Origin: Patescibacteria group bacterium | GTDB taxonomy: Bacteria > Patescibacteriota > Patescibacteriia > Magasanikbacterales > GWA2-37-8 | Direction: 5' to 3' | Length of the DNA: 64,000 bases | NCBI GenBank assembly: GCA_041651015.1 | Contig: JBAZKA010000005.1 | Span: forward strand, 1,326 to 65,325 | Shown: positions 1 through 64,000 of the stretch, in pieces | How positions within the stretch are numbered: the stretch's first letter is position 1 | How the letters are laid out: each line of letters begins with the position of its first letter | The notes under the pieces: generated by a model | What the model was told of the DNA's origin: nothing | Seen by the model: only the letters and a program-made list of their open reading frames with translations | Databases searched by the model: none | Position numbers and translations under genes: made by a program

Positions 1-96
1 TAAACCGCTCGCAACTACCTGTTGGCAAAATACCTGGTGGCGTCGAACAAGTTTTGTGAGTTTTAACCCCTCCCGGCATCTGCCGCGTGAGGGGTT

Positions 97-1278
97 TTAT
101 TTTAAGATATTTAGCCACTCCCTCCCCGCTTTGTCCCAAGAATATTTTTTCACTTGTTCCAATCCTTTTTGGATATGCCAGTCGCGCAAATTTTTATTAT
201 TCAAAAGTTCATTCATGGCCAAGGCGAGTTGTTCGGGCCGAGTCGGGTCAATCAGATACGCGGCCGAGCCCGTGACCTCGGGTAAAGATGAACGATTGGA
301 AGTAATGACGGGCGTGCCTAGGGACATGGCCTCCAACACCGGAAAACCAAAACCTTCATACAAACTCGGATAGACAAATAAATCCGCAGAGGCGTAAAGC
401 GCGTCTTTGTCTTCGGGCGCGACAAAATTTATAAAATGAATTTTGTCGGCCAAATTGGAATTTTTCGCGCGTGCGTAAATTTCTTCATTTTTCCAACCCG
501 GCGCGCCGGCGATAACCAAGTGTTCAACTGATTGATTTTTCGCGCGGTATGTTTCAAAGGCTTCAATCAAGCCGATGATGTTTTTGCGTGGTTCAATCGT
601 GCCAAGGAATAAAATAAATTTTTCCGGAAGATTGTATTTTTGTTTGATGTCTGTGTTGCGTTTTGGCGTGTCATTCCCGACCTGATCGGGAATCCAGTCG
701 CACCGTCCTGGATCCCCGCCTTCGCGGGGATGACAAATACCAACCCCCGGATAAATCACTTTAATTTTTTCCGGACTGATTTTGTAATAATTCACAATAT
801 CGCGCTTGGTGTTTTCCGATGGGGTGATAATCACATTGGCGCGTTCACATTGATTTTTCGGACGAATGGCTTTGTGCCAAAAAAATTGTTTGCGTGTGGA
901 AAATTTCGGAAACAAGTCAAAAGAAATATCATGAATGGTCAAAATGTATTTTATTTCCCGCGACAGGGCGGTAAAGTTCAGGTTGGGGGAGAACCATAAA
1001 TCAATTTTTTCGGGGAAAACCTTATCCAATTTAGGATATTTGAAAACACCGAGGCCAAAGTTAAAAAATTTATTCGGGATATGCGAGTCAATAATTTTCA
1101 CGTTGGGAAAATCCCATTTTGGAATGTTGGCGGACACATCTCGGCTGGAATTGTAAAACAAAAAATATTGATTGTTTTTATCAAGATTAAAAATCGCATT
1201 CAGAAGTTCATAAGTGTATTCGCCGACTCCCGTGCGCGGGGCGGTCATGAGCGGGCGGATATCAATGCCGATGTTCAT
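97..1278 (-). CDS. Glycosyltransferase family 1 (GT4-type) with an in-frame GC-rich insertion
   Basis: C-terminal GT1/GT4 motif EGFGFPVLEAMSLGTPVITSNRSSLPEV and Rossmann-like layout. The conserved ...IKVIYPGV-//-KYNLPEKFILFLG segment is interrupted by about 27 aa (ICHPREGGDPGRCDWIPDQVGNDTPKR) encoded by a GC-rich palindromic element. Confidence 0.8.
   Translation of the reverse strand: MNIGIDIRPLMTAPRTGVGEYTYELLNAIFNLDKNNQYFLFYNSSRDVSANIPKWDFPNVKIIDSHIPNKFFNFGLGVFKYPKLDKVFPEKIDLWFSPNLNFTALSREIKYILTIHDISFDLFPKFSTRKQFFWHKAIRPKNQCERANVIITPSENTKRDIVNYYKISPEKIKVIYPGVGICHPREGGDPGRCDWIPDQVGNDTPKRNTDIKQKYNLPEKFILFLGTIEPRKNIIGLIEAFETYRAKNQSVEHLVIAGAPGWKNEEIYARAKNSNLADKIHFINFVAPEDKDALYASADLFVYPSLYEGFGFPVLEAMSLGTPVITSNRSSLPEVTGSAAYLIDPTRPEQLALAMNELLNNKNLRDWHIQKGLEQVKKYSWDKAGREWLNILK
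688..770. repeat. GC-rich palindromic element copy A, in-frame inside the GT4 gene
   Basis: Hairpins attcccga-cctga-tcgggaat and tccccgc-cttc-gcgggga. GC composition contrasts with the AT-rich host gene. Related to copies at 8494, 20193 and 24008. Confidence 0.5.
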
Positions 1279-1304
1279 ACCCCGTAGAAGAATTTTGAAT
1301 AAAT

Positions 1305-2426
1305 TTATCCTATCAAACTCGTTTGGTTCATTTTATTTTGGAAATCATCCCAATAATCATTGACCGCGCGCGTCATTTTTTCCTGGAACACGGCCGTGTC
1401 AAATTTTTTCGCGTGTTCGCGGATGGCCGCTGCGTCCCAATTGGCATGATTGAATTTCAATATCGTATCCAAAAGCGATTCCCAATTTTGTTTTTTAAAA
1501 AACACTCCGGTCTGGTTTTCCAAAATCGTTTCGGTCGCGCCACCGCTCTCGTAAGCGATGACCGGCCGGCCCGAAGCCATGGCCTCCACCGCGGTAATGC
1601 CAAAGTCCTCAATCTGCGGATTGATAAAAGCGCGGGCGCGGGACAGTAATTTTATTTTTTCTTCTTCGGAGATAACGCCGAGAAATTCAATATTCGGCCG
1701 GGCAATGTTTTTTAATTTTGTCAGCTCCGGTCCGTCGCCGAAAATTTTAAGCGGTTCTCGTAAACGGTTAAAAGCGGCGATTAGCAAATCAAATTTTTTG
1801 TAAGGCACCATGCGTCCACCCGAGACAAAATAATCCTCGATGTTGCTTGAAGTCATGAATTTATTAATTTCAATCGGCGGATGTATGATTGTGGACTCAC
1901 GGCGATAATATTTGCGGATTCTTTGTTCCACAGTTTTGGAATTGGCGATAAAATGGTCCACGCGGTCCGCGCTCATTTTGTCCCACAGGCGCAACCTGTG
2001 TAATATATTTGGTAAAAATGCCTTTACCGCCGGCGACTGATTTAGCTCGGTGATATATTCATTGGAATCAGCCCAGAGATAGCGGGGCGGGGTGTGGCAA
2101 TAAGAAATGTGCAAGGTGCCGGGCGGGGTAATGACGCCTTTGGCAAACGCGCTGGTGGAGGATAAGACCACGTCAAAATCGCGCAGGTCATGATGCTCGG
2201 TCGCGGATGGCATCCAGGGCAAATACCATTGAAAAGCCGAGCGGACAAATGGCATCTTGGCCAAAAACGATTCTTTGATTTTTTCTTGGTCAAAATAATT
2301 TATTTTTTTCTTATCATGAAACAAAACAAAAATTGGCGCCTCGGGCCAAGTTTCGTGGAGGGCTTTGAGTACTCGTTCGGCCCCTCCGTCTTGTGATAAA
2401 TAATCGTGGACTAATGCTAAACGCAT
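1305..2426 (-). CDS. Glycosyltransferase family 1 (GT4-type)
   Basis: Start chosen at internal MRLALVHDY (ATG at 2426). Shows the N-terminal GT4 substrate-domain pattern and C-terminal GRPVIAYESGGATETI motif. The longer ORF to 2507 would run into a repeat. Confidence 0.8.
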   Translation of the reverse strand: MRLALVHDYLSQDGGAERVLKALHETWPEAPIFVLFHDKKKINYFDQEKIKESFLAKMPFVRSAFQWYLPWMPSATEHHDLRDFDVVLSSTSAFAKGVITPPGTLHISYCHTPPRYLWADSNEYITELNQSPAVKAFLPNILHRLRLWDKMSADRVDHFIANSKTVEQRIRKYYRRESTIIHPPIEINKFMTSSNIEDYFVSGGRMVPYKKFDLLIAAFNRLREPLKIFGDGPELTKLKNIARPNIEFLGVISEEEKIKLLSRARAFINPQIEDFGITAVEAMASGRPVIAYESGGATETILENQTGVFFKKQNWESLLDTILKFNHANWDAAAIREHAKKFDTAVFQEKMTRAVNDYWDDFQNKMNQTSLIG

Positions 2427-2475
2427 ATAATCGATGCAAATATACGAATTTATTCGAATAATACGAATGTGCGAA
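2411..2475. repeat. Distal half of the 85-bp AT-rich promoter-region repeat
   Basis: rc(2411-2475) contains gtattattcgaataaattcgtatatttgcatcgattat, identical to 6461-6500. It abuts the GT4 start codon. Confidence 0.7.
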
Positions 2476-2859
2476 TCATTCAAAATTAGTTTTGTTTTTT
2501 GTTTCAATTTTTATTATTCTCATGGGTTTGAGAAAACGGCTCCTAAAATTTATCAGCATTCCAAGTTTGTAATTATTTAGTTGTAAATATTTTTGTAGCT
2601 GGTAGTAATCATTTTTGATAATGAATGGTTTTGCTTTTAATTCCAGAACAATTTTTTCATCGACCACGAAATCCATAATATTACCGTATTCTGTTTGTCT
2701 CGCTTCTCTTTTGAAAGCAATATTATTTTCTTTAAATTTCATTTCAAGTAGATCCCCGTATTGTTTTTCTCTACAGAAACGGCCGAGTTCGTTATGAACG
2801 GCATAACAAATTCCGTTTATTTTGTATGACAACTCCGGATAAATAATTTTCCCCTCCAT
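2476..2859 (-). CDS. GxxExxY-family protein (PD-(D/E)XK-like small protein often found in IVS or mobile insertions)
   Basis: ELSYKINGICYAVHNELGRFCREKQYGDLLEMKFKE matches the GxxExxY signature. The 127-aa ORF sits exactly inside an interrupted copy of an 85-bp repeat. Confidence 0.75.
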   Translation of the reverse strand: MEGKIIYPELSYKINGICYAVHNELGRFCREKQYGDLLEMKFKENNIAFKREARQTEYGNIMDFVVDEKIVLELKAKPFIIKNDYYQLQKYLQLNNYKLGMLINFRSRFLKPMRIIKIETKNKTNFE

Positions 2860-2860
2860 A

Positions 2861-2912
2861 GAATATTATTCGTATAATTCGCATGCATTCGTATATTAGT
2901 ATCGCGTTTCTA
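2861..2912. repeat. Proximal half of the 85-bp repeat
   Basis: rc(2861-2912) = aacgcgatactaatatacgaatgcatgcgaattatacgaataatattc, versus 6423-6460 gacgcgatgctaatatacgaacgcatgcgaattatac (2 mismatches). Confidence 0.7.
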
Positions 2913-4328
2913 CCAGGCTCCTTTTCTTCGGATTACCACAAACGGCGTCTTTATTAAAATAATCAAATCAATCAGTAGGCTCCAATTTTCAATATAAAAA
3001 GCGTCCAATTTTACTTCGTCTTCAAAACTCAAATCACTGCGCCCGGAAATTTGCGCCATGCCGGTGACGCCCGGCTTAATCGCCAAAACGATTTTGTGGT
3101 GTTTGGCGTATTGGGCCACCTCGCGCGGTTGATGCGGGCGCGGGCCGACCAAACTCATTTGCCCGATGAACACATTCCAAAATTGCGGGATTTCATCAAG
3201 GCTCCACTGGCGGATAAACCGTCCGAATTTCGTCACCCGCGGGTCGCCTGCGATTTTGTAAACCGGCCCCTCTTTAATGTTTTTCTTGGCAATCAATTCA
3301 GCTTCTTTTTTCAAGGCTTCGTCGCCGGACGCGCCAAATTGCAGGCCGGTGCAATCCTTTTGAAACATGGAACGGAATTTGTAAGTAAAGAATTTTTTGC
3401 CATAAGCGCCGACCCGTTCGTTTTTGTAAAACACCGGCCGTCCGGTTTCGCATAAAATAATAATGGAAACCACTAGATACACGGGCGATAAAATTATCAG
3501 CAAAATTAAACTGCCAATAATGTCAGATGCGCGTTTAAAAATCCTACCCCAGCCGGTCAAGCGCGTCCGGCGTAATTCAATAATCGGCACACCGGCGATG
3601 GTGGTGACAGTCATGTTGGTGGAGATTGAAGCAAACAAGTCGGCTGAATATTTGAAAGAAATGTTTTGGTCATTGGCAAAATCCACTGCTTGCAAGGCCC
3701 CGTCCTCATTGGCTTTTGGGTCGGTAAAAATAATTTCGTCCGGCTTGAGCGCGAGGATTTGTGTTTGGGTATTGGCGTCAAAACGGGAAAATGTGCCCAC
3801 TAATTTAAAACCGGAATTGGCGTGGCGTTTCAAGGAATTGGCAATCACTTCGGCCACGGCTTGCGAGCCGACCACAACGGTCCGGCGCAGTCCCACGCCA
3901 AATTTATAAAATAATTTTTTTAGCCCGAGCACGAGCATCCGGCCGATGAAAACATAAAGGATGGATAATAACCAGCCGGCGAGTACGAGGAATCGGGAAT
4001 CAAATTTTTGCAAAGTAAAAAATACGTAAATGGTGATGCCGGCAAATCCCGTGGAGCAGGCGAAAATTATTTTCGGCAAATCGCGCGCCATTTTTCTTTG
4101 TCCCGAGGTATTGTAGAGTCCGGCTAAAGCAAAAATTAAAACCCAAACTCCGGCCACGAACATTACAATCGGCCAGAATTTGTCCCAAGAAATATTAAAA
4201 AGCACGGGCCTGATGGCGCGCATGGATTCGGTGAAGCGGAGCGCGTAGGCGGTAAATCCGGCCAGCATTACGGCCGTGAAATCAATCGGTACTTGCGCCA
4301 CGGCAAAAGTTAGTTCAAATTTTTTCAT
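2910..4328 (-). CDS. Polyprenyl-phosphate sugar phosphotransferase (bacterial sugar transferase, WbaP/CpsE-like)
   Basis: Multiple N-terminal TM helices. C-terminal bacterial sugar transferase domain [44 protein letters not shown]. Confidence 0.85.
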
Positions 4329-4336
4329 ATTGAAAA

Positions 4337-5125
4337 TTATTTCCGGTTTTCGTTTAATGCTTGAACGAGCTTTTCGCGAAGAAAATTTATTTTTTCCTTG
4401 TTGATGACGCTGTGTTTCTCTGTACGTTCGGTGTGATTGTCTAATTGAGATAAAATTTCTTCAATGATTTTATTTCTGAGTGGATGGCTATCTATATCTC
4501 CCTCCATTTGTTTTATGTTGGATTCGTCAGTTTCTTTTGAGAATCCTTTATTTTTGAAAGTTATCAGATCGTTAACCATAACGATAAGTTCGTTTGCGTC
4601 TTCTTTGGAAAAATTCACAGTAGCGAGCGCGGTATCAATAGCACAATGTTTTTCCGGATCAATCGGCGATTGATAATATTTAATACTCAGCGGTTCGTTC
4701 GCTCGCGTCAACGGCTTGTCGTTCGCTGAATCCACAATTAAATTTAATGCGAGTGGTATCTCCTCGCCATCGTCATAGACGATAACCAAATCCACTCCGT
4801 TTAATTTCTGGTCGTACTTGCTTGTTTGTCCGGTGTTGGCATCTTTGCCAAACCAATTAAATTTTTGGCCAAGCAAAAATACCGTTTCTCTCAATGTATC
4901 TTTCAAGATGTCATTGTATTTTTTTGCCTCGGCTTCCGATCTCTCCATATCAGTGACGACTTCACCTTTGTCATAATATGCGCCGATAAATTTACGCATA
5001 TTGACTTGTTCGGCTTCGTTTTCGGAGGTGAGATTATCAAAAATATGACGCAAAGTGGCAGCATTGCGTACCTCGTTCTTAATTGATCCATTTTCGTCCG
5101 ATGTTTGGAAACGACTCTCGTTCAT
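4337..5125 (-). CDS. Hypothetical acidic protein
   Basis: 262-aa ORF in line with flanking genes. No motif recognised. Confidence 0.5.
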   Translation of the reverse strand: MNESRFQTSDENGSIKNEVRNAATLRHIFDNLTSENEAEQVNMRKFIGAYYDKGEVVTDMERSEAEAKKYNDILKDTLRETVFLLGQKFNWFGKDANTGQTSKYDQKLNGVDLVIVYDDGEEIPLALNLIVDSANDKPLTRANEPLSIKYYQSPIDPEKHCAIDTALATVNFSKEDANELIVMVNDLITFKNKGFSKETDESNIKQMEGDIDSHPLRNKIIEEILSQLDNHTERTEKHSVINKEKINFLREKLVQALNENRK

Positions 5126-5206
5126 ATTTTTATGATAATTTAGCGTGATTTGCGCGTAAGATAATTTTAGGTTATTTTTGAGGCAAAGTCAATATAAAAT
5201 AAAAAG

Positions 5207-5248
5207 CCCCCCACCACTTTTTCCACGAGGCAAAAGTGGTGGGGGACG
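5207..5248. terminator. Rho-independent terminator hairpin (bidirectional)
   Basis: aaagccccccaccacttttccacgaggcaaaagtggtggggga with flanking A/T tracts, just after the 3' end of the minus-strand HD gene. Confidence 0.6.
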
Positions 5249-5252
5249 GGGG

Positions 5253-6341
5253 TTACCAATTTAGACCGGGGTCGGTCATGTCAATCGGGGTGTTTTTTAA
5301 GAACTCAATCAGCTTGGGGTCAAAAGATCCTCTGGCGATCGGTATCCACTGCTGTTTGTATCTCGGGGCGAGAATTCTTTCCAAGTCGCGTTCAGTGGAA
5401 AGAGCGATGAGCATGGACGGATCAACCTCGGGAATAGCGTCTTGCAAACGCGCGTAGATCTTTTCTATTATCTTCCAAAGCTCGTCTTCGCGATTGATGA
5501 CGTGGTAAATGTCGTCGTACATGATTTTGTACATCGCGAGGAAATTTTTTGCCGCTTCGGAACACTCAAAACTGGCGTAACCTTTTTTCGCCGATTCCAA
5601 GACAAGCGCGTTGATGCAGTTTTCTATCATGGCCTCGGCTGAACCACCAAACCAGCGGTAAAGACGAAAAAGATTTTTGTTTTTCGTTGGCAGGCTAATT
5701 CCTTTGGCCAAGAAGTAAGCAATGTCTTTGGCCACAAATTCTATTTTGTCGGCGAACATCACGATTGTCCACTCGGGCGGGCCGGTCCTTGCGACGAGCG
5801 GACCGCCGTTGCTGGTGTGGGCCAAGATGCCGCCAAAAGTCAGGTTGGTGAGCGGGATGCCGCGCCCATTGTTGTCTATCTTTTGCAGGACAATTGGGCC
5901 GTTAGTACTATGATGAAATTTGCGTCCGAATTTTTCCGAGAATGTCTTTTCGGTGCTGTGTGCGTATGGAACATGGCCGGAATCGTGGCAGATGGCGACT
6001 ACTTCGGCGAGCATCTCGTTCAAGCCGAGCAACTGAGCGATCCTTTTGGCGATGTAAGCGACTCCGATGGTGTGGTCGGCGCGAGTGCGGACGTCTCCCG
6101 TAAGAAAATATGCCGGTATCACTTGCGTTTTATCCACGAGACGCCGGAAGGCCGCGCTCAAGGTGATAATCAGCAAGTAGTCAAGCGCGAACGGCGAGAT
6201 GTTGCGCGGAAAGTTTGTGAGCGTCGCGTCGGCATTGGGATGACGACGAGCTTTGCTTTCATCGGTGCGTAAACTTTTTAAACACCCGATAACATTATCA
6301 AGTGGTTGTGGGTTGTAACGAGCGGCTGTTTGCTTTCCCAT
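5253..6341 (-). CDS. dGTP triphosphohydrolase-like HD-domain phosphohydrolase
   Basis: SAAFRRLVDKTQV ... RTRADHTIGVAYIAKRIAQLLG ... AICHDSGHVPYAHSTE matches the dGTPase family (H...HD, HDxGHxPFxH). Confidence 0.75.
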   Translation of the reverse strand: MGKQTAARYNPQPLDNVIGCLKSLRTDESKARRHPNADATLTNFPRNISPFALDYLLIITLSAAFRRLVDKTQVIPAYFLTGDVRTRADHTIGVAYIAKRIAQLLGLNEMLAEVVAICHDSGHVPYAHSTEKTFSEKFGRKFHHSTNGPIVLQKIDNNGRGIPLTNLTFGGILAHTSNGGPLVARTGPPEWTIVMFADKIEFVAKDIAYFLAKGISLPTKNKNLFRLYRWFGGSAEAMIENCINALVLESAKKGYASFECSEAAKNFLAMYKIMYDDIYHVINREDELWKIIEKIYARLQDAIPEVDPSMLIALSTERDLERILAPRYKQQWIPIARGSFDPKLIEFLKNTPIDMTDPGLNW

Positions 6342-6422
6342 TGTATCTTCCTCCTTTTGAGGTGAATGAACGTTTTGTTTGCTTAAACCCTATCAAAAAT
6401 ACAGTAAATGTCAAGTGTTTGA

Positions 6423-6503
6423 CGCGATGCTAATATACGAACGCATGCGAATTATACAAATATTTGTATTATTCGAATAAATTCGTATATTTGCATCGAT
6501 TAT
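6423..6503. repeat. Intact copy of the 85-bp AT-rich repeat
   Basis: gacgcgatgctaatatacgaacgcatgcgaattatacaaatatttgtattattcgaataaattcgtatatttgcatcgattat. Both halves match the split copy at 2411-2912 in inverted orientation. Confidence 0.7.
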
Positions 6504-6505
6504 GA

Positions 6506-6534
6506 TTGACAAAAACCCCAAAATGTGCTATAGT
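6506..6534 (+). promoter_or_regulatory. Sigma70-like promoter for rnpB
   Basis: TTGACA (6506-6511), 17-nt spacer, TATAGT (6529-6534), immediately upstream of the RNase P RNA. Confidence 0.6.
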
Positions 6535-6540
6535 AGTATG

Positions 6541-7048
6541 GTTCATTAAAAAGCAATCGCTCGTCTTCGTCCTACGGACTACGCCGAGCAAGCCTTCTTT
6601 TCTAAGTGGGGCTTGCCCGCCGAAGCCCGAAGGGCGAAGGCGGGAGGAAAGTCCGAACACGCGACGTTAAATCGTAAAGGTAGCGGGTAACGCCCGTCCG
6701 TCCGCCCTAGGCGGACGAGAGGTGCGAGCAGAGACGTCTTTGGTTGAAAAGCCAAAGAGAGCAAACCCCAAGTTTGTGTTAATCATAAATGAGCTTAGCT
6801 TCAATCAAGGGGATAAAAGATTGAAGGTGAAACGGCAAAATCCTTACCTGCGTGCAAGAGCAGAGTTCCGTCCGCCTAGGCGGACTGGATAAAAAGTTCG
6901 CTCGCTTGATCGTGTAGAGCAATTTATGCGACAGAGAAATGATTGCCCCGGCTTCGTCCTGCGGACTACGCACGGGCAAGTGTCTTGAAAAAGATGAACT
7001 TGTCCGGCGAAGCGCAGCGGAGTCGGACAAAATTCGGCTTATTATAAT
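6541..7048 (+). ncRNA. rnpB: RNase P RNA (bacterial type A), unusually long (about 500 nt)
   Basis: Universal motifs GGAGGAAAGTCCGAACAC (P4 5' strand), GGGTAACGCCCG, AGAGAGCAAACCCC, AAGGTGAAACGG, and 3' GACAAAATTCGGCTTAT (compare ACAGAACCCGGCTTATCG). Ends before the 7057 terminator. Confidence 0.8.
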
Positions 7049-7056
7049 GAACAAAA

Positions 7057-7084
7057 AACAACTCCCGCAAGGGAGTTGTTTTGA
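7057..7084 (+). terminator. Rho-independent terminator of rnpB
   Basis: aacaactcccgcaagggagttgtt followed by ttgatttg. Confidence 0.7.
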
Positions 7085-7140
7085 TTTGATAAAAATTCGG
7101 CGTATCGTCTCAAAGTGAGACGATAATTTTTTGCCAAAGT

Positions 7141-7959
7141 TTATCGCATTTGTTTTCGCCGTGTAAGCGATAAATAATTATTTTTACTGACAATTTTTTT
7201 TCCTGTTTCTTGTTCCATTTTTCGTCTGGCCAATCCTGACACACCGCCGCCACGCTTCGCGGTTTTTTTGTTTTCCGTAAGCCCAATGGGATTTTCCACT
7301 TTTGTAATTTCTGTTGTCGCCGCTTCACCGAGCATGGAAAATATCAATTCCAAATCATTCATGTGATCGCGTAAATTTTCTCGTTTCAATCCTTTGAGTT
7401 TTTTATGCTGGCTTGGAGTCAAACCAAACGCGGCTTTGGCGATTTCCGCGGTTAAAATCTCATATTCTTTTTTTTCTTTGACGCCGTGTTTGTTCCACTC
7501 GTCGGTTAAAGTTTCGCGAATTTCAATTCCGCGCATTCGTTTTTCAATCCAGCTATCGGGGTAGCCCTTTAATTTGTAAAGCATACGAGTGCGTTTGGCG
7601 CCGAGCTCGGGATTTTCAATTTCTTGAACGCGTTCATAACCGACTTTGGCCAGCCAGCGTTTGAACGGCTCGGCTTTGGGCGAGGGGATTGATTGGATGA
7701 TACGAAAAATACCTTCGGTGTTGGCACAGTTCATTTGTTGCCGTCCGCCGGCTGTGGCCACCCCAAGGGTATGGACAAATTGTCCATACCCTTTGGACAG
7801 TTCTTCGTCTCTGAGTCGTAGTTTGTTAATATAATCCTTTGGGTTTGGCGTGTCTGTTAACGCCGAGATAATATCTTCCACAACAAACCACCATTCCTTT
7901 TCAAATAACGTTTTGCGAATTTCCTTTTTTTGGAAAAGCGCGATTTTTGTGTCCTCCAT
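7141..7959 (-). CDS. DinD-like DNA-damage-inducible protein (Bro-N/KilA-N-type N-terminal domain)
   Basis: C-terminal KKLKGLKRENLRDHMNDLELIFSMLGEAATTEI...GGGVSGLARRKMEQETGKKIVSKNNYL parallels E. coli DinD (RKGLKKNQKILDHMGSTELAANLF...GRKVRQTIQELGGTMPEEL). Confidence 0.6.
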   Translation of the reverse strand: MEDTKIALFQKKEIRKTLFEKEWWFVVEDIISALTDTPNPKDYINKLRLRDEELSKGYGQFVHTLGVATAGGRQQMNCANTEGIFRIIQSIPSPKAEPFKRWLAKVGYERVQEIENPELGAKRTRMLYKLKGYPDSWIEKRMRGIEIRETLTDEWNKHGVKEKKEYEILTAEIAKAAFGLTPSQHKKLKGLKRENLRDHMNDLELIFSMLGEAATTEITKVENPIGLTENKKTAKRGGGVSGLARRKMEQETGKKIVSKNNYLSLTRRKQMR

Positions 7960-8118
7960 AGCTATGTTAGTTATTGTTAAATAAATACGATGAACGTTTG
8001 TTCACCTAAACATTATACGCCAAAAAATGGAGATGGTAAATTGTGGAGTGTGGACAATAATTTGACGAAAAGTTAATGGGGGGGGGTAGAATATAGGGGT
8101 TATAATATATACATTAAC

Positions 8119-8415
8119 ATGAAAAAAATTATTGCAGGCATCGTCGTATTATTTGTTGTAGTATATTTTTGGCAATATTATATTCCATATTCTATTCCGC
8201 GAGTTGACGAGAGGGATTTTCCAACGGGTTCTTCTACTATGGTATGCAAATCAATATATTCCGGACGATTAATTTATTCGAATAATCCTATTAATCCGAC
8301 GGTTGATCAGAAATTTTACGATAGTCGTGGAAATTTATTAACTTCAGAACCGAAGTTTATCAGGTGTATTTTTACTACAGTGGAGCATTATAACTCGATT
8401 GTAACGTCAAGATAA
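8119..8415 (+). CDS. Hypothetical small membrane-anchored protein
   Basis: N-terminal TM helix. Preceded by TTGACG...TAGAAT. No homology recognised. Confidence 0.3.
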   Translation: MKKIIAGIVVLFVVVYFWQYYIPYSIPRVDERDFPTGSSTMVCKSIYSGRLIYSNNPINPTVDQKFYDSRGNLLTSEPKFIRCIFTTVEHYNSIVTSR

Positions 8416-8440
8416 GATTGTTGGGTAGTATAATAATTCC

Positions 8441-8472
8441 AAAATCCCCACCGCGCGCGCGGTGGGGATTTT
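8441..8472. terminator. GC hairpin terminator
   Basis: aaaatccccaccgcgcgcgcggtggggatttt. Confidence 0.6.
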
Positions 8473-8493
8473 GTATCTAATTTTTTTTTGCGA

Positions 8494-8534
8494 CAAGGGA
8501 TTCCTCCCCGCCCAAGGCGGGTCGGAATGACAAG
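8494..8534. repeat. GC-rich palindromic element copy B (intergenic)
   Basis: caagggattcctccccgcccaaggcgggtcggaatgacaag. This is the reverse-orientation homologue of 20193-20247 and shares the CCGCCCAAGGCGG core. Confidence 0.65.
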
Positions 8535-8589
8535 TTGACATATCGTGTCATCATTTTCATCAAGCAACGCGATTCATCAATTTCATCAT

Positions 8590-10413
8590 CTACACCTCTA
8601 TAACTACGGGGAGGACCATTGGTCTCTTCTCTGTTTTGGTAAACAGAAATTGCCCGACATAATCGCGGATTTTGTTTTTGATTTCATTGGTATCGGCCCA
8701 GGAAAGCGGGTCCGAATCGTGAATGATTTTTTTCACGCGATGGCGCAAGTCTTCAATCAATTCTTTGTTTTCTTTGAGAAAGACAAAACCACGTGAGATA
8801 ATATCCGGATTTTGGATCAATTGTCCGGTCTTGGAATCAACCGTGGCGATCACCACAATCATGCCATCCTCGGACAATACTTGGCGATCGCGAAGCACGA
8901 CATTAGTTTCGTCAGACACGCCCAGGCCGTCCACGAACACATAATCAGCTGGAATTTTCTCTTTGCTCAAGGTGCCCTTGCCTCGGGAAAATTCCATCAC
9001 CTGTCCGTTGTCGGCAATAAAAATATTTTCTTTCGGCACGCCGACTGATTCGGCCACGCGGGCGTTGTAGTGCAAGAGGAAGTGGTTGCCTTCAATCGGC
9101 ACAAAATATTTGGGATTGAGCAAACGTATCATCAACTTCACATCATCAGCTTTGGCGTGACCGCCGGCGTGCACGTCCATCATTTGATAATGAATGACCT
9201 CGGCGCCTTTGCGGAACAAAGTATCTTTGAGGCGCTGGACCGTGCGCTCATTGCCCGGGATGACCGAGGACGAAAACACCACCGTGTCGCCAGGCACGAG
9301 CCTGACCGAACGATGTTCGCCGTTGGCAATGCGCATGAGCGAAGCGTTTTTCTCGCCTTGAGCGCCGGTGCAGATTACCACCACTTTATTATTTGGAAAA
9401 TCGTTAATGCGTTTCATGTCCACAATAGTCTTTGGGTTGAATTTCATGTAGCCGAGTTCTTTGGCGATTTCAATATTGCTTTTCATGGAAAAGCCGTCAA
9501 TCGCCACCACCTTGCCGTTTTTTTCGCAAATCTCAATTATTTGTTTGATGCGGGAGAGCAAGGAAGCGAATGTGCCGATGATGAGGCGCCCCGGGGCTTT
9601 AGTGACAATGTCCACCAGATTGGTGGAAATTTCTGATTCGGAAAGCTGATGTCCCGGTTGAGAAGCATTTGTGGAATCGGACATGAGCGCGAGCACGCCT
9701 TGAGAACCGATTTGCGCGATGCGTTGTAAATCAGCGGGCGCTTCGCCGGCCGGCTGGTAATCAAATTTCCAGTCGCCTGAATGGATAATCGTTCCTTCCG
9801 GCGTATGAACGACAATACCCATAGTGTCCGGGATGTTATGGTTCAAATGGAAAAATTCCAATTCAAACGAACCGAGGCGGAGTTTGTCGTTTAAAGCCAC
9901 ATTGTGAATGTTGAGTGGCCGGACATTTTTAAAATCCTCCTGGCGTTTTTTGATAATTGCATTGGTGAGGGGCAATCCGTAAATCGGCGGATAGCCGATA
10001 AGTGGAATGAGGTGGGGGATGCCGCCGATATGGTCGTAGTGCGCGTGCGTGATAATCACGCCGCGGATATTTTTTTCTTTGCCTTTCAGATAATTCATGT
10101 TCGGGATGATGTAATCAATACCGGGCATGTCTTCTTCGGGGAATTGCAAACCCATATCAATGAGAATGATGTCGTTCTCATATTCAATCATGGTGCAGTT
10201 GCGTCCGACTTCCTCCAGACCACCAATAACGGCCACGCGGAGTTTGGATTCCAAATTGCGGAAACGCGAAAACGACGGCCGATTATTTTGCGGCGCGTTT
10301 TGGCGCGTATCGCGCCGGCGAAATTCTTGAGCGCCCTTGGGGCGCGTCTCATAAGTCCGGCGCGGGCGATGAGCCTCGCCTGACGGCTTATTGGGTGAAT
10401 AACGTGAGTTCAT
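8590..10413 (-). CDS. rnj: Ribonuclease J (metallo-beta-lactamase/beta-CASP) with Arg-rich N-terminal extension
   Basis: ITHAHYDHIGGIP zinc motif, beta-CASP and C-terminal domain. Carries an about 55-aa basic N-terminal tail. Confidence 0.9.
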   Translation of the reverse strand: MNSRYSPNKPSGEAHRPRRTYETRPKGAQEFRRRDTRQNAPQNNRPSFSRFRNLESKLRVAVIGGLEEVGRNCTMIEYENDIILIDMGLQFPEEDMPGIDYIIPNMNYLKGKEKNIRGVIITHAHYDHIGGIPHLIPLIGYPPIYGLPLTNAIIKKRQEDFKNVRPLNIHNVALNDKLRLGSFELEFFHLNHNIPDTMGIVVHTPEGTIIHSGDWKFDYQPAGEAPADLQRIAQIGSQGVLALMSDSTNASQPGHQLSESEISTNLVDIVTKAPGRLIIGTFASLLSRIKQIIEICEKNGKVVAIDGFSMKSNIEIAKELGYMKFNPKTIVDMKRINDFPNNKVVVICTGAQGEKNASLMRIANGEHRSVRLVPGDTVVFSSSVIPGNERTVQRLKDTLFRKGAEVIHYQMMDVHAGGHAKADDVKLMIRLLNPKYFVPIEGNHFLLHYNARVAESVGVPKENIFIADNGQVMEFSRGKGTLSKEKIPADYVFVDGLGVSDETNVVLRDRQVLSEDGMIVVIATVDSKTGQLIQNPDIISRGFVFLKENKELIEDLRHRVKKIIHDSDPLSWADTNEIKNKIRDYVGQFLFTKTEKRPMVLPVVIEV

Positions 10414-10573
10414 AAATATAAGTTGTCATGCTGAACTTGTTTCAGCATCTTTTGTCAGATCCTGAAACGAGTTCAGGATGACAGAATAATAAAATTAAAT
10501 GAATAAAACATAAGAAGAAGTATAATTCCGATTCGACTCGCGGAATTAAATAATTTTTGTTAGATCAGTGTCG

Positions 10574-10655
10574 TGCGGACGGAGGGACTCGAACCCTCAA
10601 GGATTGCTCCATACGCTTCTGAGACGTACGCGTATACCAGTTCCGCCACGTCCGC
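10574..10655 (-). tRNA. tRNA-Leu (anticodon CAG)
   Basis: rc = GCGGACGTGGCGGAACTGGTATACGCGTACGTCTCAGAAGCGTATGGAGCAATCCTTGAGGGTTCGAGTCCCTCCGTCCGCA. Acceptor 7 bp, anticodon loop CTCAGAA, long variable arm, T-loop TTCGAGT. No encoded CCA. Confidence 0.8.
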
Positions 10656-10834
10656 GATTTAGTTTATAAAGTTGAAAGTTTGAAAGTTATAAAGTTTGCC
10701 GTTGATACGGCTTGGGTGCGGGAAGTAAATAATCAAGTAATTATAGCATAAAATAGGTGCCTTGTCAATAGCTGGGGAGATTTTTTTGCTGTGGCGGGGC
10801 GTTGCGACTTTATAACTTTATGAACTTTTTAACT

Positions 10835-12784
10835 TTAAAAACTCTTACCCAGCCACCAGCTGGTTTTAGTGTACCAAGAATTTATGTTGTTAAAGCGGTC
10901 GGCTGGAGAATAAATTCTTCCAACGTCAACACCTTGAACTTTTTTGTCTATTAGATATTCATACGTCGGAGAATACAGAAATATCGCCGGAATATCCTTG
11001 GCCAAAATGTCTTGGAATTTTTTGTAATAATCGGCGCGCGCCTCGGTGCTTGAGGCCACGCGGGCGTTTTCAATTAACGCATCAGCGTCTTTGTCCGAAA
11101 ACATCGCCAAGTTTAAGCCAGGGTATTCGGTTTGCGAAGAGTGCCAGAACGGAAATAAATCCGGGTCATCGCCCAAGATTTCGCTGAAGAGTAAAACATC
11201 ATAGGCGCGGCCTTTGAGCGCTTCACGGCTGATTTGTGAACTCGGGATGATAACGACATTGGTTTGTACGCCGACAGCGCGCCAGGCCAAAGCAATGGCT
11301 TCGGCCGCGGTTTCATATTCGGCCGTATCCACGGTCGTCAAATTGACGGAAAGAATTTCATTTTTGGAATTTTTGCGGTAGTAGGTTTGGTCCGGACGCA
11401 TACCGGAGCGCACCAAGTCCTCAGCCTGCTTTTGCAAATCGGCGAGCAAAGTGGTGGAGTTGGTGGCAAAATCCGGTTGAGTTTTCACGTCTGTTTCTTT
11501 TTCTTTTATCATGGCGTCGCGTTTCAAGGCGAAATATTCTTCGGGTGTGAGCCGAGTCCAATTTTTATCTAAAAGGGCGGCTGCCTCGTCAACATTGTAA
11601 GCAATTTTGGCGATATCAGGATGATAGCCAATAAAGTTGGACGGAATGGGAGCGTCTATTACTTCGCCCAGATCGCCCAAAGCCGCGTTCATTATGGTTT
11701 CTTTGTCTATAGCTTTGGCTAGAGCCGTGCGCACCTCCAAATTTTTGAGTGACGCCTTCGCACTTTGGTTAAAAAATATGGCGGTGTATTGGGGCAGGTG
11801 CAATTCGTAACTGTTAAAATTTTTACCGCCGTATGCCTCACTCAGATTGCGTGGTAAAAATGCCAAACCCATAACAACACGGCTTTTAAGTTCATCGGCC
11901 GCCGAAGCCTGGTCGTTATAAAATTTGAAAGAAAGTTTTTTCAAATATGTTTGTTCGCCAAAATAACGAGTGTTGCGTTCCAAAGTATATGTCTCCACAC
12001 CCTCTTCGTTTTTGGTCATTTTGGAAAATTTCCACGGGCCGGAAGTGACTGCCGGCTGTAAATTTTCTTTGGCCAAACGCAAATTGGCGGCCGTGGTCAT
12101 ACTAAATACATGTTCGGGCAAAATACCAACCGAGAGATTGGAGGTGAATGGCGCGAAAGCGTCTTTCAGAGTAAAAGTAATTTCATAGTCGTTGGTTTTT
12201 TCCACAATGACGCCGTTGAAAGCGGTGAAGAGGGGGCTGTTGGTTTCCGGATTTTGGATATATTCAAAAGTGAAGGCCACGTCATCGGCATTAATTTTTT
12301 CGCCGTCAGTCCAATACGCATCTTCGCGTAATTTGACGGTATAAATTTTACCGTCTTCGCTCACGGTATAGCCGGCGGCCAATTCGGGAATTAATTTTTG
12401 GTTCGCGCCGATTTTGAAAAGCCGGGCGTAAAGCAGGGGAGTGATATCCGCGTCAACATCATTGGCTGCGGCGAAAATCGGATTGATAAGTTTGGGTTGC
12501 CCGATCAAAGCCTCGCTGTATTCACCACCGATTTTCGGCGTTGACGATAAATGTTTGGGAACGAAAACAATTCCCCAGACAATCGAGGTCGCGGCGATGA
12601 CGAGGGCGCAAGCGAGAATGGCTATTTTTTCACCCCGGCCGAGAAATCTGCCAAGATAAGATAATTGCCGAAGAGATGGCCAAAAACGCCGGCGCAAGCT
12701 TTTGACCAGTTTTTTATCAAAATCACGAACCAGCGGCCTTGGCTCTTGCCGCAAAATCGGTCGGAAAAATTTTTTCCAATCCAT
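10835..12784 (-). CDS. ABC transporter substrate-binding protein, family 5 (OppA/DppA-like), membrane anchored
   Basis: N-terminal TM. SBP_bac_5 architecture (...DVDADITPLLYARLF..., ...GPWKFSKM...). Confidence 0.8.
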   Translation of the reverse strand: MDWKKFFRPILRQEPRPLVRDFDKKLVKSLRRRFWPSLRQLSYLGRFLGRGEKIAILACALVIAATSIVWGIVFVPKHLSSTPKIGGEYSEALIGQPKLINPIFAAANDVDADITPLLYARLFKIGANQKLIPELAAGYTVSEDGKIYTVKLREDAYWTDGEKINADDVAFTFEYIQNPETNSPLFTAFNGVIVEKTNDYEITFTLKDAFAPFTSNLSVGILPEHVFSMTTAANLRLAKENLQPAVTSGPWKFSKMTKNEEGVETYTLERNTRYFGEQTYLKKLSFKFYNDQASAADELKSRVVMGLAFLPRNLSEAYGGKNFNSYELHLPQYTAIFFNQSAKASLKNLEVRTALAKAIDKETIMNAALGDLGEVIDAPIPSNFIGYHPDIAKIAYNVDEAAALLDKNWTRLTPEEYFALKRDAMIKEKETDVKTQPDFATNSTTLLADLQKQAEDLVRSGMRPDQTYYRKNSKNEILSVNLTTVDTAEYETAAEAIALAWRAVGVQTNVVIIPSSQISREALKGRAYDVLLFSEILGDDPDLFPFWHSSQTEYPGLNLAMFSDKDADALIENARVASSTEARADYYKKFQDILAKDIPAIFLYSPTYEYLIDKKVQGVDVGRIYSPADRFNNINSWYTKTSWWLGKSF

Positions 12785-12802
12785 GGAATGATTTTATTAA
12801 TC

Positions 12803-13024
12803 TTAGAAGAACAAACGCGCCAACGTAAAGCCAAAAAACAGAACGCCCAGCACGATTGTGGCGTAAAAAAGAATTTTATCCAAGCCGCGTTTGGTGCTGT
12901 AAACATTGGAACTGCCGCCAAACACACCGCCCACGCCACCGCCTTTTTGTTGGAGCAAGACCACGATGATAATAAGTACGGACAGGACAATTTGTATGAT
13001 GTTGAACAGGGTGTTCATAACCAA
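12803..13024 (-). CDS. secG: Preprotein translocase subunit SecG
   Basis: LLQQKGGGVGGVFGGSS motif between two TM helices. Confidence 0.85.
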   Translation of the reverse strand: MVMNTLFNIIQIVLSVLIIIVVLLQQKGGGVGGVFGGSSNVYSTKRGLDKILFYATIVLGVLFFGFTLARLFF

Positions 13025-13219
13025 AATAGATAAATAAAGTATGAAAAAAGTATATCATTATTTATGTTTAGTGTCAATGGAGACGAATGGTGAAGAATGA
13101 CAAATATCCAATATCCAATGTCAAATGAATGACAAAGTTCAAATGACAAAATGCCGTAAATTTGACATTTGATATTAATAATTGTGGATATTATTTCGTA
13201 AATATGATAAAATATTTAT

Positions 13220-14002
13220 ATGGCATTTTATCTTCCCAAGGCAAAGCATTGGTATTCCACTTGGTGGGGTGTGACGATTTTGGCCATGTCAGTCCTCATC
13301 GCCGCGGCGCTTATTGCGTTTGGTCTTTTGATTTTTAATTATTGGCATGCGGTCAAGTCCGGACAGGGCGAAGCTTTGCAAAATAATTTCTACGGGCAAA
13401 TTCAGACAACCGAGGATCCGGCGATAATGGCTTTGCGCAAAACTTTGGAAACAACCGATGACCCGTCCGTGGGCAATGCCGCTGCTCCGATTGTGATTGT
13501 GGAATTTGTGGATTTGAAATGCCCGTATTGCAAACAAGAAGACTCGGTGTTGCAACAAATTATTTCCAAATATGGTTATAATGTAAAAATTATTACGCGC
13601 GATTTTCCGATGGAATCGGTACACGAAGGTACGACGCAATTCGCGGCCATTGCTTCTTGCGCCAATGAGCAGGGCGGGTATTCTTTGGTGGCGAATTTCT
13701 TTTACTCCAATCAAGATATTTTGCCGACCGAATTATCATCTGATGAAATCGGCAACATGTCGGACAGTTTTGGATTGGACAGGACAAAAATGCTTGAATG
13801 TGTAAATTCCGGCCGTGGCAAGACCGAGGCTATGCAAGATTATTCTGATTTGGTCAAAAGCGCGAAGAGCTCGGCCATTGCCGGCACCCCGATATTTTTT
13901 GTAAACGGCGTGATGTTCGCGGATGCTAACGGCACAAACAAGGGATATATTCCACTGGCCACATGGGAACAGTTATTTCAAAAAATCGGACTGACTAAAT
14001 AA
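13220..14002 (+). CDS. DsbA-like thiol:disulfide oxidoreductase (thioredoxin fold), membrane anchored
   Basis: N-terminal TM. CPYC active site (FVDLKCPYCKQ). Confidence 0.7.
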   Translation: MAFYLPKAKHWYSTWWGVTILAMSVLIAAALIAFGLLIFNYWHAVKSGQGEALQNNFYGQIQTTEDPAIMALRKTLETTDDPSVGNAAAPIVIVEFVDLKCPYCKQEDSVLQQIISKYGYNVKIITRDFPMESVHEGTTQFAAIASCANEQGGYSLVANFFYSNQDILPTELSSDEIGNMSDSFGLDRTKMLECVNSGRGKTEAMQDYSDLVKSAKSSAIAGTPIFFVNGVMFADANGTNKGYIPLATWEQLFQKIGLTK

Positions 14003-14004
14003 TT

Positions 14005-15471
14005 ATGCGCAAAATAAATTTCGGAAAAATTTTATCAGCCATCACACTTAGTATTTTATTTTTATTGCCGAATACGGTTTTGGCCGCGGAAATTAAAACG
14101 GAATTTAATCCCATGTGCTGGACCGAGCAGGAATGCAAAGACAAGAGAACAGAGTTGTGGGGCGCCGAGCGCGCGAATGGCGGTTGGTTGGAAAAAGAAG
14201 GCAAGGAATGTAATAAAATCGGTTGGGGTAAATGTTTGGCCGGCAATGTCACTGAGACGCAAATTTCATTCGGCGGGACGAAATCTTTTTCCAACCTCGG
14301 CGAATATATAAAAACGATTTATAATTATGGTTTAGTGGTAATTGGAATTTTGGCCGTGATAATGATAGTGATGGCCGGCGCTCAATGGATAACTTCGGCC
14401 GGCAGTTCCGAGCGCATCACCCAATCCAAGAAAAGAATCTCAGGCGCGATTATCGGACTTTTTATCGCCTACATGTCATATATTATTTTGAAAAGCATCA
14501 ATCCCGCGACCGTCAATTTGCGTTTGCCGCAAGTTTATCTCATCAAATCACAAGTGTTGCCGTCCAAATGGTGCAAGGATGTGCCAAAAAACGGTGGCCA
14601 GGACACGAAGTTTGCTTTAGCTGCTGATAAGAATAATCAAAAGAGCAAAGTTGAGGCCACGGGTAGCGAATCGCCTTGGCTTGTTTACTCCAACGATAAT
14701 CCGTATTCAGTGGATTTTTGGTGCGGCAAAAGATATTTCGTCAGTGGCGCAGATGCGGATACAACTTGTTTGGGGGATAGGTGCGATTTTGGGTATGTCT
14801 GTTCTAATTTTGAACCGCCTGACTCAAATAATCCTTACCATTGCATCGTGGGAACGATCACCGGGGAGGTAAAAAATTTAAACAGCGGGACATTTGAAGG
14901 CCTTGTGTCGGATAATTGGGAAGATGTTGATGGAGAAGAATTGTATCTTGTTTGTCTTGGCACGGGTGAGTCGGTGGAAGTTGACGCTGAAACCAGTGAG
15001 TCGGGCGTGATAAGCAACAAACAACAATATACAATCTCGGCCTCAGCCGAAGATTTGAAAGACGCGGTTGCAGAATGTGGTGGTGAGACAAAGGTCAGGG
15101 GCGGATTTATGAAGTTGGATTTTACACCCAGCGTGTCGGGAAATATTCTCTCCGAAGAGAGTCATTTGATTGGAAAAGACGGGAAAGATATTGCCGGCGG
15201 TTTACTGGTTGATGCCGTGGTGGATTATCCCGCCATCATCAAAACTGAGGCATTGATACCGTACGCGTTAATGAAGGCCGGAACCACGGTTGATGTTGAT
15301 GCCAAAAGTATAAAGATGTGGGAAAAGATGACGGAATCATTTTTGCAAACGTGGAGCGTAATTTTCACTGATGATACGGTTATTTCCGCGATGAAAGACA
15401 AATTAAAAGATGTATTTGGTTATTATAAGGATTACATCGTAGTTCAATATTCTGATAAAGTCTCAAAATAA
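14005..15471 (+). CDS. Secreted Cys-rich protein with internal VirB2/TrbC pilin-like two-helix hydrophobic module
   Basis: Signal peptide. The segment IKTIYNYGLVVIGILAVIMIVMAGAQWITSAGSSERITQSKKRISGAIIGLFIAYMSYIIL resembles the T4SS pilin hairpin. Cys-rich flanks. Confidence 0.5.
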   Translation: MRKINFGKILSAITLSILFLLPNTVLAAEIKTEFNPMCWTEQECKDKRTELWGAERANGGWLEKEGKECNKIGWGKCLAGNVTETQISFGGTKSFSNLGEYIKTIYNYGLVVIGILAVIMIVMAGAQWITSAGSSERITQSKKRISGAIIGLFIAYMSYIILKSINPATVNLRLPQVYLIKSQVLPSKWCKDVPKNGGQDTKFALAADKNNQKSKVEATGSESPWLVYSNDNPYSVDFWCGKRYFVSGADADTTCLGDRCDFGYVCSNFEPPDSNNPYHCIVGTITGEVKNLNSGTFEGLVSDNWEDVDGEELYLVCLGTGESVEVDAETSESGVISNKQQYTISASAEDLKDAVAECGGETKVRGGFMKLDFTPSVSGNILSEESHLIGKDGKDIAGGLLVDAVVDYPAIIKTEALIPYALMKAGTTVDVDAKSIKMWEKMTESFLQTWSVIFTDDTVISAMKDKLKDVFGYYKDYIVVQYSDKVSK

Positions 15472-15606
15472 TACCTGTTTTGAATCAATACCGTGTAAGT
15501 TATACCACTGTCCTTGACACCCCCTTGAAAACATGTTAAGATTGGACATCAAAAAATTTCACCCAAAACGTTTGATTTTCGGTGAAAAATGTCTTCTTAA
15601 CAAAAT

Positions 15607-18435
15607 ATGCCGGACAAAAATAACGCCAAAGATAAAATTATTATCAAAGGCGCCAGAGTGCACAACCTCAAAAACATCAACATTGAAATTCCGAAAAATA
15701 AATTTGTCGTCATCACCGGCTTGTCCGGTTCGGGCAAATCTTCGCTCGCTTTTGACACCATTTACGCCGAAGGCCAGCGCCGTTACGCCGAATCATTATC
15801 TTCTTTTGCGCGCCAATTCATGGAAGTGCGCGACAAACCCGATGTGGATTCCATTGAAGGGTTGTCGCCGACTATTGCCATTGACCAGCGCGTTTCCACG
15901 CAAAATCCTCGTTCCACCGTTGGTACGGTGACCGAGATTTATGATTATTTGCGTTTGCTTTTTGCCCGCGCCGGCGATCAATTTTGTCCGGACTGCGGGG
16001 TAAAAGTAAATGTTTTTACAGCCGGAGGAATCGCGGAAAAAGTCCGCAACCTCGCTCGCAAGGGCGAAGTTTTTATTTTATCGCCCTTGGCGCGAGACGA
16101 ATTTGTGGATGCCAAAATGTTGATTGAAAAAATTGAACAGTCGGGTATGGACACGGTTTGGATTGATGGCGAAGTTTTGAAAATCAATGACATTGCCGAT
16201 TTTGATTTTGAACCCAAGACCAAATACCGCGTCGGTCTGGTGGTGGATAAAATTGAAGATATTAGAAAACAAGACCCGATGAAACCGGTGGAGATTGCTC
16301 TGGATTTATCCAACGGCCTGGTGGAAATTGTCTACAACGGAAAAATTGAAACTTATTCCACTTTTGGACTTTGTCCGTCTTGCGGCAAGATGACGCCGGA
16401 ACCGGATATCAGAAATTTTTCGTTTAACAGCCCGATCGGCGCCTGCCCGCGTTGTACCGGCCTCGGCATTACCATGGAAGTGGACCCGGATTTGGTCGTG
16501 CCCAATCCGCGCCTGACTTTGGCCGAGGGTGCCATTCAGCCATGGACCCGCATTACCGGCAATCAGGCTTGGTATCAAAAAATGCTTTCCGCCGTGGCTG
16601 ACAGGCATAATTTTTCTTTGGATATTGCCATTGGCGATTTGCCCAAGACTGCCTTGGAAATAATTTTAAAAGGTACTGGCAACGAGCCGTATGAAGTGGA
16701 AAATAAAAAAGTTAATTTTCCGGGTGTGATGGAAGATCTGCGCGCGCGCCATTTGGCCACTGATTCCGAATATGTGCGCAAGGAAATTGAACAATACATG
16801 CGCGAACAATTGTGCAGTGTCTGCCATGGTAAACGCTTGAAAACAGAATCGCTCGCGGTCAAAGTCAATGGCTTAAATATCGCCGAAGTGGCGGGTTTGA
16901 ATATTGATGAAGGCTTGGCATTTTTCAAGTCAATCAATACCGGCAATGGGAAAAAAGATAAGACTGACGGCCGGTCTATGGTGGTCGCGCCGGTGGTTAA
17001 AGAAATTATTATTAGATTGGAAAATTTATCCCGAGTTGGTTTGGGTTATTTGAGCATTGACCGGGCCATGAACACGCTCTCCGGCGGTGAGGTGACGCGC
17101 GTGCGTTTGTCCACTCAGCTCTCGTCCGGCCTGACCGGCGTGGTATATATCCTGGATGAGCCGTCGGTTGGTTTGCATCCCCGCGATATCAAAAAATTGG
17201 TAGACACTCTGAAGTATTTGCGCGATCTCGGCAACAGTGTGATTGTGGTAGAGCATGATGCTTCCATTATGAACGCGGCCGACTATATCATTGATGTTGG
17301 TCCGGGCGCCGGTCTTTATGGTGGAGAAATTTTGGCCAAAGGCACACTCGCGGAAATTAAAAAATCCAAAAAATCATTGACTGGAGATTATTTGTCCGGC
17401 CGGGTAAAAATAAAAAGAGTTTTACCGCGCCAAAAAGCCGACAAAGTGACAAAAAAAATTCGCGTGGTCGGCGCCAAGGCGTTTAATTTGAAAAATGTCA
17501 CCGTGGATTTTCCTTTGGAAAAATTGGTTTGCGTCACCGGCGTGTCCGGATCGGGCAAATCAACTCTAGTGGTGGAAATTTTGTCCAAAGCCTTGTCCAA
17601 ACATTTTTATCGGGCCAAAGACGAACCGGGCGCGCACAAATCCATTGAAGGCATGGATAATGTGGACAAAGTAATCGCCATTGATCAAACGCCGATTGGA
17701 CGCACTCCGCGTTCCAATCCCGCGACTTACACCGGCGTGTTCACTCTCATTCGCGATTTGTATGCCGCTTTGCCCGAAGCCAAGATGCGCCGTTTTGACG
17801 CCGGTAAATTCAGTTTCAATGTGAAAGGCGGGGGACGCTGTGAGGCCTGCTCGGGCGATGGTTATGTCCGCATTCCCATGCAATTTTTGGCTGATGTGTT
17901 TGTCACCTGCAATGAGTGTAATGGTTCGCGCTATAACCGCGACGCCATGGAAATTCATTATCAGGGTAAAAATATTTCCGATGTTCTGAACATGACCGTG
18001 GAAGAAGCGTTTAAATTTTTTGTCAGCGACCGCCAGATTTCGCAAAAGTTAAATGTCTTGCGCGACGTCGGCCTCGGCTATGTCCGTTTGGGCCAGCCGG
18101 CCACCACGCTTTCGGGCGGTGAAGCGCAACGCATCAAGCTGGCGACCGAACTGGCGCGCGCCTCCACCGGTTCCACTTTGTATATTTTGGATGAGCCGAC
18201 CACGGGTTTGCATTTTGAAGATATCGGCCGCTTGCTCATGGTCTTGGAACAATTAGTCGCCAAGGGCAACACCGTTTTGATTATTGAACACAACATTGAC
18301 GTGATAAAAAATTGTGATTGGATAATTGAGATGGGTCCGGATGGCGGTAAGAACGGCGGTGAACTAATTGCCGAAGGGCCGTTGGAAAAACTCGCGAAAA
18401 ATAAAAAATCTTGGACCGCGAAATATCTTAAATAA
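15607..18435 (+). CDS. uvrA: Excinuclease ABC subunit A
   Basis: Two ABC ATPase modules ([18 protein letters not shown]), zinc fingers [24 protein letters not shown] signatures. Confidence 0.95.
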
Positions 18436-18444
18436 TAAAAATAA

Positions 18445-18473
18445 AAAAGCTCCGATTTACATCGGAGCTTTTT
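18445..18473. terminator. Bidirectional terminator between uvrA and rplS
   Basis: aaaaagctccgatttacatcggagcttttt. Confidence 0.7.
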
Positions 18474-18475
18474 AG

Positions 18476-18805
18476 TTATTTCTTTTTTTCTGTCATCTTG
18501 CGTTTGAACTTTGGGTCGCGCAAGAAGTGCAATTTGGCTCGGCGAGTTTCAAACTCGCGGACGATTTCAATCTGAGCCACAACCGGCGATTTGATGGGAA
18601 AGATTTTTTCCACACCCACGCCGTCCGAGATTTTGCGCACCGTGATGGTGGCGCCTTCTTCGGCGCCGTGCTTCACGGCGATAATCGTGCCTTCATAAAT
18701 CTGAATACGCTCTTTTTCTTCGCCTTTGGTGTTAAGTTCTTTGACTTTTTGGTGAACTTTCACGACCATACCGGGCTTGTACACAACAGCTTTTTCTTCG
18801 GTCAT
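18476..18805 (-). CDS. rplS: 50S ribosomal protein L19
   Basis: Full-length L19 signature ([12 protein letters not shown]...[11 protein letters not shown]...[19 protein letters not shown]). Confidence 0.9.
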
Positions 18806-18857
18806 ATTTTTATAAAAGAATATAGAATAAGGGATAAGTGCCGATATATTAGCCTAT

Positions 18858-19436
18858 TTATTGATTTGTGTCAAGACCGAGGCGCTCGTTGATAATTTCC
18901 TCGGCTTTTTCAATTGTTTCCGCCAGTTTATCCTGATAATTCACGATTTTATAATCATAAATTTTTGACTCGGCCACTTCACTAATTGCCGTCTCCAACC
19001 GCTGTTTGATTTTTTCCGGTGTGAGCCCGCCACGAGTTTCAATGCGTATTTTTAACACTTCTTCACTTTCCGGCATCAAAAAAATGGATAAATTGTTCCA
19101 GCCGGCCGCGTCAAGGTTTTTTTTACCGTTGACCTCAATATTGGAAAAAACGATATTATGCTTATCCAGTAAATCGGTGAGTCGCTGTCTTTCTGTGCCA
19201 TAGTAATTTTCCGCGTAAAAGTTATACTCAATCATTTTTCCGTCACGGAGCATTTTTTCAAACTCGTCGCGCGTCACGAAATTGTAATCAACGCCATTTT
19301 GTTCTCCCGGGCGCGGTGGGCGGGTAGTCGTGGTCATTAATTTGACGGCATCGGGCAATTTGTGGATTAATCCGCGGATGACCGCGTCTTTGCCGCCGCC
19401 GGAAGGGGATGAAATGATTATGAGATGTCCTGACAT
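18858..19436 (-). CDS. gmk: Guanylate kinase
   Basis: P-loop SSPSGGGKD, TTTRPPRPGEQNGVDYNFV. Confidence 0.9.
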   Translation of the reverse strand: MSGHLIIISSPSGGGKDAVIRGLIHKLPDAVKLMTTTTRPPRPGEQNGVDYNFVTRDEFEKMLRDGKMIEYNFYAENYYGTERQRLTDLLDKHNIVFSNIEVNGKKNLDAAGWNNLSIFLMPESEEVLKIRIETRGGLTPEKIKQRLETAISEVAESKIYDYKIVNYQDKLAETIEKAEEIINERLGLDTNQ

Positions 19437-19439
19437 ATT

Positions 19440-20492
19440 TTATGCTAATTTTTCAAGAAAATTTTGTAATTCACTCGGCAGGGGAGATTCAAATTCCATT
19501 TGTTTGCCGTCCAAATCAGTAAATCCCAATTTGGCTGAATGTAAGAATAATCGTCCGCATTTTTCATCCCAGACGCGTTTTTGTTTTTTTTGAAAATACA
19601 TTGGGTCGCCAACCACAGGATGGTTGTAGGCAAACATGTGCACGCGGATTTGATGTGTTCGTCCGGTGTGGATTTTGACGCGGAGCAAGGTAAAATTGAC
19701 AAAATGTTTCTCCACCCAAAATTCTGTTTTCGCTTCTTTTCCCCGCACACCAAGCTCGCCCGGCGAGTTGGTGTGGGGCCCGGCCATTAAATTTTGCGGT
19801 TGGCCTCTAAAAGTCAAAGGGATAGCCGCCATTTTGTCGGCCGTGTCTGAACGGCCAATGGGGAAATCAATCACGCCTTCCTCGCGTTCCACTTTGCCAT
19901 GCACCAAAACCAGGTATTCTTTGTTGATTGAACGGTTTTGAAATTGTTCCTTCAGGTGTTCAAACATTTTTTGTGTGCGCGCGACAACCATTAGTCCGGA
20001 TGCTTCTTTGTCCAAGCGGTGGACAATGCCCGGGCGCATTTTGTCTTCGCCGACTTTTTTAATTTCGGTATATTTTTTTACGAGCCAGGCCGATAACGAT
20101 TCTTTTTCATTGGCCATGGTCGGGTGGGTGAGCAGGCCGGTTGGTTTGTTGACCACAATGTAATCCGGTGTTTCGGCGATGATGTATATTTTTGTCATTC
20201 CGACCGAGTCCGCCTTGGGCGGACGAGCGGAGGAATCCCTTGACGTCTTCGCAACAAGGGATCTCTCGGCTTCGCCCTGCTCCGTTCGAGATGACACGAC
20301 GACAATTTTATCCCCGTCCTTAACTTTTTCGCCATACTTTTTTGGGGCTTTCCCGTTGATTTCAATCCTATTTTCGTCAATCATTTTTTGGACTTGGGAG
20401 CGGGTGATTTTTAATTCAGACGCCAAAAAAACATCCAATCGGGCGTCGCCTGTTTTGTTGATTATGGTTTTGTCTTTCATAGGCCTAATCAT
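19440..20492 (-). CDS. RluA-family 23S rRNA pseudouridine synthase (RluD-like) with S4 domain and in-frame repeat insertion
   Basis: S4 domain at N-terminus. Catalytic HRLDKEASGLMVVA. An about 36-aa insert (SSRTEQGEAERSLVAKTSRDSSARPPKADSVGMTK) lies in the S4-catalytic linker and is encoded by the GC-rich palindromic element. Confidence 0.85.
   Translation of the reverse strand: MIRPMKDKTIINKTGDARLDVFLASELKITRSQVQKMIDENRIEINGKAPKKYGEKVKDGDKIVVVSSRTEQGEAERSLVAKTSRDSSARPPKADSVGMTKIYIIAETPDYIVVNKPTGLLTHPTMANEKESLSAWLVKKYTEIKKVGEDKMRPGIVHRLDKEASGLMVVARTQKMFEHLKEQFQNRSINKEYLVLVHGKVEREEGVIDFPIGRSDTADKMAAIPLTFRGQPQNLMAGPHTNSPGELGVRGKEAKTEFWVEKHFVNFTLLRVKIHTGRTHQIRVHMFAYNHPVVGDPMYFQKKQKRVWDEKCGRLFLHSAKLGFTDLDGKQMEFESPLPSELQNFLEKLA
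20193..20300. repeat. GC-rich palindromic element copy C (tandem pair), in-frame in the RluD-like gene
   Basis: ttgtcattccgaccgagtccgccttgggcggacgagcggaggaatcccttg plus a degenerate second unit gcaacaagggatctctcggcttcgccctgctccgttcgagatgac. 108 nt keeps the reading frame. Confidence 0.65.
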
Positions 20493-20572
20493 AGCAAATA
20501 AATCTTTTTACGGCAAATAAAAATCCCCGACAGCGATTGGCCATCGGGGTTTGTCCTCCTTGTAATCGCGCG

Positions 20573-20896
20573 TTAATATCTTCGGCAACGGACGGCGAAC
20601 TTATTTAAGTAAGTGTGTACGTCACTCGGGGCAAGCGCGAATTCAATCTCGTCGCTGACTTTTAGCGCGTCGGTGATGTTTTTGGCGCCGTCAACTAATG
20701 TCGCTTTATAAAAGTTCACTCCGCCTTCGTTGTGTCTGCGCGGAGACATTTTGCGGACATCGTGGGGAATTTTTGCAATAATTCCCGAATTGAAAAAGAA
20801 CTTGTGCGGTGAACCCGGCCGCATACCGACAATAAACTCCTTACTCCCAATCGGTTCTCTGGTTTCATCACAGAGCAGAATTTCTTTTTTTATCAT
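20573..20896 (-). CDS. Hypothetical protein (107 aa)
   Basis: Start at MIKKEILL (ATG 20896) preceded by GAGGAGGGG. The longer listed ORF would overlap the tRNA at 21011. Confidence 0.5.
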   Translation of the reverse strand: MIKKEILLCDETREPIGSKEFIVGMRPGSPHKFFFNSGIIAKIPHDVRKMSPRRHNEGGVNFYKATLVDGAKNITDALKVSDEIEFALAPSDVHTYLNKFAVRCRRY

Positions 20897-21010
20897 CGAA
20901 ACCCCTCCTCGCGGTTTGTTACGCCTCAGTAGATGATTGCCGGAATTAATGATAACACAAATAAATAAAAAACAATGTGGATAACTAAAAAAGACCATGA
21001 TGCGGTCTTT

Positions 21011-21085
21011 TGGTGCGCCTGGATGGATTCGGACCATCGACTTACACCTTATAAGGGTGCCACTCTACCGCTGAGTTACAGGCGC
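21011..21085 (-). tRNA. tRNA-Ile with apparent UAU anticodon (encoded CCA)
   Basis: rc = GCGCCTGTAACTCAGCGGTAGAGTGGCACCCTTATAAGGTGTAAGTCGATGGTCCGAATCCATCCAGGCGCACCA. Anticodon loop CTTATAA. Good cloverleaf. Confidence 0.6.
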
Positions 21086-21187
21086 TTAAGTTGCGAATAC
21101 TTTATCATTTTAATAAAAAATAATCAAGATAAAAAATTCAAGCGCGCTCCCGAGAGAACGCGCTTGCCGTAAAGAGCCTTGTTCCCA

Positions 21188-21313
21188 CTACATGTGGGAC
21201 AAAAACAGTGAGATCACGACTGCCACGGCGACTGTGGCGATCGCGACCACGACCCCGATGTCGAATTTGGACATTCTCCTCTTCGCGTCAAAATCTTTCG
21301 TTATCATAGCCAT
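21188..21313 (-). CDS. Hypothetical 41-aa small membrane protein
   Basis: MAMITKDFDAKRRMSKFDIGVVVAIATVAVAVVISLFLSHM preceded by AGGAGAT. Followed by hairpin caagcgcgctcccgagagaacgcgcttg (21141-21168). Confidence 0.35.
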   Translation of the reverse strand: MAMITKDFDAKRRMSKFDIGVVVAIATVAVAVVISLFLSHM

Positions 21314-21405
21314 TTTCGATCTCCTTTTTGGGTTAGCTAGCCCTACATCATAGCACAAAATAGCCATCTTGTCAAGACCCTGGTTTTCTAGTAAAATATC
21401 AACAC

Positions 21406-21933
21406 ATGAAAGACTACAACCGCCTAATTTTTGATAAAATCAACTCCTGGCAAGGCCGTAATCCTTGGCTGGATGCTTTTGGCCGGGCCGGCGCAGAATG
21501 GGTGATTGTGGCCATGCTCGGCTGGTATGCGGCGGCAACTTTTCTCGCCTGCTGGCCGGATTGGAAATCCGCGTTTGGTCCAATTATTATCTTGGCCGGT
21601 GTTTGGGTTTTGACATGGTGTGTTGATGTCGCTATTGGTTATTTTGTGCATGAAATGCGTCCTCACATTACCGAGCCGGCCACTCGTCAATTATTTAAGC
21701 CCATGATGGGTTGGAAATCATTTCCTTCCGACCATACCATGACCGCGTTTTTGATATTTTTCACAGCTTGCGTTTTTGGTTTGGCCGGCACGCCTGCGTT
21801 GTTTGTGTTGGCGCTCTGGGCCGCTTTCGGCCGGATGTTTTCCGGCGTGCATTATCCGATTGATATTATCGGCGGAATTTCCACGGCCGGTGTCGCGGCC
21901 ATTTGGTTAAAATTTATTTTGATTTTAATATGA
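21406..21933 (+). CDS. PAP2-family phosphatase (undecaprenyl-diphosphatase-like)
   Basis: PAP2 motifs HEMRP, SFPSDHT, SGVHYPIDIIGG. Multi-TM. Confidence 0.8.
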   Translation: MKDYNRLIFDKINSWQGRNPWLDAFGRAGAEWVIVAMLGWYAAATFLACWPDWKSAFGPIIILAGVWVLTWCVDVAIGYFVHEMRPHITEPATRQLFKPMMGWKSFPSDHTMTAFLIFFTACVFGLAGTPALFVLALWAAFGRMFSGVHYPIDIIGGISTAGVAAIWLKFILILI

Positions 21934-22628
21934 AAGCAATAATTCTCGCCGGAGGATTGGGCACGCGTCTGCGTCCACTAACCAACGACACGCCAAAACC
22001 GCTTCTGCCAATTCAAGGGCGCCCGATTATGGAGCATGCGATTTTGAATTTAAAAAGGCATGGCATTGAAGATGTTATTTTGTCCATCGGCTATTTATCC
22101 GAAAAAATCAAAAATTATTTTGGCGCCGGAGAAAAATTGGGCGTAAATTTATCATATTTTGTGGAGACTGAACCCCTCGGCACGGGCGGGGCGATCAAAT
22201 CGGCTGCAGCCGGTATTGACGAGCCGGTTTTTGTTATTTGGGGCGATAATTTGATGGATGTAAATTATACCGAATTAATGGAAGTTTTTTTAAAATATCA
22301 AAAAACTTTGGCCATGGTTTTAACACCGCGCGAAGATGTGGAACATTTTGGTGTGGCGAAATTGGAAGGAGATAGAGTTGTGGCTTTTGTGGAAAAGCCG
22401 GCGCGTGAATCCGCGCCATCAAACCTGATCAACGCGGGCGCGATTGTTTTGAATACGGCGAGACTGGCGATTTTGCCCGAAGGCAAATCGTCCATTGAAT
22501 ATGATTTTTACGAAAAACTTGAACCCGGAGAAATAGTCGCTCACATTCATCGCGGACAGTGGTATCCGACCGATACAATGGAAAAATACAGACATGCCGA
22601 TGATAATTTCCGACCGCCGGAATTATGA
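21930..22628 (+). CDS. Sugar-1-phosphate nucleotidyltransferase (NTP_transferase domain)
   Basis: MKAIILAGGLGTRLRPLTNDTPKPLLPI signature. Start moved to internal ATG 21930. Confidence 0.8.
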   Translation: MKAIILAGGLGTRLRPLTNDTPKPLLPIQGRPIMEHAILNLKRHGIEDVILSIGYLSEKIKNYFGAGEKLGVNLSYFVETEPLGTGGAIKSAAAGIDEPVFVIWGDNLMDVNYTELMEVFLKYQKTLAMVLTPREDVEHFGVAKLEGDRVVAFVEKPARESAPSNLINAGAIVLNTARLAILPEGKSSIEYDFYEKLEPGEIVAHIHRGQWYPTDTMEKYRHADDNFRPPEL

Positions 22629-23488
22629 AAAATTTTTTGTTGAATTTATTTCTATTGTTTTTTATCGCGGGCATTTCGGCCGCGGGTTTTTTTTATTATA
22701 AACATACGCACGCGCCAAAAATCGCGAATATAATTATCCCGAGAAAAGAAATTGACATCACAATTATTCCGGGCTGGAATTTGCGCGACATTGCCGATGA
22801 TTGGGTGAAGAAGGGGATTGTCTCATCCACCGAAGATGTCTATGTCTTACTTGGGAAACCGGCCTATAATTACAAGGCTCACGGCGAGACCGCGCCCGTG
22901 CTTGCCCTCGCGAATAATCCGGAATGGGCCGAACTTTTTGCCGACAAGCCGAATAATGTTTCGTACGAGGGTTATCTGATGCCGGATACTTATCGCGTTT
23001 ATGCCGATGCCACGCCCGAAGATGTTCTTAAAAAAATATTTACGAATTTGAATGATAAAATTACGTCCGAGATGCGCGCGGAAATTAAAAAGAAAAATAA
23101 GACGTTTTATGAAATTTTGACCATGGCTTCGGTGGTGCAAAAAGAAGCGCCAACCAAAGAAGAAATGGCGATGGTAGCCGACATCTTCTGGCGCCGGTAT
23201 GATAAAAATTGGGCTTTGCAATCCTGCGCCACGGTTAATTACATCACCGGCAAAAATGACCCGGGTGTTAGCTCGGGCGACAAAGACATTAACTCTCTAT
23301 TTAATACTTATAAATATCCAGGCTTGCCTCTGGGCGCCATCAGCAACCCTGGTCGTGGCGCGATTGAAGCGACTATTAATCCGCAAAATAATTCCTATTG
23401 GTATTTTATGAGCGACGCGGACGGCGTCACTCATTGGGCGAGGACCTTGGATGAGCACAATTATAATGTGGCGAAATATCTAAGATAA
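22625..23488 (+). CDS. mltG: Endolytic murein transglycosylase MltG (YceG family)
   Basis: N-terminal TM, YceG domain (ALQSCATVNYITGK...). Confidence 0.85.
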   Translation: MKNFLLNLFLLFFIAGISAAGFFYYKHTHAPKIANIIIPRKEIDITIIPGWNLRDIADDWVKKGIVSSTEDVYVLLGKPAYNYKAHGETAPVLALANNPEWAELFADKPNNVSYEGYLMPDTYRVYADATPEDVLKKIFTNLNDKITSEMRAEIKKKNKTFYEILTMASVVQKEAPTKEEMAMVADIFWRRYDKNWALQSCATVNYITGKNDPGVSSGDKDINSLFNTYKYPGLPLGAISNPGRGAIEATINPQNNSYWYFMSDADGVTHWARTLDEHNYNVAKYLR

Positions 23489-23489
23489 C

Positions 23490-24641
23490 ATGCTTACTTC
23501 AGACTTTGATTACAATTTACCCAAAGAATTGATCGCCCAGACGCCGGCCGAACCGCGCGATAGCGCCCGCCTCATGGTGATTGATAAAAACAAAAAAAGT
23601 TTGGAGCACAAACACTTTTATGATTTGCCGGATTATTTATGTACCGGTGATTTACTTGTTTGGAACAACACCAAGGTATTTAAAGCGCGTCTGCGCGGCA
23701 CAGTTTGTTTGGATGAAAAAGTAATAAAGAACGCGCCGAAAAATAATTCCGAAGTCATTTTGAATGAACCGAAAGTGGAAATATTTTTACTTCGGCCGAT
23801 GGAGAATCGTTTTGTTTGGAAGGTGCTGGCCAAACCGGGTAAGAAATTACAATTAGGCATGAAAATTATTTTTGCCGAAGATTTTTCTTGCGAGGTGATG
23901 TTGAAAGAATCGGACGGCACCGTGCTGGTGCAGTTTGAAGATGACGATATGATCGTGCGAGAAAAAGCCAATCGTTACGGCGAAGTGCCGACCCCGCCTT
24001 ATATTCACCCTGTTAAATCCCCGCAAAGCGGGGTGGCCGCCCAAGGCGGCCAATTTAACAGGGTAAAAAAGTTAGGTGATAATGAGCGATTGGTACTGGA
24101 TTATCAAACGGTTTACGCGAAGAACGAAGGCTCGGTGGCCGCGCCGACTGCCGGTTTTCATTTTACGCCCGAACTCATTGAAAAATTGAAATCACGCGGT
24201 GTGGAGTTTGCCGAGGTGACTTTGCACGTCGGACTCGGAACTTTTCAGCCGGTCAAAGAAGAAAAGTTGGAACAACACAAAATGCACGAGGAATGGGTGG
24301 AATTGACCGATAAAAATGCAGGTTTGATTAATCAGGCCAAGTCCGAAGGCCGGCGGGTGGTCGCGGTTGGCACCACCACGACGCGCGCTTTGGAAGCGAT
24401 TGCCGATGACCAAGGTTTTGTCCGCCCGTTTTCCGGTGATATAAATATTTTTATTTATCCCGGATACAAATTTAAAATTATTGACGCGCTCATCACCAAT
24501 TTTCATTTGCCCAAGTCCACCCTGCTCATGCTCGTCTCGGCTTTTGTGGATGATCGTAAATTTATTTTGGATTGCTATGGTGAAGCCGTTGAAAATAAAT
24601 ATAGATTTTTTTCTTTCGGCGATGCCATGCTGATAAAATAA
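23490..24641 (+). CDS. queA: S-adenosylmethionine:tRNA ribosyltransferase-isomerase with in-frame repeat insertion
   Basis: MLTSDFDYNLPKELIAQTP..., DRERYQTVYA and GSVAAPTAGFHFT motifs. About 20 aa (HPVKSPQSGVAAQGGQFNRV) are inserted between PPYI and the conserved ERL..YQTVYA block. Confidence 0.9.
   Translation: MLTSDFDYNLPKELIAQTPAEPRDSARLMVIDKNKKSLEHKHFYDLPDYLCTGDLLVWNNTKVFKARLRGTVCLDEKVIKNAPKNNSEVILNEPKVEIFLLRPMENRFVWKVLAKPGKKLQLGMKIIFAEDFSCEVMLKESDGTVLVQFEDDDMIVREKANRYGEVPTPPYIHPVKSPQSGVAAQGGQFNRVKKLGDNERLVLDYQTVYAKNEGSVAAPTAGFHFTPELIEKLKSRGVEFAEVTLHVGLGTFQPVKEEKLEQHKMHEEWVELTDKNAGLINQAKSEGRRVVAVGTTTTRALEAIADDQGFVRPFSGDINIFIYPGYKFKIIDALITNFHLPKSTLLMLVSAFVDDRKFILDCYGEAVENKYRFFSFGDAMLIK
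24008..24063. repeat. GC-rich palindromic element copy D, in-frame in queA
   Basis: ccctgttaaat-ccccgcaaagcgggg-tggccgcccaaggcggcca-atttaacaggg. Perfect outer 11-bp inverted repeat, two GC hairpins, CCGCCCAAGGCGG core. Confidence 0.7.
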
Positions 24642-24707
24642 TTCGACACCCTCAGGTAGAGAGTGTCGCAAGTAAAGATCGTCGCTGTCTTCCGTAATTC
24701 GCCTCCA

Positions 24708-24902
24708 TTATTCCGGGTCGTCTTCGTGCCCGACCACGCAACCGCCCAGACCGCACCGTCGAGGATGGCCGACGAGCACTCCGTCCAAGCCGCTGTAATC
24801 TTCTTCCCCATTAACCACGCGGTCCAAAATTTTTTGCCACCCCTCACTGATTTTTTTCCGAAGTGCCTGGTTATTTCTGTAGTCCTTAAGTTTGATGGTC
24901 AT
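24708..24902 (-). CDS. Hypothetical 64-aa protein (third gene of the GC-rich small-protein operon)
   Basis: GAGAGGAGGAAGA-ATG. MTIKLKDYRNNQALRKKISEGWQKILDRVVNGEEDYSGLDGVLVGHPRRCGLGGCVVGHEDDPE. Local GC far above the genome average. Confidence 0.45.
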   Translation of the reverse strand: MTIKLKDYRNNQALRKKISEGWQKILDRVVNGEEDYSGLDGVLVGHPRRCGLGGCVVGHEDDPE

Positions 24903-24913
24903 TCTTCCTCCTC

Positions 24914-25057
24914 TCAATGTGCCGGGCAAGAACGCATGAACACAGCGAACGCCAGCACGATCCACAGGACGGCGAAAGCGATATTCCGCAGTCGCATTTC
25001 CTTTCCGAAGTATTTTTCCAACCAAGTTATTTGCCGCATCATGGCCTTTTTCTCCAT
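24914..25057 (-). CDS. Hypothetical small membrane peptide (about 42-47 aa; second gene of operon)
   Basis: MEKKAMMRQITWLEKYFGKEMRLRNIAFAVLWIVLAFAVFMRSCPAH, one TM. ATGATG overlaps the TGA of the upstream peptide (translational coupling). Confidence 0.45.
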   Translation of the reverse strand: MEKKAMMRQITWLEKYFGKEMRLRNIAFAVLWIVLAFAVFMRSCPAH

Positions 25058-25176
25058 CTGGGAATCGGGAGCGACTCCGCGATTATCTCCGTGGTCACAC
25101 ATACGACCGTGACGGCTGCGAAGAAAATCGCGACAGCATATGCACCCGCGCTCATGTTCCAAGTTTTGTTACCCAT
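25039..25176 (-). CDS. Hypothetical 45-aa small membrane peptide (first gene of operon)
   Basis: CAGAGGAGGTCCC-ATG. MGNKTWNMSAGAYAVAIFFAAVTVVCVTTEIIAESLPIPRWRKRP. Upstream TTGACA-17-TAGGAT promoter-like sequence. Confidence 0.45.
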   Translation of the reverse strand: MGNKTWNMSAGAYAVAIFFAAVTVVCVTTEIIAESLPIPRWRKRP

Positions 25177-25243
25177 GGGACCTCCTCTGTGAAATGTGCC
25201 GTGGCGGCATTGTTTGTTTGTATCCTACTTTATCATCAAAATC

Positions 25244-25319
25244 ATGTCAAACCCCTCACTCAGAAATTTGAGTGAGGGGTCAACAAAAAAATCGCTCCAT
25301 AGAAATGAAGCGATTTTTG
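25244..25319. terminator. Tandem hairpins downstream of rplK (minus strand)
   Basis: cccctcactcagaaatttgagtgagggg and aaatcgctccatagaaatgaagcgattttt with A/T runs on both sides. Confidence 0.6.
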
Positions 25320-25329
25320 ATAGTAGATT

Positions 25330-25752
25330 TTATTCAACAGTCAAACCCATGTTTTTGGCCGTGCCTTCCACCATTTTCATCGCTGATTCAATATTGGTGG
25401 TATTCATATCTTGGATTTTGGCAGTGGCGATTTCACGGATTTGCGCTTTTGTGATTTTGCCAACCTTGTCTTGCAAAGGTTTGGCCGAACCCTTCGGGAG
25501 TTTCAAAACTTTTTTGATCATGTCCGCGACCGGCGCGGCTTTCATAATAAAGCTGAAACTGCGGTCATCGTAAACAGTGATAATCACCGGTACGACTTCG
25601 CCTTTTTTGTCCTGGGTTTTGTCATTGAACTCTTTGCAGAAGCCGGCGATATTCACACCGTGCTGGCCGAGAGCCGGACCGACCGGCGGGGCCGGGTTGG
25701 CGGCGCCACCGATAATTTGCAATTTGATTTGCGTAAGTACTTTCTTAGCCAT
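25330..25752 (-). CDS. rplK: 50S ribosomal protein L11
   Basis: [35 protein letters not shown]. Confidence 0.9.
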
Positions 25753-25820
25753 AGAAATATTATTTAATTCGTTTTATCTGTTGAGAAGCCCCTGCGTAAA
25801 CAGGGCAACAGGTTGAATGA

Positions 25821-26366
25821 TTATATCTTTTTTACCTGCAAGGCGTCAAGTTCCACCGGTGTTTCGCGTCCGAACATAGTCACCATGACTTTGATCTTTC
25901 CGCGTTCTTGGTCAACCGCGCTGACCTTGCCTTCAAAGTTTTTGAACGGACCATCGCTGATGCGAATGACATCGTTGACTTCCAAATCAATGGTGTGCTG
26001 TGGTTCGGCAGCCGAGACGCGCTTCATCAGACTCTCAACTTCTTTGGCGTCAATCGGAGTTGGTGTGGTGCCCGAGCCGATAAAGCCGGTAACGTTCGGG
26101 GTGTTGCGCACCACATACCAGGAATCATCAGTGACAACCATTTCCACCAGCACATAGCCTGGGAAGATTTTTTCTTCAATGGTGGTGCGTTTGCCGTTTT
26201 TGATTTTAATTCTTTTTTCTTTCGGGACGAGTACACCGAAAATTTTGTCCTTCATGTCAAAAGATTCAATGCGTTGTTCCAAAGAGCTTTTGACGTTTTC
26301 TTCGTATCCGCTGTAAGTGTGAAGCACATACCAACGGCGCCCCAAGTTTAGTGTTTGTTTAGCCAT
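25821..26366 (-). CDS. nusG: Transcription termination/antitermination factor NusG
   Basis: NGN domain (WYVLHTYSGYE) plus C-terminal KOW (GPFKNFEGKVSAVD). Confidence 0.9.
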   Translation of the reverse strand: MAKQTLNLGRRWYVLHTYSGYEENVKSSLEQRIESFDMKDKIFGVLVPKEKRIKIKNGKRTTIEEKIFPGYVLVEMVVTDDSWYVVRNTPNVTGFIGSGTTPTPIDAKEVESLMKRVSAAEPQHTIDLEVNDVIRISDGPFKNFEGKVSAVDQERGKIKVMVTMFGRETPVELDALQVKKI

Positions 26367-26376
26367 ATAGGTTGGT

Positions 26377-26562
26377 TTAACGTGCGATTAATTTCTCCAA
26401 CCCAAGGTTGAAAATATAATCCAGCGCCACAAAAAATAAAGCAAATCCGACTGATAACGCGATGACCAACACCGAATAATTCAGTGTTTGCTTTTTGGTC
26501 GGCCAGGAAACTTTTTTGGCTTCGTTCCACGCACTCGTAAAATAGTTGATGATTTTGCTCAT
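26377..26562 (-). CDS. secE: Preprotein translocase subunit SecE
   Basis: 61 aa, single TM, W-P motif (KVSWPTKKQT). Canonical secE-nusG-rplK order. Confidence 0.8.
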   Translation of the reverse strand: MSKIINYFTSAWNEAKKVSWPTKKQTLNYSVLVIALSVGFALFFVALDYIFNLGLEKLIAR

Positions 26563-26703
26563 AGCAAATTAATAATTAATATTTAGCATTTTGCCAAATA
26601 TGAGAAGTATTTATTATTTAAGAGGGCTTGCCCGGCGTAGCACAGCGAAGCCGGGGACTTAAAAACGGCCTGTGGCCGGTATGGGGATACTATACATTAT
26701 ATA

Positions 26704-26717
26704 GGGGGATTTGTCAA
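26704..26717 (+). promoter_or_regulatory. Third copy of the conserved GGGGATTTGTCAAG promoter-core motif
   Basis: Same 14-mer as at 47382 and 49252. No + strand CDS follows here. Followed by a bidirectional hairpin (26740-26766) that also terminates gyrB. Confidence 0.4.
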
Positions 26718-26791
26718 GGGGGCGTGTTAACAAAAAAATCGCCCCGTTTCCGGAGCGATTTTTCTATATTCAGTATTCTAGATTCATCATT

Positions 26792-29011
<2,220 letters not shown>

Positions 29012-29231
29012 CTAAATATACAGAATTTATGTGATTATTTTATCATTATATATGACTATTGGCAAGGCGCAAGTTGTGGGTGGAATGCGATTGTTGATTA
29101 GTCATGGCAATAACGAACCAGCCGTTAGACATGCGGTAAATCAATATTTTATATTTCAAATTTACGGCCGATATGTTATTATAAATTAATATAGAATTAT
29201 TATGGCACAATACAGCTAAAGTCAAATAATT

Positions 29232-29711
29232 ATGATTACTTTTCGTCCTCATATTAGAGCAGATATACCTTTTCGCGTTAAGTGGCTCAATAACAAGAAT
29301 GCCTCTGTTTACGCCGTGGATGATCCCGGCAAGACTACAGACATTCCGCAACAAACAAAATGGTTTGATGATTATGAACAAAACCCCGCCAAGAGTTTTT
29401 TGACTATTTGTGATGATATAACCCCAATCGGTTTTATGGGTTTGACAGAGATTGATAATATCAAAAAAACAGCAAGCATTTTTATTTTAATTGGGGAGGA
29501 CGAATACCGTGGTAAAGGGATTGGTAAAACCGCTTTGCAGCATTTAATTGATGTTGCTGTTAAGCAAGAGCATCTTGTTTTTTTGAATTTAGGAGTAGAC
29601 AAGCGCAATATTGTGGCAATTAAGTTGTACCAGTCATTAAATTTTTTTACAGTGGCTGAGAATGATAAAGAAATTTTTATGCGTTTGGACAATGGTGGCC
29701 ATCTTGACTAA
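29232..29711 (+). CDS. GNAT-family N-acetyltransferase
   Basis: Acetyl-CoA binding motif EYRGKGIGKTALQHLID, 159 aa. Confidence 0.75.
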   Translation: MITFRPHIRADIPFRVKWLNNKNASVYAVDDPGKTTDIPQQTKWFDDYEQNPAKSFLTICDDITPIGFMGLTEIDNIKKTASIFILIGEDEYRGKGIGKTALQHLIDVAVKQEHLVFLNLGVDKRNIVAIKLYQSLNFFTVAENDKEIFMRLDNGGHLD

Positions 29712-29780
29712 AATCGTTTTATTGGTGTATTATTTTATCGATAAACCTCAATCTCGGGGTTTACAAAGGAGGGTTGGGTC

Positions 29781-29900
29781 ATGAAGAAGACTCCGCAGAA
29801 AGTCTCGACCAATGTTGTTCATGTATGCTTCAAGGGCAACCGAAAGGTGGTGCGCGCCACGCGCGAATCGATCGGTGCCATGAAGTACAAGGGCGAATAG
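29781..29900 (+). CDS. Candidate RiPP precursor-like peptide (39 aa)
   Basis: AAAGGAGGG-7 nt-ATG. MKKTPQKVSTNVVHVCFKGNRKVVRATRESIGAMKYKGE. Followed by hairpin agtggcggagaggactgaaaaccctccgccactttt and then the radical-SAM gene. Confidence 0.45.
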   Translation: MKKTPQKVSTNVVHVCFKGNRKVVRATRESIGAMKYKGE

Positions 29901-29981
29901 TCGCCCGGACAGCTCAACCAGTGGCGGAGAGGACTGAAAACCCTCCGCCACTTTTCTTAACAAGAGGAAAAAGGAGAGAGA

Positions 29982-31340
29982 ATGCACGTTTATGAACGGG
30001 AGGGAAGATTTCTTGTTGTTATTGGCCACATTCCTCAGTGGTTTGTGGTAGACGGGTTTGGTTTGGCGATCGCGCGTGGAATTGAACACGGCTATTCGTT
30101 ACAACAAATTTTGTTAAGGCACGGCAAGGACGTACATTGTGAAGCGGAGGCGGTGTACGCAGATCTCGCGCCGTTAATCAATCAACAAGTAAATCGGACG
30201 ACTGCCATTGTAGAAAACGTTCTTACCTCCAAGACGACGGTCGCCATGATCAGCGTCACCCGGGGCTGCAATTTAAAGAGCATTTGTCCTCACTGCTATG
30301 TGGACGCTAATGGTTCGCGTGGTATAGAACTTACTGTCGTTGAACATCGGAACATTGCCAAGCAACTCCGTGAGTGCATGGCCGCGGACGATCATCATGA
30401 ATATAAGGTGAACCTGACCGGAGGCGAGCCTTTTATTCGCAAGGATATTCTGGACATCATCCAGGCCTACAGCGACGCGGGGTTTTTAGTCAGCATGAGC
30501 ACTAACGCCTTGCTGATTCACCGCAAGTATATGGAATCCTTGAAACGAATGAATGTCACACTGTCCGTTTCGCTTGATGGTTCCAATGCATGCACGCACG
30601 ACCGCATTCGTGGCGCCGGTTCGTGGGAACGTGTGGTCAAGAAAATTCGCATACTGACCAAAGTGGGCGTGCGTGTGGGGATTAACTATCTGGTCAACAA
30701 CGAGAATTTTCTTGACATGGAAAAAACCATCGCACTCGCGCATCAACTGGGTTGCACTGGGTTCAACCCCATCAATCTCGTTCAACTTGGGCGGGCGTGC
30801 ACCGGCACCTTGCACAGGGTTCCCGAAGTGGATATTTTTGGCCACTTAGCCAAACACCTGATCAACAATCCCAGTCACCAACACCTCTTTGCCGCCTCGT
30901 CATTGTTTTCTTCGCTAGGCGCCGCCTTGCTGGCCGGTATCACCTGCGAGAGTTGCGGTGTCGGAAACAGGCCGTGCGTCTATATTGATGAAACTGGCGC
31001 TGTCTATCCTTGCCCCAACACCCAGCGCGCAGAGTTTCTCCTGGGTAATTTACGCACACAGTCGCTACATGATTGCGTTTATCTAGATCATCCGGTTTTG
31101 AGCAATTTACGTAATCTTGAGATCGCTTCTCTTAACCCTATTTGTGGAGATTGTGATGTGCGCTATTTCTGTGGCGGTGACTGTCGCGGCGAGACATATA
31201 ATGTCACTGGAGACCTTCGAGCTCCTTATGTGGCTTGCCAAGATCGTCACGATTCTCTCATAGAACTAATGTGGGTAGTCGCCGATAATCCGCAGCTGTT
31301 CGAAACAAGAGCCGACGAGTATGCTTCGAACCTCCACTGA
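29982..31340 (+). CDS. Radical SAM/SPASM-domain peptide-modifying enzyme with N-terminal PqqD-like RRE
   Basis: N-terminal about 90-aa RRE-like region. Cys triad CNLKSICPHC (Cx5Cx2C), GGEP SAM motif, SVSLDG. C-terminal SPASM Cys clusters (CESCGVGNRPC...YPC, CGDCDVRYFCGGDC). Confidence 0.85.
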   Translation: MHVYEREGRFLVVIGHIPQWFVVDGFGLAIARGIEHGYSLQQILLRHGKDVHCEAEAVYADLAPLINQQVNRTTAIVENVLTSKTTVAMISVTRGCNLKSICPHCYVDANGSRGIELTVVEHRNIAKQLRECMAADDHHEYKVNLTGGEPFIRKDILDIIQAYSDAGFLVSMSTNALLIHRKYMESLKRMNVTLSVSLDGSNACTHDRIRGAGSWERVVKKIRILTKVGVRVGINYLVNNENFLDMEKTIALAHQLGCTGFNPINLVQLGRACTGTLHRVPEVDIFGHLAKHLINNPSHQHLFAASSLFSSLGAALLAGITCESCGVGNRPCVYIDETGAVYPCPNTQRAEFLLGNLRTQSLHDCVYLDHPVLSNLRNLEIASLNPICGDCDVRYFCGGDCRGETYNVTGDLRAPYVACQDRHDSLIELMWVVADNPQLFETRADEYASNLH

Positions 31341-31363
31341 TCTTTGCTTGTAATTTCAACTTT

Positions 31364-31400
31364 GGGCAGTCTGCATATATGCGCGGGCTGCCTTTTTTAT
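31364..31400 (+). terminator. Terminator after the radical-SAM gene
   Basis: gggcagtctgcatatatgcgcgggctgcc followed by tttttt. Confidence 0.6.
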
Positions 31401-31636
31401 ATTATTTGTTTGGAATATACGTATTTAAAACAACATTCGCCGCATGAGTATTGTTTTAATTTAAGTTCGTCGTTTAGAGTTGATTTTGATAATAACGCAT
31501 ATCAAATTTACGAATACGCATTTGAGAGTATTAATGACAAATTGTTCATACGGCATGTGGAATACAACTTTGAAGGCGCAAGTTGCGGGTTGTCCGCATT
31601 TTGTTTATATGATGATTTTGATGTATAATATATATA

Positions 31637-32620
31637 ATGATATTTTTCTATCATTATATTATGGTCAATTTTTACTCACAGCAAAATCGTAATGGCGACG
31701 GAAATATCATCCCTGAATCGCCGGCCAAGAAAACAACCAAGTCAAAAGTCAATATTGGAAAATATGTTGACCCGACCGGCGAGTTTGGTTCCGAACAATA
31801 CAAACGATCATTTTGGTTTGTAAAAAATAAATTATTACTCTATCGTTTGCTGGTCTCTTTTTTGGTTGCTTTCAGCGTCATCACTGTCGGTTATTCTTTG
31901 TGGAAGGGTTTTGAACTTTTAATTTTTGAACTGACGGCTAATGATACAATGGAACAGCAATTGGCTCACTCCACCAATTATGGAGCGTTAAACACGGCTT
32001 ATACGCCATCGCCAATAGATATTTTATCCACGCAAATTTATACCGGTGGAACAGATAAAATTGATTTGGTTTCGGAAGCGGTTAACGTCAATGAGCGTTA
32101 CGTGGCGCGTTTTACCTATTATTATGATTTTAATGGATTAAAAACCGCACCGCAATCAGCGATTTTGCTTCCGACCGAAAGCCGCCCGTTGGCGACACTG
32201 GGATTGGATACAAGTGAATTTTCCGGTTCGGCCAATTTGGTTTTGACCAACGTGAGTTTCACGCGCGTGGACAATCATATTATTCCGGATTTATCCGCTT
32301 GGATGGCGGAACGTTTAAATTTTAGCGTGGACAATTTTGTTTATACGCCGGCCGATTCCGATCTGAACGCCAATTCCATAAAATTTACTTTGGTAAATAA
32401 TTCTCCTTATGGTTATCGCGCGCCGAATTTTTATCTTGGTCTATTCCAAAACGGGGGACTGGTTGGATTGATGAAATTTGATACCACTGATTTGCAATCG
32501 CAAGAATCAAGAGAAATTGATTTGCGTAATTTTGTTCAGAATCTGTCTGTATCCGAAGTGAAGCTATATCCGCTCATTGACCTTTTTGATGATAGCGTGT
32601 ATCTTGCTCCAAAGAGGTAG
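31637..32620 (+). CDS. Hypothetical membrane-anchored protein
   Basis: One TM (LLLYRLLVSFLVAFSVITVGY) followed by an about 240-aa extracytoplasmic domain. Start could be the internal ATG at 31661. Confidence 0.5.
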   Translation: MIFFYHYIMVNFYSQQNRNGDGNIIPESPAKKTTKSKVNIGKYVDPTGEFGSEQYKRSFWFVKNKLLLYRLLVSFLVAFSVITVGYSLWKGFELLIFELTANDTMEQQLAHSTNYGALNTAYTPSPIDILSTQIYTGGTDKIDLVSEAVNVNERYVARFTYYYDFNGLKTAPQSAILLPTESRPLATLGLDTSEFSGSANLVLTNVSFTRVDNHIIPDLSAWMAERLNFSVDNFVYTPADSDLNANSIKFTLVNNSPYGYRAPNFYLGLFQNGGLVGLMKFDTTDLQSQESREIDLRNFVQNLSVSEVKLYPLIDLFDDSVYLAPKR

Positions 32621-32634
32621 GCAAAAGTAAATTT

Positions 32635-33729
32635 ATGCTTGGTTTTGACCGATTATCCTGGCGCGGTTTTGATTGGCCGCTTATTGCGGCTGTTTTTTTG
32701 CTGTGCGCGATCGGCTTTGCCGCCATTTACAGTGTGGACTTATCGCGCGGTGCCGATTTGCTATATACCAGAAAACAATTCATGTCTTTTGGCATCGGGT
32801 TAGTTTTCATGTTTGGTTGCGCCGCGACCGCGCCGACATTTTTTAGAAATTATTCCAAATGGTTTTATTTCGCGGCCATGATTTTATTGGTCGCGGTTTT
32901 AATTTTTGGGCGCACCATCCGCGGCACGACCGGTTGGTTTAATTTTTTTGGATTTTCTTTGCAACCGGTGGAAATAGCCAAGGCCGCCCTCATCTTAATG
33001 CTCGGATACGTGGCCGCCAATTTTGGCCGGCGTTTTGAAAAACCGTTATTTTTTTTCGGCACGGGAGTGCTCGCGCTTATTCCCATTGGCCTAACTTTGA
33101 AGCAGCCGGATTTGGGTTCGGCGATTTTGCTCGGAGCGATTTGGTTTGGCATTATGTGGCTGGCCGGAGCGCGTAAATTATATTTGGTACTGCTCGCGCT
33201 TATTATGCTGATCGTGTCTGTTTTTTCTTGGCATTATCTTTTGGCGGATTACCAGCGAGAGCGCGTTTTGACTTTTATGTATCCGGACAGAGACCCTCTC
33301 GGTTCGGGCTATAATACCATCCAATCAACCATTGCCGTGGGTTCGGGCGGCGTGATTGGCCGGGGCCTTGGTTTCGGTTCGCAAAGTCAATTGAGATTTT
33401 TGCCGGAAACGCAAACTGATTTTATTTTTTCCGTCATCGGCGAAGAATTGGGATTGGCCGGCGTGATTGTGGTATTATTTTTATTTTTTATTATATTTTG
33501 GCGGCTGACGCGCATTGCTCGGCTGGTTAGCGATGACTTTGCGGCATTTGTCGCGCTTGGCGCCGCCGTCTTGTTTTTTACACAATTTTTTATTAATATT
33601 GGAGCTAATATCGGCATTTTGCCGGTAACCGGCGTTACTTTGCCTTTTGTCAGTTATGGCGGTTCATCGCTTATTGTTAATATGGCGTTGGTGGGTACGG
33701 TGGTTAGCTTGAGTAAGAGATATTTATAA
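32635..33729 (+). CDS. SEDS-family peptidoglycan glycosyltransferase (FtsW/RodA)
   Basis: 10-TM SEDS architecture, PETQTDFIFSVIGEELG motif. Confidence 0.85.
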   Translation: MLGFDRLSWRGFDWPLIAAVFLLCAIGFAAIYSVDLSRGADLLYTRKQFMSFGIGLVFMFGCAATAPTFFRNYSKWFYFAAMILLVAVLIFGRTIRGTTGWFNFFGFSLQPVEIAKAALILMLGYVAANFGRRFEKPLFFFGTGVLALIPIGLTLKQPDLGSAILLGAIWFGIMWLAGARKLYLVLLALIMLIVSVFSWHYLLADYQRERVLTFMYPDRDPLGSGYNTIQSTIAVGSGGVIGRGLGFGSQSQLRFLPETQTDFIFSVIGEELGLAGVIVVLFLFFIIFWRLTRIARLVSDDFAAFVALGAAVLFFTQFFINIGANIGILPVTGVTLPFVSYGGSSLIVNMALVGTVVSLSKRYL

Positions 33730-33773
33730 GTTTATAAAGTTTGTAAAGTCCATAAAGTTATAAAGTTAAAAAA

Positions 33774-34850
33774 ATGATTTCCGATAAATTAAAAAATTTA
33801 AAAGAAAAAATTATTTCAACCACAGAGTTGCTTCATTTTGGCGACCTCAAAAGCAAGGCCGAACAGCTGTCGCAAGAAATGAACGCGCCGGATTTTTGGT
33901 CTGATCAAGAAAACGCGCAGAGCGTATCCGCTGATTACACCGACTTACGCAAGGAAATTGAAAAATGGGAACTAATCCTAAAAGAAGTTAATGACCTGCT
34001 TGATTTATCCGATGAGGGTGACGCGAGCATGGCCGGGGAAATTGACAAGCAAACCGATGAACTGGAAAAACAATTTGGCGATTATGAATTTTATCTATTG
34101 CTGAATGGTCCATATGATGCGAGCAACGCGGTTATTACTTTACACGCCGGTTCGGGCGGAACCGAGGCCCAGGATTGGACCGAGATGCTGACGCGCATGA
34201 TTTTGCGCTTTTGCGAAAAAATGAATTGGCGCACGCGAGTGGTTGACGAATCGCGCGGAGCCGAGGCTGGTTATAAATCCATCACCATGGAAATCAAAGG
34301 ACGTTATGCTTACGGTTATTTAAAATCCGAACACGGCGTACATCGCCTGGTGCGCATCTCGCCGTTTGACGCGGAAAAAATGCGCCACACTTCGTTCGCG
34401 CTGGTGGAAGTTTTGCCAGAGATTCCGGAAAAAGAAGAGGTTGAAATTGACCCCAAGGATTTGCGCATTGATACATTTATGTCCGGCGGTAAAGGCGGTC
34501 AGAGCGTGAACACGACTTATTCGGCTGTGCGCATCGTCCATATTCCGACCAACATTTCCGTGCAATGCCAGAATGAACGTTCGCAACAACAAAACAAAGA
34601 ATTGGCCATGAAAATTTTGAAGGCCAAATTATTTCGCTTGGAAATGGAGCGCAAAGCCAAAGAGCGCGAAGACTTGCGCGGTGAATACAAATCCGCCGAA
34701 TGGGGCAACCAAATTCGTTCGTATGTTTTGCATCCGTATCACATGGTCAAAGACCATCGGACTGATTACGAATCTGCTGATCCTGAAAGCGTGTTGGAAG
34801 GGGACTTGTTGCCTTTGTGCGAGGCGTATTTGAAGTGGATAAAAAAATAA
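33774..34850 (+). CDS. prfB: Peptide chain release factor 2 (contiguous ORF, no frameshift site)
   Basis: SPF tripeptide motif (RISPFDA) and GGQ (SGGKGGQSVNTT). Confidence 0.9.
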   Translation: MISDKLKNLKEKIISTTELLHFGDLKSKAEQLSQEMNAPDFWSDQENAQSVSADYTDLRKEIEKWELILKEVNDLLDLSDEGDASMAGEIDKQTDELEKQFGDYEFYLLLNGPYDASNAVITLHAGSGGTEAQDWTEMLTRMILRFCEKMNWRTRVVDESRGAEAGYKSITMEIKGRYAYGYLKSEHGVHRLVRISPFDAEKMRHTSFALVEVLPEIPEKEEVEIDPKDLRIDTFMSGGKGGQSVNTTYSAVRIVHIPTNISVQCQNERSQQQNKELAMKILKAKLFRLEMERKAKEREDLRGEYKSAEWGNQIRSYVLHPYHMVKDHRTDYESADPESVLEGDLLPLCEAYLKWIKK

Positions 34851-34851
34851 T

Positions 34852-36624
34852 ATGCGCGTTTTCAAGAAAGAAAATATCTCCGAAATTGCCGCTGAATTTT
34901 TTGGCGGCAATGTTGTTATTTTCCCCACCGAGACATCCTACGGCCTGGGTTGTGATGCGACCAATCAAACGGCGGTGGATAAAATTTATCAGATAAAGAA
35001 TCGGCCGGCGAGCAAATCGCTTCTAATTGTTGCGCCGAATATTGCGGAAGCGAAGAAATATTTAGTTTGGAATAGAACCATAGATAAACTCGCGAATAAA
35101 TTTTGGTCCGGCTCCGCTCACGCTACGCCGGATAAAATTAAAAAAATAGCGCCTCTGACTATCGTGGGAAAATGCGCGAGCAAAGATTTGGCGCGCGGGG
35201 TGGTATCAAAAGAAAATACAGTGGCTGTCCGCGTCACCTATGACCTGTGGCTCAAAGAATTGGGCGAGCAAACCGGCCTGCCGATCATTGCCACCTCGGC
35301 CAATCTTTCGGGCGCCGGCGATATATATAATGTAGAGGAGGCGATTAATCAATTCAAAGATACACAGTTCGAGCCCGATGCCATCGTGGACGCGGGCGTT
35401 TTGCCTCATAATTTACCATCCACGATCGTGGATGCATCGGAGAATAAAATTAAAATTTTGCGTCAGGGCGCTTTGAAAATTTCCGATTCGTTCGGACAAG
35501 CATTTATTTCCATAATTTTGATTGGCACGGCAGTGATTCTCGGCGCGCTGGCCATTGTTTACGCCTGGCAAACGGCGTTAGTTGGTATGAATATTAATTT
35601 GCTTTTTACGTCAGCCTACGATGGAGAAAAATATCCGGCCGGAGAGAAACATTATCTCAAGACCGTTAAAGGACTTTATCTTACGGCTTATTCGGCCGGC
35701 AGTGAGAAAAAGATTGATGCCATAATAAATTTGATTGATAAAACCGAGCTCAATGCCGTAGTTATAGATATCAAGGATTATAGCGGTTTGGTTTTGTACG
35801 ACAGTCAGCTCGCGACAGTAAACGAGTTAAATACAGAAGATAACAGACTGGGCGATGTGCCCGCCTTGATTGAGAAATTGCATGAACACAAAATTTACGT
35901 CATCGCTCGCCAGACGATTTTTCAAGATCCGGTCTTGGCCGAAGCCAAATCCGATTGGGCGATAAAGAAAAAGTCCGGCGGTGTTTGGCGTGATAAAAAG
36001 GGTTTGGCTTGGGTGGATCCGACGCGTAAAGAAGTTTGGGAATATAATTTGGCCATTGCCAAAGAGGCGATTAAATTTGGTTTTGATGAAATAAATTTTG
36101 ACTATGTCCGCTTTCCGTCCGACGGCAATATGAGCGATGTGGTCTATACGGTCGGCGACAAAAAGAAATATGAAGTGATGAATGAATTTTATAGATATAT
36201 GAGCGCGCATTTGCGCGATGAACCGGCTTGGCTATCTTTGGATATGTTTGGCTTGGTGATGGAGACGGCGCCCGAGAATGATATGAATATTGGCCAGCGT
36301 TTGGCGGACGCGGTGGATTACGCGGATTTTATTTGTCCGATGATGTATCCCTCGCATTATCCGTCCGGACATTTGGGTTTGAAAAATCCGGCCGATTACC
36401 CGACTTTGGTTTTTGAAAACGGCCTGCAAAAAGGTTTGCCAAAATTTGTGGATAAACGCGCCATACTTCGCCCTTGGCTCCAGGCATTCAATCTGGGCGC
36501 GGTCTATGGTGCGGATAAAATTCGCGCGCAAATTGACGCCACGGAAAAATATACCGACGCCGGATGGTTGCTTTGGAATGCGAGCAATAATTATACGGAT
36601 AAAGGTTTGAAATATGAACGATAA
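34852..36624 (+). CDS. Fusion protein: TsaC/YrdC/Sua5-like threonylcarbamoyl-AMP synthase domain, a TM helix, and a C-terminal putative glycoside-hydrolase-like (GHL10/DUF4015-type) domain
   Basis: N-terminal VVIFPTETSYGLGCDATN...KNRPASKSLLIV (YrdC fold). TM AFISIILIGTAVILGALAIVYAW. C-terminal LNAVVIDIKDYSG...GFDEINFDYVRFPSDGN. Confidence 0.7.
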   Translation: MRVFKKENISEIAAEFFGGNVVIFPTETSYGLGCDATNQTAVDKIYQIKNRPASKSLLIVAPNIAEAKKYLVWNRTIDKLANKFWSGSAHATPDKIKKIAPLTIVGKCASKDLARGVVSKENTVAVRVTYDLWLKELGEQTGLPIIATSANLSGAGDIYNVEEAINQFKDTQFEPDAIVDAGVLPHNLPSTIVDASENKIKILRQGALKISDSFGQAFISIILIGTAVILGALAIVYAWQTALVGMNINLLFTSAYDGEKYPAGEKHYLKTVKGLYLTAYSAGSEKKIDAIINLIDKTELNAVVIDIKDYSGLVLYDSQLATVNELNTEDNRLGDVPALIEKLHEHKIYVIARQTIFQDPVLAEAKSDWAIKKKSGGVWRDKKGLAWVDPTRKEVWEYNLAIAKEAIKFGFDEINFDYVRFPSDGNMSDVVYTVGDKKKYEVMNEFYRYMSAHLRDEPAWLSLDMFGLVMETAPENDMNIGQRLADAVDYADFICPMMYPSHYPSGHLGLKNPADYPTLVFENGLQKGLPKFVDKRAILRPWLQAFNLGAVYGADKIRAQIDATEKYTDAGWLLWNASNNYTDKGLKYER

Positions 36625-37459
36625 ATTATTCAATCCCGACTATTTGTATTCGCTTTGTAAAAATTGCGGTCTTCAGCCATCCAAAAATTACGGTCAGAAT
36701 TATTTAATCAATCCGGAAGTGATTGAGAAAATGATTGAGGCGGCCGATGTCAAAAAAACAGATAAGATTGTGGAAGTCGGGCCCGGTTTTGGCGTGCTCA
36801 CGTTTGCCCTTGCGGAGAAAGCCAAAGAGGTTTTTGCTTATGAGATTGAAAAAAAGTTAATGCCGTATTGGGAAGCGCGCGCGCTAAAAAATTTACATAT
36901 ATTTTGGGGCAATGTTTTGAAAACAGCCGAAAATTTACCAAACGGGAAATATAAAGTAGTGGCGAACCTGCCTTATCAAATTACTTCGGCCGTTATCAGA
37001 TTTTTTTTGGAAAATGAAAACCCACCCGAATCAATGACCCTAATGGTGCAAAAGGAAGTAGCTGAACGCATTTGCGCGAAAGCGGGGGATATGTCCTTGC
37101 TTTCAGTCGCGGTGCAATATTATGCCGATGCCGAAATAGTCGGGATTGTGCCCGGAGATAATTATTGGCCCGTACCAAAAGTGGATTCGGCGATAATAGT
37201 TCTTAAAGTTCATAAAGTTAAAAAGTTTATAAAGTCCGCCGACTTCTTTAATTTAGTCAAAGCCGGATTTGCCAACCGCCGGAAATTATTGATCAAAAAT
37301 ATATTACCTATTGTCGGCAAGCAAAACAAAGAAAAATTGAAATCAGTTCTTGCCGAACTGGGTTTGTCGGAAAACGCGCGGGCGCAGGAGTTGGGAGTGG
37401 AGGATTGGAAAAAACTTCTTGCCGCCATTTCATCCACACCGCCAACTATTTTATTATAG
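36614..37459 (+). CDS. rsmA: 16S rRNA (adenine1518-N6/adenine1519-N6)-dimethyltransferase
   Basis: GQNYLINPEV, VEVGPGFGVLT SAM motif, NLPYQITS. Contains an in-frame AT-rich ATAAAGTT-type repeat (KVHKVKKFIKS). Confidence 0.9.
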   Translation: MNDKLFNPDYLYSLCKNCGLQPSKNYGQNYLINPEVIEKMIEAADVKKTDKIVEVGPGFGVLTFALAEKAKEVFAYEIEKKLMPYWEARALKNLHIFWGNVLKTAENLPNGKYKVVANLPYQITSAVIRFFLENENPPESMTLMVQKEVAERICAKAGDMSLLSVAVQYYADAEIVGIVPGDNYWPVPKVDSAIIVLKVHKVKKFIKSADFFNLVKAGFANRRKLLIKNILPIVGKQNKEKLKSVLAELGLSENARAQELGVEDWKKLLAAISSTPPTILL

Positions 37460-37496
37460 TTTAAATATTGCTATAATATAGAGGTAATAAACGTTT

Positions 37497-38171
37497 ATGG
37501 ACGAACCGCAAAACCGTTTTAGCAAAGAGCAGAAAATCGGCTTGGTTTTGCTGTCTTCTTTTGTCGTACTGGCGGTGACGCTCGGGTTGATTGAAATGCG
37601 TAATACCTTGTATAGTCCGTTTGCTTTGAATAATTCCATTCCGGCTATGATTGGGAGTGATGTGGATACGACCGACGCGTTGCGTTATCGTGATACCGAT
37701 GCTGACGGCCTGAATGATTTTGACGAATTATATGTTTATTCCACCAGCCCGTATTTGGCTGATACTGATTCGGACGGCTTGACCGACAAGCAAGAAGTTG
37801 AAGGTGGTAAAAATCCCAATTGCGCCGAAGGCAAAGATTGCAATGCGTCAATCGCGGAAAACGGTTCGGCCATAATCGCCACCAGTTCCACTGATGTGGC
37901 CGATACCAACACACTGTTTTCAAATTATGATGTGACATCAACCTTGGAAGCCATGCTCACTTCGCCGGATCAGATGAGAACTCTTTTGCTTGAATCCGGT
38001 TTGGCGCAATCAGTGGTGGATAAAATTTCCGATGATGATCTGACCAAAATGGCGTTGGAGATAATGTCTTCATCTACCATCTTGGATAGTATGGAAACCA
38101 CTTCCACTACAGTATCTGATGTGACGACCACGGCGAAATTTATCAATCAACTAATGAATGCTTCGCAATAA
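37497..38171 (+). CDS. Membrane-anchored protein with thrombospondin-type-3-like Ca-binding repeats
   Basis: N-terminal TM. DTDADGLNDFDE / DTDSDGLTDKQE repeats. Its 3' end overlaps the start of the giant gene. Confidence 0.55.
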   Translation: MDEPQNRFSKEQKIGLVLLSSFVVLAVTLGLIEMRNTLYSPFALNNSIPAMIGSDVDTTDALRYRDTDADGLNDFDELYVYSTSPYLADTDSDGLTDKQEVEGGKNPNCAEGKDCNASIAENGSAIIATSSTDVADTNTLFSNYDVTSTLEAMLTSPDQMRTLLLESGLAQSVVDKISDDDLTKMALEIMSSSTILDSMETTSTTVSDVTTTAKFINQLMNASQ

Positions 38172-41100
38172 TCAGCGCTTTATGTTTTTTAACACAAAAA
38201 AATTTGGTTTGAGCGCGATACTTTCAATCTTTGTATTTGTGACCATTTTCGGTTCATTATTTTTTGCGCCGCGTCCGGCGCGAGCACAAATGGACGCAAA
38301 TATTACAAATGCATTCAGGGCATGGCAAGTCAAAGGTACGGTTCAAGAAGTCAAACAAACTCTCAAAGAGAAAGCCCAGTTCATGTTTATGACCGCGCTC
38401 ATGAACGGCTTAAATTATTTTGCCAATAAAATCGCTTATGATATGGGCGTTTGGCTGGCCTCGGGTGATTGGGGTCAAGGGCCGTTTTCCAGCGGAAAAA
38501 GTTTTGGCAGTTATATGGCTCAAGTAGCCGGCGATTCGCTCGGTGAAATGCTTGGCTCACTCAGCGAAGATTTGGGTTTGAATCTCTGCGACTTGCCGGA
38601 TTTGCGTTTGGATTTGGCTCTGCAACTCGGTTTTCATTTTGCGTATAATGAACCAAAGCCGAAATGTTCATGGCAACAACTCCGTGCGGCCTATAATCCG
38701 GAAAATGTTTACAGCAAATATGCTAGTCGCGAGGGCTTGGCCGATAGAATCGGTTTGGGTGTGAATGTCAAAGACACTGATATGGGTATTTGGTTTAAAT
38801 CCAAAGAAACAATTGACGCTTATACCGAAGAACAAGTGGCCGGCGCTTCGGGCGAGGATGCGCGCGGCGAGGGTATCAGCGCCATGACGGAAATTATTTC
38901 CGGCAAACAAGTTACTCCGGCCGCTGCCATGAAACAAGAAATGCTGGCACAAACTCCATCCAAACAGCAAGAAGGGCGCGCGGCTGATACTCGTTCCATG
39001 ACCAATGCCGCTTTGCAAAAAGGCGCGACCACGGTGGCGCTCAACGCAGTCAGTACTTTTGTAAATACTTTACTGGGCACGGTGGTAAATAATTTTGTTA
39101 CCAAAGGCATGTTGCCGGGCGGAAAAACAATTTGCAACCCGGGACTCAGTATTACCGGCGTGGGTTGGAACCAATGCGCTGATTCTGATTCCTCCGACAC
39201 GCTTGCCGCAAATTATTACACCTCTGGTTCGGAAACGGACAACCGCCGGGCGGCTCAAGAATTATTTTCAGAATTGCTCGCGCCGAAAATTACTACTTTG
39301 GAAAATTATGATTTGGCCACCAATATGGCCGAGTGTTCCGAGGATAATAAATCTCCGGACGCCTGCGTGATTGATCAGTCATTCATGCAAATTTTACAGC
39401 AGGCTGATTTGGGTGACGCACTCACCATCAAGCAAGCGATGGAACGCGGACTTTTGCACGGCGATTGGAAATTAATATCCCCGAACAATGCCGAGGAAAC
39501 CGATAAATGGACTTGCGCCGAAGAAGCTTATTGTTATCGCAACATTAAATTTTTACGCCAAGCCAGAATTTTGCCGGTCGGATTTGAAATGGCCGCTTAT
39601 ATCGCCAATGCGTCCACTCCGCCGAGTTTGTCCGATGTGGTGAATGGTTTTTATGATGAATCAAGCGCGTATTATCATTTGATCAATCCACAGTGGGTAA
39701 TCAAAATGCCCAAAATGCGTTGCGCTTCGTATGCTTACGGCGCCGTGGCCCAAGACGGTGTGCGCGTGCAGGAATGTGTGGATTTGCAACATTGCGTCGG
39801 CTACAACAAAGACGGCACCTGCCAATCATGGGGTTATTGTATGAAAGAAAAACCGGTTTGGAAATTTGATGCCGGTTATTGCGATTCAATTTATAGTACT
39901 TGCAAAGCTTTCACCGGCGCAGACGGCGACGCTTCATACCTTACTCGCACATTGGACACCACTGAATGCAATTCAGATAATGTTGGTTGCGCCAGATATT
40001 CGCGCGACAAATATTATGTAAATTCATCAACCGTGGATTGGTATTCGCAGTTGGCCGTATATAATGCCACTGATGAAACTTTTACCAACACCGGAATTCA
40101 TTTTAATAAATCAGTTTCCACTTGCTCGGCCGAAAATGACGGGTGCAGCGCGTTCAAATTAGCGAGTGACAACTCCACTTTATTGTATCTCAAAAAGGCG
40201 CCGGATTATCTGGGTTGCTATGATGCCGACCCGTCAACCGCCGCCAATTCTTTAGCCTTGCTCAACAAAAAAATCTCCAACGGCGTCCAGTGGCCGATGA
40301 CTTTATCCGGCTTGAATTTGATTCAACCGCAAGACAAAAAAGCCTGCGCCAATTACGCGCAAGTTTGTTTGCCCGAAGAAGTAAATTGTAATTATTACAC
40401 GGCTTCATACACCGGCGAGAAAATTCCGGCCAAGTTTACTCCGGCAGTCGTGAGCGACGGCCTGGTGACTTGGAATGATCAATGCGACGCAGTCTGCAAC
40501 GGTTATGCCGCCTACCAAGAAATGCCGAGTAATTATTCCAGCGGGCAAAATTTATCATATATAATACCTTCGTCTGGAAATTCTTGCATTGCTTCGCAAT
40601 CCGGCTGTACCGCTTTTACCAATTTGAATGCCAACTCGGGCGGGATGGAACAAAAAGAATATTTTTCTTATCTGCGCCTCTGCGCTTTGCCTGATCAGAC
40701 CAAGCAAAAAAATTATACTGTTTACGAAAGTTCGGAATCCGGCGGTTATTCCATCAAGACTTACACCCTGGTAAAAAATGACAGCAACAACGGACCCAAA
40801 CAAATTTTCCGCGATGCCGACGAGTATGCCGAGTTAGCCCCGTTATGTTCTCAAACGGCTTATGAAGCCGGCACGGCTGATCCGGATTGTCATCAATTTA
40901 TCGGCGATGATGCCTCCAAATATTACGCGTTTTTATCCAAGACAATTATCGCGACCGACCAATGCACGCCATATCGTCTAAGTTCCCCGGAGCTAATAGC
41001 GTTAACCTCAACCGATTTGCGTTGCGCTTATGATTACGATTATTACGGCGTTGATCGCCGTGCCGGTTCTTCCACCGTGGAATTCAAGAGCAATGCCTGT

Positions 41101-44100
41101 TATTACATGGGCACGACCGTCGGTACCAATGGCGCGGGCGATACGCGCACCTGCAATTCTAATGTTGAATCCTGTCGCGCTTACAAAGGCAATGCCGGCA
41201 ACAACGTCAGATTATTATTAAATGAAGATTTTGAAAATGCCGATTTGACGAATTGGGGTGTGTCGGCCAGTTCCGCGTCCACTGTCACTATTGCCACTTC
41301 CACCGAGTCCACGCAAATTGATGGGCATTCTTTACGCGTGAATGTGAAGACGAATTCTAGTGCAGCCACGGCTTACGCGCAATTAAACGGCCTTCCCGTG
41401 ACCAAAGGTAAAGCTTACACCATATCATTTTGGGCCAAAGGCAGTGCGGCTCTGAAAAGTGTTAGTTTGGCGAGCGCGGATTTTGAAGGTTCGTTTACCG
41501 ACAGCGAAATTAATTCGTCCGATGTTTGGAAATATTATTCCTTCGGTCCGCTAAATTACAACGGCAGCGCGACTACTTCGATTTTATATTTACCTTTGAG
41601 TGCGACCGGCGGCGCGACCCAACAATTATTTATAGACAACATCCGCTTGACCGAGGTGGCTGATTATATATATTTGGTAAAAAATTCTTTGAGCGTCAAT
41701 GCGCTGTGCGACAGTGATACCTCGGATAATTTGCCGGGCGAGGCACTGGGTTGCACGGCTTATTCTGATCCGCTCAAAAATATGTTTTATCTCACCGGCT
41801 TTAATTATCTTTGCCGTGAAGCCGCAGTTGGCTGTACGGCCGTGCTGGACACCTACAACACGCCGGATGATCCCAATGCGCAAGCTTATAATGTTTGGAT
41901 TGCCGGCGCCTCAGGCGGTACCGCATCTGCTACTGTGGGCGGGGAAACATTTACTTGCCAAGTACCGACCGGCGAGACCGGATGTTATACCGATATAATG
42001 GGTTATACGGCGGCACAATTGGTGGCGGCCGGTAATGTTCACTTGACCAGTTCCACAATTTATATTCCGCCGGACACCACCACCTCCACCCCGATTTATT
42101 TGGTAGCCAATCAAAGCGCGACATGCAAAGCGGAAAATTTAGGTTGCGAAGTTTTGGGCAAATCAACGGTGAGTGCCAGCGGATTATCCTATAAGGTGGA
42201 TGGCATTCTGGTAGTCCATTACGAAACATTTGAAGAGACGGCCGTATTAAATAATCCCGCGCTTTATAGCGATACATTGTGTAAAAACGAAGAAGCCGGT
42301 TGCAGCGCGTGGACCTCGGGCGACAGCTCATATTATTTCAAAAAACCAAACGCCACCTGCACATACAAAACAGATAAATTTATTTCCATTGAGCCTCCGG
42401 CCGCCGGCGTGGAAATTAAATCAGTAAATCTAAAAGCCAATTCCATTGGCTGGGTGATGCAGGACACGGGCATTTGCGTGCGAAACGAACTTTCTTCTTA
42501 TGGAATTGTTGGTAGTTCCATCTTTGGTATTGGCGGTTTTATACTTAATTCAGGGTCCCATTACATGGGCCGATACTGCGCTACTGATGCCGATTGTGTT
42601 ATCGGCACCTCTACCGGTACCTGCAAATATGTCAATCAAGTGCCGTGTTATCCGGCTTCAAGAAAACCGAGCGGGGAATATCAATTATGGTCATCGGGTA
42701 ATCCTGTCAAATACTATAATTACGTCGGCACATGTCCACAAGAGCAATCCGGTTGCACCGAGTATGTTGATCATAGTTCATCTGATAATAACGTCTGCGC
42801 CATGACCGGCGAAGTCTGCACTGATGATAGCGATTGTGAGACAGAGGGTGATACTTGCGTGGCAAATGAGGATAGCGCGTATTATTTAATTGATAATGAA
42901 AAACTTCAAGCGCAAGAAGCGGCCTGTAATGGCCAGGTCAGCCAAGCCGAAGGTTGCGCCCTGTTGGACAATACCAATAATCCCAATAAATATTGGAACA
43001 CAACTTCATCATATGCGTTATCAACAAGCAATGATGAAAATTTGGTGACCCCGGTTGATAAAGGCAATGCCAATGATGCTAACACAATTTTAAAAGTCAA
43101 ACACGATCGCGAATGCGCCGAGTGGGCGTATTGTGATTTTAAACAAACATATGTTGATTCGGAAACCAATGAAACCGCTTCGCGCTGTTATCATTTGGGC
43201 GTATGCCAGCAAGCAAGCTCGGCGGTTGGAGTTAGCGGCCGATGCGCGGAAGGTGGCGTAGTGACTGGTAGTTGGCTTGGTAAAGACAAAGTGCTTGATA
43301 AAAATTACTATCAATCCCTTTATTCATCGTGGGATTCAATTGATTTGTCCGGATATTCCATACCTTTTACGTATCAAATACCTGATTTAAGAGTGCGTAA
43401 TGTTGATGATACTAATCGTTTGGTTTATGTGACCACGACCGCATTATGCACTGACGAGACTGATAACGGCAGTGCATGCGGCTCGGGTGGTGCTTGTTAT
43501 AACGGAGAATGCTTATTTAATTATATAGGTCCGGGAAATTCCGTCACTTCGTCACGAAGTATATCTTGTCGCAGCTATCCTGAAGACTCCAGTCCGTTTT
43601 CCACCAGCGTATTGAGTGACAATACGGTTTGGGGCGATGGCGGATCGTCTGGCGGACATTTAATGTCAGCAATATACAAAACCGGTTTTGAAAACACGAA
43701 TTTGTGTTATGATGATTCGGGCGAACTCACCAACAATAAATGTGATTGTAGCTATGATAAATTTCAAACATCGGGTGGGGATATCTTTACTCAGGTCGGA
43801 CGCTCCACCGCTTCGGGCTATGTTTGCTCGGGCGGATCATATAATGGCAAAGATTGCGACGGTTCGGATGATATAGATACCTGTGGCACTGGTGGGACGT
43901 GTTCAAAAGTAAATTCCGTATCAGTCATGACCGGTTGGCAAGGATATTGCATGGAAAAAGATTTACGTCAGACTATAAATGGTACAAGCAATCATCGTTG
44001 TCTTACATGGTGGCCGCTTGAGCTTGCTCCGGGAACTTCAGATATTTGGGCGACTGATCCGAGCGCCGGTTATGAAGTGGGTGAGACCGACGATCGGTAT

Positions 44101-46341
44101 ATGTGTTTGATTAATGCGCCGACCAACAGAAAGCGCTCCACTGCTTATCCTACTTTTAATATGGGAGGTGCCTCAATGCAGGCGGACTGGGGAAATTCCA
44201 CGGGTAGTCTTCAAGGTCCGAATGGTGAGGCGATTCTTTATTCCGGCTCAGCGACTGTTGTTTATAATTCTTTGGAAAATAGCATCGTCACCGGATGTTG
44301 GGACACGAGTGCTAATGCGTTTGATGCTATTTGGGGGTTGTCTATGTCAGATGGAGACGATTCGCAAGGTAAATATTGTCCAATAAATAAAAATACATTG
44401 AAAGAAGCCGGGTCAAATCTCGCTCGGATCAGTTTGCCGGTCGGGCAGACATATTTGCAGAGGAATGATATTGAGAGAATAGATGTTTATCTTGATAAAC
44501 GGTACTCTGGCGACGGTGGTGATGGTGCTGGTTGTAGTGACGGTTGGGTGAGTTTTTACAATGATTTACTTGACGAGAACGAGGATCAATCTTTTATCGT
44601 TAAAGAATGGTTTAGACCGGGTTGTACAAATTCAAGCTGGAGAAAAAAGAGTTTTGGTAGTACCCCTTATTCATTATTAACCGACTGGTATTCGTGGCAA
44701 TGGGAAGGGGGCAATCTCGACGGAGATGGTAATTGGGTTAAAGATAGCAGTATTGTGTACAATCTACAAAACGATACCTATGCGTCCATAACACAAAACA
44801 ATGATTCAGGCAATGGCACTGGTATTCGGATTATATTTGATTCCAAAAATAATTTCAGAGGTATCTGGGTTGATGGCGAAGATAACGCGTCTGGTAGTAC
44901 CGATATGGGATTTTTCTTTGTCATTACTCTACGTGATGGTCGTTGCGCGGAACAATTGCAAATTTCCGATGAAGATGATGAATATTTTGGTTTTAAACCA
45001 TTTACCGGAAGACTAGCACTTGGAGACTTATCTGTCGGTGGAGACTGGGCGGAGTTTGGATTGTCTGCCACTCGCACCAAAGAGATGGATAACCCAAATT
45101 ATGGTTTAAATAGTGATAGCTCACCGCGCACTCTTATCAATCCATTTGTTACGTTATTGGGCAAGTATGGTGCTAACGCCCACAGTCCGCAGGGTATCTC
45201 CGATCCAGATACGGCCATGACAATTCACGCTTCAGATTATGACGCCGGTGTGCCGTTGAGCGTAATGAGGGTGCAAGATGCACCAGCAAGCGAGTACGCG
45301 AGATTTTATGTTGAAAAAGTTAGTGACTGTGCGGCGAACCCGGGTGCACCATATTGTCAGATGCTTAAGCGAATGTTTGCTCGAGTTTATTCGGATAGAT
45401 TGCTGGTGCGCGTGTCGGACGGTGTTTACGCGTTCAAAGATGATCCGACGACATCCGATGGTACAATAGTGGTAAAAAACGGGACATCGGTAGATGACTT
45501 TGACTCTACTGCCGACGCTGCCAATCCGGCAACCGCAAAGACATTAAAATTAATTCTTTATCCGCCACGTGTGGCGGCTCCAACATCTGCCGGTTACGAG
45601 ATAGATGCAGTTGCAGTTAACGGACAAACATCCGGCAATGTGTACTTGGCATCTGGTGCGACTGCGGCGATTCAATTTTACGCGTGGGCTTCACCCAACC
45701 AAATGCCACTGCGCCGTGTCGCGGTCAGAAAAGGCGATGGCACGGATCCAGTAGCGGTTGAGAGCGAAAGTTTAAGTAATAAAAAACCGTCATGCAATAC
45801 AAAATTTTGTGATTGCAATCGCAATACGGGTACAGGTGGAGATGAATTTTGTATTCAGGACCTTAGTGAATTGATGCCTTGTAGTAATGATAGTGATTGC
45901 GACGGATTAACGAACAACACCGTATGCTCAGGCTCTTCCGCCTCCGGTTATACGACCTTTGGCTCGACTTCGGACACCGGCTGCAAAGCCGAACCCTATG
46001 ATTTCATTGTGGATTATTCTTGCCCAATGGGTGGCAGTGAAGGAGCAAAAGTTTATCCATCATCCGCCTCCACCTACGGCATAAATTGGAACACAGACAT
46101 TGTCGCCAATTTCGGTGATGTTCCTTACGTTTGCGCCTTCCAACCCAAAGTTCAGGTGTTGGATAATTGGGGTTGGTGCACTAGTCGAGCGCCAGGTACA
46201 AACGGTGGATGTAATTATTCTTCAAATGAATATGTGAATGGATACGGGTGTTATGCGGAGGATGTATATGATTATTGCGCTTTAAGTAAATCACAACCGT
46301 GGGTACTATATGGTGGTTACGTGGTCGTAGTGCCAATGTAA
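38158..46341 (+). CDS. Giant (2727 aa) Cys-rich extracellular/surface protein with polymorphic C-terminal module
   Basis: Uninterrupted 8.2-kb ORF. N-terminal signal/anchor (FGLSAILSIFVFVTIFGSLFFAP). Hundreds of Cys spaced as in disulfide-rich repeats. The C-terminal 125 aa are homologous to the downstream orphan ORF 47885-48259. Confidence 0.85.
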   Translation: MLRNNQRFMFFNTKKFGLSAILSIFVFVTIFGSLFFAPRPARAQMDANITNAFRAWQVKGTVQEVKQTLKEKAQFMFMTALMNGLNYFANKIAYDMGVWLASGDWGQGPFSSGKSFGSYMAQVAGDSLGEMLGSLSEDLGLNLCDLPDLRLDLALQLGFHFAYNEPKPKCSWQQLRAAYNPENVYSKYASREGLADRIGLGVNVKDTDMGIWFKSKETIDAYTEEQVAGASGEDARGEGISAMTEIISGKQVTPAAAMKQEMLAQTPSKQQEGRAADTRSMTNAALQKGATTVALNAVSTFVNTLLGTVVNNFVTKGMLPGGKTICNPGLSITGVGWNQCADSDSSDTLAANYYTSGSETDNRRAAQELFSELLAPKITTLENYDLATNMAECSEDNKSPDACVIDQSFMQILQQADLGDALTIKQAMERGLLHGDWKLISPNNAEETDKWTCAEEAYCYRNIKFLRQARILPVGFEMAAYIANASTPPSLSDVVNGFYDESSAYYHLINPQWVIKMPKMRCASYAYGAVAQDGVRVQECVDLQHCVGYNKDGTCQSWGYCMKEKPVWKFDAGYCDSIYSTCKAFTGADGDASYLTRTLDTTECNSDNVGCARYSRDKYYVNSSTVDWYSQLAVYNATDETFTNTGIHFNKSVSTCSAENDGCSAFKLASDNSTLLYLKKAPDYLGCYDADPSTAANSLALLNKKISNGVQWPMTLSGLNLIQPQDKKACANYAQVCLPEEVNCNYYTASYTGEKIPAKFTPAVVSDGLVTWNDQCDAVCNGYAAYQEMPSNYSSGQNLSYIIPSSGNSCIASQSGCTAFTNLNANSGGMEQKEYFSYLRLCALPDQTKQKNYTVYESSESGGYSIKTYTLVKNDSNNGPKQIFRDADEYAELAPLCSQTAYEAGTADPDCHQFIGDDASKYYAFLSKTIIATDQCTPYRLSSPELIALTSTDLRCAYDYDYYGVDRRAGSSTVEFKSNACYYMGTTVGTNGAGDTRTCNSNVESCRAYKGNAGNNVRLLLNEDFENADLTNWGVSASSASTVTIATSTESTQIDGHSLRVNVKTNSSAATAYAQLNGLPVTKGKAYTISFWAKGSAALKSVSLASADFEGSFTDSEINSSDVWKYYSFGPLNYNGSATTSILYLPLSATGGATQQLFIDNIRLTEVADYIYLVKNSLSVNALCDSDTSDNLPGEALGCTAYSDPLKNMFYLTGFNYLCREAAVGCTAVLDTYNTPDDPNAQAYNVWIAGASGGTASATVGGETFTCQVPTGETGCYTDIMGYTAAQLVAAGNVHLTSSTIYIPPDTTTSTPIYLVANQSATCKAENLGCEVLGKSTVSASGLSYKVDGILVVHYETFEETAVLNNPALYSDTLCKNEEAGCSAWTSGDSSYYFKKPNATCTYKTDKFISIEPPAAGVEIKSVNLKANSIGWVMQDTGICVRNELSSYGIVGSSIFGIGGFILNSGSHYMGRYCATDADCVIGTSTGTCKYVNQVPCYPASRKPSGEYQLWSSGNPVKYYNYVGTCPQEQSGCTEYVDHSSSDNNVCAMTGEVCTDDSDCETEGDTCVANEDSAYYLIDNEKLQAQEAACNGQVSQAEGCALLDNTNNPNKYWNTTSSYALSTSNDENLVTPVDKGNANDANTILKVKHDRECAEWAYCDFKQTYVDSETNETASRCYHLGVCQQASSAVGVSGRCAEGGVVTGSWLGKDKVLDKNYYQSLYSSWDSIDLSGYSIPFTYQIPDLRVRNVDDTNRLVYVTTTALCTDETDNGSACGSGGACYNGECLFNYIGPGNSVTSSRSISCRSYPEDSSPFSTSVLSDNTVWGDGGSSGGHLMSAIYKTGFENTNLCYDDSGELTNNKCDCSYDKFQTSGGDIFTQVGRSTASGYVCSGGSYNGKDCDGSDDIDTCGTGGTCSKVNSVSVMTGWQGYCMEKDLRQTINGTSNHRCLTWWPLELAPGTSDIWATDPSAGYEVGETDDRYMCLINAPTNRKRSTAYPTFNMGGASMQADWGNSTGSLQGPNGEAILYSGSATVVYNSLENSIVTGCWDTSANAFDAIWGLSMSDGDDSQGKYCPINKNTLKEAGSNLARISLPVGQTYLQRNDIERIDVYLDKRYSGDGGDGAGCSDGWVSFYNDLLDENEDQSFIVKEWFRPGCTNSSWRKKSFGSTPYSLLTDWYSWQWEGGNLDGDGNWVKDSSIVYNLQNDTYASITQNNDSGNGTGIRIIFDSKNNFRGIWVDGEDNASGSTDMGFFFVITLRDGRCAEQLQISDEDDEYFGFKPFTGRLALGDLSVGGDWAEFGLSATRTKEMDNPNYGLNSDSSPRTLINPFVTLLGKYGANAHSPQGISDPDTAMTIHASDYDAGVPLSVMRVQDAPASEYARFYVEKVSDCAANPGAPYCQMLKRMFARVYSDRLLVRVSDGVYAFKDDPTTSDGTIVVKNGTSVDDFDSTADAANPATAKTLKLILYPPRVAAPTSAGYEIDAVAVNGQTSGNVYLASGATAAIQFYAWASPNQMPLRRVAVRKGDGTDPVAVESESLSNKKPSCNTKFCDCNRNTGTGGDEFCIQDLSELMPCSNDSDCDGLTNNTVCSGSSASGYTTFGSTSDTGCKAEPYDFIVDYSCPMGGSEGAKVYPSSASTYGINWNTDIVANFGDVPYVCAFQPKVQVLDNWGWCTSRAPGTNGGCNYSSNEYVNGYGCYAEDVYDYCALSKSQPWVLYGGYVVVVPM

Positions 46342-46378
46342 ACAAATGATCAATGATTGAGGTAAAAAACGAATTAAC

Positions 46379-46410
46379 CCACGCAAGAAATTGCGTGGGT
46401 TTGGTTTTTG
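46379..46410. terminator. Terminator (member of a repeated terminator family)
   Basis: cccacgcaagaaattgcgtgggtttggttttt. Near-identical unit at 48291-48323. Confidence 0.7.
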
Positions 46411-46460
46411 TGGAGCTGTGCACTCCTTAGGTAGGACCGATCGCTTTGCGCGGTCGGCGG

Positions 46461-47003
46461 TTATGGCTGGTAACGAATGAGCGAATCTGCAATATCGTCA
46501 TTCACAACGATGTCAATTGAGTCTGAAGCCGCGTGGTAGATGATGCAAATCGTAGAGGTACTGCTAGAATAACAGACAGACGTACCAGTACCGACGAAAA
46601 CGACTTCCGAATTGATTGGGCAGCTGTCCTCTTCCCACGGTAGATCAGCGTGATCGGTTTCACATTGATCGTCCGGAAATTCCGTGGTAAAAACACAACC
46701 CAAGGAGGTGTTGTCTTGTCCAACCCACGTATCCGCAAAGAAGTCGCCGGTCTGGTTGCACGCTTCCTCGGCCTCGGTATCCGTCTCCGTATCCGCGTCG
46801 GTGTCGGAGTCGCTGTCGGAATCACTGTCGGAATCGGTATCCGTATCCGTATCGGAATCCGAGTCGGAATCACTGTCGGAATCGGTATCCGTATCCGTAT
46901 CGGAATCCGAATCCGCGGAACCGCCGTCATCACCACAGGCGGTGATGAACGAGAACAAGGAAATGATGGTGATGAGAATCGCGAACCGATAAAATTTTTC
47001 CAT
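46461..47003 (-). CDS. Lipoprotein with (DS/DT)n acidic repeat linker and Cys-containing C-terminal domain
   Basis: GGAGGGTACC-ATG. Lipobox FITAC. SADSDSDTDTDTDSDSDSDSD... repeat. Paralogue of 48384-48947. Candidate immunity partner of the upstream C-terminal module (inference). Confidence 0.6.
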   Translation of the reverse strand: MEKFYRFAILITIISLFSFITACGDDGGSADSDSDTDTDTDSDSDSDSDSDTDTDTDSDSDSDSDSDTDADTETDTEAEEACNQTGDFFADTWVGQDNTSLGCVFTTEFPDDQCETDHADLPWEEDSCPINSEVVFVGTGTSVCYSSSTSTICIIYHAASDSIDIVVNDDIADSLIRYQP

Positions 47004-47295
47004 GGTACCCTCCCCATTGCCAACCCATCGGGCCGGCGTCAATCCGCGAGCTGACCGAAGTCAAAGCGCGGACTTTGTTGCGAACCTTTTTTGTTTCGCC
47101 CCCTCATGGGGCAGAGAAGCGCGGCCTAACGAAATGACAAATTTCCAATTTCCAATGTCAAATCAATGCCAAAATCCAAACGTCAAATTTTTAAATTTTG
47201 AGCTTTGGATTTGATTGAATATTTGTCATTGGATATTTGACATTAAGCAACACTTTTCTACCTCATAAGAAAGGCGTCTAATCCTACCTGTATTG

Positions 47296-47420
47296 TAAAG
47301 AGCGGTTTTTGGCCGACATTCGGCCTCTATTTCTATTTTAACCCATTTTCGTGGGTAAAACAAGATATAATAGCACGTTTTGGGGGATTTGTCAAGAGGG
47401 GGCGGGTGTGATAGTATAAT
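47296..47420 (+). promoter_or_regulatory. About 120-bp conserved promoter repeat (copy 1) driving hicBA
   Basis: ctattttaacccattttcgtgggtaaaacaagatataatagcacgttttgggggatttgtcaag is almost identical to 49195-49262. TTGTCA -35-like, TAGTATAAT -10-like. Confidence 0.6.
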
Positions 47421-47446
47421 GATAGCTAAATAATAATTTTATATCT

Positions 47447-47704
47447 ATGCGTCGGAATAAACTAAATTACAACCTAATTTTTCGTCCTGAACCGGAGGGT
47501 GGTTTTACCGTAGTTGTTCCATCATTACCTGGCTGCATTACCTATGGTAAAAGCCTTGAAGAAGCGCGCAAAGCGGCGGCAGACGCTATTCGTGGATATG
47601 TCGCCAGCCTAAAAAAACATCATGAATACCTCCCGACTGACGAAGCTAATTTTATATCCTCTTTTGATTTAGAAATATCCAAGCCATATGCCGCGCGCGC
47701 CTAG
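47447..47704 (+). CDS. hicB: HicB-family antitoxin
   Basis: IFRPEPEGGFTVVVPSLPGCITYGKSLEEARKAAADAI matches the HicB/UPF0150 fold. Confidence 0.8.
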   Translation: MRRNKLNYNLIFRPEPEGGFTVVVPSLPGCITYGKSLEEARKAAADAIRGYVASLKKHHEYLPTDEANFISSFDLEISKPYAARA

Positions 47705-47888
47705 GCTAACGGCCAAACAAATTATTAAAATGTTAAAAGAAAATGGTTTTGTATTAGACCATGCTTCCGGTAGTCATTATATTTTTTATCATCCGGTATC
47801 TCACAAACGAGTGACAGTGCCATATCATTCTAGGACACTCCCGATGGGCACACTAAAAAGTATTTTGCGAGCGGCAGAGTTGAATTGA
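47688..47888 (+). CDS. hicA: HicA-family mRNA interferase toxin
   Basis: KQIIKMLKENGFVLDHASGSHYIFYHP...RVTVPYHSRTLPMGTLKSILRAAEL. Overlaps hicB. Confidence 0.8.
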   Translation: MPRAPRLTAKQIIKMLKENGFVLDHASGSHYIFYHPVSHKRVTVPYHSRTLPMGTLKSILRAAELN

Positions 47889-48259
47889 ATTTTTCCCAAC
47901 TTTCCTTCGGCTCCACCGCCGACACCGGCTGTAAGAGTAGGCCGTTGGAATTTATCACTGATTACAACTGTCCGTCGGCCGCGGCAAATATAGTTGGTTG
48001 GGACACTTCAGGTTATGGTATTGATTGGAATTATATCGCCGCCAATTACGGTCATCCGACTTATGTTTGCGCCTTCAAACCAAAAGTTCAAGTGTTGGAT
48101 AATTGGGGTTGGTGCACGGGGAGTTGTACCAATGATGACGACGTGGTGAAGGGGAATGGGTGTTATTCAGAATCAGACACTGGAGACCAATGTAAAACAT
48201 CCTATACTAAACCATGGGTCAATTACGATGGATATATCGTTGTAGTGCCAGTGTTGTAA
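47885..48259 (+). other. Orphan C-terminal module (no ATG; TTG at the junction) homologous to the giant protein's C-terminus
   Basis: (TTG)NFSQLSFGSTADTGCKSRPLEFITDYNCP...YVCAFKPKVQVLDNWGWCTG...YIVVVPVL versus giant C-terminus FGSTSDTGCKAEPYDFIVDYSCP...YVCAFQPKVQVLDNWGWCTS...YVVVVPM. About 90% nucleotide identity across tatgtttgcgccttcaaaccaaaagttcaagtgttggataattggggttggtgcac. Confidence 0.75.
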
Positions 48260-48290
48260 AATATAAATTACGTAGATAATAAAAAATAAA

Positions 48291-48323
48291 CCCTCGCAAG
48301 AAATTGCGGGGGTTTGGTTTTTT
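48291..48323. terminator. Terminator (second copy of repeated terminator)
   Basis: ccctcgcaagaaattgcgggggtttggtttttt. Confidence 0.7.
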
Positions 48324-48383
48324 GTGGAGCAAAGGCTCCGAGGTAGGATTGTTGTGCCGGCCAAGAGTTGGCCGACAGCGGGG

Positions 48384-48947
48384 TTAACAGCCGCAACGGA
48401 CGTAGGTCGTGCCATCAGTTTCTCCGTCATCCACGGAGTACTGTTGACGGAAACCACCGTCACTGTCAACGTAAAATTCCATTGTGGTTGATGTGTTAGC
48501 GTCGTACTCGCTATACGGCAATGCAGTCATATCTACTGTTCCGGTTGCGACAGCACCGTCACCGGAAAAAGTCACTTGACACGTGGTCACCGCGTATGTT
48601 AGGACGGTGTTGAGAATGTAGTCGGAGTCGCAACAATGATTTTCAGCGTACATATCGCCCTCAATGTCCACGCATCCCTCGGCATCCGATGTGCCGTTGA
48701 GGCAATCGCACGAAGTGTCGGCATCCGTGTCCGTGTCGGTATCCGAGTCGCTGTCCGAATCGGTATCGGTATCCGTATCCGAGTCGCTGTCGGAATCCGA
48801 ATCCGTGTCACTGTCGCTGTCCGAATCGGCATCGGTGTCCGAATCCGCAGAGGAACCGCCGTCGTCACCACAAGCGGTGACAAACGTGGAGAGGGAGGCC
48901 ATCATGACGATGGCCATGATCGCGAACAAATTCGCCAGCTTCGTCAT
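48384..48947 (-). CDS. Lipoprotein paralogue with (DS/DT)n acidic repeat linker and divergent Cys-rich C-terminal domain
   Basis: AAGGAAG-ATG. Lipobox FVTAC. SSADSDTDADSDSDSDTDSDSD... repeat. C-terminal domain differs from 46461-47003. Confidence 0.6.
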   Translation of the reverse strand: MTKLANLFAIMAIVMMASLSTFVTACGDDGGSSADSDTDADSDSDSDTDSDSDSDSDTDTDTDSDSDSDTDTDTDADTSCDCLNGTSDAEGCVDIEGDMYAENHCCDSDYILNTVLTYAVTTCQVTFSGDGAVATGTVDMTALPYSEYDANTSTTMEFYVDSDGGFRQQYSVDDGETDGTTYVRCGC

Positions 48948-49129
48948 GGCTTTCTTCCTTTTTTACCTCAAACGCGTTCGCGAGTGAGGTTTGGTTGTAT
49001 CTGCTCGTTGCCCCTTTCGGGGACGACCCGTATAACCCGGGAATCTGACAACATTGATTAAGACAGATTAAAACTGATTTAAACTGACGCGACAATGCCG
49101 ACAAATTTCCGGATCATACTTTTAATCCT

Positions 49130-49286
49130 ACCTGCCCCGACCTAAATGCGTCGGGGCCTATATTGTAAAGAGCAGGTTTTGCCATTAAATGGCCTATATT
49201 TCTATTTTAACCCATTTTCGTGGGTAAAACAAGATATATTAGCACGTTTTGGGGGATTTGTCAAGCCCCCTGCTGTGTGATATGAT
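49130..49286 (+). promoter_or_regulatory. About 120-bp conserved promoter repeat (copy 2) driving mnt-hepT
   Basis: Same repeat as 47296-47420. TTGTCA (49258-49263), 17-nt spacer, TATGAT (49281-49286), then GGGAGGG SD and ATG 49313. Confidence 0.65.
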
Positions 49287-49312
49287 GGGAGGGTAAAAAT
49301 GATGCAATTTAT

Positions 49313-49600
49313 ATGACTGCTACGCAAAAACAAATTAAAAGTGCTGTCTTACCCATATTAAAAAAATACGGTGTTTTAAAGTCTGCGCTTTTCGGATCGT
49401 TTGCCTCCGGTGAACAAAATAAAAAAAGTGATGTGGATATTTTAGTAAAGATGCCTCGCGGCAGTAGCTTGTTTGAATTGGTGGATTTACGTGTTGAGTT
49501 AAAAGATAAATTAAAACGTGATGTGGATCTTGTCACATATGAGTCAGTGCACCCTCGGCTTAAAGATAAAATTGCGGCATCATCCACCAGTATCTTATGA
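49313..49600 (+). CDS. Nucleotidyltransferase-family antitoxin (MntA-like)
   Basis: ALFGSFASGEQNKKSDVDILV minimal NTase motif (GS...DxD). Confidence 0.8.
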   Translation: MTATQKQIKSAVLPILKKYGVLKSALFGSFASGEQNKKSDVDILVKMPRGSSLFELVDLRVELKDKLKRDVDLVTYESVHPRLKDKIAASSTSIL

Positions 49601-49962
49601 AGAAAGATAAAGACACACAAGTATTTATTGAACATATTTTAGATTCCATTGAAGCGATTGAAAAATATATCGCCAATATGCCGTTTGAAGACTTTGCTAA
49701 AAATGGTTTAACTCAAGACGGCGTTTTCCGACGGCTGGAAATCATCGGTGAAGCGGTCAAAAATATACCCATAAGTTTTAGAAAAAATTATCCGGATATT
49801 CCTTGGCGAAAAATTGCCGGCATGCGCGATTTTTTAATTCATGAATATTTTGGGGTAGATATTAGATTGGTTTTTGAAACGGCAAGCGGGCGTTTACCAA
49901 AATTTAAACAACAAATTTTGGAAATTAAGTTTTCCGAACCGGCCTTGAAACTAAGGAAGTGA
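49597..49962 (+). CDS. HepT-like HEPN toxin (DUF86)
   Basis: R-x4-HxY motif (MRDFLIHEY). Overlaps mnt by 4 nt. Confidence 0.8.
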   Translation: MKKDKDTQVFIEHILDSIEAIEKYIANMPFEDFAKNGLTQDGVFRRLEIIGEAVKNIPISFRKNYPDIPWRKIAGMRDFLIHEYFGVDIRLVFETASGRLPKFKQQILEIKFSEPALKLRK

Positions 49963-50264
49963 ATATTCGGTCATTATTAAGTTATTTTTCCTTCGGTTCC
50001 ACCGCCGACACCGGCTGTAAGGAAGAACCACTGAGCGAAATTGCTGGACTTGAATTAGATGAAAATACGTTAGATGATTTGGATAAAATTAATGAATTTA
50101 ATATTCGCGCCAGATACCCGGATTATAAAAATGAATTTTATAAAAAATGCGATAAGAAATATGCGAATAAATATTTGGTAATCATCAAAAAAATTTATTT
50201 AAATTTATGTCAAGGCTTGAAGCAAAAAAATAGTCAAAAAATACGCGGAAGTATTGAAAGATAA
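49959..50264 (+). other. Orphan C-terminal module 3: conserved junction (SFGSTADTGCKEEP) fused to a HEPN-like fragment; GTG start overlapping the hepT stop
   Basis: Nucleotides tccttcggttccaccgccgacaccggctgtaag are identical to the 47903-47935 junction. The downstream part (NEFNIRARYPDYKNEFYKKCDKKYANKYLVIIKKIYLNL) carries a HEPN-type (A)RYPD signature. Confidence 0.6.
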
Positions 50265-50520
50265 CAAATTTCCTTTTTTCGCGATTTATCTTTTCGGTTC
50301 GCACGCCAAAAATCACGCGAGTCGTTGGAGCGATATTGATGTGGCGGTAATCACCGATCGTTTAAACAGAGATAATGATACGGCGAGATTTGACTTAAGA
50401 AAATATCGCCGTGCTGTTGATGTGCGCATTGAGCCGCATGGTTTTAACGTAAAAGATTTTGCGGTTGCCGCTGATCCGTTGGTGCATGAGATTAAGAAGA
50501 CGGGGATACGCATTGTTTAA
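50254..50520 (+). CDS. Nucleotidyltransferase-domain protein (MNT-like), TTG start, possibly N-terminally truncated
   Basis: IYLFGSHAKNHASRWSDIDVAV (GS..DxD). No in-frame ATG after the upstream stop. Partner of the HEPN-like orphan. Confidence 0.5.
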   Translation: MKDNKFPFFAIYLFGSHAKNHASRWSDIDVAVITDRLNRDNDTARFDLRKYRRAVDVRIEPHGFNVKDFAVAADPLVHEIKKTGIRIV

Positions 50521-50533
50521 ATTAAATATTTAT

Positions 50534-50562
50534 AAACGCGTCCAAATACGGCGCGTTTTTTG
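50534..50562 (+). terminator. Terminator ending the cassette array
   Basis: aacgcgtccaaatacggcgcgtttttt. Confidence 0.6.
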
Positions 50563-50656
50563 TTTGCCGCCGACCGTGGTAAAAAATATGCAAATGTAAA
50601 TATAACCGCCTTGTTTTTGAAGACAAGGCGGTACGGATAAACAAAGAGCAATTTTT

Positions 50657-51187
50657 TTACCATGAGATGTGGATTATGGCAAGATCAGGGTCATGACCTA
50701 TTATTTCATTCTGATAATAGGAGTCACTAGCGGGACAAAACTTTATTTCCACCCCCAGCCCCCTTGATTTGATATCAGAAATCACGAGATTGAGTTCATT
50801 ACTGGCTACAAGTGTACGTCCGCCCCAGAGACGTTCTTCCACGCTGTACCACGGTAGCCGATAATTGCTCTCAAAATGAGCTATGGAGAAAATCTCGCTG
50901 TGCGTGAACACTTTAATATCATTATTTTCATAACTTTTTTTACGAACCGGGTCGCTTCTATCCATAATGACAAATGAATTTTTATCTTCCTTGGCAACTT
51001 TTGTAGCTATTTCCATAATTGCCGCGACATATTTATCCGCTTGTCTTTTGATAAATTCCGGCGAGCTTGTAATGCGGCGTAATTCATCAGCCGCTTTTTC
51101 CTCTAGAAATTTACGTTGCTCATTTTCTTGCCGTGCTTGGCGCATCAGATCGTGGAGCTGCGTGGCTGTTTTGATTTTTTCATTCAT
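50657..51187 (-). CDS. Hypothetical protein (176 aa)
   Basis: Start at MNEKIKTATQ (GGAGG-ATG at 51187). Confidence 0.5.
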   Translation of the reverse strand: MNEKIKTATQLHDLMRQARQENEQRKFLEEKAADELRRITSSPEFIKRQADKYVAAIMEIATKVAKEDKNSFVIMDRSDPVRKKSYENNDIKVFTHSEIFSIAHFESNYRLPWYSVEERLWGGRTLVASNELNLVISDIKSRGLGVEIKFCPASDSYYQNEIIGHDPDLAIIHISW

Positions 51188-51434
51188 GGGAGCCTCCTCA
51201 TGCAAATAGATGCTGTTTTGATACAAAAAATTGTCAAAGAAGTTAACTATATCAATTGAGTATATTGAAGCATAAAACAGTAGTGCGGTCAAGTATAATA
51301 AGGGGAAAAGTTCGGTGGCATTATTAGTTAAAACGCCTTTACCTATTGTGGATAAATCCCAATACTTTTAAACTTTGTCTTGCCGCGTCCTTTGTGCTAT
51401 AATAACATCATAAACGTAAGCCCGATTCGGCTTT

Positions 51435-54400
51435 ATGAATAATTCCCTCCTGAACAAGGGGAGATGGTTGTGGCAGAAAATTAAACCGCGAAGGCGGCTT
51501 GGTTTTGTTTCCATATTTTTGCTAATGTCGGTCTTTTTGTTCGCGATGTTTGTGGTGGGAATCCATCCGGCGTATGCCGATTTTGGCAGTACGCTTTCCG
51601 AGTGGTTAGGAAATTTAGTTTTGGGATTGGCGGCGACTTTCATGTCCATTACGGTTTTTATTTTGAAATTCGTCATTGAAATCGCCAGCTATAATCATTA
51701 TATCAACGCGCCGGCCGTCACTCTCGGCTGGGTGTTGGTGCGCGACGTCACCAACATGTTTTTTGTTTTGATTTTAATGGTGATCGCGTTTGGCACAGTT
51801 CTCGGCATAGAGCAATACGAATGGAAAAAATTATTGGTCAAGTTTGTCATGGCCGCCATACTGGTTAATTTTTCTCGTTTGATTTGCGGCGTCATCATTG
51901 ATGCGGCCCAAGTGTTTATGATGACTTTTATTTCCGGCGCGGCCGCGACCGCTGGCGGAAATTTGGTCAATGCTTTGCACATGAATGATATTTTAGCTTT
52001 TGCCACCGATGCCGACCCGAGCGCGTTGAGTACTGATATAAATGTTCTTGTTTCAGCAATAGTCGCTTGTATTTTTGCCTTTACCGCCATGGTGGTGATT
52101 GGCGCGTATCTACTCATGCTGATTGCACGCGTCATCGCGCTTTGGATTTGCATTATTTTGTCGCCGTTGGCTTTTGTGCTTGGCGTAATTCCCAAATTTC
52201 AATCTTACGCCAGCCAGTGGTGGACTGAATTTACCAACAATGTTTTGTCCGGGCCGGTGTTGGCATTTTTTTTATGGTTGGCTTTTGCCGTGGCCGGAGG
52301 CGCTAACATCCACGATGAATTCACCGGCGCCAATTCCGGCTATCCAATTACAGATGCGGAAACCGCCATGCAAGAGGCATCGACAGCCACCGGCGGCGAG
52401 CCGAGCATGAACCTTAACAAAGTTTTGCAATGGGAAAATTTAGCGAATTTTATTTTAGCGGCGGCATTGTTGCTGGCCGGCGTGAAAACCACGCAAAAAT
52501 TATCCGCGGCCGGAGCTGGTATGCTTGGCGCCGCGGCCGGCGCAGCCACTAAGTTTGCTTATGCGGCGTCCGGCGCCGCGGCCGGTTTGGCCGCCGCCAA
52601 GTGGACGGGGAAGACGGCAAAGGCCGTGGGAAAAGGTATTGCCATGAATGTGCCGTTAGTGGGAGGAAATGCATGGAAAGAACGGGGAGAAAATTTAGCG
52701 TTGAACGCGAAACTTGGGATGCAAGCAGGGAAGGATTTTTATAATAGACAAATACTTGAACGTGGGTCGCATGCCTTTGCTCGAACAAAGCCCGGCAAAT
52801 TCTTGGCAGCTGCTGGGGGTGTCGTTGGCCTGAATAAAGGAGATATTTCTAGTCAGTTTATGATTGGTACTAGGGCGGCGCAAATTAAAACGAAGAAAGA
52901 TATGCTGGAAAATCGTATTAAGCTTGCTGAAACATCTGTAAAGGAACCGGAAGATCTAAAACAAAAACAGGCTGATCTCAAGGCCAACGTTGAGCTCGGA
53001 AAACTAATAAAAGCCGGTGTTATTGCAAAACGTGATGAGCAGGCGTGGAAAAATCTTGAGGAGAAAATTGCGCCTGATAGTAAAGGTAGGGGTGAAAAAT
53101 TAGTTGACATGGCTGCCAGCATGCAAGCAAAGGCTGATTTGTTTGAATCTAAACACAAACAAGAACAACAAGTAAGGTTGTTATCCGCGAAAGAAGATGT
53201 TTTGCGGAAAAAAGCCGGTGAAACCGGCATTGGAGGCTACACGGTGGAAGCTGATAAAGCCAAAGCTGAACGCTTGGGGATTGAAAATGAAAAAATGGTG
53301 AAGGAGGCCGGCGGTATTGATAATTTAACTGATCAACAAAAATTAGAATTTCAAAAAAATAAACAATTTATTGATATTTCCGCGGCGCAAACAAAATTAA
53401 TTGAAGAACAAACTCAGGTCGCCGGTGAGCAAGCTAAACAGGTGTTGTTGACCGGTGCTGGCGAGGAATCCGGGCGCTTAGAAGGCATTCAAGGGCGCCA
53501 AGCTGAGTTGATGAAAGAAAAGGAGTTGATTACCCAAGATAATCGCGCGATTGAAGAAATTAGACAGCTAAAGCGTATAGAGGAGCTATTGCGGACAAGC
53601 GGAAGAATGCAAGATTTAAACAGCAGTTTGCATGGAAATAAAATTGAACTGGATGACGCGAAAATAGAAACCGATCGGGCGACTTCGGAACTAAACGCCA
53701 AAAGCTATGAGGGTAAAGGCCGAGATGATTTGGCGCGTTTGGAACACGCAAAATTTGCGAACAGTTATTTTAAGAAAATGCAGGAAAATTTTGCCGATTA
53801 TAGTTATAATGATTTTGCAACTGAAGCCCCGGCGCAATTTAAACGTGTTCAGGATGCCGCGGCAGCATATGATGGCGTGAAGGGGACAGGTAGTCCAGAC
53901 GAAGCCGAAAAAACGAAAGCGTACCAAAAAGAGGCGGCCAAAACCGCGAGCTTTGTAGCTCTGAGCATGCGTGACGCCTCAACTTACAAAGCAGTTGAAG
54001 ACGCGGCAACAAAGGTGATCCCTTACACCGGCGACAGGTCACCGGAAAACAGGCAAAATATTCTCGCCTCAATGATTAGCGGACGAGACATGAAAGGTAA
54101 GAATAGTGTTGAGCTTAATAGCGAATTAAGCGGTCTTAATAGAAATAATCAGCACCAAGTTAATGCCATGTTGAAAATTTTGCAAGACAACGCCAAGACA
54201 TTGGCCTCTAAGTCTGGCTATGCTTCAGTGGTATCTGGTGTCAAATATGATACGGTGAAGGGAAACTATTCTCTTGGTTATAATAAAGAAGATGCTGATT
54301 ATTATTCTACCCATGCCAATATGCGTGAGGCAACGAATGCCTACCACATAATCTATCAAGACAAGACAGGTGATCTCAACATCGACGTGCACAATGAAAA

Positions 54401-54659
54401 TGCTTTTATAAGTCAAGTTAAGAACGCGGATCAAAATAATGTGGGTCGCGTGTTCCTTCCCGCGTTAATGGCTGACTTGAATGAAAAAATGGAAGCCCTT
54501 GATCCTGCTAAGCTGGATGGATTCCTAAAACATGTAGCCGAAGGCATGACAGACGACAAAGCACTTAAAATTTTAATCAAACGCATGGAGAAAATTTTGA
54601 AAAAATCCGGTAAAACAGAGGCGGAAATTTTAAAGTATTGGAAAGATTCGCATAAGTAA
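51435..54659 (+). CDS. VirB6/TrbL-like polytopic membrane protein with about 700-aa C-terminal coiled-coil/charged extension
   Basis: About 330-aa N-terminal region with 6-7 TM helices in TrbL/VirB6-like spacing, Gly/Ala-rich hinge, then long Lys/Glu/Ala-rich alpha-helical tail. Confidence 0.6.
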   Translation: MNNSLLNKGRWLWQKIKPRRRLGFVSIFLLMSVFLFAMFVVGIHPAYADFGSTLSEWLGNLVLGLAATFMSITVFILKFVIEIASYNHYINAPAVTLGWVLVRDVTNMFFVLILMVIAFGTVLGIEQYEWKKLLVKFVMAAILVNFSRLICGVIIDAAQVFMMTFISGAAATAGGNLVNALHMNDILAFATDADPSALSTDINVLVSAIVACIFAFTAMVVIGAYLLMLIARVIALWICIILSPLAFVLGVIPKFQSYASQWWTEFTNNVLSGPVLAFFLWLAFAVAGGANIHDEFTGANSGYPITDAETAMQEASTATGGEPSMNLNKVLQWENLANFILAAALLLAGVKTTQKLSAAGAGMLGAAAGAATKFAYAASGAAAGLAAAKWTGKTAKAVGKGIAMNVPLVGGNAWKERGENLALNAKLGMQAGKDFYNRQILERGSHAFARTKPGKFLAAAGGVVGLNKGDISSQFMIGTRAAQIKTKKDMLENRIKLAETSVKEPEDLKQKQADLKANVELGKLIKAGVIAKRDEQAWKNLEEKIAPDSKGRGEKLVDMAASMQAKADLFESKHKQEQQVRLLSAKEDVLRKKAGETGIGGYTVEADKAKAERLGIENEKMVKEAGGIDNLTDQQKLEFQKNKQFIDISAAQTKLIEEQTQVAGEQAKQVLLTGAGEESGRLEGIQGRQAELMKEKELITQDNRAIEEIRQLKRIEELLRTSGRMQDLNSSLHGNKIELDDAKIETDRATSELNAKSYEGKGRDDLARLEHAKFANSYFKKMQENFADYSYNDFATEAPAQFKRVQDAAAAYDGVKGTGSPDEAEKTKAYQKEAAKTASFVALSMRDASTYKAVEDAATKVIPYTGDRSPENRQNILASMISGRDMKGKNSVELNSELSGLNRNNQHQVNAMLKILQDNAKTLASKSGYASVVSGVKYDTVKGNYSLGYNKEDADYYSTHANMREATNAYHIIYQDKTGDLNIDVHNENAFISQVKNADQNNVGRVFLPALMADLNEKMEALDPAKLDGFLKHVAEGMTDDKALKILIKRMEKILKKSGKTEAEILKYWKDSHK

Positions 54660-54667
54660 AACATATT

Positions 54668-55663
54668 ATGCAATCATTTCATCCAAAATTAATCGGTTCA
54701 AAAACATTTGAAGAATTGTTCAAGGATTTTTTTGAAACCGCGCGATATGATTCTGTGCAAATGGAGGTGACGAGATTGGAATTATTCAGTTTGTTTGGCG
54801 AGATGAGCATAACTGAGATTCAGGAGTATCGCCGGACTTATTGGCCATTTTATGTTTATGCCATTTGGTCAAATCCTTTGGATGTTCGCCCGGAAGTAAT
54901 GATAAAGAATATTGCGATTCAATTGCCCGATGCTGTGCGGCTGGGTTTTGATATTTTAGATAAAATTCTTTCATACGCGAATTTTCGTTTGACATTGGAG
55001 CCGGACATTCAATCATTTTTTGCCAAGACGCGCGACGCTTTGGAGAGATCCGACTGGCCGATCGGCGTATTGCCAAATGGTAAAATTTATACAATTGCCG
55101 ATTGCGTCAAAGAGGTTATGATGAATGAAAGTAGAGCGAGCAACAGTATGGAATATGCCGAGCTGTATCAGAAATTATCAAAGCTGATATTTCCAAACGG
55201 TTTAAATGATGAGTTGTATAAAAAAGAATATATTTATATTACGACTCACGAGGCTGTTGATAATTTGATCAAAATAATTACCGTGTTAACACAAAATTCA
55301 CCAGAGACCCTTACTCAATTAGTTGATCAATATGCACATCCGGAGATTTATGACCCTGATTATGGCATGAATATAAATATTAAAACTGAACCTGTGATGT
55401 CAAGTCAAGATGGCAAGCCTTCATCACCCATAACCCCACCCGCAAACCCTATGCCCCCAACTCCACCCCTCGTCAAACCCGCGCCCGCGGAAATCCGCGC
55501 GAAAATTGATGCCGCGTTTGAAAAAGACGCGCAAGGAAATTACAAAGATTTAGATGGTGTGTTTATTGTTTTGGGACGTGCGGCCGCTAAATACAACGAC
55601 CCAAAGATCGCCGAATTATATTATTTTGATGACAATGCCGGTGAGTTTAAATGGAATGTTTAA
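54668..55663 (+). CDS. Hypothetical protein with Pro-rich C-terminus (T4SS-cluster associated)
   Basis: 331 aa. PITPPANPMPPTPPLVKPAPA linker. Confidence 0.5.
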   Translation: MQSFHPKLIGSKTFEELFKDFFETARYDSVQMEVTRLELFSLFGEMSITEIQEYRRTYWPFYVYAIWSNPLDVRPEVMIKNIAIQLPDAVRLGFDILDKILSYANFRLTLEPDIQSFFAKTRDALERSDWPIGVLPNGKIYTIADCVKEVMMNESRASNSMEYAELYQKLSKLIFPNGLNDELYKKEYIYITTHEAVDNLIKIITVLTQNSPETLTQLVDQYAHPEIYDPDYGMNINIKTEPVMSSQDGKPSSPITPPANPMPPTPPLVKPAPAEIRAKIDAAFEKDAQGNYKDLDGVFIVLGRAAAKYNDPKIAELYYFDDNAGEFKWNV

Positions 55664-55664
55664 T

Positions 55665-56780
55665 ATGACAGATGAAGTTTTAATCCCAGTCAAAAAATTA
55701 GACGGCACGGTGGAAAAAATCACCATGGCCGAATTTCAGACTCGGCAAAAAAATAAACAGCGTGCCAAGACGGCCGTGGTAATTACGCAAAAACCAATTT
55801 CGCCGGCACAAACTGTCGTCATTCCCGCACCCACGACGCCAAAGACGGTTATCAATGAAAAAATTAAAGAAGAACCGGCGTTGGAAGAATTACCCAAGAC
55901 AACCGCTAATGCCCCGCGAGTCAGTCCGGATAGAAAAGCCGAGGCTGGGGAGATCGTTCGCAAATTAAATTTACAAATTTCATCTGATGCCAAAAATCGT
56001 TTGCTTGGTTTGGTTCAACTGCGCCTCAAAGATGTGCGCGGCGAGGAAGAAGTAAAAGAATGGCTCGTCCGTTCGGAAAATCAATATGGCATTGGTTTAG
56101 ATGCCGTGGCCGCGGATAAAGTTATCATGGCGGTTAATGATTTTATCAAAAAAAATATTCCCCAATCCGCTGAAGTTCCGGTTTTAAAAAAACCTCTCGG
56201 TGTGCCTAAAGCGCTTTTGAAAGAAGACCAAGAACCGTTCCCGGCCACATCATCCCCGATAAATTCGTTTGTGCATCGTAGCACGCCAGAGCCCCAAAGG
56301 GGCGAAGGTGGCCTTGGCTCGCCGAAGCAAAAAAGCGAAGGTGGCCGTAAATCTTTGGATGATTTGGTACGCGCCGAGTCCGTTAATATGGGTAATGATA
56401 TTTCCGGCCTGGTGGCGAAAAGAGAAATGCCGGCGCGGACAATGGTGCAAGATATTACGCCGGCCAAACCGGCCAATCTCGGGCCGGTGGAAGAAATTCG
56501 TTATTTCACGCTGACTGATTTTCGCCGGCTGTCCACCAACCCAAATGAAGCCGCCTCGCGTCTGGCGCAAAAATTTACGAATCTGCGGGACGAGTCGTAT
56601 ATTTTATTTATGAATGCTTTGGAAGCGTGGCGTTTGAGCCCGTTGTTTAATGATTATATTGGCGCTTCGGCCGCATCATTGAATATGAAAAAGAAAGTGG
56701 CGGAAAATATGGCTGATAAAAATAAAATTCAGATGAACGAAATTAAGGCCTTGATACAAATGGAGAAAGATTTGCTATAA
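55665..56780 (+). CDS. Hypothetical Lys/Pro-rich protein (T4SS-cluster associated)
   Basis: Start at MTDEVLIP (ATG 55665). Contains a GC-rich internal direct repeat (56290-56345; GEGGLGSPKQKSEGG). Confidence 0.5.
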   Translation: MTDEVLIPVKKLDGTVEKITMAEFQTRQKNKQRAKTAVVITQKPISPAQTVVIPAPTTPKTVINEKIKEEPALEELPKTTANAPRVSPDRKAEAGEIVRKLNLQISSDAKNRLLGLVQLRLKDVRGEEEVKEWLVRSENQYGIGLDAVAADKVIMAVNDFIKKNIPQSAEVPVLKKPLGVPKALLKEDQEPFPATSSPINSFVHRSTPEPQRGEGGLGSPKQKSEGGRKSLDDLVRAESVNMGNDISGLVAKREMPARTMVQDITPAKPANLGPVEEIRYFTLTDFRRLSTNPNEAASRLAQKFTNLRDESYILFMNALEAWRLSPLFNDYIGASAASLNMKKKVAENMADKNKIQMNEIKALIQMEKDLL

Positions 56781-56784
56781 TACT

Positions 56785-57222
56785 ATGGCGATGCAAACAC
56801 AATTTGTCGTGCCGCAATTCATTGATGTGGAAGACAAGATTTTTGGACCGGTGACGGCACGCCAGTTTGTGATTTTGTTGGTGTCCGGCTTGCTCATTGT
56901 ACTTGCTTATAAGTTGGCGGATTTTGCTTTATTTGTTTTTATCTTGGTGATATTGGGCGGCGGATCGCTGGTCATCGCTTTTGTCAAAGTCAACGGCCAA
57001 CCATTTCATTATGTAATTTTGAACATTATTCAGACATTGCGTCGTCCATCGCTCAGAATTTGGAATAAAGTTTTTGACACGGCGGATTTGAAACGCATAC
57101 GCGAAGAGGCGAAAGTAGTGGTGCCGGAAGCGGCTAAACCGATTCAGCGAATATCTTACAGCCGTTTGCGTGATTTATCCTTGACGGTCAATACCGGCGG
57201 ATATTATAAATCAGAAGACTAA
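56785..57222 (+). CDS. Small two-TM membrane protein, VirB3/PrgI-like by position and topology
   Basis: FGPVTARQFVILLVSGLLIVLAYKL...FVFILVILGGGSLVIAFV. Immediately precedes the VirB4 ORFs, as VirB3-type genes do. Confidence 0.4.
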   Translation: MAMQTQFVVPQFIDVEDKIFGPVTARQFVILLVSGLLIVLAYKLADFALFVFILVILGGGSLVIAFVKVNGQPFHYVILNIIQTLRRPSLRIWNKVFDTADLKRIREEAKVVVPEAAKPIQRISYSRLRDLSLTVNTGGYYKSED

Positions 57223-57224
57223 CT

Positions 57225-57911
57225 ATGAAAAATAATAATGCGGTCAAAAAACGCGCGGCCATCCCATCTTCACAAAAGAATTTGGCTTTGGCGGAAATTA
57301 AAAATGACACCATCTTGATGAAAGATGGGACTTTGCGCGCCGCTTTGGTCGTGTCCAGTATTAATTTTGCCCTCAAGAACGAGGATGAACAGCAGGCTAT
57401 TGTTAGCGCCTATGTTTCATTTTTGAACGGCTTGGACCATCCTTTACAAATTGTCATCCAATCTCGGCAACTAAATATTAAACCATATTTAGAAAAGTTG
57501 GCGCAAAAAGAACGCGAACAGCCCAACGAATTATTGCGCATGCAAATTGCCGACTATAGGTCCTTTGTCGGCGAGCTGGTCAGCCTGGGAAAAATTATGA
57601 GCAAAAATTTTTACGTGATTGTGCCATATGATCCGCTCTCAAATAAGAAACGCGGTTTTTGGGCGCGCGCGTCCGAAGTTTTAAACCCCGCCATCACCGT
57701 GCACCTGAAAGAAGAAAGATTTTTGAAACGAAAATATGATTTAGATATGCGCGTCCGCCAAATTGAATCTGGCCTCACCAGCATGGGTTTGGAAGTGGTG
57801 CGCTTGGATACGCAATCGTTGATTGAATTATTTTATTCAACTTACAACCCGGACATTTCATTGTCCGAGCCGCTCGCGCCAATCGGGGATTTTAATATAG
57901 AAAACGCCTGA
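57225..57911 (+). CDS. VirB4/TrbE-family ATPase, N-terminal domain encoded as a separate ORF
   Basis: ILMKDGTLRAALVVSSINFALKNEDEQQAIVSAYVSFLNGLDHPLQIVIQSRQLNIKPYL, ...NFYVIVPYDP..., ...EVVRLDTQSLIELFYSTYNPD. This matches the canonical N-terminus of Gram-positive-type VirB4 (PrgJ/TcpF class). Confidence 0.7.
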   Translation: MKNNNAVKKRAAIPSSQKNLALAEIKNDTILMKDGTLRAALVVSSINFALKNEDEQQAIVSAYVSFLNGLDHPLQIVIQSRQLNIKPYLEKLAQKEREQPNELLRMQIADYRSFVGELVSLGKIMSKNFYVIVPYDPLSNKKRGFWARASEVLNPAITVHLKEERFLKRKYDLDMRVRQIESGLTSMGLEVVRLDTQSLIELFYSTYNPDISLSEPLAPIGDFNIENA

Positions 57912-57916
57912 TTAAT

Positions 57917-59797
57917 ATGGCCTTCAAACCATCATCAATAAATAAAAAAGAAGAAAAAAAATCAACCGGGCGTTTAGCCATGGAAACTTCGGCCATCAAA
58001 CAGAGTACGGCCGAAGAAATGGCCACGCTGGAAGAGGAGCGGATTTATCGCGAGGGCGTAATTTCCATTCGTGATTTAGTGGCGCCGTCCGCGTTTCGCG
58101 TGGAATCAAGTTTTGTTCAGCTCGGCGATGTTTTTTGCCGTACGCTTTTCATCACCGCGTATCCGCGCTACATCTCCATCGGTTGGGCCTCGCCGATTAT
58201 CAACATGTCGGCCACGATGGATGTGGGCATGTTTTTCTATCCGATTAAATCCGCGATAATTTTGAAACAATTAAAAAATAAAGTCGGCGCCTTGGAGGCG
58301 CAAATAAATTCCGATACTGAAAAGGGCGCCCCGCGCGACCCGATTCGCGAAACGGCTTTGCGCGATATAGAACAATTGCGCGACAACCTGACTCAAGGAA
58401 CCGAACACTTTTTCCAATTTTGTTTTTATGCCACGGTTTATGCTAAGAGCAAGGAAGAATTGGACCGGACATCCGAAGATATAGAAAATATTTTTGGCGG
58501 CAAACTAATAATTACGCGTAAGGTTTTGTATCAAGCCGAGCAAGGCTTTAATTCCACTTTGCCGATTGCGAACGACGAACTTTTTATTTCTTTCAACATG
58601 AATTCGTCGCCGATTGCCGCCTCGTTCCCGTTTATCTCGGCCGAGCTGACTTCGGATGATGGTATTTTGTACGGTATCAATCGCCACAACAATAGTTTGA
58701 TTTTGTTTGATAGATTTTCCCTGCAAAACGCCAATATGGTGGTCTTTGCCACCTCGGGCGCGGGCAAAAGTTATACTATTAAATTGGAAATTCTGCGCAC
58801 GATGATGATGGGTGTGGACGTGATTGTCATTGACCCGGAAATGGAATACAAACATTTGAGCGACGCGGTTGGGGGGACGTATATCAATATTTCGCTTTCA
58901 TCCGAAGCTAAGATCAATCCTTTTGATTTGCCTCGTCCGATGGGGATGGAAATTTCCACCGAGGATGTCATCCGGAGCGCGGTGATTACCGTTAAAGGTT
59001 TACTCCGCATCATGCTTGGCGGTTTATCCGTGGAGCAGGACGCGATTATTGATCGGGCTTTGATTGAAGCGTTTGCCAAAAAAGATATTACGCCGGATGC
59101 GGATTTGGCCACCGTTCGTCCGCCGATTATGCAGGATTTGGTGGAAGTTTTGGAAGGCATGCAAGGTTCGGGCGAGTTGGTGCTCAAATTGCAAAAATAC
59201 ACTGATGGCACATTTGCCGGCTTGTTTAATTCGCCGACCAATGTGGATATGAAAAATCAATTGGTGGTATTTTCAGTCCGAGATTTGGAAGAAGAACTTC
59301 GTCCGATTGCCATCTATACCATTATCAACTACATTTGGAACGTGGTGCGGTCCGAACGCAAAAAAAGAATTCTGGTGATTGATGAGGCTTGGTGGCTGAT
59401 GATGCATGAGGACTCGGCGAAATTTATTTTTTCTCTGGTCAAACGCGCGCGTAAATATTATTTGGGCGTCACCACCATCACTCAGGATGTAAACGACTTT
59501 TTGAAGTCTCAATACGGACAAGCGATCGTCACGAACTCGGCTTTACAGTTATTACTTCGCCAGTCGCCGGCTTCCATTGATTTGATTCAAAAAGTATTTG
59601 TCTTGACCGACAGTGAAAAATATCTATTATTGGAATCGGGTGTGGGCGAAGGGATTTTCTTTGCCGGACTAAAGCATGCGGCTATCAAAGTGGTGGCGTC
59701 ATACACCGAAGACCAAATTGTCACCACCAATCCTGAACAGCTTTTGGCCATAGAAAAAGCCAAAAAAGAATTTTCCGCCCAAGGCGGATCAGCTTAG
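57917..59797 (+). CDS. VirB4/TrbE-family conjugal transfer ATPase, central and C-terminal ATPase part
   Basis: RTLFITAYPRYISIGWASPIINMSATMD. Walker A FATSGAGKSYTIK. Walker B ILVIDEAWWLM. Different frame from 57225-57911, separated by TGA + 5 nt. Confidence 0.85.
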   Translation: MAFKPSSINKKEEKKSTGRLAMETSAIKQSTAEEMATLEEERIYREGVISIRDLVAPSAFRVESSFVQLGDVFCRTLFITAYPRYISIGWASPIINMSATMDVGMFFYPIKSAIILKQLKNKVGALEAQINSDTEKGAPRDPIRETALRDIEQLRDNLTQGTEHFFQFCFYATVYAKSKEELDRTSEDIENIFGGKLIITRKVLYQAEQGFNSTLPIANDELFISFNMNSSPIAASFPFISAELTSDDGILYGINRHNNSLILFDRFSLQNANMVVFATSGAGKSYTIKLEILRTMMMGVDVIVIDPEMEYKHLSDAVGGTYINISLSSEAKINPFDLPRPMGMEISTEDVIRSAVITVKGLLRIMLGGLSVEQDAIIDRALIEAFAKKDITPDADLATVRPPIMQDLVEVLEGMQGSGELVLKLQKYTDGTFAGLFNSPTNVDMKNQLVVFSVRDLEEELRPIAIYTIINYIWNVVRSERKKRILVIDEAWWLMMHEDSAKFIFSLVKRARKYYLGVTTITQDVNDFLKSQYGQAIVTNSALQLLLRQSPASIDLIQKVFVLTDSEKYLLLESGVGEGIFFAGLKHAAIKVVASYTEDQIVTTNPEQLLAIEKAKKEFSAQGGSA

Positions 59798-59827
59798 GAC
59801 TGAAATGTATATAAAATAAATTTTAAT

Positions 59828-60421
59828 ATGACCACACTTCGTTCCCGAATATTTATTCTCATCAGTTTGATTGTTCTCATAATATTGGCCATCAGCATTG
59901 GCTTGATTGTGATTTCCAAGAAAAAACAGGCCGCTACTGTGGCCGAGACAACTCCAACCACGACTGCCGGCACGATTGATTCCACGAATTTTCCGGCGCA
60001 AATTACCACGCCGGCCACGGTTATTCCTTCCGGCACGACCGTAAAGCCGGCCACCACTGAAGAAACCATGAAAAATGCGGCTAAACAATTGGCTAAAATT
60101 TTTGTGGAGCGGTATGGCTCATATTCATCGGACGCAAGCGGTGAAAATATCCGTTCGGTGGAACCATTGGTGACGAAAGATTTGTGGGCAATCTTGAGCC
60201 AGCGCTTGAACGTAAAATACAACGGTGATTTTATCGGCGTCACCACCAAGGTTATCGCAACCAATGTGACGGATTTTTCAGCGTCCAGCGCAACAGTTGA
60301 ACTTAATTCCCAGAGGACGACCACCAAGGGTGCTACCGTGGCCGAGAGCACTCAAGCGGCGACGGTTAAACTGGTTAAATCCGGTGATAACTGGCTGGTG
60401 GATGATATCAAGTGGAAGTAA
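59828..60421 (+). CDS. Thr-rich membrane-anchored protein (possible VirB8-like periplasmic-domain protein; weak)
   Basis: N-terminal TM, Thr/Ala-rich linker, about 110-aa globular C-terminal domain. Confidence 0.45.
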   Translation: MTTLRSRIFILISLIVLIILAISIGLIVISKKKQAATVAETTPTTTAGTIDSTNFPAQITTPATVIPSGTTVKPATTEETMKNAAKQLAKIFVERYGSYSSDASGENIRSVEPLVTKDLWAILSQRLNVKYNGDFIGVTTKVIATNVTDFSASSATVELNSQRTTTKGATVAESTQAATVKLVKSGDNWLVDDIKWK

Positions 60422-60535
60422 TTTTTATTATTCAATTTTCCTCCCCCTATTAGGGGGAGGACAGAGGAGGGGGTATGTTTTGTTGACCTCACCCTCTGTC
60501 CCTCTCCTAAAAGGAGAGGGATTTAATTAGTTTAT

Positions 60536-61054
60536 ATGAGGAAAAAATTATTGGTCGCAATTCTAATTATCGCGTTGCTCGTGTTGGTCGGCCTAATTAC
60601 CTGGCAATTTTACGGTCGTTCGTGGTGGGAAATAAAAAAAGAAAAGATTTCTATTGGTTTGTCTGAGCCAAATTTTCCTTGGCGCGATAGAACTCAAGAT
60701 GAATTAAATACACTATATCCACAAATTAAAAACGCCGATGTGGCGACTCGGACCACGCCCGAGCAAACGTATGCCAAATTTAGAGAAGGTTTGAAAAATA
60801 ATGATTTGCCAACTGTATTGGATCAATTATTCAAAGATTCTTCGCGCTATGAATCAAATGTCGCGGCTATCTCTAAGGCGTATAATGAAAATAAATTTAC
60901 TTCAATTTATGAAAAATATCCGGAGGTGATAACAAGTACTCTACAGGGTGATTCGCTGGCGCAGTATGTATTTATATATAACAACGGGGCATCTTCGCAT
61001 CATGTTGATTTCAATAAAAATAGCAGCGGAGATTGGAAAATAACGCAATATTAA
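60536..61054 (+). CDS. Membrane-anchored hypothetical protein
   Basis: N-terminal TM plus about 140-aa domain. Preceded by a cluster of GC hairpins (60440-60517). Confidence 0.5.
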   Translation: MRKKLLVAILIIALLVLVGLITWQFYGRSWWEIKKEKISIGLSEPNFPWRDRTQDELNTLYPQIKNADVATRTTPEQTYAKFREGLKNNDLPTVLDQLFKDSSRYESNVAAISKAYNENKFTSIYEKYPEVITSTLQGDSLAQYVFIYNNGASSHHVDFNKNSSGDWKITQY

Positions 61055-61065
61055 TAATATATTAT

Positions 61066-63666
61066 ATGAGGAGGGTAATTTTCTTTGCCGTATTGATTGT
61101 TATAATTGTATCCATAGCAACTATATCTAAACAGGCAAGTTCCTTTGATACTTATGTGGCGCACCCGCATTTGACCGAGGCGGCAATAAATTTATTTAAT
61201 CAAAAAGCGGGCAATAAAATAAACGATGAAGAAAAACAAAATATTATTCAAGGGTCAATTGATGAGGATACACCGGCTCGTTGGATGAATCATTTTTATA
61301 ACCCGAATACGAACAAGGGGTTATATGGTTTTTCCTCAGCTAAAAAATGGGTCAATTATCCAGACTCGCAAGAAATGTACGCTGTCGGCGACCAATCATG
61401 GGACGCGGCTTTATATGCCTATGCGGATAACGATTATAATACGGCCTTTTTGGCTTTGGGGCATGTTTTGCATTTGATTGAAGATATGGCGGTGCCGGCC
61501 CACACACGTCTTGATTCGCATCCCGAGGGCGACCCGTTGGAATCATGGGCCGAAAAATATAATCCAGGTTTTGCAAGAGAAGATATAGAATATTACGATA
61601 ATTTAGATGCATATTTTTATAATTTAGCCAGTATTTCAAATAATAATTTTTTTAGTGAAGATACGATAGATAAGAAAGATATAAATCTAAATAATATTAA
61701 AGGAGTAATATATAGTGGCGTTCCGCTAAATTGTGTCCAAGAATTATATGATAATAAGAAATATTGTAAAATAGCCGTTGAAGAAGATCTCGTTGACTCA
61801 AATAATAATAAATATTTTATAACAGATAAAATTAACTCCGACTACTATTCCATTCTCGCGCCAAAAGCCGTATCATACGCGGCCGGAGTAATCCAATTAT
61901 TTTTTGAACAAGGCGAGGCAACACGCGCTAAACATGATGCAATTAGAGCCAAGTATAACGCGTATACAAATGCCTTAACAAAATTATTTATTAATCAAAA
62001 CGGGAAACTTGTTTCCGCAGTTGACCTTTTGAAAAATCCGCAAACCTCGCAAAAGGTCGCTGATGTAATTATCCAATCGGTCAATAAAACTCAGGCGGAA
62101 ACCACCAAAGAAATTATCAAGATCTTAACTCCGGCCACCACGACAAAAACTGCCGATGTATTGGGTGAAAAAATTATTCCGCCTTTGGAAAATGATGTAT
62201 CTTCAGCTACCTCAACCACAGATGATTCCGTCAAAACAATATATTTATTTACCGGTTCGCCCGCTTATGTTTTTGAACCATGGCCGGCTTTGATTTTTGA
62301 TTCAATATTTTCTTCAACGCTTTATACTTCGTCAACATTGGTCTCGGTATTTGGCGAGTGCGCCAGCGGGACACAATCAATTTTTGTATATCGCTCGGCC
62401 GAGTCATCGTCAACTCCTGACTATATGGCGAACGCCACTACCACGATAAATAATATTAACTGGTCGTCAGAACTAATTCCGCAATACGGCATCAATTTAT
62501 ATTATTTTTCCGCGCTCGGCGATGATGGACGTCCGACTTCGTCGGCCGTTGGGCCGGCGCAAATCATTTTAGATTACTTTGCTCCGTCGTCCACCGCGCT
62601 CGCGGCCGAAATAATTTCCACGTCCACCACTTCCACTGTAATTCATTTAAATCTTTCGGCCGAAGAAAATATCTCTGTTCCAGTTGCGTATGATTTGGAT
62701 TTTTCGGCCAGCGGCACTGAATGGGCTAACCTTCTATCAGTATCCACTAGTACATTTTATGATTTTACGGCGACCAGTTCGGGCGATTATGTGTTTCGTT
62801 TGCGGGCAAGCGACGCGCTTGGCAACGTGTCTGACTATGTATTCGCGACGACCACTGTGGAATTAGGACCGATTGAATATGAGTACATCCATCTGAGCGG
62901 GGAACAAATTGATGATGAATTAATTTTAACCGCGACCGGCAGTCCGTATATTTTGGAGCATTATATTGTCCCGGCTGGTAAAATTTTACGGCTTCAACCC
63001 GGCACAATAGTCAAAGGATTAAACCGCGCTTCGTATATGGAAATATATGGTTCAATGTATGTTGAAGGGGCGGGGAGCGGCCGCGTTGCGTTTACGTCAG
63101 TCCAAGATAGAAGTTTTGGCGATGATAGAACCAACACGATGACTCTTGGCACAAACAATGAACCAGCAGCGTGGGATTGGGGTGGCCTGATATTCTATGG
63201 CGGTAGTTATGGCGAGATAAACTACGCAGATTTTCGTTATAGCGGTTCAGACCCGTTCCTGTGCCTAACCGCGCGGGCTACCTGTGGTTTCTATAGTAAA
63301 ACAATTTATGCCGGCGATGGCGTCATCTTGTCAATTGATAATTCCACCTTTTCATACGGCGGCAACTTGTATATTAAAGCGGAATTTTATCAATCAATTC
63401 CGGAAGCGAACTCAATTTCCATAACCAATACTATTTTTGATGGCGCTAATTCCTATAGTAATTACGGTTCCGGAATTGGCGGAATATATATTGTACGCGG
63501 TGCGTTGCATTTAGATAATGTGCAATTTTTAAATTTAGAATATGGAATATATTCCGACTCGCGTGATTGGAATTGGCCGGCGATCACAATAAACAATGTT
63601 TCATCGGCGAATTTCATTAACGTGACAACGCCGGTTTATCCGGAGGGAATATTGACGCTTGAGTGA
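61066..63666 (+). CDS. Membrane-anchored zinc-dependent phospholipase C (PLC/nuclease P1 fold)-like protein with C-terminal beta-helix region
   Basis: YVAHPHLTEAAI..., HFYNPNTNKG (compare B. cereus PLC HFYDPDNGKTY), ALGHVLHLIEDMAVPAHT (compare LGLSLHYLGDVNQPMHA). C-terminal Gly/Asn/Ser-rich repeats typical of parallel beta-helix. Start at internal ATG 61066. Confidence 0.65.
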   Translation: MRRVIFFAVLIVIIVSIATISKQASSFDTYVAHPHLTEAAINLFNQKAGNKINDEEKQNIIQGSIDEDTPARWMNHFYNPNTNKGLYGFSSAKKWVNYPDSQEMYAVGDQSWDAALYAYADNDYNTAFLALGHVLHLIEDMAVPAHTRLDSHPEGDPLESWAEKYNPGFAREDIEYYDNLDAYFYNLASISNNNFFSEDTIDKKDINLNNIKGVIYSGVPLNCVQELYDNKKYCKIAVEEDLVDSNNNKYFITDKINSDYYSILAPKAVSYAAGVIQLFFEQGEATRAKHDAIRAKYNAYTNALTKLFINQNGKLVSAVDLLKNPQTSQKVADVIIQSVNKTQAETTKEIIKILTPATTTKTADVLGEKIIPPLENDVSSATSTTDDSVKTIYLFTGSPAYVFEPWPALIFDSIFSSTLYTSSTLVSVFGECASGTQSIFVYRSAESSSTPDYMANATTTINNINWSSELIPQYGINLYYFSALGDDGRPTSSAVGPAQIILDYFAPSSTALAAEIISTSTTSTVIHLNLSAEENISVPVAYDLDFSASGTEWANLLSVSTSTFYDFTATSSGDYVFRLRASDALGNVSDYVFATTTVELGPIEYEYIHLSGEQIDDELILTATGSPYILEHYIVPAGKILRLQPGTIVKGLNRASYMEIYGSMYVEGAGSGRVAFTSVQDRSFGDDRTNTMTLGTNNEPAAWDWGGLIFYGGSYGEINYADFRYSGSDPFLCLTARATCGFYSKTIYAGDGVILSIDNSTFSYGGNLYIKAEFYQSIPEANSISITNTIFDGANSYSNYGSGIGGIYIVRGALHLDNVQFLNLEYGIYSDSRDWNWPAITINNVSSANFINVTTPVYPEGILTLE

Positions 63667-63667
63667 T

Positions 63668-64000
63668 GTGTTTAAACAATTTTTACTCTTAATCAAAGCC
63701 ACACTTTTTCCAATCTATTGCGTGGAATGCGGCGCGGAAGGCGAGTGGTGGTGCAAAAAATGTTTAGCCCGACAGGAAAAATGTTTTGGCGAGTTTGAGG
63801 CCAGTGCGTCATCGTTGGATGGCGCTTTTGCCTTTTTACCATACTTGGAGCAGGTGCCAGCTGGTAAATTAATCCGCGCGTTTAAATATAATTTCGCCTC
63901 GGATATTGAGAATGTTTGGCATAAGGTAATTGTTCACAGCGAAAAATTTGATAATTTTGCCAAACAAATATCAACGGAAAATTGTATGATTGTGCCAGTC
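63668..64000 (+). CDS. ComF-family protein (partial, continues beyond window); GTG/TTG start
   Basis: Double CxxC (PIYCVECGAEGEWWCKKC) as in ComFC/amidophosphoribosyltransferase-like proteins. No stop before the window end. Confidence 0.5.
   Translation, partial: MFKQFLLLIKATLFPIYCVECGAEGEWWCKKCLARQEKCFGEFEASASSLDGAFAFLPYLEQVPAGKLIRAFKYNFASDIENVWHKVIVHSEKFDNFAKQISTENCMIVPV

Follow-up and report, generated by a model that had tools for sequence, protein, structure and literature searches.

Predicted stalked lipoproteins encoded tail-to-tail with giant surface proteins of Magasanikbacteria are exchanged together with the tip ends of those proteins

In Magasanikbacteria, a lineage of the Patescibacteria, the end of a giant surface protein and the C-terminal domain (C-domain) of a small predicted lipoprotein are exchanged together as one cassette. 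Two such lipoproteins, lipo1 and lipo2, are encoded in the DNA analyzed here, a stretch of 64,000 nucleotides from a Patescibacteria genome (the window). Their genes represent, in this genome, a partner gene found tail-to-tail with the gene for the giant surface protein at the majority of related loci. We propose, with a probability of roughly 40%, that the lipoprotein is a matched partner of the giant protein's tip, most likely of a protective or exclusion type. The relevant features of the window are listed below.

38158..46341, plus strand: giant surface protein gene (2727 aa), with an N-terminal signal/anchor and one CBM_4_9 domain (Pfam)
45958..46341, plus strand: tip 1, which starts with the junction motif FGSTSDTGCK and ends at the stop, with the DNWGWC core at 46159 and the terminal strand GYVVVVPM
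46376..46401, no strand assigned: hairpin terminator, bidirectional, that separates tip 1 from lipo1; repeated at 48287-48316 (87%)
46461-47003, minus strand: lipo1 (180 aa), with predicted signal peptide (aa 1-22), lipobox Cys23 and type A C-domain
46464-46775, minus strand: type A C-domain of lipo1, with 6 Cys
46776-46934, minus strand: D-S/D-T linker of lipo1
47367..47395, minus strand: promoter-like site of lipo1, TTGACA-17-TATTAT with TG (11/12)
47447..47888, plus strand: HicB-HicA toxin-antitoxin pair, occupying the spacer between the cassettes
47885..48259, plus strand: orphan tip 2, with homology from 47906 and the junction FGSTADTGCK
48384-48947, minus strand: lipo2 (187 aa), with predicted signal peptide, lipobox Cys26 and type B C-domain
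48387-48722, minus strand: type B C-domain of lipo2, with 8 Cys; an 8-stranded beta domain in the AF2 model
48723-48869, minus strand: D-S/D-T linker of lipo2
49236..49264, minus strand: promoter-like site of lipo2, TTGACA-17-TAATAT with TG (10/12)
49313..49962, plus strand: MNT (nucleotidyltransferase)-HepT toxin-antitoxin pair, occupying the next spacer
49987..50021, plus strand: third junction, FGSTADTGCK, which shares 97% identity with the second junction

The window contains three copies of the junction FG[SN]TxDTGCK. Tips 1 and 2 share 53% identity over 129 aa (E = 6e-41), in agreement with the original prediction that the two lipoproteins follow homologous tips. The lipo1 and lipo2 genes end 119-124 nt past the stop of their respective plus-strand tips, in convergent orientation. 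The repeated unit, present in two copies with a spacing of ~1.9 kb, comprises junction, tip, terminator, lipoprotein, leader and promoter. Only one of the two tips is attached to an exported body; orphan tip 2, whose ORF overlaps the HicA stop, has neither a signal peptide nor a body of its own. The promoter-like site of lipo1 is located ~360 nt 5' of the ATG, within a 75-nt element that has a second copy at 49191-49265 (97%). An Rfam search of the lipoprotein leaders (~350 nt) for a riboswitch or known RNA returned sub-threshold noise only. Behind the third junction, a HEPN C-terminal fragment is found in place of a tip, followed by an NTase (50254-50520), and a lipoprotein is absent. The third junction marks a decayed cassette.

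The translations identify lipo1 and lipo2 as predicted lipoproteins of the Sec/lipobox type, in which a lipid anchor is followed by an acidic stalk and a Cys-containing C-domain of ~105 residues. A lipobox was taken to be [LVI][ASTVI][GAS]C closing a signal peptide, provided that its Cys lies ~15-35 residues from the start; FITAC in lipo1 (Cys23) and FVTAC in lipo2 (Cys26) agree with this pattern, and the two minus-strand ORFs with ITAC and VTAC lipoboxes are present as first described. The start of lipo1 is an ATG (MEKFY...), and the ORF as listed is longer, reaching to a TTG at 47042. The charged n-region and h-region read MEKFYR followed by AILITIISLFSF in lipo1 and MTK followed by LANLFAIMAIVMMASLSTF in lipo2. 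The basic n-region residues are K3/R6 in lipo1 and K3 in lipo2, and the h-regions are uncharged, hydrophobic and 15-19 residues long. In both proteins the lipobox is followed by GDDGG and then by ~50 residues of D-S/D-T dipeptides, the coding DNA of which consists of tandem repeats of 6/12/24/48 nt. The C-domains (~104 aa in lipo1 and ~112 aa in lipo2) have no similarity detectable by BLASTP, which aligns the signal peptide only, with 39% identity over 28 aa. The two C-domains thus diverge as had been stated, and the identical N-terminal architecture ascribed to the pair holds for its design but not for its sequence. No Lgt or LspA was matched among the ~30 window ORFs scanned.

The linker matches the SD-repeat (R) regions of ClfA, ClfB, SdrC and SdrD with E values of 1e-8 to 1e-11; the match is compositional only, with 22-41 bits against cut-offs of 999-2500 for the Clf/Sdr models. 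Like these MSCRAMMs, lipo1 and lipo2 have long D-S dipeptide repeats between anchor and functional domain. Unlike them, they are predicted to be anchored by an N-terminal lipid and not by a C-terminal LPXTG motif, which is not present, and they mix D-T with D-S. The SD-repeat stalk of the staphylococcal proteins projects a domain through the wall. By analogy, the stalk here may take the C-domain across the wall to the cell surface.

Searches against known families and folds were largely negative. Neither C-domain nor the tips had a match in Pfam or NCBIfam, the only family match of the giant protein was its CBM_4_9 domain, PDB sequence searches with the C-domains, the tips and the giant protein gave nothing significant (best E = 0.06), and a BFVD search found no meaningful match. 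The AF2 model of the lipo2 C-domain has a pLDDT of 86.8 and 8 strands. Its best Foldseek matches in the PDB, CRABP2/FABP, are weak (E ~0.01, TMq 0.47), and the model weakly suggests a calycin-like, 8-stranded beta domain. LanI (NisI/SpaI) and the lysozyme inhibitors MliC/PliC are likewise lipid-anchored, beta-rich proteins that intercept envelope-acting agents outside the cytoplasm, and MliC is an 8-stranded beta-barrel lipoprotein. However, Pfam/NCBIfam gave no sequence match of either C-domain to LanI, MliC/PliC or Llp/Cor families, and the best fold matches are the weak ones to FABP/CRABP calycins. The AF2 model of the tip, made from a 7-sequence alignment, is unusable (pLDDT 43) and supports no fold inference on toxicity.

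The arrangement of tip and lipoprotein is conserved well beyond the window. We surveyed 141 evaluable related tips, nearly all from Magasanikbacteria (MAGs). A convergent lipoprotein-like ORF lies behind 123 of them (87%), with a median gap of 131 nt and a median length of 186 aa, compared with 30 of 253 random positions (12%) for the same detector. The convergent orientation, which had been regarded as atypical, is therefore the conserved arrangement. Homologues of the giant gene, 2400-2950 aa in length, are present in Magasanikbacteria loci. A search of 1.84 billion representative proteins found only 2 relatives of the lipo1 C-domain, and the lipo2-type C-domain was found solely in lipoproteins of 163-227 aa. 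Rather than being widespread apart from tips, the seven homologues with usable context are all convergent to a giant gene and 95-162 nt behind it; five of these giant genes are complete (2408-2946 aa or two adjacent ORFs) and two are cut by a contig end. Cassette arrays occur in the window (two cassettes plus a stub) and at loci L026 (three cassettes), L133 and L142. In orphan cassettes the tip is always paired with a lipoprotein. Close relatives of the window's own cassettes were not found in a metagenome scan.

These observations make it hardly credible that there is no functional pair at all, with the lipoproteins being Myxococcota-like contaminant genes or ORFs that arose spuriously in low-complexity DNA. 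The database matches of the full-length protein are mostly to Myxococcota or Deltaproteobacteria, but they come through the D-S/D-T linker only, and the C-domain homologues are found solely in Patescibacteria loci that share synteny. Contamination or horizontal transfer from Myxococcota was rejected on these grounds. In addition, both window lipoproteins have an intact ORF with a lipobox, a ribosome-binding site and a strong promoter-like site, and the predicted fold of the lipo2 C-domain is confident.

Sequence diversity is distributed unevenly between the two partners. The tips are all homologous and their terminal strand (G-x-I/V-V-V-P) is invariant. The lipoproteins combine a constant N-terminus with non-homologous C-domains, which are far more diverse than the tips, with many BLAST singletons among 52 sequences. 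Judged from these sequences, such diversity would fit the view that ways to bind a single conserved fold have arisen repeatedly and independently.

Comparisons of related loci revealed how the two variable ends are replaced. Loci L038 and L077 have flanks that are 97-100% identical, and their differences are confined to the tip after DNWGWC (53-60% nucleotide identity) and the last ~70 lipoprotein codons (58-73%). L074 and L075 differ over ~4.3 kb of the giant gene, up to about DNWGWC, and share identical sequences in the last ~37 aa of the tip and in the lipoprotein. In L119, the N-terminal part of the tip resembles those of L055 and L131 (0.94-0.95), and the tip end and lipoprotein C-domain are nearest to those of L054 (0.79 and 0.57). 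Tip end and lipoprotein C-domain have both diverged in 6/6 close-lineage pairs, which represent nine loci, three of them used in more than one pair. In the 14 pairs with a similar C-domain and a dissimilar signal peptide, the mean tip-end identity is 0.59 versus a background of 0.33. The nearest relatives of the module that differs between near-identical strains belong to other lineages. Breakpoints are located at DNWGWC and repeatedly bracket exactly the tip end and the lipoprotein C-domain, with conserved islands on either side of the variable patch: the junction and DNWGWC on one, and the linker, signal peptide and promoter on the other. Allelic replacement or homologous recombination appears to underlie the exchange. 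As a result of the convergent gene order, the DNA of the tip end adjoins that of the lipoprotein C-domain, which places both variable C-termini in one recombination cassette. Two other sources of variation were considered and rejected. Among the ~30 window ORFs scanned (from 19440 rightwards), no reverse transcriptase indicative of a DGR was found, and the tip 1/tip 2 mismatches are not A-biased. Against shufflon- or invertase-type switching, the cassettes are arranged as direct repeats, inverted-repeat crossover sites were not found, and the scanned ORFs include no recombinase.

The association is not strict, and its signal is seen only once the tips are split at DNWGWC. Whole-tip identity in the closest clade does not track the lipoprotein type: the grouping of tips reflects lineage (FGST versus FGNT) rather than type A or B. 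Tips 2 and 3 of L026 have identical ends and unrelated lipoprotein C-domains, and the tip ends of L002 and L003 are 67% identical with lipoproteins of type B and type A, respectively. At the species level, covariation is weak (partial Mantel r = 0.18; Spearman 0.06). The proposal that C-domain divergence tracks that of the tips thus has some support at the strain level, in the form of joint replacement, but not as a strict rule, and the co-variation analysis it called for gave a signal among strains and little among species. Joint replacement of adjoining DNA is also expected from linkage alone.

These results bear on a different explanation, in which the lipoprotein is an independent polymorphic stalked adhesin or antigen. 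It would diversify in response to external pressures (host surface, phage, predators) that also act on the distal part of the giant protein, and travel with the tip through adjacency in a recombination hot spot. The weak species-level covariation and the identical tip ends with different lipoproteins in L026 point in this direction, and so does the extension of the variable zone over 870-1450 aa of the giant protein. An SD-like stalk is a known adhesin device, and polymorphic surface proteins typically join non-homologous C-domains to a constant N-terminus. However, the tail-to-tail position is kept at 87% of evaluable tips, in more than 100 related loci, which exceeds what a hot spot needs. 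Breakpoints that repeatedly frame just the tip end and lipoprotein C-domain, and the constant pairing in orphan cassettes, also argue against independence. We regard this explanation as unlikely.

We favor the interpretation that the C-domain at the cell surface is a protective protein matched to the tip. It could bind and neutralize the distal tip of the giant protein, either the cell's own or a sibling's. Alternatively, it could mask the structure on the producer that the tip recognizes. Either action would prevent engagement of self or kin, and the tip need not be an enzyme toxin. Displaced or stored cassettes build up downstream, spaced by toxin-antitoxin or ATPase genes. The original prediction cast the lipoproteins as immunity proteins. 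The pairing and joint replacement uphold them as true partners of the tips, but the tips match no toxin family (no Pfam, NCBIfam or PDB match was found), they are all homologous, and the pairing is not strict.

Conserved pairing and joint replacement, together with the extracytoplasmic location of both products, would also be expected of a docking, anchoring or maturation partner. In such an arrangement the C-domain would bind the tip, for example its terminal beta-strand (G-x-I/V-V-V-P), and tether, fold or hold the giant protein at the surface until deployment, and the pairs would co-evolve like cohesin-dockerin or tail-fibre/chaperone pairs. If the modeled open beta domain of the lipoprotein is correct, strand addition of the invariant terminal strand would be permitted. 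On the other hand, there is no obvious reason for an anchor to be hypervariable or replaced by non-homologous domains, and the stored lipoproteins have strong promoter-like sites although their tips are unexpressed. The reach of the stalk, probably no more than ~20 nm, is short against a 2700-aa protein. This role therefore seems rather improbable. The lipoprotein could also be a polymorphic effector with a constant leader and a variable C-terminal payload, similar to SitA, that is delivered or presented by the giant protein. The combination of a constant N-terminus and unrelated C-domains suits the design of a polymorphic effector better than the tip does. However, C-domains of ~100 aa with disulfides and, in the model, a calycin-like beta domain do not look enzyme-like, no toxin family matches, and no candidate immunity gene adjoins besides the toxin-antitoxin pairs, which makes an effector very unlikely.

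The proposed tip-matched protective protein can be compared with several known systems. Features of the Cdi and Rhs systems relevant here are the junction motif, the adjoining cognate partner, the orphan arrays and the recombinational replacement. As in CdiA-CT/CdiI and Rhs-CT/RhsI, a large exported protein ends in a C-terminal piece behind a conserved junction motif, a small partner adjoins it, promoterless orphan tips downstream each have an intact partner gene, and alleles are replaced by recombination. The CT domains of polymorphic toxins are typically unrelated between alleles, with a partner that is immediately downstream and co-directional. In contrast, the window tips are homologous to each other and to all related tips without a toxin family match, and the partner is convergent in 123/141 cases. 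The partner is also a predicted exported, stalked lipoprotein whereas theirs is cytoplasmic, and the variable unit consists of the C-termini of both genes, with the partner more diverse than the tip. In the Mu G segment, the tip is swapped along with a cognate small partner gene. This segment (Sv-U/Sv'-U') and the R64 PilV shufflon resemble the present locus in having alternative C-terminal adhesin tips beside a type IV secretion or tail apparatus; they differ from it in that no site-specific recombinase was found here and the cassettes are direct repeats lacking inverted-repeat crossover sites. In phages, T5 pb5/Llp, Cor and the lipoproteins downstream of gpJ provide examples of a small lipoprotein that adjoins a receptor-binding tip gene, is matched to its specificity and shields the producer from the same tip (PMC9586334). 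The likeness to these superinfection-exclusion lipoproteins (Llp/Cor) is in layout only, a small lipoprotein gene beside a tip gene, and no relation in sequence or fold to lipo1 and lipo2 was found. Llp targets the receptor (FhuA) rather than the tip, is ~60 aa long and stalkless, and belongs to a phage and not to a cell.

The locus is a variant of the polymorphic C-terminal cassette theme that is new in form. As a tentative wider interpretation, Magasanikbacteria may carry an undescribed two-gene module for surface recognition or exclusion, in which the tip end and the C-domain of a stalked lipoprotein, encoded tail-to-tail, are swapped by one tract, arrays serve as a reservoir, and the pair sets which cells (host or kin) are engaged or spared. 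If so, the convergent layout would represent a novel way of holding cognate partners together. Little is known about how ultrasmall Patescibacteria recognize, attach to or spare particular cells. No adhesins were reported in a survey of the type IV secretion loci of these bacteria (PMC12102498). The locus provides a testable candidate: a giant Magasanikbacteria surface protein with a hypervariable distal part and a matched lipoprotein, the tip end and the lipoprotein being exchanged jointly among strains and lineages. Should the two form a recognition and protection couple, they would offer a genetic entry point to the host range or kin discrimination of an uncultured group, and gene orientation would be a means of keeping two variable domains that interact within a single unit of recombination. 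The tip end and lipoprotein type could then serve as a marker for strain-level population studies.

The two lipoprotein genes, lipo1 and lipo2, face tips, the C-terminal pieces of a giant surface protein that run from an FG[SN]TxDTGCK junction to the stop codon. We call the part after DNWGWC the tip end, a tip that has no signal peptide or protein body an orphan tip, and the unit of junction, tip, terminator, lipoprotein, leader and promoter-like site a cassette.

Features of the paired tip and lipoprotein genes
38158-46341, plus strand: giant gene, 2727 aa, ending in tip 1 (about 128 aa, plus strand), which starts at the motif FGSTSDTGCK
46461-47003 (from ATG), minus strand: lipo1, 119 nt past the giant gene stop
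47322-47396, minus strand: 75-nt element about 360 nt upstream of the lipo1 start
47447-47888: hicB-hicA, spacer between lipo1 and orphan tip 2
47885-48259: orphan tip 2, 53% identical to tip 1 (E = 6e-41)
48384-48947, minus strand: lipo2, 124 nt past orphan tip 2
49191-49265, minus strand: 75-nt element about 360 nt upstream of the lipo2 start, 97% identical to the first
49313-49962: MNT-HepT pair, next after lipo2
49987-50021: third junction copy, with a HEPN fragment in place of the tip, then an NTase

Reading of the ORFs confirmed the paired lipoproteins with lipobox and Asp-Ser/Asp-Thr linker described in the original prediction. Both have a basic n-region, a hydrophobic h-region, a lipobox (FITAC with Cys23 in lipo1, FVTAC with Cys26 in lipo2), GDDGG and then ~50 residues of D-S/D-T, coded by 6/12/24/48-nt tandem repeats. 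Their C-domains are indeed divergent: that of lipo1 (type A) has 104 aa and 6 Cys, that of lipo2 (type B) 112 aa and 8 Cys, and similarity between them is not detectable. The window is part of a Patescibacteria MAG: lipo2 matches NCBI WC457_04275 (Patescibacteria group bacterium) with 100% identity, and the nearest related loci carry the label Candidatus Magasanikbacteria.

A repeat search and a cassette-to-cassette alignment showed that conserved segments of cassettes 1 and 2 alternate with unrelated ones. Nucleotide identity is 0.58 in the junction, 0.74-0.78 in the DNWGWC core of the tip, 0.66-0.74 in the last tip strand and hairpin terminator, 0.2-0.46 (random level) in the lipoprotein C-domain, 0.66-0.76 in the linker and signal peptide, and again at random level in the leader. 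The 75-nt elements hold the region's two best sigma-70-like sites (minus strand), TTGACA-17-TATTAT (11/12, with TG) and TTGACA-17-TAATAT. Since each has its own promoter-like site, lipo1 and lipo2 look independently expressed. The same site and leader start are conserved in related genomes (L001 9593-9629, L002 9597-9633, L003 9616-9652 and L145 1166-1202). The element also bears a weaker divergent promoter-like site and leads into a 5' hairpin (ACCCACGAAAATGGGT) and TAAAATA..AATAGA. The 320-450 nt lipoprotein leader, for which Rfam gave no match, may be regulatory. A ~110-nt imperfect palindrome (47137-47247; MFE -29.4 kcal/mol, z = -2.3), present in the lipo1 leader and absent from that of lipo2, may represent either a miniature element that inserted there or an attenuator.

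Arrays of cassettes also occur elsewhere. L026, a locus from a distant, low-GC lineage, has three, whose lipoproteins (n=3) have their signal peptide and acidic D/E/P/Q linker in common and differ in their C-domains; its orphan tips start at PRVQVLDNWGWC. L133 and L142 have two tips each. The window spacers hold three toxin-antitoxin-type units, HicB-HicA (47447-47888), MNT-HepT (49313-49962) and a HEPN fragment with an NTase (49959-50520), and those of L026 are filled by AAA_14+DUF4143 ATPases; selfish or defence-type genes thus gather between cassettes. By eye, the same spacers at other loci contain IS200-like, NYN-like or MNT-like genes. The first two window units each end just ahead of an orphan junction: the ORF of orphan tip 2, which has no signal peptide, begins at a TTG that overlaps the stop of hicA, and the ORF of tip 3 overlaps that of HepT. 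The tip 3 ORF (49959-50264) is chimeric: past the junction FGSTADTGCKEE it continues directly as the C-terminal portion of a HEPN domain (Pfam HEPN, E = 4.5e-4). It looks like the scar of tip replacement by a HEPN/NTase unit, and no lipoprotein lies behind it. Between this decayed cassette and the gene of a 1074-aa membrane protein, which precedes type IV secretion-like genes, sits a 211-aa ORF (50657-51292, minus strand) that is convergent to the NTase, has no family match and is not a lipoprotein. On the other side, a 224-aa protein whose Asp-rich repeats are thrombospondin type 3-like (37497-38171; weak NCBIfam MtsD match) overlaps the giant gene start by 14 nt. It is probably a third conserved locus member; L001 has a 228-aa TSP3_bac protein at the equivalent position.

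The pairing of tip and lipoprotein is conserved. A tip-profile scan of one genome per GTDB species found 70 loci, nearly all in Magasanikbacteria, and a metagenome scan found 80 more. Convergent ORFs of >= 80 aa with a hydrophobic run, a lipobox-like Cys and an end no more than 700 nt from the tip stop were detected at 123 of 141 evaluable tips (87%; median gap 131 nt, median length 186 aa), compared with 30 of 253 random positions in the same loci (12%). Several misses are truncations or detector failures (e.g. L006, L009). It is scarcely credible that the pairing is an artefact. At L001/L007 (10739-11338), in a complete-looking Magasanikbacteria genome, the giant gene is split over two called ORFs; the tip is apparently frameshifted near its end (...GYGCYYEAGSSGIIISVIITIKANHG...) and does not end in PWVNY.GY.VVVP, through either a sequencing error or pseudogenisation of the tip beside an intact lipoprotein.

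Type IV secretion-like neighbours, namely PrgI, a P-loop TraG/DUF87 ATPase, a weak TraC-like match and a large unassigned membrane protein with weak similarity to a mobilome membrane-protein model, flank the pair in the window and L002/L003. The other loci lack them and aspS or valS follows there, so the invariant association is that of giant gene and lipoprotein. Homologues were not found broadly without tips. A total of 1.84 billion representative proteins yielded just two relatives for the type A C-domain, the type B profile recovers only lipoproteins of 163-189 aa, and the genuine matches of the first lipo2 search are lipoproteins of 183-227 aa. All seven homologues with usable context (P0004, P0006, P0008, P0009, P0012, P0130 and P0138) are convergent, 95-162 nt behind a giant gene. 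About 1000 other matches to the full-length protein cover only the linker; most of them are lipoproteins from Myxococcota/Deltaproteobacteria whose catalytic or DUF1566 domains are unrelated.

For whole tips, the expected co-variation of tip and lipoprotein fails in the nearest clade. Whole tips there follow lineage (FGST versus FGNT), not lipoprotein type, and the species-level correlation is weak (Mantel r = 0.30, partial r = 0.18); at strain level and with the tip split at DNWGWC, a signal of joint change appears. L038 and L077 have flanks 97-100% identical over 3.9 kb and an identical (100%) lipoprotein signal and linker. Divergence is confined to one patch, where identity is 53-60% nt in the post-DNWGWC tip, 92% in the terminator and 58-73% in the final ~70 lipoprotein codons. 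Such contrast cannot come from point mutation, which argues for allelic replacement. L074 and L075 are complementary: identity is just 33-84% over ~4.3 kb of giant gene as far as about DNWGWC, whereas the final ~37 aa of the tip do not differ, nor does any part of the lipoprotein. Between L002 and L003, 84% nucleotide similarity ends exactly where the lipoprotein linker ends, the C-domains being type B and type A. In all six close-lineage pairs (tip N-part identity >= 0.93; nine loci, three in more than one pair), both the tip end (0.38-0.70) and the C-domain (0.30-0.76) have diverged.

Mosaics also occur. L119 matches the L055/L131 lineage in its tip N-part (0.94-0.95) and is closest to L054 in its tip end and C-domain (0.79/0.57). 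The L077 module is closest to L112 (0.73/0.64) and that of L038 to L026 cassette 2 (0.63/0.74). In 14 non-independent pairs with similar lipoproteins and dissimilar signals, mean identity is 0.59 for the tip end (background 0.33, 95th percentile 0.46) and 0.39 for the tip N-part (background 0.24). Two exceptions are L026 tips 2 and 3, with identical ends and unrelated C-domains, and L002/L003, with tip ends 67% identical and unrelated lipoproteins. Tip end and C-domain thus form a single contiguous module that is both inherited and exchanged, and its breakpoints lie in conserved islands. A cognate pair predicts this, and physical linkage alone could also yield it; the lipoprotein may then be an independent polymorphic adhesin on a stalk, tied to the tip by position alone, which we regard as a less likely but serious alternative. 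The distal part of the giant protein is itself hypervariable at population level: its C-terminal 870-1450 aa are mosaic (20-84% identity) between otherwise identical strains, as in L074 versus L075 (6750-11050) and L002 versus L003 (last ~870 aa), and the N-terminal half is identical.

The lipoprotein partner is far more diverse than the tip, since BLAST of 52 C-domains gave one cluster of 14 and many singletons. A loose pattern, C..L..I.G.W ... T(L/V)T ... C.V ... LP(L), recurs in many C-domains that cannot otherwise be aligned. An AF2 model of the lipo2 C-domain (19-sequence alignment; pLDDT 86.8, pTM 0.76) has a short helix and then eight beta strands. Its top PDB matches are CRABP2/FABP calycins (E ~0.01, TMq ~0.47), a suggestive likeness of the predicted fold that we do not take as an assignment. 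In 103 unique lipoproteins, acidic residues make up 27% and basic residues 3% of the 50 positions past the Cys, 72% of which are low-complexity, and the pure D-S/D-T form occurs only in the closest relatives of the window. The linker matches the SD-repeat regions of ClfA/ClfB/SdrC/SdrD compositionally, far below cut-offs. In those proteins the SD repeat is a stalk that spans the wall, and by this resemblance the C-domain is reasonably placed at the surface. An N-terminus of lipobox, CGDD and long D-S/D-T is also widespread in Myxococcota/Deltaproteobacteria, fused to DUF1566/Lcl, FGE-sulfatase, hydrolase and other C-terminal domains, and seems to be a generic stalk module across distant phyla.

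In the window, intact, promoter-equipped lipoprotein genes stand beside bodiless tips. We favor, with a probability of roughly 0.4, a protective role of the lipoprotein at the cell surface, matched to the tip. The lipoprotein would bind the tip of the giant protein of its own cell or of a sibling or, alternatively, mask the tip's recognition target on the producer. The lipoprotein could instead serve docking or maturation of the tip. We consider this rather unlikely, because each stored lipoprotein appears expressible while one tip alone is deployed, and because the partner domain has been repeatedly swapped for non-homologous ones against a conserved tip fold. That the lipoprotein is itself the effector is improbable. 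The proposal that the tip is an envelope-acting toxin found no support, as the tip gave no family or structure match and its predicted model was unusable.

The closest functional analogies are the orphan CT-immunity arrays of polymorphic toxins and the pb5/Llp arrangement of phage T5, in which a lipoprotein encoded beside the receptor-binding protein keeps the producer from being engaged (PMC9586334). No adhesins were detected in a survey of T4SS loci in Patescibacteria (PMC12102498), and our literature searches found no description of the tip-lipoprotein pair. As a theme, C-terminal tips that can be replaced and that come with partner genes and orphan arrays are known already. What is new is the tail-to-tail layout that joins two variable C-termini in one cassette, the stalked lipoprotein as partner, and the taxon.

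Follow-up and report, generated by a model that had tools for sequence, protein, structure and literature searches.

We asked what is encoded at positions 49981-50520 of the window, the whole 64-kb stretch of patescibacterial DNA analysed here. At this site a copy of the conserved junction of a giant secreted-protein gene leads into HEPN-like sequence, and an MNT nucleotidyltransferase gene follows on the same strand. The initial annotation had read this as a possibly decaying second HEPN/MNT toxin–antitoxin (TA) system, captured as a toxin tip together with its immunity gene, or as a recombination substrate. The question is therefore whether we are looking at a working module of the array that surrounds it or at the remains of a TA pair. 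The features that bear on this are collected in Table 1.

Table 1 Features of the array and of the broken HEPN–MNT pair in the window.
Feature	Position	Strand	Basis or remark
Tip 1, expressed C-terminal domain of the 2727-aa giant protein	45955..46341	+	ORF list
Orphan tip 2	47885..48259	+	Junction and complete C-terminal domain; starts at HicA stop codon; repeats D2, D3, D5, D9
Intergenic element 5' of MntA	49157..49312	.	Back-to-back promoter-like sites in conserved core
MntA-type nucleotidyltransferase antitoxin, intact, 95 aa	49313..49600	+	PF01909 E 8e-15; PF18765 E 1.4e-15
HepT (DUF86-type HEPN RNase) toxin, intact, 121 aa	49597..49962	+	PF01934 E 1.7e-27, profile 1-120/120
J3 stub, orphan copy from the beginning of the C-terminal domain of the giant protein (SYFSFGSTADTGCKEEP), truncated after 51 nt	49981..50031	+	
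HEPN 3' half, codons 67-133, PF05168-type	50032..50233	+	BLASTP, hhalign; ancestral TAG 50231-50233 now out of frame
MNT nucleotidyltransferase gene, frameshifted	50207..50520	+	Family 104 aa; residual frame TTG 50254, 88 aa
A7 homopolymer, site of 1-nt deletion	50224..50230	+	Closest relatives A8
Terminator-like hairpin and T-run	50534..50566	+	9-pair stem, then TTTGTTTG

The array begins with a gene at 38158-46341 that encodes a 2727-aa secreted giant protein and adjoins a T4SS-like cluster (PrgI/VirB3-like, TraC-like and VirB4/TraG-P-loop ATPase). The sole Pfam match of this protein was CBM_4_9, and no toxin domain was found in it by Pfam. Its final ~128 residues, from TFGSTSDTGCK onwards, constitute a Cys-rich domain with the end VVVPM. 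Units of ~1.9-2.1 kb, delimited by DNA repeats, follow 3' of the giant gene. The order within a unit is junction and tip, hairpin terminator, convergent lipoprotein gene with 12-nt acidic repeats, intergenic element and TA pair; unit 1 closes with HicB/HicA (47447-47888) and unit 2 with MntA/HepT (49313-49962). The core of the intergenic element upstream of MntA (49191-49265, 75 nt) is 97% identical to 47322-47396. It holds a minus-strand promoter-like site for the lipoprotein, TTGACA-17-TAATAT, and a plus-strand site for the TA operon, TTGTCA-17-TATGAT, both with a TG extension. An Rfam scan of the window returned two tRNAs only, and the conserved intergenic hairpins matched no RNA family.

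We next considered the nature of the tips. A scan with three tips, the third of which comes from sibling contigs described below, located the domain in 80 GTDB loci of Magasanikbacteria, Uhrbacteria, Falkowbacteria and other Patescibacteria, nearly always as a single copy at the end of a 2,500-3,300-aa ORF. In an exhaustive HMMER search it occupied the extreme C-terminus in every one of 257 representative clusters. Tip 2 is 58% identical to tip 1 at the amino acid level, and tips 1-3 are mutually 58-60% identical. The tips are best described as one conserved structural C-terminal domain with allelic variation, not as a set of unrelated toxins, which speaks against a captured toxin tip. A word-indexed protein search with tip 2 gave 5 matches, in a search that missed a known 73%-identical HEPN homologue; with the 67-aa HEPN fragment as query, the same kind of search returned only the fragment itself. 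The AlphaFold2 model of a tip reached a pLDDT of 47 (alignment of 6 sequences).

As the initial annotation had recognized, an intact MntA–HepT pair lies directly upstream of the stretch in question, with HepT covering its full Pfam profile. HepT carries the motif MRDFLIHEY (R-DFLI-H-E-Y; Rx4HxY), and the two genes overlap by 4 nt. By gene content, motif and overlap, the pair classifies as a type VII HepT/MntA TA system, at NCBIfam equivalog scores of 52.8 bits for MntA_antitoxin and 38.3 for HepT, both below the cut-off of 60. We detected no terminator between HepT and 50534, where the terminator-like hairpin would close a putative MntA–HepT–stub–HEPN'–MNT' transcription unit. Because no terminator was detected before this point, the 101-aa ORF that contains the stub and the 88-aa MNT ORF may be transcribed from the MntA–HepT promoter.

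The orphan at 49981 is headed by a copy of the main gene's conserved junction (repeat families D2 and D6) and is homologous to the giant gene from 45947 onward. Its bases 49987-50021 are 97% identical over 35 nt to the junction of tip 2 (47901-47935), compared with 71% identity to the junction of the giant gene itself (45953-45987). When a 30-nt junction pattern was sought with as many as 3 mismatches allowed, it was found twice in the window and 0 times in 100 shuffles. The stub, a 51-nt copy of the junction, runs straight and in frame into HEPN-derived sequence, which confirms the coupling reported in the initial annotation. The first HEPN-derived codon, determined by codon comparison with the relative L094, is CTG at 50031-50033, and the frame is continuous across the joint. 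The GC content is 0.53 for the stub and drops to 0.26 in the HEPN-derived sequence. With a junction on its left and the middle of a gene on its right, the joint is of the kind that a deletion or illegitimate join leaves behind, and the 51-nt stub is a recombination product. Tandem duplication was rejected as the origin of the joint, as its novel joints here are the boundaries at which a TA stop is followed by a junction. We also rejected a universal 'FGST' recombination site, since the orphan and stub boundaries vary among genomes: the window, L097 and L101 have them in the FG patch, L094, L096 and L116 have them in the MPLRR patch, and those of L110 lie further upstream.

An exact look-up of the HepT protein returned four contigs from four samples, namely L001 (ENA), L002 (Logan), L003 (JGI 3300014204) and L004 (ENA ERZ27247350). 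L001, a MEGAHIT contig, corresponds to window positions 46863-59962 and is identical except for the repeat number in lipoprotein 1, and L002 shows 100% identity along 9,357 nt; both are the window strain. L003 and L004 share 97.5-97.8% identity with the window over a stretch that begins at the promoter, includes MntA–HepT and extends into the junction, and this similarity stops at 50031. Past the breakpoint they contain a complete tip 3 (74% nucleotide identity to tip 1), followed by a terminator and a lipoprotein gene with acidic repeats. For the T4SS region, the two samples match the window at 99.0-99.6% identity, and the L003/L004 strains are close siblings of the window strain. They carry a complete tip 3 exactly where the window breaks, and the window arrangement would therefore be a strain-specific scar. 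The presence of a real tip at the same junction in the siblings is a further point against the captured toxin tip. Both sibling contigs end within lipoprotein repeats. The sequence beyond lipoprotein 3 in the sibling strain was not recovered by exact look-ups with p182, HicA, the PrgI-like protein and MNT or from cluster listings; the look-ups for a continuation gave only the window strain or contigs of < 2.3 kb. Within the collections searched, the junction–HEPN' fusion occurred in the window strain's cluster only.

The HEPN similarity suspected in the initial annotation proved to be well above noise. An intact 133-aa HEPN protein (L094/L172) matches the 101-aa ORF at 73% identity (BLASTP, E 2e-33), with residues 67-133 of this protein paired with ORF residues 25-91, and hhalign against a 20-sequence family profile gave a probability of 99.8% (E 1.7e-27), restricted to columns 68-136. 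Pfam PF05168 matched ORF residues 25-80 over profile positions 60-111 of 117 with E 4.5e-4 and 20.8-21.1 bits, just below the gathering cut-off of 22 bits; the intact L094/L172 protein scored 64.3 bits over profile positions 1-113. A complete HEPN domain would span profile positions 1-117 and ~115-135 aa, and the window has only positions 60/65-111. By these matches the fragment is homologous to a bona fide PF05168 HEPN protein, of which it represents half a domain only. The same matches ruled out that ORF residues 25-101 are a diverged tip. A displaced HEPN 5' half was considered and dismissed for this window, as tblastn found no HEPN N-terminal half elsewhere in its 64 kb.

We then compared the fragment with the 14 family-invariant columns. 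Four are kept (L67, N90, R94 and Y95) and ten are lost; the latter span W11 to L64 and include E43, K44 and H62. The His of the H[DN]L motif, present in 57 of the 57 complete upstream HEPN homologues, is absent from the window fragment, which retains the Arg-Tyr of FNIRARYPDY. PF05168 is the NT-associated 'HEPN-T' family, in which the canonical Rx4-6H His is often replaced and a conserved His elsewhere may add to activity (Anantharaman, PMC3710099). This second His is most likely the one that is missing here. No intact allele of the window's HEPN or MNT above 72-73% identity was found in the collections searched. A PDB sequence search with the intact HEPN relative gave no match, and the family profile matched only 1UFB (TT1696) in the PDB, at E 0.11.

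The MNT open frame matched PF18765 (E 1.8e-9) and PF01909 (E 1.2e-7) and contains the signature G-S-x(n)-D-x-D in the form LFGSHAKNHASRWSDIDVAV (GS-x10-DID). A different frame opens with an ATG at 50207 and meets the TTG frame within the A7 run. When one A is added, the sequence reads MSRLEAKKIVKKYAEVLKDNKF...GIRIV, a 104-aa MNT, and the HEPN frame ends in ...GLKQKK-TAG, with the same KQKK and stop as in the relatives. Dozens of homologues, at 55-65% identity, could be aligned with residues 1-104 of the restored protein. Nearly all of the best 120 MNT homologues are exactly 104 aa long, and the sole 88-aa entry is the window strain's own. The window has GAAGC-A7-TAGTC, compared with GAAGC-A8-TAGTC in the relatives L094, L172, L173, L006, L007 and L010; the uninterrupted 104-aa ORF is absent from the window, with 1 nt missing from the A8 tract. 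Because the relatives have A8 and the window A7, the 'missing ATG' is a 1-nt slippage deletion. The earlier description of an MNT gene without ATG holds for the residual open frame, which starts at the TTG, and fails for the gene, which has a genuine ATG and a frame broken in the A7 run. The MNT start overlaps the ancestral HEPN stop, as in the relatives, and the A tract lies within this overlap, where it is constrained by both genes. Apart from the deletion, the MNT is 99% identical to the restored reading and shows no further lesions. A weak SD-like GGAAG precedes the TTG.

A scan of metagenome contigs with the MNT protein yielded 80 loci, and a complete HEPN gene lay directly upstream in at least 57 of them. 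These HEPN proteins are ~132-136 aa long, and their genes overlap the MNT start by ~25 nt where the match reaches the HEPN C-terminus. The MNT is accordingly the ordinary operon partner of this PF05168-type HEPN family, and this habitual partnership is hard to combine with capture as an immunity gene. The closest relative, L094 (Patescibacteria MAG STC_31), was found again in an independent Logan sample, L172, at 99.4% identity; both have an intact HEPN–MNT pair between the lipoprotein gene and the next orphan tip. In L097, MntA–HepT is followed by a stub of that genome's own giant gene (62% identical) and then by two intact HEPN–MNT pairs parted by a second stub. L096 and L101 carry MntA–HepT between the giant gene and the gene for a 1074-aa membrane protein, L110 has MntA–HepT and HicBA in the same zone, and in L173 HicBA (76% nucleotide identity) is directly followed by HEPN–MNT. 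Giant-gene 3' stubs abut TA pairs in L096, L097, L101 and L110; the L116 stub has no TA neighbour among the families searched. Together with L094, at least six further Patescibacteria genomes thus have fragments from the 3' end of the giant gene. Since the relatives show both arrangements, it is normal to find a HEPN–MNT pair at this place, and orphan fragments in decay next to TA pairs recur among genomes. The stretch that separates the giant protein from the T4SS-like cluster is a hot spot in which surface-protein cassettes and TA modules are shuffled together.

We consider it probable, at roughly 0.85, that 49981-50520 is a non-functional, strain-specific scar of a HEPN–MNT pair and not a working module. 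Of the initial proposal, the decaying second HEPN/MNT system is the part that fits, with a HEPN gene deprived of codons 1-66 and a frameshifted MNT. It was probably a single illegitimate-recombination event that placed 51 nt from the third junction directly before codon 67 of the HEPN gene. One route would be a deletion whose length, judged from units 1 and 2, would be ~1.6 kb and which took out tip 3, lipoprotein 3, a promoter and the HEPN 5' half. The other would be homology-facilitated illegitimate recombination, by which a segment with promoter, MntA–HepT and junction entered a resident HEPN–MNT locus that had a promoter of its own. Both routes fit the data. Either way, the event would have destroyed the HEPN, the presumed toxin, by removing its N-terminal helices and invariant His. 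Loss of a presumed toxin would be harmless to the cell and would leave the MNT, the presumed antitoxin, without a job, and the MNT may afterwards have lost one A from its A8 tract. The toxin and antitoxin roles of this PF05168/MNT subfamily are assigned by analogy with HepT/MntA (PMC7641770). The function of both HEPN' and MNT' has probably been lost, and the toxin was presumably killed before the antitoxin drifted. The chimeric 101-aa ORF and the 88-aa TTG ORF would be by-products of the two lesions, even if they may still be transcribed.

Three other explanations have to be weighed against the scar. In the proposal of a captured tip, a HEPN RNase placed behind the junction would be a new, exchangeable toxin tip to which the MNT confers immunity, and it would be stored as a silent cassette that can recombine into the giant gene. 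A junction copy in frame with HEPN-derived sequence, a same-strand MNT next to it and the existence of orphan tip cassettes at the locus are what such a model predicts. The candidate tip is, however, only the C-terminal half of a HEPN domain, with 10 of 14 invariant residues lost, the His and the E/K positions among them, and its would-be immunity gene is frameshifted. The HEPN–MNT order and overlap are those of an ordinary operon in dozens of unrelated loci, the fusion is confined to this strain's cluster, and no giant protein among the 257 clusters and 80 genomes ends in HEPN, true tips ending in VVVP. This proposal is largely refuted already, and we regard it as very improbable. Doubts about the assembly, in the form of a chimeric join at the repeated junction, a homopolymer miscall or both, seem just as remote. 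The junction is a repeat with three copies, the lipoprotein repeats do differ between assemblies, and homopolymers are error-prone. Against this, the window, the ENA MEGAHIT contig and the Logan contig, which stems from a different assembler, agree exactly on the joint and on the A7 run, although the read sets may overlap, and the HEPN' frame continues cleanly from the joint. A chimeric join would also be unexpected because the 35-51-nt repeat is shorter than the k of 141 indicated by the 'k141_' contig names.

Somewhat less improbable, but still unlikely, is that the toxin is dead and the MNT has been kept as an orphan antitoxin, as the 88-aa form or as the 104-aa form through slippage in transcription or translation, for 'anti-addiction' against incoming HEPN-T toxins. 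The GS-x10-DxD motif and the whole C-terminal part of the MNT are intact and free of further lesions, the gene lies inside a transcription unit with a predicted promoter and a predicted terminator, and the locus is a TA hot spot in the relatives. The 88-aa MNT could have residual activity, or its frame could occasionally be restored by slippage on the A tract. However, the homologues are essentially all 104 aa long, and the 16 missing residues make up a conserved N-terminal helix. With only seven A's in the run, poly(A) slippage should seldom occur. A non-functional scar remains the reading that we prefer.

We compared the broken pair with known systems. It most closely resembles the HEPN-T (PF05168)/MNT (PF01909/PF18765) modules (Makarova 2009, PMC2701414; Anantharaman 2013, PMC3710099), with the same HEPN-to-MNT order and ~25 nt overlap, the RY Arg motif shared by the window fragment and the GS...DxD motif by the window MNT. 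The window differs from these modules in that its HEPN is without residues 1-66, its MNT is frameshifted and 51 nt from an unrelated gene are joined in frame to what is left of the HEPN. Relative to the intact HEPN–MNT pair of the related Patescibacteria MAG, the window fragment is 73% and the MNT ~70% identical. The intact neighbour at 49313-49962 corresponds to HepT/MntA systems, with MntA first and a HepT with Rx4HxY, while not even this pair reaches the equivalog cut-offs (NCBIfam) for them; the broken pair comes from another HEPN family, PF05168 instead of PF01934, and its two genes stand in the reverse order. If the analogy holds, its MNT would have neutralised the HEPN through nucleotidylylation.

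Orphan cdiA-CT/cdiI and Rhs-CT/immunity arrays are similar to the window in several respects (Poole 2011, PMC3150448; Zhang 2012, PMC3482391). They consist of promoter-less 3' fragments that start from a conserved junction downstream of a full-length gene for a very large secreted protein, and some are truncated or frameshifted. In contrast to these arrays, the window tips are variants of one domain with 58-60% mutual identity, the co-varying neighbour is a convergent lipoprotein gene instead of an immunity gene on the same strand, the units alternate with TA pairs, and the giant protein has no detected toxin domain. A complete, active toxin CT that is neutralised by a downstream immunity protein is what the sequence argues against, given a half domain and a frameshifted partner. 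TA cassettes stabilise chromosomal cassette arrays such as the Vibrio superintegrons. Arrays of this type likewise have TA pairs between repeated, deletion-prone cassettes with direct-repeat flanks; the window differs from them in that no integrase or attC sites were seen and the repeats are gene fragments. The TA pairs of the window may stabilise its cassettes in a comparable manner.

Taken alone, the scar is an ordinary pseudogenised TA pair that neatly illustrates how TA decay is expected to proceed, with the toxin lost before the antitoxin. Of greater interest is the array around it, in which TA pairs are interleaved with silent tip and lipoprotein cassettes. We tentatively suggest, as a speculation that is at present rather doubtful, that the scar is a by-product of a TA-stabilised cassette-variation system, in which Magasanikbacteria-like Patescibacteria would keep silent tip copies from a giant T4SS-adjacent surface protein, each paired with a lipoprotein that co-varies with it. 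If so, these copies would accumulate downstream of the gene by recombination at its conserved patches and be a source of variation in host or partner recognition. HicBA, MntA–HepT and HEPN–MNT would then stabilise the cassettes against loop-out, and deletions might end in a toxin gene, as here, and not in an antitoxin gene. As far as limited literature searches show, such a cassette system has no earlier description. Patescibacteria are thought to depend on cell-surface contact with their hosts, and the T4SS adhesin has not yet been identified (PMC12102498); that paper on the patescibacterial T4SS reports no adhesin and does not mention an array of this kind. For the annotation of the locus itself, MFA5128187.1, currently a 'hypothetical protein', can be corrected to a junction–HEPN chimera, and MFA5128188.1 to a frameshifted MNT.

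We observed that a JGI contig (L173) carries two of the window's toxin–antitoxin (TA) families: a HicB–HicA pair with 76% nucleotide identity to the window's pair and, 111 nt further on, an intact HEPN–MNT pair sharing 72% identity with the window's HEPN–MNT remnant. These data indicate that the same TA families move together, in varying combinations. The TA cassettes of the window (47447-47888 and 49313-50520) have a GC content of 0.26-0.42. They are markedly more AT-rich than both the giant gene, at 0.46, and the lipoprotein genes, at 0.52-0.54, which fits a mobile origin of their own.

Five other Patescibacteria genomes with their own giant gene (L096, L097, L101, L110 and L116) carry short stubs downstream of that gene, each derived from the genome's own giant-gene 3' region. 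The 5' boundary is identical among stubs of one genome and different from genome to genome. In L096, L097, L101 and L110, the stubs directly adjoin TA pairs, mostly just after the pair. The C-terminal domain of the giant protein was also found as complete orphan copies: tip 2 starts at the HicA stop codon, and tip 3 is present only in the sibling strains, where a 1-nt deletion (GGCTG[T]AAA), seen in two independent samples, separates it from its own junction.

Locations of the features in the window and in related contigs
Feature	Location	Strand	Remark
Giant secreted protein, 2727 aa	38158-46341		sole Pfam match CBM_4_9
Convergent lipoprotein genes	46461-47042; 48384-48947	minus	one after each tip
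75-nt intergenic element, two copies	47322-47396; 49191-49265		97% identity between units
Tip 2	47885-48259		orphan C-terminal domain
182-aa ORF	50657-51205	minus	between MNT remnant and T4SS-like cluster
T4SS-like cluster	51435-59797		1074-aa membrane protein, PrgI/VirB3-like, TraC-like, VirB4/TraG-P-loop ATPase
Tip 3	L003 755-1182; L004 560-987		JGI 3300014204; ENA ERZ27247350
HicB–HicA then HEPN–MNT	L173 3-1207		JGI 3300031707
Giant-gene 3' stub	L096 12114-12283
Giant-gene 3' stubs	L097 10856-11020; 11786-11866
Giant-gene 3' stub	L101 11399-11461
Giant-gene 3' stubs	L110 14300-14422; 16770-16856
Giant-gene 3' stub	L116 10053-10130

The lipoprotein genes contain long (D/S/T)-rich tandem repeats of 12 nt and diverge in parallel with the tips that precede them. 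In the first gene, the window and the strain's ENA contig (L001) differ in repeat number, by 48 nt, and all remaining differences between the two sequences lie inside this same repeat. The 75-nt element, for which no Rfam match was found, comprises two hairpins and back-to-back promoter-like sites sharing a TTGTCAA/TTGACAA -35 box, with one site directed at the lipoprotein gene and the other at the TA pair.

The 182-aa ORF gave no Pfam match and has a homologue in none of the 80 related GTDB loci; by this comparison it is strain-specific. The T4SS-like cluster lies directly downstream of the giant gene, and many of the 80 Patescibacteria loci from GTDB keep this synteny. Since a 2025 survey of patescibacterial T4SS did not find an adhesin (PMC12102498), the giant protein is a candidate for this role.

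Follow-up and report, generated by a model that had tools for sequence, protein, structure and literature searches.

VirB4 is the signature protein of type IV secretion. In a survey of Patescibacteria, its homologues formed a clade nested in MPF_FATA and were associated with TrsD, PrgI, VirB6 and VirB2-like pilins (Quinonero-Coronel et al. 2025, PMC12102498). No relaxase was associated with these type IV secretion systems (T4SSs), which lie near ksgA and, in the class ABY1, near comF. In the same survey, VirB8 homologues were almost confined to ABY1, VirB1 was often unlinked to virB4, and many VirD4 homologues were encoded far from virB4 (PMC12102498). In Saccharibacteria, epibiotic growth requires this system (Wang et al. 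2023, PMC10633639), and in Southlakia epibionticum, where it comprises SEML1_0006-0019, it is reported as essential (PMC10633639, PMC12857230). The prototype of MPF_FATA is the conjugative plasmid pCF10 of Enterococcus faecalis, whose channel genes run in the order PrgH-PrgI-PrgJ-(PrgK)-PrgL. The staphylococcal Trs systems of pGO1/pSK41 are also plasmid-borne and conjugative; they have a relaxase and a coupling protein, but no VirB6 homologue (PMC12102498). In Rickettsiales, several VirB6 paralogues of Gram-negative MPF_T systems are extended: beyond the membrane domain, they continue into a long hydrophilic C-terminal part (PMC12857230, PMC7648143).

The window analysed here is a 64-kb stretch of a Candidatus Magasanikbacteria genome (Patescibacteria, class ABY1). 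A core of seven closely spaced genes, all on the + strand, was delimited at 51435-60421. In order, these genes encode a VirB6/TrbL-like protein, two cytoplasmic proteins, PrgI, TrsD, VirB4 and a VirB8/PrgL-like protein. The open reading frames (ORFs) listed in the original prediction were all present on this strand at the coordinates it had given.

51375..51403, + strand: promoter-like site (TTGTCT, 17 nt, TG-TATAAT), a weak candidate from a consensus scan only, 32 nt 5' of the first core gene
51435..54659, + strand: VirB6/TrbL-like membrane protein, 1074 aa, identified by transmembrane (TM) segments, position and weak profile matches of orthologues
54668..55663, + strand: conserved hypothetical cytoplasmic protein, 331 aa, no TM segment
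55665..56780, + strand: conserved hypothetical cytoplasmic protein, 371 aa (the mechanical ORF runs from 55554)
56785..57222, + strand: PrgI family protein, a VirB3-like small membrane protein (PF12666)
57225..57911, + strand: TrsD-like protein, free-standing counterpart of the VirB4 N-terminal region (NF041427)
57917..59797, + strand: VirB4 ATPase (NF045971, CD1110 family; PF19044, PF12846, PF01935)
59828..60421, + strand: VirB8/PrgL-like protein, in which a single TM helix at the N terminus is joined by a Thr-rich linker to an NTF2-type domain

The core is most probably the inner-membrane part of a Patescibacteria-type T4SS, chromosomal and vertically inherited from an MPF_FATA conjugation system (probability about 0.8). 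The cluster is of the kind already described in Patescibacteria, here in Magasanikbacteria. It is no new kind of system, but a clean example from ABY1/Magasanikbacteria, well conserved and with its core defined as seven genes. For comparison, 80 related T4SS loci from ABY1 species were used. The order of the core genes was retained in most of these species, and the core as a block was conserved in 56-80 of the 80.

VirB4 was assigned by profile searches. The protein scored 355.9 bits with the CD1110 equivalog model NF045971 (cut-off 325) and matched PF19044 with an E value of 4.8e-30. Its nucleotide-binding motifs are a P-loop, ATSGAGKS (read in the translation), and a Walker B motif, ILVIDE. 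Profile scores decreased from CD1110 (356 bits) to Mycoplasma ICE VirB4 (280), TraC-F (207), VirB4_CagE (115) and CedB (53); by this ranking, taken as a proxy for a tree, the protein, a CD1110 family member, is probably of Gram-positive MPF_FATA type. The best scores were obtained with Gram-positive conjugative VirB4 families and the match to archaeal CedB was weak (E 3e-14), so that this proxy gave no sign of a grouping with archaeal or FtsK-like ATPases. PrgJ of pCF10 belongs to the same NCBIfam family and was aligned over its residues 222-772 (24% identity, E 1e-40). VirB4 was 66-90% identical across the 80 ABY1 species, above the conservation of KsgA in the same genomes.

In pCF10, VirB4 is a single polypeptide. 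The two ORFs previously assigned to VirB4 in the window correspond to separate TrsD and VirB4 genes, an arrangement shared with the Trs systems, where the small TrsD precedes the VirB4 homologue TrsE (PMC12102498). The TrsD-like protein matched NF041427 (TrsD/TraD, E 5.9e-8) and TraC_F_IV (E 4.7e-4), as well as the N-terminal parts of the VirB4 models VirB4_plasma (103-233) and CD1110 (20-95). It is a gene of its own in 77 of the 80 loci. A frameshift artefact was considered as the cause of the split and was ruled out, since the two-gene state is conserved (TrsD and VirB4 separate in 75-77 of 80 loci). The small protein preceding TrsD, expected to be VirB3/PrgI-like, was confirmed as a PrgI family member (PF12666, 39.4 bits for a gathering score of 27). 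PrgI was found beside VirB4 in 75/80 loci, with 41-77% identity.

Single N-terminal hydrophobic anchors were found in the proteins encoded from 59828, 60536 and 61033. The protein from 59828 has the predicted NTF2/VirB8 fold, and its homology to PrgL was confirmed; a structure-supported VirB8 assignment was thereby gained. The protein from 60536, also proposed as a VirB8 analogue, showed no relation to the VirB8-like family. VirB7, VirB9 and VirB10 of the outer-membrane core had no Pfam or NCBIfam match among the cluster proteins, an absence shared with monoderm systems. The suggested search for VirB1 gave no candidate: none of the window ORFs scanned matched a VirB1-type hydrolase (lytic transglycosylase, CHAP, lysozyme or M23).

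In the VirB6-like protein, at least seven TM-like segments lie at residues about 23-350, and such a protein was found upstream of PrgI-VirB4 in 56/80 loci. Of 53 orthologues, eight matched TrbL (PF04610) below threshold (best E 6.5e-5), as did P0168, P0169 and P0179, over positions 2-185 of the 215 in the model. The CD3337/EF1877 family was matched by 9/53 orthologues (best E 1e-5, below the curated cut-offs) and, faintly, by the window copy (E 4e-4), which had no Pfam match and passed no curated threshold. The orthologue family does reach these profiles, if weakly, whereas the window copy by itself fails in Pfam. No match, to a solved VirB6 or otherwise, was found when the N-terminal domain was searched by profile against PDB sequences, or when the protein was compared with pCF10 PrgH by hhalign. 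An exhaustive search with the N-terminal domain returned 16,333 clusters at 50% identity; the best 150 of these were all close relatives, and canonical TrbL was not reached among them. A profile made from the VirB6 alignment found at least 19 close matches in a large protein database, some of them with PF19590.

The remaining 650-700 residues or so of the VirB6-like protein form a hydrophilic, charged, lysine-flanked tail. This tail is fast-evolving and not conserved in sequence. It had been described as a coiled coil, but its heptad signal in a crude test was not above that of shuffled sequences. The tail is probably cytoplasmic, which would make the protein an 'extended VirB6'; the likeness to the Rickettsiales proteins is one of layout.

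Two conserved cytoplasmic proteins are encoded between VirB6 and PrgI. The 331-aa protein was detectable at the same position in 29/80 loci. The 371-aa protein, which has a conserved C-terminal domain, directly precedes PrgI in 72/80. Its gene most likely starts at 55665 and not at 55554; the public gene call is also 371 aa. Searches for both proteins gave nothing consistent in Pfam (30 and 45 orthologues) or in PDB profile searches, and no hhalign match among 24 pCF10/Tn916 proteins.

The core is divided from the genes upstream by a strong bidirectional pair of hairpin terminators (50534-50632). Toxin-antitoxin pairs lie directly upstream of the core. The context is chromosomal, with ksgA, RF1, rodA and gyrB on the upstream side and comFC on the downstream side. 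The same housekeeping genes flank the core across species, the divergence of VirB4 follows taxonomy, and all core genes are intact. Three genes follow the core, the last of which was missing from the original prediction.

60536..61054, + strand: 172-aa protein with a single membrane anchor, outside the conserved T4SS core
61033..63666, + strand: zinc phospholipase-C-like protein, surface or secreted, 877 aa, likely start 61066
63668..64000, + strand: 5' part of comFC, a competence protein with a double zinc ribbon and a phosphoribosyltransferase-type domain; the gene leaves the window

The start of comFC, at about 63668, is directly 3' of the gene of the 877-aa protein. The gene was recognised by tblastn to the comFC of locus L002 (39% identity); Pfam DZR_2 and Pribosyltran were found on the orthologues of L001 and L002, and the full length in L085 is 229 aa. 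Across the related loci, the distance from the VirB8-like gene to a comFC on its 3' side is at most 100 bp in about 50/80 and at most 450 bp in about 60/80. So tight a linkage could instead indicate a DNA-related role.

The cluster has much in common with other Patescibacteria T4SSs. Shared are the chromosomal location, a VirB4 of probable MPF_FATA ancestry, TrsD, PrgI/VirB3, a VirB6-like protein and VirB2-like pilin genes, together with the ksgA neighbourhood, the nearby comF in ABY1 and the lack of a relaxase nearby. It differs from Southlakia and the surveyed systems in several respects. The pilin array of those systems lies inside the cluster, whereas a single 488-aa pilin gene is found here, 36 kb off. 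No peptidase/lysozyme (VirB1-like) gene follows virB4 here. The VirB6-like protein has a tail of ~700 aa, and the two cytoplasmic proteins stand between it and PrgI. Lastly, there is a recurrent giant Cys-rich neighbour upstream, and a pair of genes that includes the phospholipase-C (PLC)-like one is inserted. The parts encoded at a distance are the following.

13220-14002, preceding the pilin gene: DsbA (PF13462, PF01323)
14005..15471, + strand: 488-aa protein with a VirB2-type T4SS pilin domain (PF18895)
38158..46341, + strand: secreted Cys-rich protein, 2727 aa, with a CBM_4_9 domain; candidate adhesin

The DsbA and pilin-like pair at 13220-15471 had been linked to the system, and this link was supported. 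The T4SS_pilin domain scored 30.6 bits (gathering score 26.6). Pilin homologues were found 1.5-6 kb downstream of VirB4 in loci L077-L080, and in the Kerfeldbacteria locus (L078) DsbA and then the pilin follow in the same order just downstream of VirB4. Between the giant Cys-rich protein and the core lie 5 kb of cassettes and toxin-antitoxin genes. The noted adjacency of this protein to the core recurs. Upstream sequence is visible in 44 loci, and in 19 of them, the most distant loci L078 and L080 included, a protein homologous to its C-terminal part is encoded up to a point at most about 2 kb 5' of the VirB6-like gene.

The gene order is collinear with that of pCF10. The VirB8/PrgL-like protein is homologous to PrgL, while PrgH had no detectable similarity to the VirB6-like protein. 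On pCF10, a large surface adhesin (PrgB) is encoded 5' of the channel genes, a position like that of the giant protein here. Unlike the cluster here, pCF10 encodes a hydrolase (PrgK), a coupling protein (PcfC) and a relaxase (PcfG), contains an oriT and conjugates. In the window, Pfam families of relaxase, VirD4/T4CP and integrase were absent from ORFs of at least 300 aa, as had been noted earlier for the relaxase and VirD4. Conjugation is therefore most likely absent, no coupling protein, relaxase or integrase being found nearby. A coupling protein or relaxase could sit beyond the 64-kb window.

If the apparatus works like pCF10 Prg/Pcf and R388, its membrane channel would be formed by the VirB6-like protein, and PrgI and the VirB8/PrgL-like protein would anchor and scaffold the VirB4 ATPase. 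VirB4, split here as TrsD and VirB4, would drive assembly and transport. The protein with the VirB2-type pilin domain (14005-15471) may form an extracellular fibre with the aid of DsbA, and the giant Cys-rich protein may be an adhesin. The two cytoplasmic proteins and the VirB6 tail are candidates for the cytoplasmic docking side. To our knowledge, no T4SS before that of Patescibacteria had been reported as essential to its own carrier. By analogy with Saccharibacteria, contact or exchange with a host bacterium is a more likely role here than conjugation, a functional reading extrapolated from another class, Saccharimonadia. We know of no cultured Magasanikbacteria. The original prediction of a chromosomal apparatus of non-conjugative appearance in a member of the epibiotic Patescibacteria agrees with the published systems (PMC12102498, PMC10633639).

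A bolder form of this reading, which we think unlikely, joins three elements in one unit: the ABY1 core, the giant Cys-rich protein as adhesin and host-range determinant, and a docking platform made of the VirB6 tail and the two cytoplasmic proteins. If this were true, the giant protein would be the adhesin that Gram-positive-type T4SSs need, missed by the 2025 survey and bringing spare C-terminal cassettes here. The VirB6 tail and the two cytoplasmic proteins would stand in for the missing coupling protein, and the operon link to comFC would mean that nucleic acid or nucleotides are moved between host and epibiont. The near-universal comFC link, the Cys-rich neighbour and the fast-evolving VirB6 tail are in any case leads on how such a system works without a coupling protein.

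It is quite improbable that the cluster is instead a DNA-uptake (competence) machine, comparable to Helicobacter ComB or archaeal Ced, delivering host DNA to ComFC and the competence pathway. Several observations point that way: comFC directly follows the VirB8-like gene in most of the 80 ABY1 loci (and here too, if the insertion is disregarded), comF, recG and radA lie near virB4 in ABY1 (PMC12102498), VirB4 has its weak CedB match, and Patescibacteria lack de novo nucleotide synthesis (PMC10633639). However, the CedB match is much weaker than those to conjugative VirB4 proteins, and adjacency to comFC is by itself no proof of a common pathway. In Southlakia, moreover, type IV pili and ComEC are what competence requires, and the comEC deletion is viable while the T4SS is essential, so that the essential role of the T4SS there is not transformation (PMC12857230).

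The PLC-like protein had been described as a zinc phospholipase-C-like beta-helix protein and a lipolytic effector. The gene most likely starts at 61066. In the product, an N-terminal anchor is followed by a PLC domain (residues ~40-300), a Ser/Thr-rich stretch and the C-terminal region. The window copy stayed below the threshold for PF00882 (22.0 bits for a gathering score of 26.8), a domain that several homologues carry in precomputed annotation. Residues H44, D79, H87, H144, H147, D151, H157, H163 and E170, the tri-zinc ligands, were invariant in 80 homologues; their assignment to individual zinc sites was made by analogy. Fold comparison placed the domain in the PLC/P1-nuclease superfamily, nearer to PLC than to the nucleases. 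The PLC part of the description thus stood, but the beta-helix was found as Pfam domains in homologues and not in the window copy. Identity to Bacillus cereus PC-PLC (1AH7), Listeria PlcB (8CQM) and clostridial alpha-toxin (1OLP) was 18-20%. Unlike these enzymes, the protein is membrane-anchored, has a 172-aa partner and is longer by some 550 residues (Ser/Thr-rich, FN3-like, and beta-helix in relatives). An S1/P1-type nuclease was considered as the closest match of the domain, an idea prompted by relatives fused to lamin-tail and thermonuclease domains, and was rejected by the fold comparison. Nuclease or other phosphodiesterase activity of the modelled domain is possible.

That this protein is an effector or extracellular component of the T4SS, with the 172-aa protein as a second VirB8 analogue, is very unlikely. 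The label was tempting: both genes are embedded on the same strand in what looks like an operon, with the VirB8-like gene 114 nt before them and comFC after them, in two independent samples; the PLC fold and zinc ligands are real, and scavenging of host lipids would suit CPR biology. But homologues of the two proteins were found in 0/80 related T4SS loci. The 172-aa protein is 51% identical to the 172-aa protein preceding the PLC-like homologue in L081, and the pairing also occurs in L082 and L086; in these three other genomes the neighbours of the pair are unrelated, and a T4SS is absent for 10 kb around it. Multidomain surface proteins of Patescibacteria form a large family to which the PLC-like domain belongs, and the N-terminal hydrophobic anchors of both proteins are typical of Sec export. 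The PLC-like protein is therefore not regarded as a part or an effector of the apparatus, being absent from the 80 loci, found elsewhere without a T4SS and provided with an N-terminal signal or anchor, and the effector label was removed as unsupported. The genes of the 172-aa and 877-aa proteins make up a unit of their own, a lineage-specific insertion between the VirB8-like gene and comFC. From their sequences, the two proteins are probably an independent, Sec-exported surface-enzyme pair.

That the cluster represents a transfer module from an integrative conjugative element, intact or decayed, is highly improbable: its recognisable parts are all homologous to Gram-positive conjugation proteins and toxin-antitoxin pairs lie directly upstream, but the window has no relaxase, T4CP or integrase match among its ORFs of at least 300 aa and no flanking tRNA or att structure around the cluster, the flanks are the same across species with a VirB4 that follows taxonomy, the genes are intact with VirB4 more conserved than KsgA, and a relaxase was near virB4 in only 15/2,474 cases of the 2025 survey (PMC12102498). 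The Rfam scan of the window gave two tRNAs only.

The window proteins were compared against 80 species-level loci of related ABY1 type IV secretion systems (T4SS). Nine same-strand ORFs occupy 51435-63666, separated by 1-30 nt except for a single 114-nt gap upstream of 60536.

Genes of the block, all on the plus strand, with the loci in which each protein was found
51435-54659, VirB6-like protein (1074 aa); 56 of 80 loci
54668-55663, 331-aa protein, diverging fast; 29 of 80
55665-56780, 371-aa protein; 72 of 80
56785-57222, PrgI family (VirB3-like), Pfam match above threshold; 75 of 80
57225-57911, TrsD/TraD family, also matching the N-terminal parts of VirB4 models; 77 of 80
57917-59797, VirB4, CD1110 family (355.9 bits, cut-off 325); 80 of 80
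59828-60421, VirB8/PrgL-like protein (197 aa); 70 of 80
60536-61054, 172-aa protein; none
61033-63666, phospholipase C (PLC)-like protein (877 aa), Zn_dep_PLPC Pfam match below threshold; none

The recurring one-strand order in the 80 loci was VirB6-like, 331-aa, 371-aa, PrgI, TrsD, VirB4, 197-aa and comFC. The gene order of the window was also present in a second metagenome sample. Compared with two published accounts and with the pCF10 conjugation system of Enterococcus faecalis, the MPF_FATA prototype, the window T4SS is of a type already described in Patescibacteria. In a survey of 3,035 Patescibacteria genomes (PMC12102498), VirB4 forms a monophyletic clade nested in MPF_FATA. Its commonest companion is TrsD, and PrgI/VirB3, VirB6 and VirB2-like pilins also occur; VirB8 homologues are found almost only in ABY1 and relaxases are rare. 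The ksgA gene lies nearby, joined in ABY1 by comF, recG and radA. Southlakia cannot grow as an epibiont without the homologous cluster, which has neither coupling protein nor relaxase (Wang et al. 2023; PMC10633639). In pCF10, PrgH-PrgI-PrgJ-PrgK-PrgL follow the order of the window block. That the T4SS is purely a DNA-uptake machine is a weakened reading, because in Southlakia deletion of comEC abolishes competence and leaves viability unaffected (2025 nomenclature review, PMC12857230).

VirB4 shared 90% identity with its counterparts in metagenome-assembled genomes of Candidatus Magasanikbacteria/Magasanikiibacteriota, and 66-80% with those of Uhrbacteria, Kerfeldbacteria and further members of the same patescibacterial group. 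A Walker B motif was found and the P-loop ATSGAGKS is readable in the translation. Between the same two genomes, VirB4 was more conserved than KsgA (77% against 56-59% identity), which fits strong purifying selection. TrsD and VirB4 were always two genes across the compared loci, so their separation here is native; staphylococcal TrsD/TrsE are likewise arranged as two genes. The 331-aa and 371-aa conserved cytoplasmic proteins matched nothing in Pfam, PDB or the pCF10/Tn916 proteins.

At least seven hydrophobic segments lie within residues 23-350 of the 1074-aa protein. The window copy had no Pfam match and, by sequence, matched neither PrgH nor solved structures. Among 53 orthologues, 8 matched TrbL/VirB6 over most of the model, as did three relatives outside this set, and 9 matched the Gram-positive CD3337/EF1877 mobilome membrane family; every one of these matches was below curated cut-offs. 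Membership of VirB6 is thus likely, on matches below formal cut-offs. The N-terminal domain family comprised 16,333 clusters at 50% identity, and nearly all of the nearest 150 relatives were 900-1900 aa long. A lysine-rich stretch directly follows the last hydrophobic segment, and by the positive-inside rule the tail is predicted to be cytoplasmic. Residues 420-1074 are charged and proline-poor, and sequence conservation was absent even between genomes with 90% identical VirB4. The tail (52700-54659) keeps its presence and length (relatives of 900-1900 aa in total) and has lost all detectable sequence similarity. It had been called a coiled coil; a crude heptad test gave no signal above shuffles, so that label is unsupported and "extended VirB6" is better.

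A structure model of the 197-aa protein, based on 40 homologues, reached a mean pLDDT of 84. It shows a membrane helix at the N terminus, then a disordered linker rich in Thr, then a domain in which three helices lie against a curved sheet of four strands. Its family profile matched PrgL (E 5.9e-5), alone among 24 pCF10/Tn916 transfer proteins. The model fold and this alignment bear out the NTF2-like, VirB8-analogue fold expected of the gene at 59828.

All window ORFs of at least 300 aa were scanned, and none encoded a relaxase, coupling protein or integrase, in agreement with the original observation that no relaxase or VirD4 is seen. The remaining window is ordinary chromosome (gyrB, RF1, rodA/ftsW, ksgA, uvrA, ribosomal protein L19 and two tRNAs). 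A PD-(D/E)XK nuclease-family gene lies among glycosyltransferase genes, with a BRO-N domain protein close by (2476-2859 and 7141-7959); both kinds of gene typically occur in DNA of mobile or phage origin. A minus-strand 211-aa ORF (50657-51292), pointing away from the T4SS block, has no family match and no homologue in the 80 loci; it may be confined to this lineage or be a spurious ORF.

About 50 of the 80 loci have comFC starting no more than 100 bp from the 197-aa gene, and about 60 have it no more than 450 bp away; comFC and the T4SS core look like one operon. In most ABY1 species examined, comFC (window 63668-64000) is directly 3' of the VirB8-like gene, usually with a gap below 100 bp. 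The closest relatives share this arrangement. Here the 877-aa gene is followed at once by comFC, from about 63668, and further on comes a minus-strand 522-aa gene that matches the relatives. Judged from these flanks, the 172-aa/877-aa pair is a 3.2-kb insertion between the VirB8-like gene and comFC. The pair (a 171-172-aa protein, then an 815-894-aa homologue) was found among unrelated genes in three other genomes; the 172-aa homologue was 51% identical in the copy compared. No T4SS was present within the available flanks of these pairs; one of these metagenome-assembled genomes does have a T4SS, on a different contig. The 877-aa protein had been proposed as a zinc PLC-like lipolytic effector. 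The PLC-like call was right; the effector link is unsupported, because neither protein has a homologue in the 80 T4SS loci, the pair occurs elsewhere without a T4SS in its flanks, and each protein carries an N-terminal hydrophobic anchor.

The DsbA and pilin-like genes at 13220-15471 had also been tied to the T4SS, and this association is supported. A T4SS_pilin domain scores above threshold in the 488-aa Cys-containing protein (14005-15471), and the DsbA gene lies immediately upstream. Pilin-domain genes were found 1.5-6 kb 3' of VirB4 in more distant loci, once in the same DsbA-then-pilin order (Kerfeldbacteria, L078 14621-15638). The adjacency of DsbA suggests that the pilin-like protein needs disulfide bonds to mature.

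Across ABY1, the immediate 5' neighbour of the VirB6-like gene is repeatedly a gene for a giant secreted Cys-rich protein (in the window 2727 aa, 38158-46341). Of 44 informative loci, 19, among them the most divergent, have a homologue of its C-terminal part that ends just 5' of the VirB6-like gene (first 0-3 kb of L001, L005-L007, L009, L011, L013-L015, L019, L022-L024, L038, L043, L047, L065, L078 and L080). The 2025 survey reported no adhesin for Patescibacteria T4SS (PMC12102498), and the giant protein is a candidate for that part. Tandem copies of a unit of about 1.9 kb lie at 45900-50520. Each combines the final ~120 codons of the 2727-aa protein with a hairpin, a D/S/T-repeat lipoprotein on the minus strand and a 75-nt spacer (97% identical between copies). 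A toxin-antitoxin pair lies 5' of each later cassette, its stop codon overlapping the cassette start.

Toxin-antitoxin and neighbouring genes of the tandem
47447-47888, HicB/HicA, 5' of the cassette at 47885-48259
49313-49962, MntA/HepT, 5' of a truncated cassette that carries a fused HEPN domain (49959-50264)
50254-50520, another nucleotidyltransferase, after the HEPN-fused cassette

In two genomes, a protein of about 1240 aa without Pfam annotation lies 5' of the 172-aa/PLC-like pair (L081 4957-12670; L086 2-7281), and the three may form a larger conserved surface-protein module.

Follow-up and report, generated by a model that had tools for sequence, protein, structure and literature searches.

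VirB4 divided between a TrsD-like protein and an ATPase: very probably a natural two-subunit form in a Patescibacteria T4SS locus

Introduction

According to Wang et al. 2023 (cited in PMC12102498 and PMC12857230), the T4SS of Patescibacteria is indispensable when they grow as epibionts. TrsD, which is remotely homologous to the N-terminal part of VirB4, was described by Quinonero-Coronel et al. (2025, Microb Genom; PMC12102498) as the most abundant T4SS component in Patescibacteria and as usually found beside virB4: 2,272 TrsD homologues are reported for the phylum, detected with MPF_FATA HMM profiles, and 1,664 of these adjoin virB4. For Ca. Southlakia epibionticum, the same paper reports an essential TrsD homologue (PMC12102498). 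For the homology between TrsD and the VirB4 N terminus the 2025 paper cites Guglielmini et al. 2014 (PMC4027160), where the name "TrsD" is absent from the main text and may appear in the figures or supplements. On the staphylococcal plasmid pSK41, trsD (227 aa) is located directly upstream of the gene for the DUF87/TrsE VirB4-like ATPase (672 aa) and after a VirB3-like gene (hypothetical/TrsC). Single-chain VirB4 proteins, such as TrwK of R388 or the 789-aa CD1110-family protein of a Paenibacillus urinalis plasmid (WP_047914418), are one polypeptide.

Here, we analyze a locus in a 64,000-nucleotide stretch of Patescibacteria DNA (hereafter the window) in which a sequence-only reading had noticed VirB4 encoded as two ORFs and had offered three explanations: a genuine split, a programmed frameshift or readthrough, or a sequencing indel that pseudogenizes the ATPase. 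The first of these held up and the other two did not; the TrsD/TraD-type identity of ORF1 and the published two-gene architecture had escaped that reading. A VirB4 split into TrsD and VirB4 is normal and conserved, and has already been published for Patescibacteria and for some Gram-positive plasmids; it is not new.

Results

Layout of the locus

The two ORFs are located on the forward strand in different frames (57225 mod 3 = 0; 57917 mod 3 = 2) and 5 nt apart, just as had been claimed, and the peptides quoted in support of that claim are present, with ILMKDG, INFALKNEDEQ, LQIVIQSR, and ELFYSTYNPD in ORF1 and RTLFITAYPRYISIGW in ORF2. The relevant features are as follows:

51435..54659, + strand: ORF of 1074 aa, possibly VirB6/TrbL-like (tentative), at the head of the conserved cluster
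56785..57222, + strand: PrgI family (VirB3-like) membrane protein, directly upstream of ORF1 with a 2-nt gap
57225..57911, + strand: ORF1, 228 aa, ATG start, TGA stop at 57909-57911; TrsD-like/"TraC-like", equivalent to a free-standing VirB4 N-terminal subdomain
57909..57916, + strand: junction, the ORF1 TGA and a 5-nt spacer, ttaat (57912-57916), followed by the ORF2 ATG
57917..59797, + strand: ORF2, 626 aa, ATG start; VirB4-like ATPase without the first N-terminal subdomain

The arrangement is a deterministic feature of the sequence, in which chance plays no part. Only eight codons upstream of the ORF2 ATG, a TAA closes that frame, and the ORF1 frame, if read through the TGA, meets a TAA 10 codons on. 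The gene upstream of ORF1 matches Pfam PF12666 (PrgI) with E = 8.8e-10 and 39.4 bits (cutoff 27), and a PrgI-like gene keeps this position in the relatives at loci L001-L004, L024, and L025, which share the order PrgI, TraC-like, VirB4. For the 1074-aa ORF, no Pfam match was found in the window; it has a weak match to the CD3337/EF1877 mobilome membrane protein (E = 0.0018), and its syntenic 1051-aa orthologue in L003 and L004 weakly matches PF04610 (TrbL). The VirB4 genes are, in other words, encoded together with VirB3 and VirB6 components, as expected of a VirB4, the VirB6 assignment being tentative. Gene order and protein sizes in the window agree with those of relatives from Magasanikbacteria MAGs, and the locus is chromosomal, among housekeeping genes.

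ORF1: a TrsD-like protein

Profile comparisons place ORF1 at the N terminus of single-chain VirB4, with matches to the NCBIfam models VirB4_plasma (positions 103-233 of 894) and conju_CD1110 (positions 20-95 of 752); by BLASTP, residues 3-123 align with residues 5-126 of the fused Paenibacillus VirB4, at 30% over ~120 aa. The TrsD/TraD profile NF041427 is matched over positions 25-184 of 201 with E = 5.9e-8 and 32.8 bits, a score that does not reach the curated cutoff of 200. Our local Pfam copy returned TraC_F_IV alone, at 19.7 bits against a threshold of 28.1, whereas a precomputed match to PF26593.2 (TraC-like) is recorded for P0001, a protein 100% identical over 100% of ORF1, and for all of the 120 best ORF1 homologues. 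As judged from profile scores, which are below the TrsD cutoff (32.8 versus 200 bits) and the TraC_F_IV cutoff, the homology is remote.

An AF2 model of ORF1 (pLDDT 85.5) was used for a fold search of the PDB, in which the 14 best matches were all TrwK/VirB4 of R388 (probability 1.00) and the significant matches were TrwK/VirB4 chains only. TrwK was detected by fold comparison only; at the sequence level, neither ORF1 by itself nor its profile A1 gave a meaningful match in the PDB. ORF1 has the size (~200-230 aa) and the placement expected of TrsD, upstream of a VirB4-like ATPase and downstream of a VirB3-like gene, and it combines homology to the VirB4 N terminus with a partner ATPase that starts at the same breakpoint. 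Some members of the ORF1 family carry extra N- or C-terminal extensions.

ORF2: a VirB4 ATPase without the first N-terminal subdomain

ORF2 can be divided into the following segments:

57917..58048, + strand: residues 1-44, conserved MAFKP start and, after it, a charged tail of variable sequence; aligned opposite the short connector in single-chain VirB4
58049..58654, + strand: residues 45-246, rest of the VirB4 N-terminal domain
58655..59725, + strand: residues 247-603, VirB4 C-terminal RecA-like ATPase domain
58748..58771, + strand: Walker A, ATSGAGKS, residues 278-285
59372..59386, + strand: Walker B, LVIDE, residues 486-490

The Walker A and B motifs that had been attributed to the second ORF are thus found within a C-terminal RecA-like P-loop ATPase domain. 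Residues 247-603 match the crystallized C-terminal domain of Thermoanaerobacter VirB4 (PDB: 4AG5; phmmer E = 2.5e-47), and Pfam assigns P-loop_TraG (4.8e-30) as well as AAA_10 and DUF87. The NCBIfam model conju_CD1110 is matched above its cutoff (355.9 versus 325 bits) from position 159 to 728 of 752, VirB4_CagE is aligned from model position 238, and in BLASTP the alignment with the fused 789-aa Paenibacillus VirB4 begins at residue 45 of ORF2 (residues 45-584 against 202-748). The VirB4-specific N-terminal domain is present, but it is divided between ORF1 and residues 45-246 of ORF2, and in place of a single ~750-900 aa polypeptide with both domains, the locus has two ORFs, the first ended by its own stop and the second opened by its own start.

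When homologue pairs from the loci are concatenated (alignment A2), ORF1 and ORF2 are collinear with fused VirB4, and the ~40-aa stretch at the ORF2 N terminus, which the earlier reading had suggested comparing with the inter-domain linker, does stand opposite the short connector (A2 columns ~230-295). In the ORF2 consensus (A4), positions 6-35 are variable and MAFKP and TLEEERxYREG are conserved. When unpaired blocks were aligned instead (A3; MAFFT), the short homologues of ORF1 were wrongly placed over the ORF2 part, at 14-21% identity, and this alignment was not used. An AF2 model of ORF2 only, from 33 homologues in a shallow alignment (78-90% identity), is of low confidence (pLDDT 41, pTM 0.26).

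Conservation of the split

Related genomes show the same split, which is conserved throughout the lineage: the pair is divided in 18 of 18 distinct loci, with spacers of -1 to 100 nt, and the two halves are in the same relative frame in eight loci, in +1 in five, and in +2 in five. The ORF2 start, MAF(K/R)P, is kept in all but one of these loci (17/18). Both halves had been described as intact, in agreement with the strong conservation of each in every relative (70-90% identity across species). The homologues of ORF1 are proteins in their own right, of ~225-230 aa. Among 3946 matches to ORF1, the best 120 are all 217-245 aa long (70-100% identity); of 2064 clusters at 50% identity, the best 150 representatives are all ≤452 aa and none has full VirB4 length. 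The best 120 ORF2 homologues are all 620-650 aa long, and none carries PF26593. A scan of genome contigs with single-protein patterns, which reach close relatives only, gave 16 loci. Two assemblies made independently, Logan SRR8542065 and JGI 3300014204, share the junction base for base.

Alternative explanations

That a single virB4 was broken into a pseudogene, by a recent mutation or by an indel arising in sequencing or assembly, might be suspected from the homopolymer-rich sequence close by (A runs at 57938-57960). However, these runs are inside ORF2, downstream of its conserved start, the junction recurs unchanged in the independent assemblies, and homologues of matching lengths (the best 120 of 3946 for ORF1), split in every locus and well conserved in both halves, make this explanation hardly credible. 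The class of pseudogenes and assembly artefacts was accordingly rejected, as the relatives examined are all split and not intact.

Fusion of ORF1 and ORF2 in one polypeptide, by readthrough of the stop codon or by programmed ribosomal frameshifting (-1 or +2), would be in keeping with two ORFs 5 nt apart in different frames and with the A-rich stretch AGAAAAC before the stop, but is very unlikely. The relative frame varies among close relatives, the eight same-frame loci having an in-frame stop, and so do the spacers; no canonical X_XXY_YYZ heptamer is present in the 18-nt interval open in both frames; readthrough of the TGA would end at the TAA 10 codons later; and ORF2 has its own ATG and conserved MAFKP N terminus. 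RF2 (prfB) is encoded in the window, and relatives have TAA or TAG at the same position, from which we conclude that the TGA is a stop. Lacking a fixed frame and a heptamer, and with an independent conserved start and RF2 present, the locus was rejected as a member of the class of genes expressed by programmed frameshifting or readthrough. Totals of open frames under code 11 and under a code with TGA as a sense codon were uninformative as to the meaning of TGA.

It is also conceivable, if improbable, that the TrsD-like protein, as a diverged paralogue of the VirB4 N terminus, has an accessory role of its own, such as that of an adaptor or regulator, and is not the missing piece of VirB4. TrsD is without an assigned function and Gracilibacteria TrsD homologues are unlinked to virB4 (PMC12102498); the similarity to the VirB4 N terminus is weak, and the terminal extensions in some family members also fit such a role. 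Against this, what is absent from ORF2 is precisely the segment to which ORF1 is similar (conju_CD1110 positions 1 to ~158; VirB4_CagE positions 1 to ~237), and the relation is therefore complementary, not duplicative; moreover, the halves are adjacent in all 18 loci, never more than 100 nt apart.

Discussion

Taken together, the locus very probably encodes a VirB4 that is naturally made of two subunits, part of a chromosomal T4SS of monoderm type (MPF_FATA-like) in a Patescibacteria (Magasanikbacteria-like) genome. ORF1 would be a TrsD-type protein, the counterpart of the first N-terminal subdomain of single-chain VirB4, and ORF2 would supply what remains of the N-terminal domain, together with the RecA-like ATPase domain that forms hexamers. 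The genes for the PrgI/VirB3-like protein, the TrsD-like protein, and VirB4 appear to form a tight operon with gaps of 2-8 nt, in which the latter two each have their own start and stop; because the operon is so closely packed, co-expression by translational coupling and non-covalent assembly are most likely. No Shine-Dalgarno-like motif was found at the junction before the ORF2 ATG, and for this reason we can only infer the expression mechanism. Expression of ORF1 and ORF2 would be coupled at about 1:1, and the two polypeptides would associate physically, forming, without a covalent link, the equivalent of VirB4 at the membrane beside the VirB3-like protein. By analogy with the TrwK N-terminal domain in the R388 structure, the TrsD part may dock to VirB3 and the membrane complex.

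A more far-reaching idea, which we consider rather doubtful, is that the Patescibacteria, the plasmids pGO1/pSK41, and Bacillota plasmids such as that of Pontibacillus carry a single ancient lineage of two-subunit VirB4, marked by a common breakpoint, in which a dissociable TrsD lets the ATPase hexamer dock to the VirB3/VirB6 platform in a regulated or sub-stoichiometric way. If this is true, separate expression of TrsD provides a control point that is absent from single-chain VirB4. In published work TrsD figures as a component of unknown function, and proof that it is the N-subdomain of VirB4 in detachable form would be a modest step forward in mechanism.

In annotation, ORF1 and ORF2 need to be kept as separate genes, and neither a frameshifted pseudogene nor a case of recoding should be recorded; appropriate names are TrsD-like VirB4 N-terminal-domain protein for ORF1 and VirB4 for ORF2. 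Since epibiotic growth of Patescibacteria reportedly requires this T4SS, it is useful for structural modelling and genetics to know that VirB4 consists of two chains.

Among known systems, the TrsD and VirB4 of Patescibacteria (PMC12102498) are the same in all that is substantive: a phylum-level system in a chromosomal locus, with TrsD next to virB4 and with PrgI/VirB3 and VirB6-like genes. To that description the present comparison of sequences adds two points: the N-terminal segment represented by TrsD is missing from the VirB4 next to it, so that the two are a complementary pair, and the breakpoint matches that of pSK41. In the pGO1/pSK41 system (TrsD/TraD and TrsE/TraE; NF041427), residue 53 of ORF2 aligns with residue 36 of TrsE, and the breakpoint is therefore the same; the gene order is also that of the window. 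The similarity to pSK41 is very remote (26% over 94 aa between ORF1 and TrsD, 23% between ORF2 and TrsE), and in staphylococci the genes serve plasmid conjugation, with a relaxase and VirD4 in the apparatus, whereas the locus in the window lies on a chromosome. The pair on the 897.8-kb plasmid of Pontibacillus sp. ALD_SL1, a 274-aa hypothetical protein (WP_207531476) and a 621-aa CD1110-family VirB4 (WP_207531477), is split like that in the window; among the proteins compared, no sequence from outside the Patescibacteria is closer to ORF2 than its ATPase (395 bits, 34% identity), and its TrsD-like part scores 100 bits (27%). It differs in its host, a Bacillota plasmid, and in that its genes overlap by 11 nt, whereas those in the window are spaced. 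Compared with single-chain VirB4 of the CD1110 family, ORF1 and ORF2 are together collinear with the whole Paenibacillus urinalis protein, and the predicted fold of ORF1 matches TrwK of R388; the difference is that in the window the break in the chain falls within the connector that follows the first N-terminal subdomain, and that this connector is expanded, with a ~20-aa tail on ORF1 and a ~44-aa tail on ORF2 against ~20 aa in the fused protein.

The gene pair and its junction

The sequence-only reading had described a VirB4 encoded by two ORFs in different frames, 5 nt apart; the coordinates and frames were confirmed, and all of the peptide motifs it had cited were found in ORF1 or ORF2.

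56785..57222, + strand: PrgI family (Pfam) VirB3-like gene, immediately upstream of ORF1
57225..57911, + strand: ORF1, TrsD-like (TraC-like) gene, 228 aa, ATG start, TGA stop
Junction spacer: 5 nt (ttaat) between the ORF1 TGA and the ORF2 ATG
57917..59797, + strand: ORF2, VirB4 ATPase gene, 626 aa, ATG start, in a frame different from that of ORF1

As seen in a three-frame translation, a TAA only eight codons 5' of the ATG ends the ORF2 frame on that side, and reading through the TGA in the ORF1 frame leads to a TAA after ten codons. ORF2 carries a Walker A (ATSGAGKS) and a Walker B (LVIDE) motif.

ORF1 and ORF2 match complementary parts of VirB4

In Pfam, ORF2 matches P-loop_TraG (4.8e-30), AAA_10, and DUF87, and ORF1 matches TraC_F_IV alone, below threshold and over the N-terminal part of the model. 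The NCBIfam profile for VirB4-like conjugal ATPases of the CD1110 family scores ORF2 above its curated threshold (355.9 bits, cutoff 325), but over model positions 159–728 of 752 only; ORF2 also covers positions 238–725 of 792 in VirB4_CagE and 275–719 of 800 in F-type TraC. ORF1 covers CD1110 positions 20–95, that is, the N-terminal part absent from ORF2, as well as positions 103–233 of 894 in Mbov_0397 VirB4 and 25–184 of 201 in NF041427 (TrsD/TraD family). The crystal structure 4AG5, a C-terminal domain from Thermoanaerobacter VirB4, matches ORF2 residues 247–603 (E = 2.5e-47). Sequence-only searches of ORF1 against the PDB gave no match. The AlphaFold2 model of ORF1 is confident (pLDDT 85.5; alignment of 64 sequences), and Foldseek places only R388 TrwK/VirB4 chains among its 14 best PDB matches (probability 1.00, E from 1.5e-4 to 4e-3), with no significant match outside TrwK/VirB4. 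The AlphaFold2 model of ORF2 alone is of low confidence (pLDDT 41).

Against a single-chain VirB4 of 789 aa encoded on a Paenibacillus urinalis plasmid (WP_047914418), ORF1 aa 3–123 align with aa 5–126 and ORF2 aa 45–584 with aa 202–748. The sequence-only reading had suggested testing whether the N-terminal ~40 aa of ORF2 align with the inter-domain linker. When concatenated ORF1-ORF2 pairs are aligned together with the fused protein, its short connector sits opposite the junction; the first ~44 residues of ORF2, like the last ~20 of ORF1, are mostly unpaired. Because the profile, fold, and fused-protein alignments fit in this way, ORF1 and ORF2 are complementary to each other and collinear with single-chain VirB4, the break following the first N-terminal subdomain.

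The split is conserved among relatives

Searching a 5.8-billion-protein set at E ≤ 1e-3 gave 3946 ORF1 homologues, the best 120 of which are all 217–245 aa long (70%–100% identity) and, where named, come from Magasanikbacteria or Patescibacteria. An exhaustive search of 50%-identity representatives placed the ORF1 family in 2064 clusters; the best 150 representatives are all ≤452 aa, and none is of VirB4 length. For ORF2, every one of the best 120 homologues has a length of 620–650 aa, and none contains a TraC-like domain. On long contigs of relatives, the order PrgI, TraC-like (226–228 aa), VirB4 (622–623 aa) is unchanged.

The pair is split in 18/18 distinct loci, with spacers of −1, 3 (five loci), 4 (two), 5, 7, 8 (two), 10, 14, 15 (two), 27, and 100 nt; ORF1 and ORF2 share a frame in eight loci, ORF2 being at +1 in five others and at +2 in the remaining five. 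The relatives' ORF1 ends in TAA or TAG, and MAF(K/R)P is the start of ORF2 in all loci but one (17/18). The longest spacer (relative's locus L020, 4146..4245) runs from the trsD-like stop to a MAFKP start, the others spanning −1 to 27 nt.

Such variation in spacer and frame is incompatible with a conserved frameshift or readthrough signal, and the window encodes RF2, so that this organism does terminate translation at TGA; the programmed recoding raised by the sequence-only reading is thus excluded.

33774..34850, + strand: prfB (RF2), 358 aa, 463 bits against a cutoff of 370, model positions 2–353

A +1 programmed frameshift occurs in the prfB of many bacteria; the window prfB is a single uninterrupted ORF without one. 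A sequencing indel, likewise suggested, is incompatible with the universality of the split, and the junction is identical base for base in the Logan assembly of SRR8542065 and in JGI metagenome 3300014204. Of the explanations offered, the genuine split is the one borne out, by its conservation and by the collinearity with single-chain VirB4.

Among the distant TrsD-like family members, some (proteins P0122, P0134, P0155, P0267, P0270 and P0140, P0187, P0192) bear terminal extensions, either N-terminal of 90–220 aa (possibly VirB3-TrsD fusions) or C-terminal of up to ~200 aa, so that the limits of the free-standing subunit are not the same throughout the phylum. Several public MAGs with Patescibacteria-type loci at 70%–82% identity to the window (L008, L010–L014, L016, L017, L020) are titled "uncultured Gammaproteobacteria bacterium," which looks like a taxonomic mislabel.

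A probable two-chain VirB4

The best-supported reading of ORF1 and ORF2 is a two-chain VirB4, in which the TrsD-like protein would supply the first N-terminal subdomain and ORF2 the ATPase domain together with what remains of the N-terminal domain. Because gaps between the operon genes are only 2–8 nt (56780/56785, 57222/57225, 57911/57917) and no Shine-Dalgarno-like motif was seen in the junction sequence 5' of the ORF2 ATG, the genes are probably translationally coupled. The N-terminal domain of TrwK in R388 structures suggests, by analogy, that the two chains may assemble non-covalently and that the TrsD-like part may help to dock them onto VirB3 and the inner-membrane complex. [quoted passage not shown]

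Neighbouring genes

34852..36624, + strand: Sua5/YciO/YrdC-DUF4015 fusion, 590 aa
38158..46341, + strand: giant ORF, 2727 aa
49597..49962, + strand: HepT-like ribonuclease toxin (PF01934, E = 1.7e-27), just upstream of the T4SS cluster
54668..55663 and 55554..56780, + strand: conserved ORFs upstream of the PrgI-TrsD-VirB4 core
59828..60421 and 60536..61054, + strand: conserved ORFs downstream of the core
61033..63666, + strand: ORF downstream of the cluster, 877 aa

In the fusion protein, a Sua5/YciO/YrdC domain (t6A synthesis) at the N-terminus is combined with DUF4015, a putative glycosyl-hydrolase domain (E = 4e-102), at the C-terminus, which is an unusual pairing. The giant ORF, upstream of the T4SS cluster, has a CBM_4_9 carbohydrate-binding domain (aa 1019–1145) as its sole recognised domain and may encode a surface or adhesion protein. 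The four ORFs flanking the core have no Pfam or NCBIfam family match, and genes of similar size occupy their positions in relatives' loci L001–L004; both downstream ORFs carry hydrophobic segments at the N-terminus and are possible candidates for the VirB8-like or pilin-like components that published work discusses. The 877-aa ORF, with a weak N-terminal match to zinc-dependent phospholipase C (E = 1.7e-4, below cutoff), may encode a secreted effector or an enzyme that degrades the envelope.

Comparison with known systems

The two-gene architecture is the norm for the phylum, has plasmid precedent, and is already known from the literature, with dedicated Pfam and NCBIfam families; the value of the finding lies chiefly in correct annotation. 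Quinonero-Coronel et al. (PMC12102498) reported TrsD, a remote homologue of the N-terminal part of VirB4, as the T4SS component most abundant in Patescibacteria. They counted 2,272 TrsD homologues across 2,221 assemblies, with 1,664 lying near virB4, described TrsD as otherwise restricted to the pGO1 subclass of MPF_FATA, and listed the homologue of Ca. Southlakia epibionticum ML1 as essential; the Patescibacteria T4SS is summarised as essential for epibiotic growth in a 2025 FEMS review (PMC12857230). "TrsD" is absent from the main text of the 2014 paper cited for TrsD-VirB4 homology (Guglielmini et al., PMC4027160). In Staphylococcus aureus pSK41, trsD (227 aa), itself preceded by a VirB3-like gene, lies directly 5' of the gene for the DUF87 ATPase TrsE (672 aa). 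ORF1 resembles pSK41 TrsD weakly (E ~1e-7). Residue 53 of ORF2 pairs with residue 36 of TrsE, so that the two systems share their breakpoint. An 897.8-kb Pontibacillus plasmid also carries a split pair (274 + 621 aa), and ORF2 is much nearer its ATPase (395 bits) than to the fused Paenibacillus VirB4 (216) or to TrsE (160).
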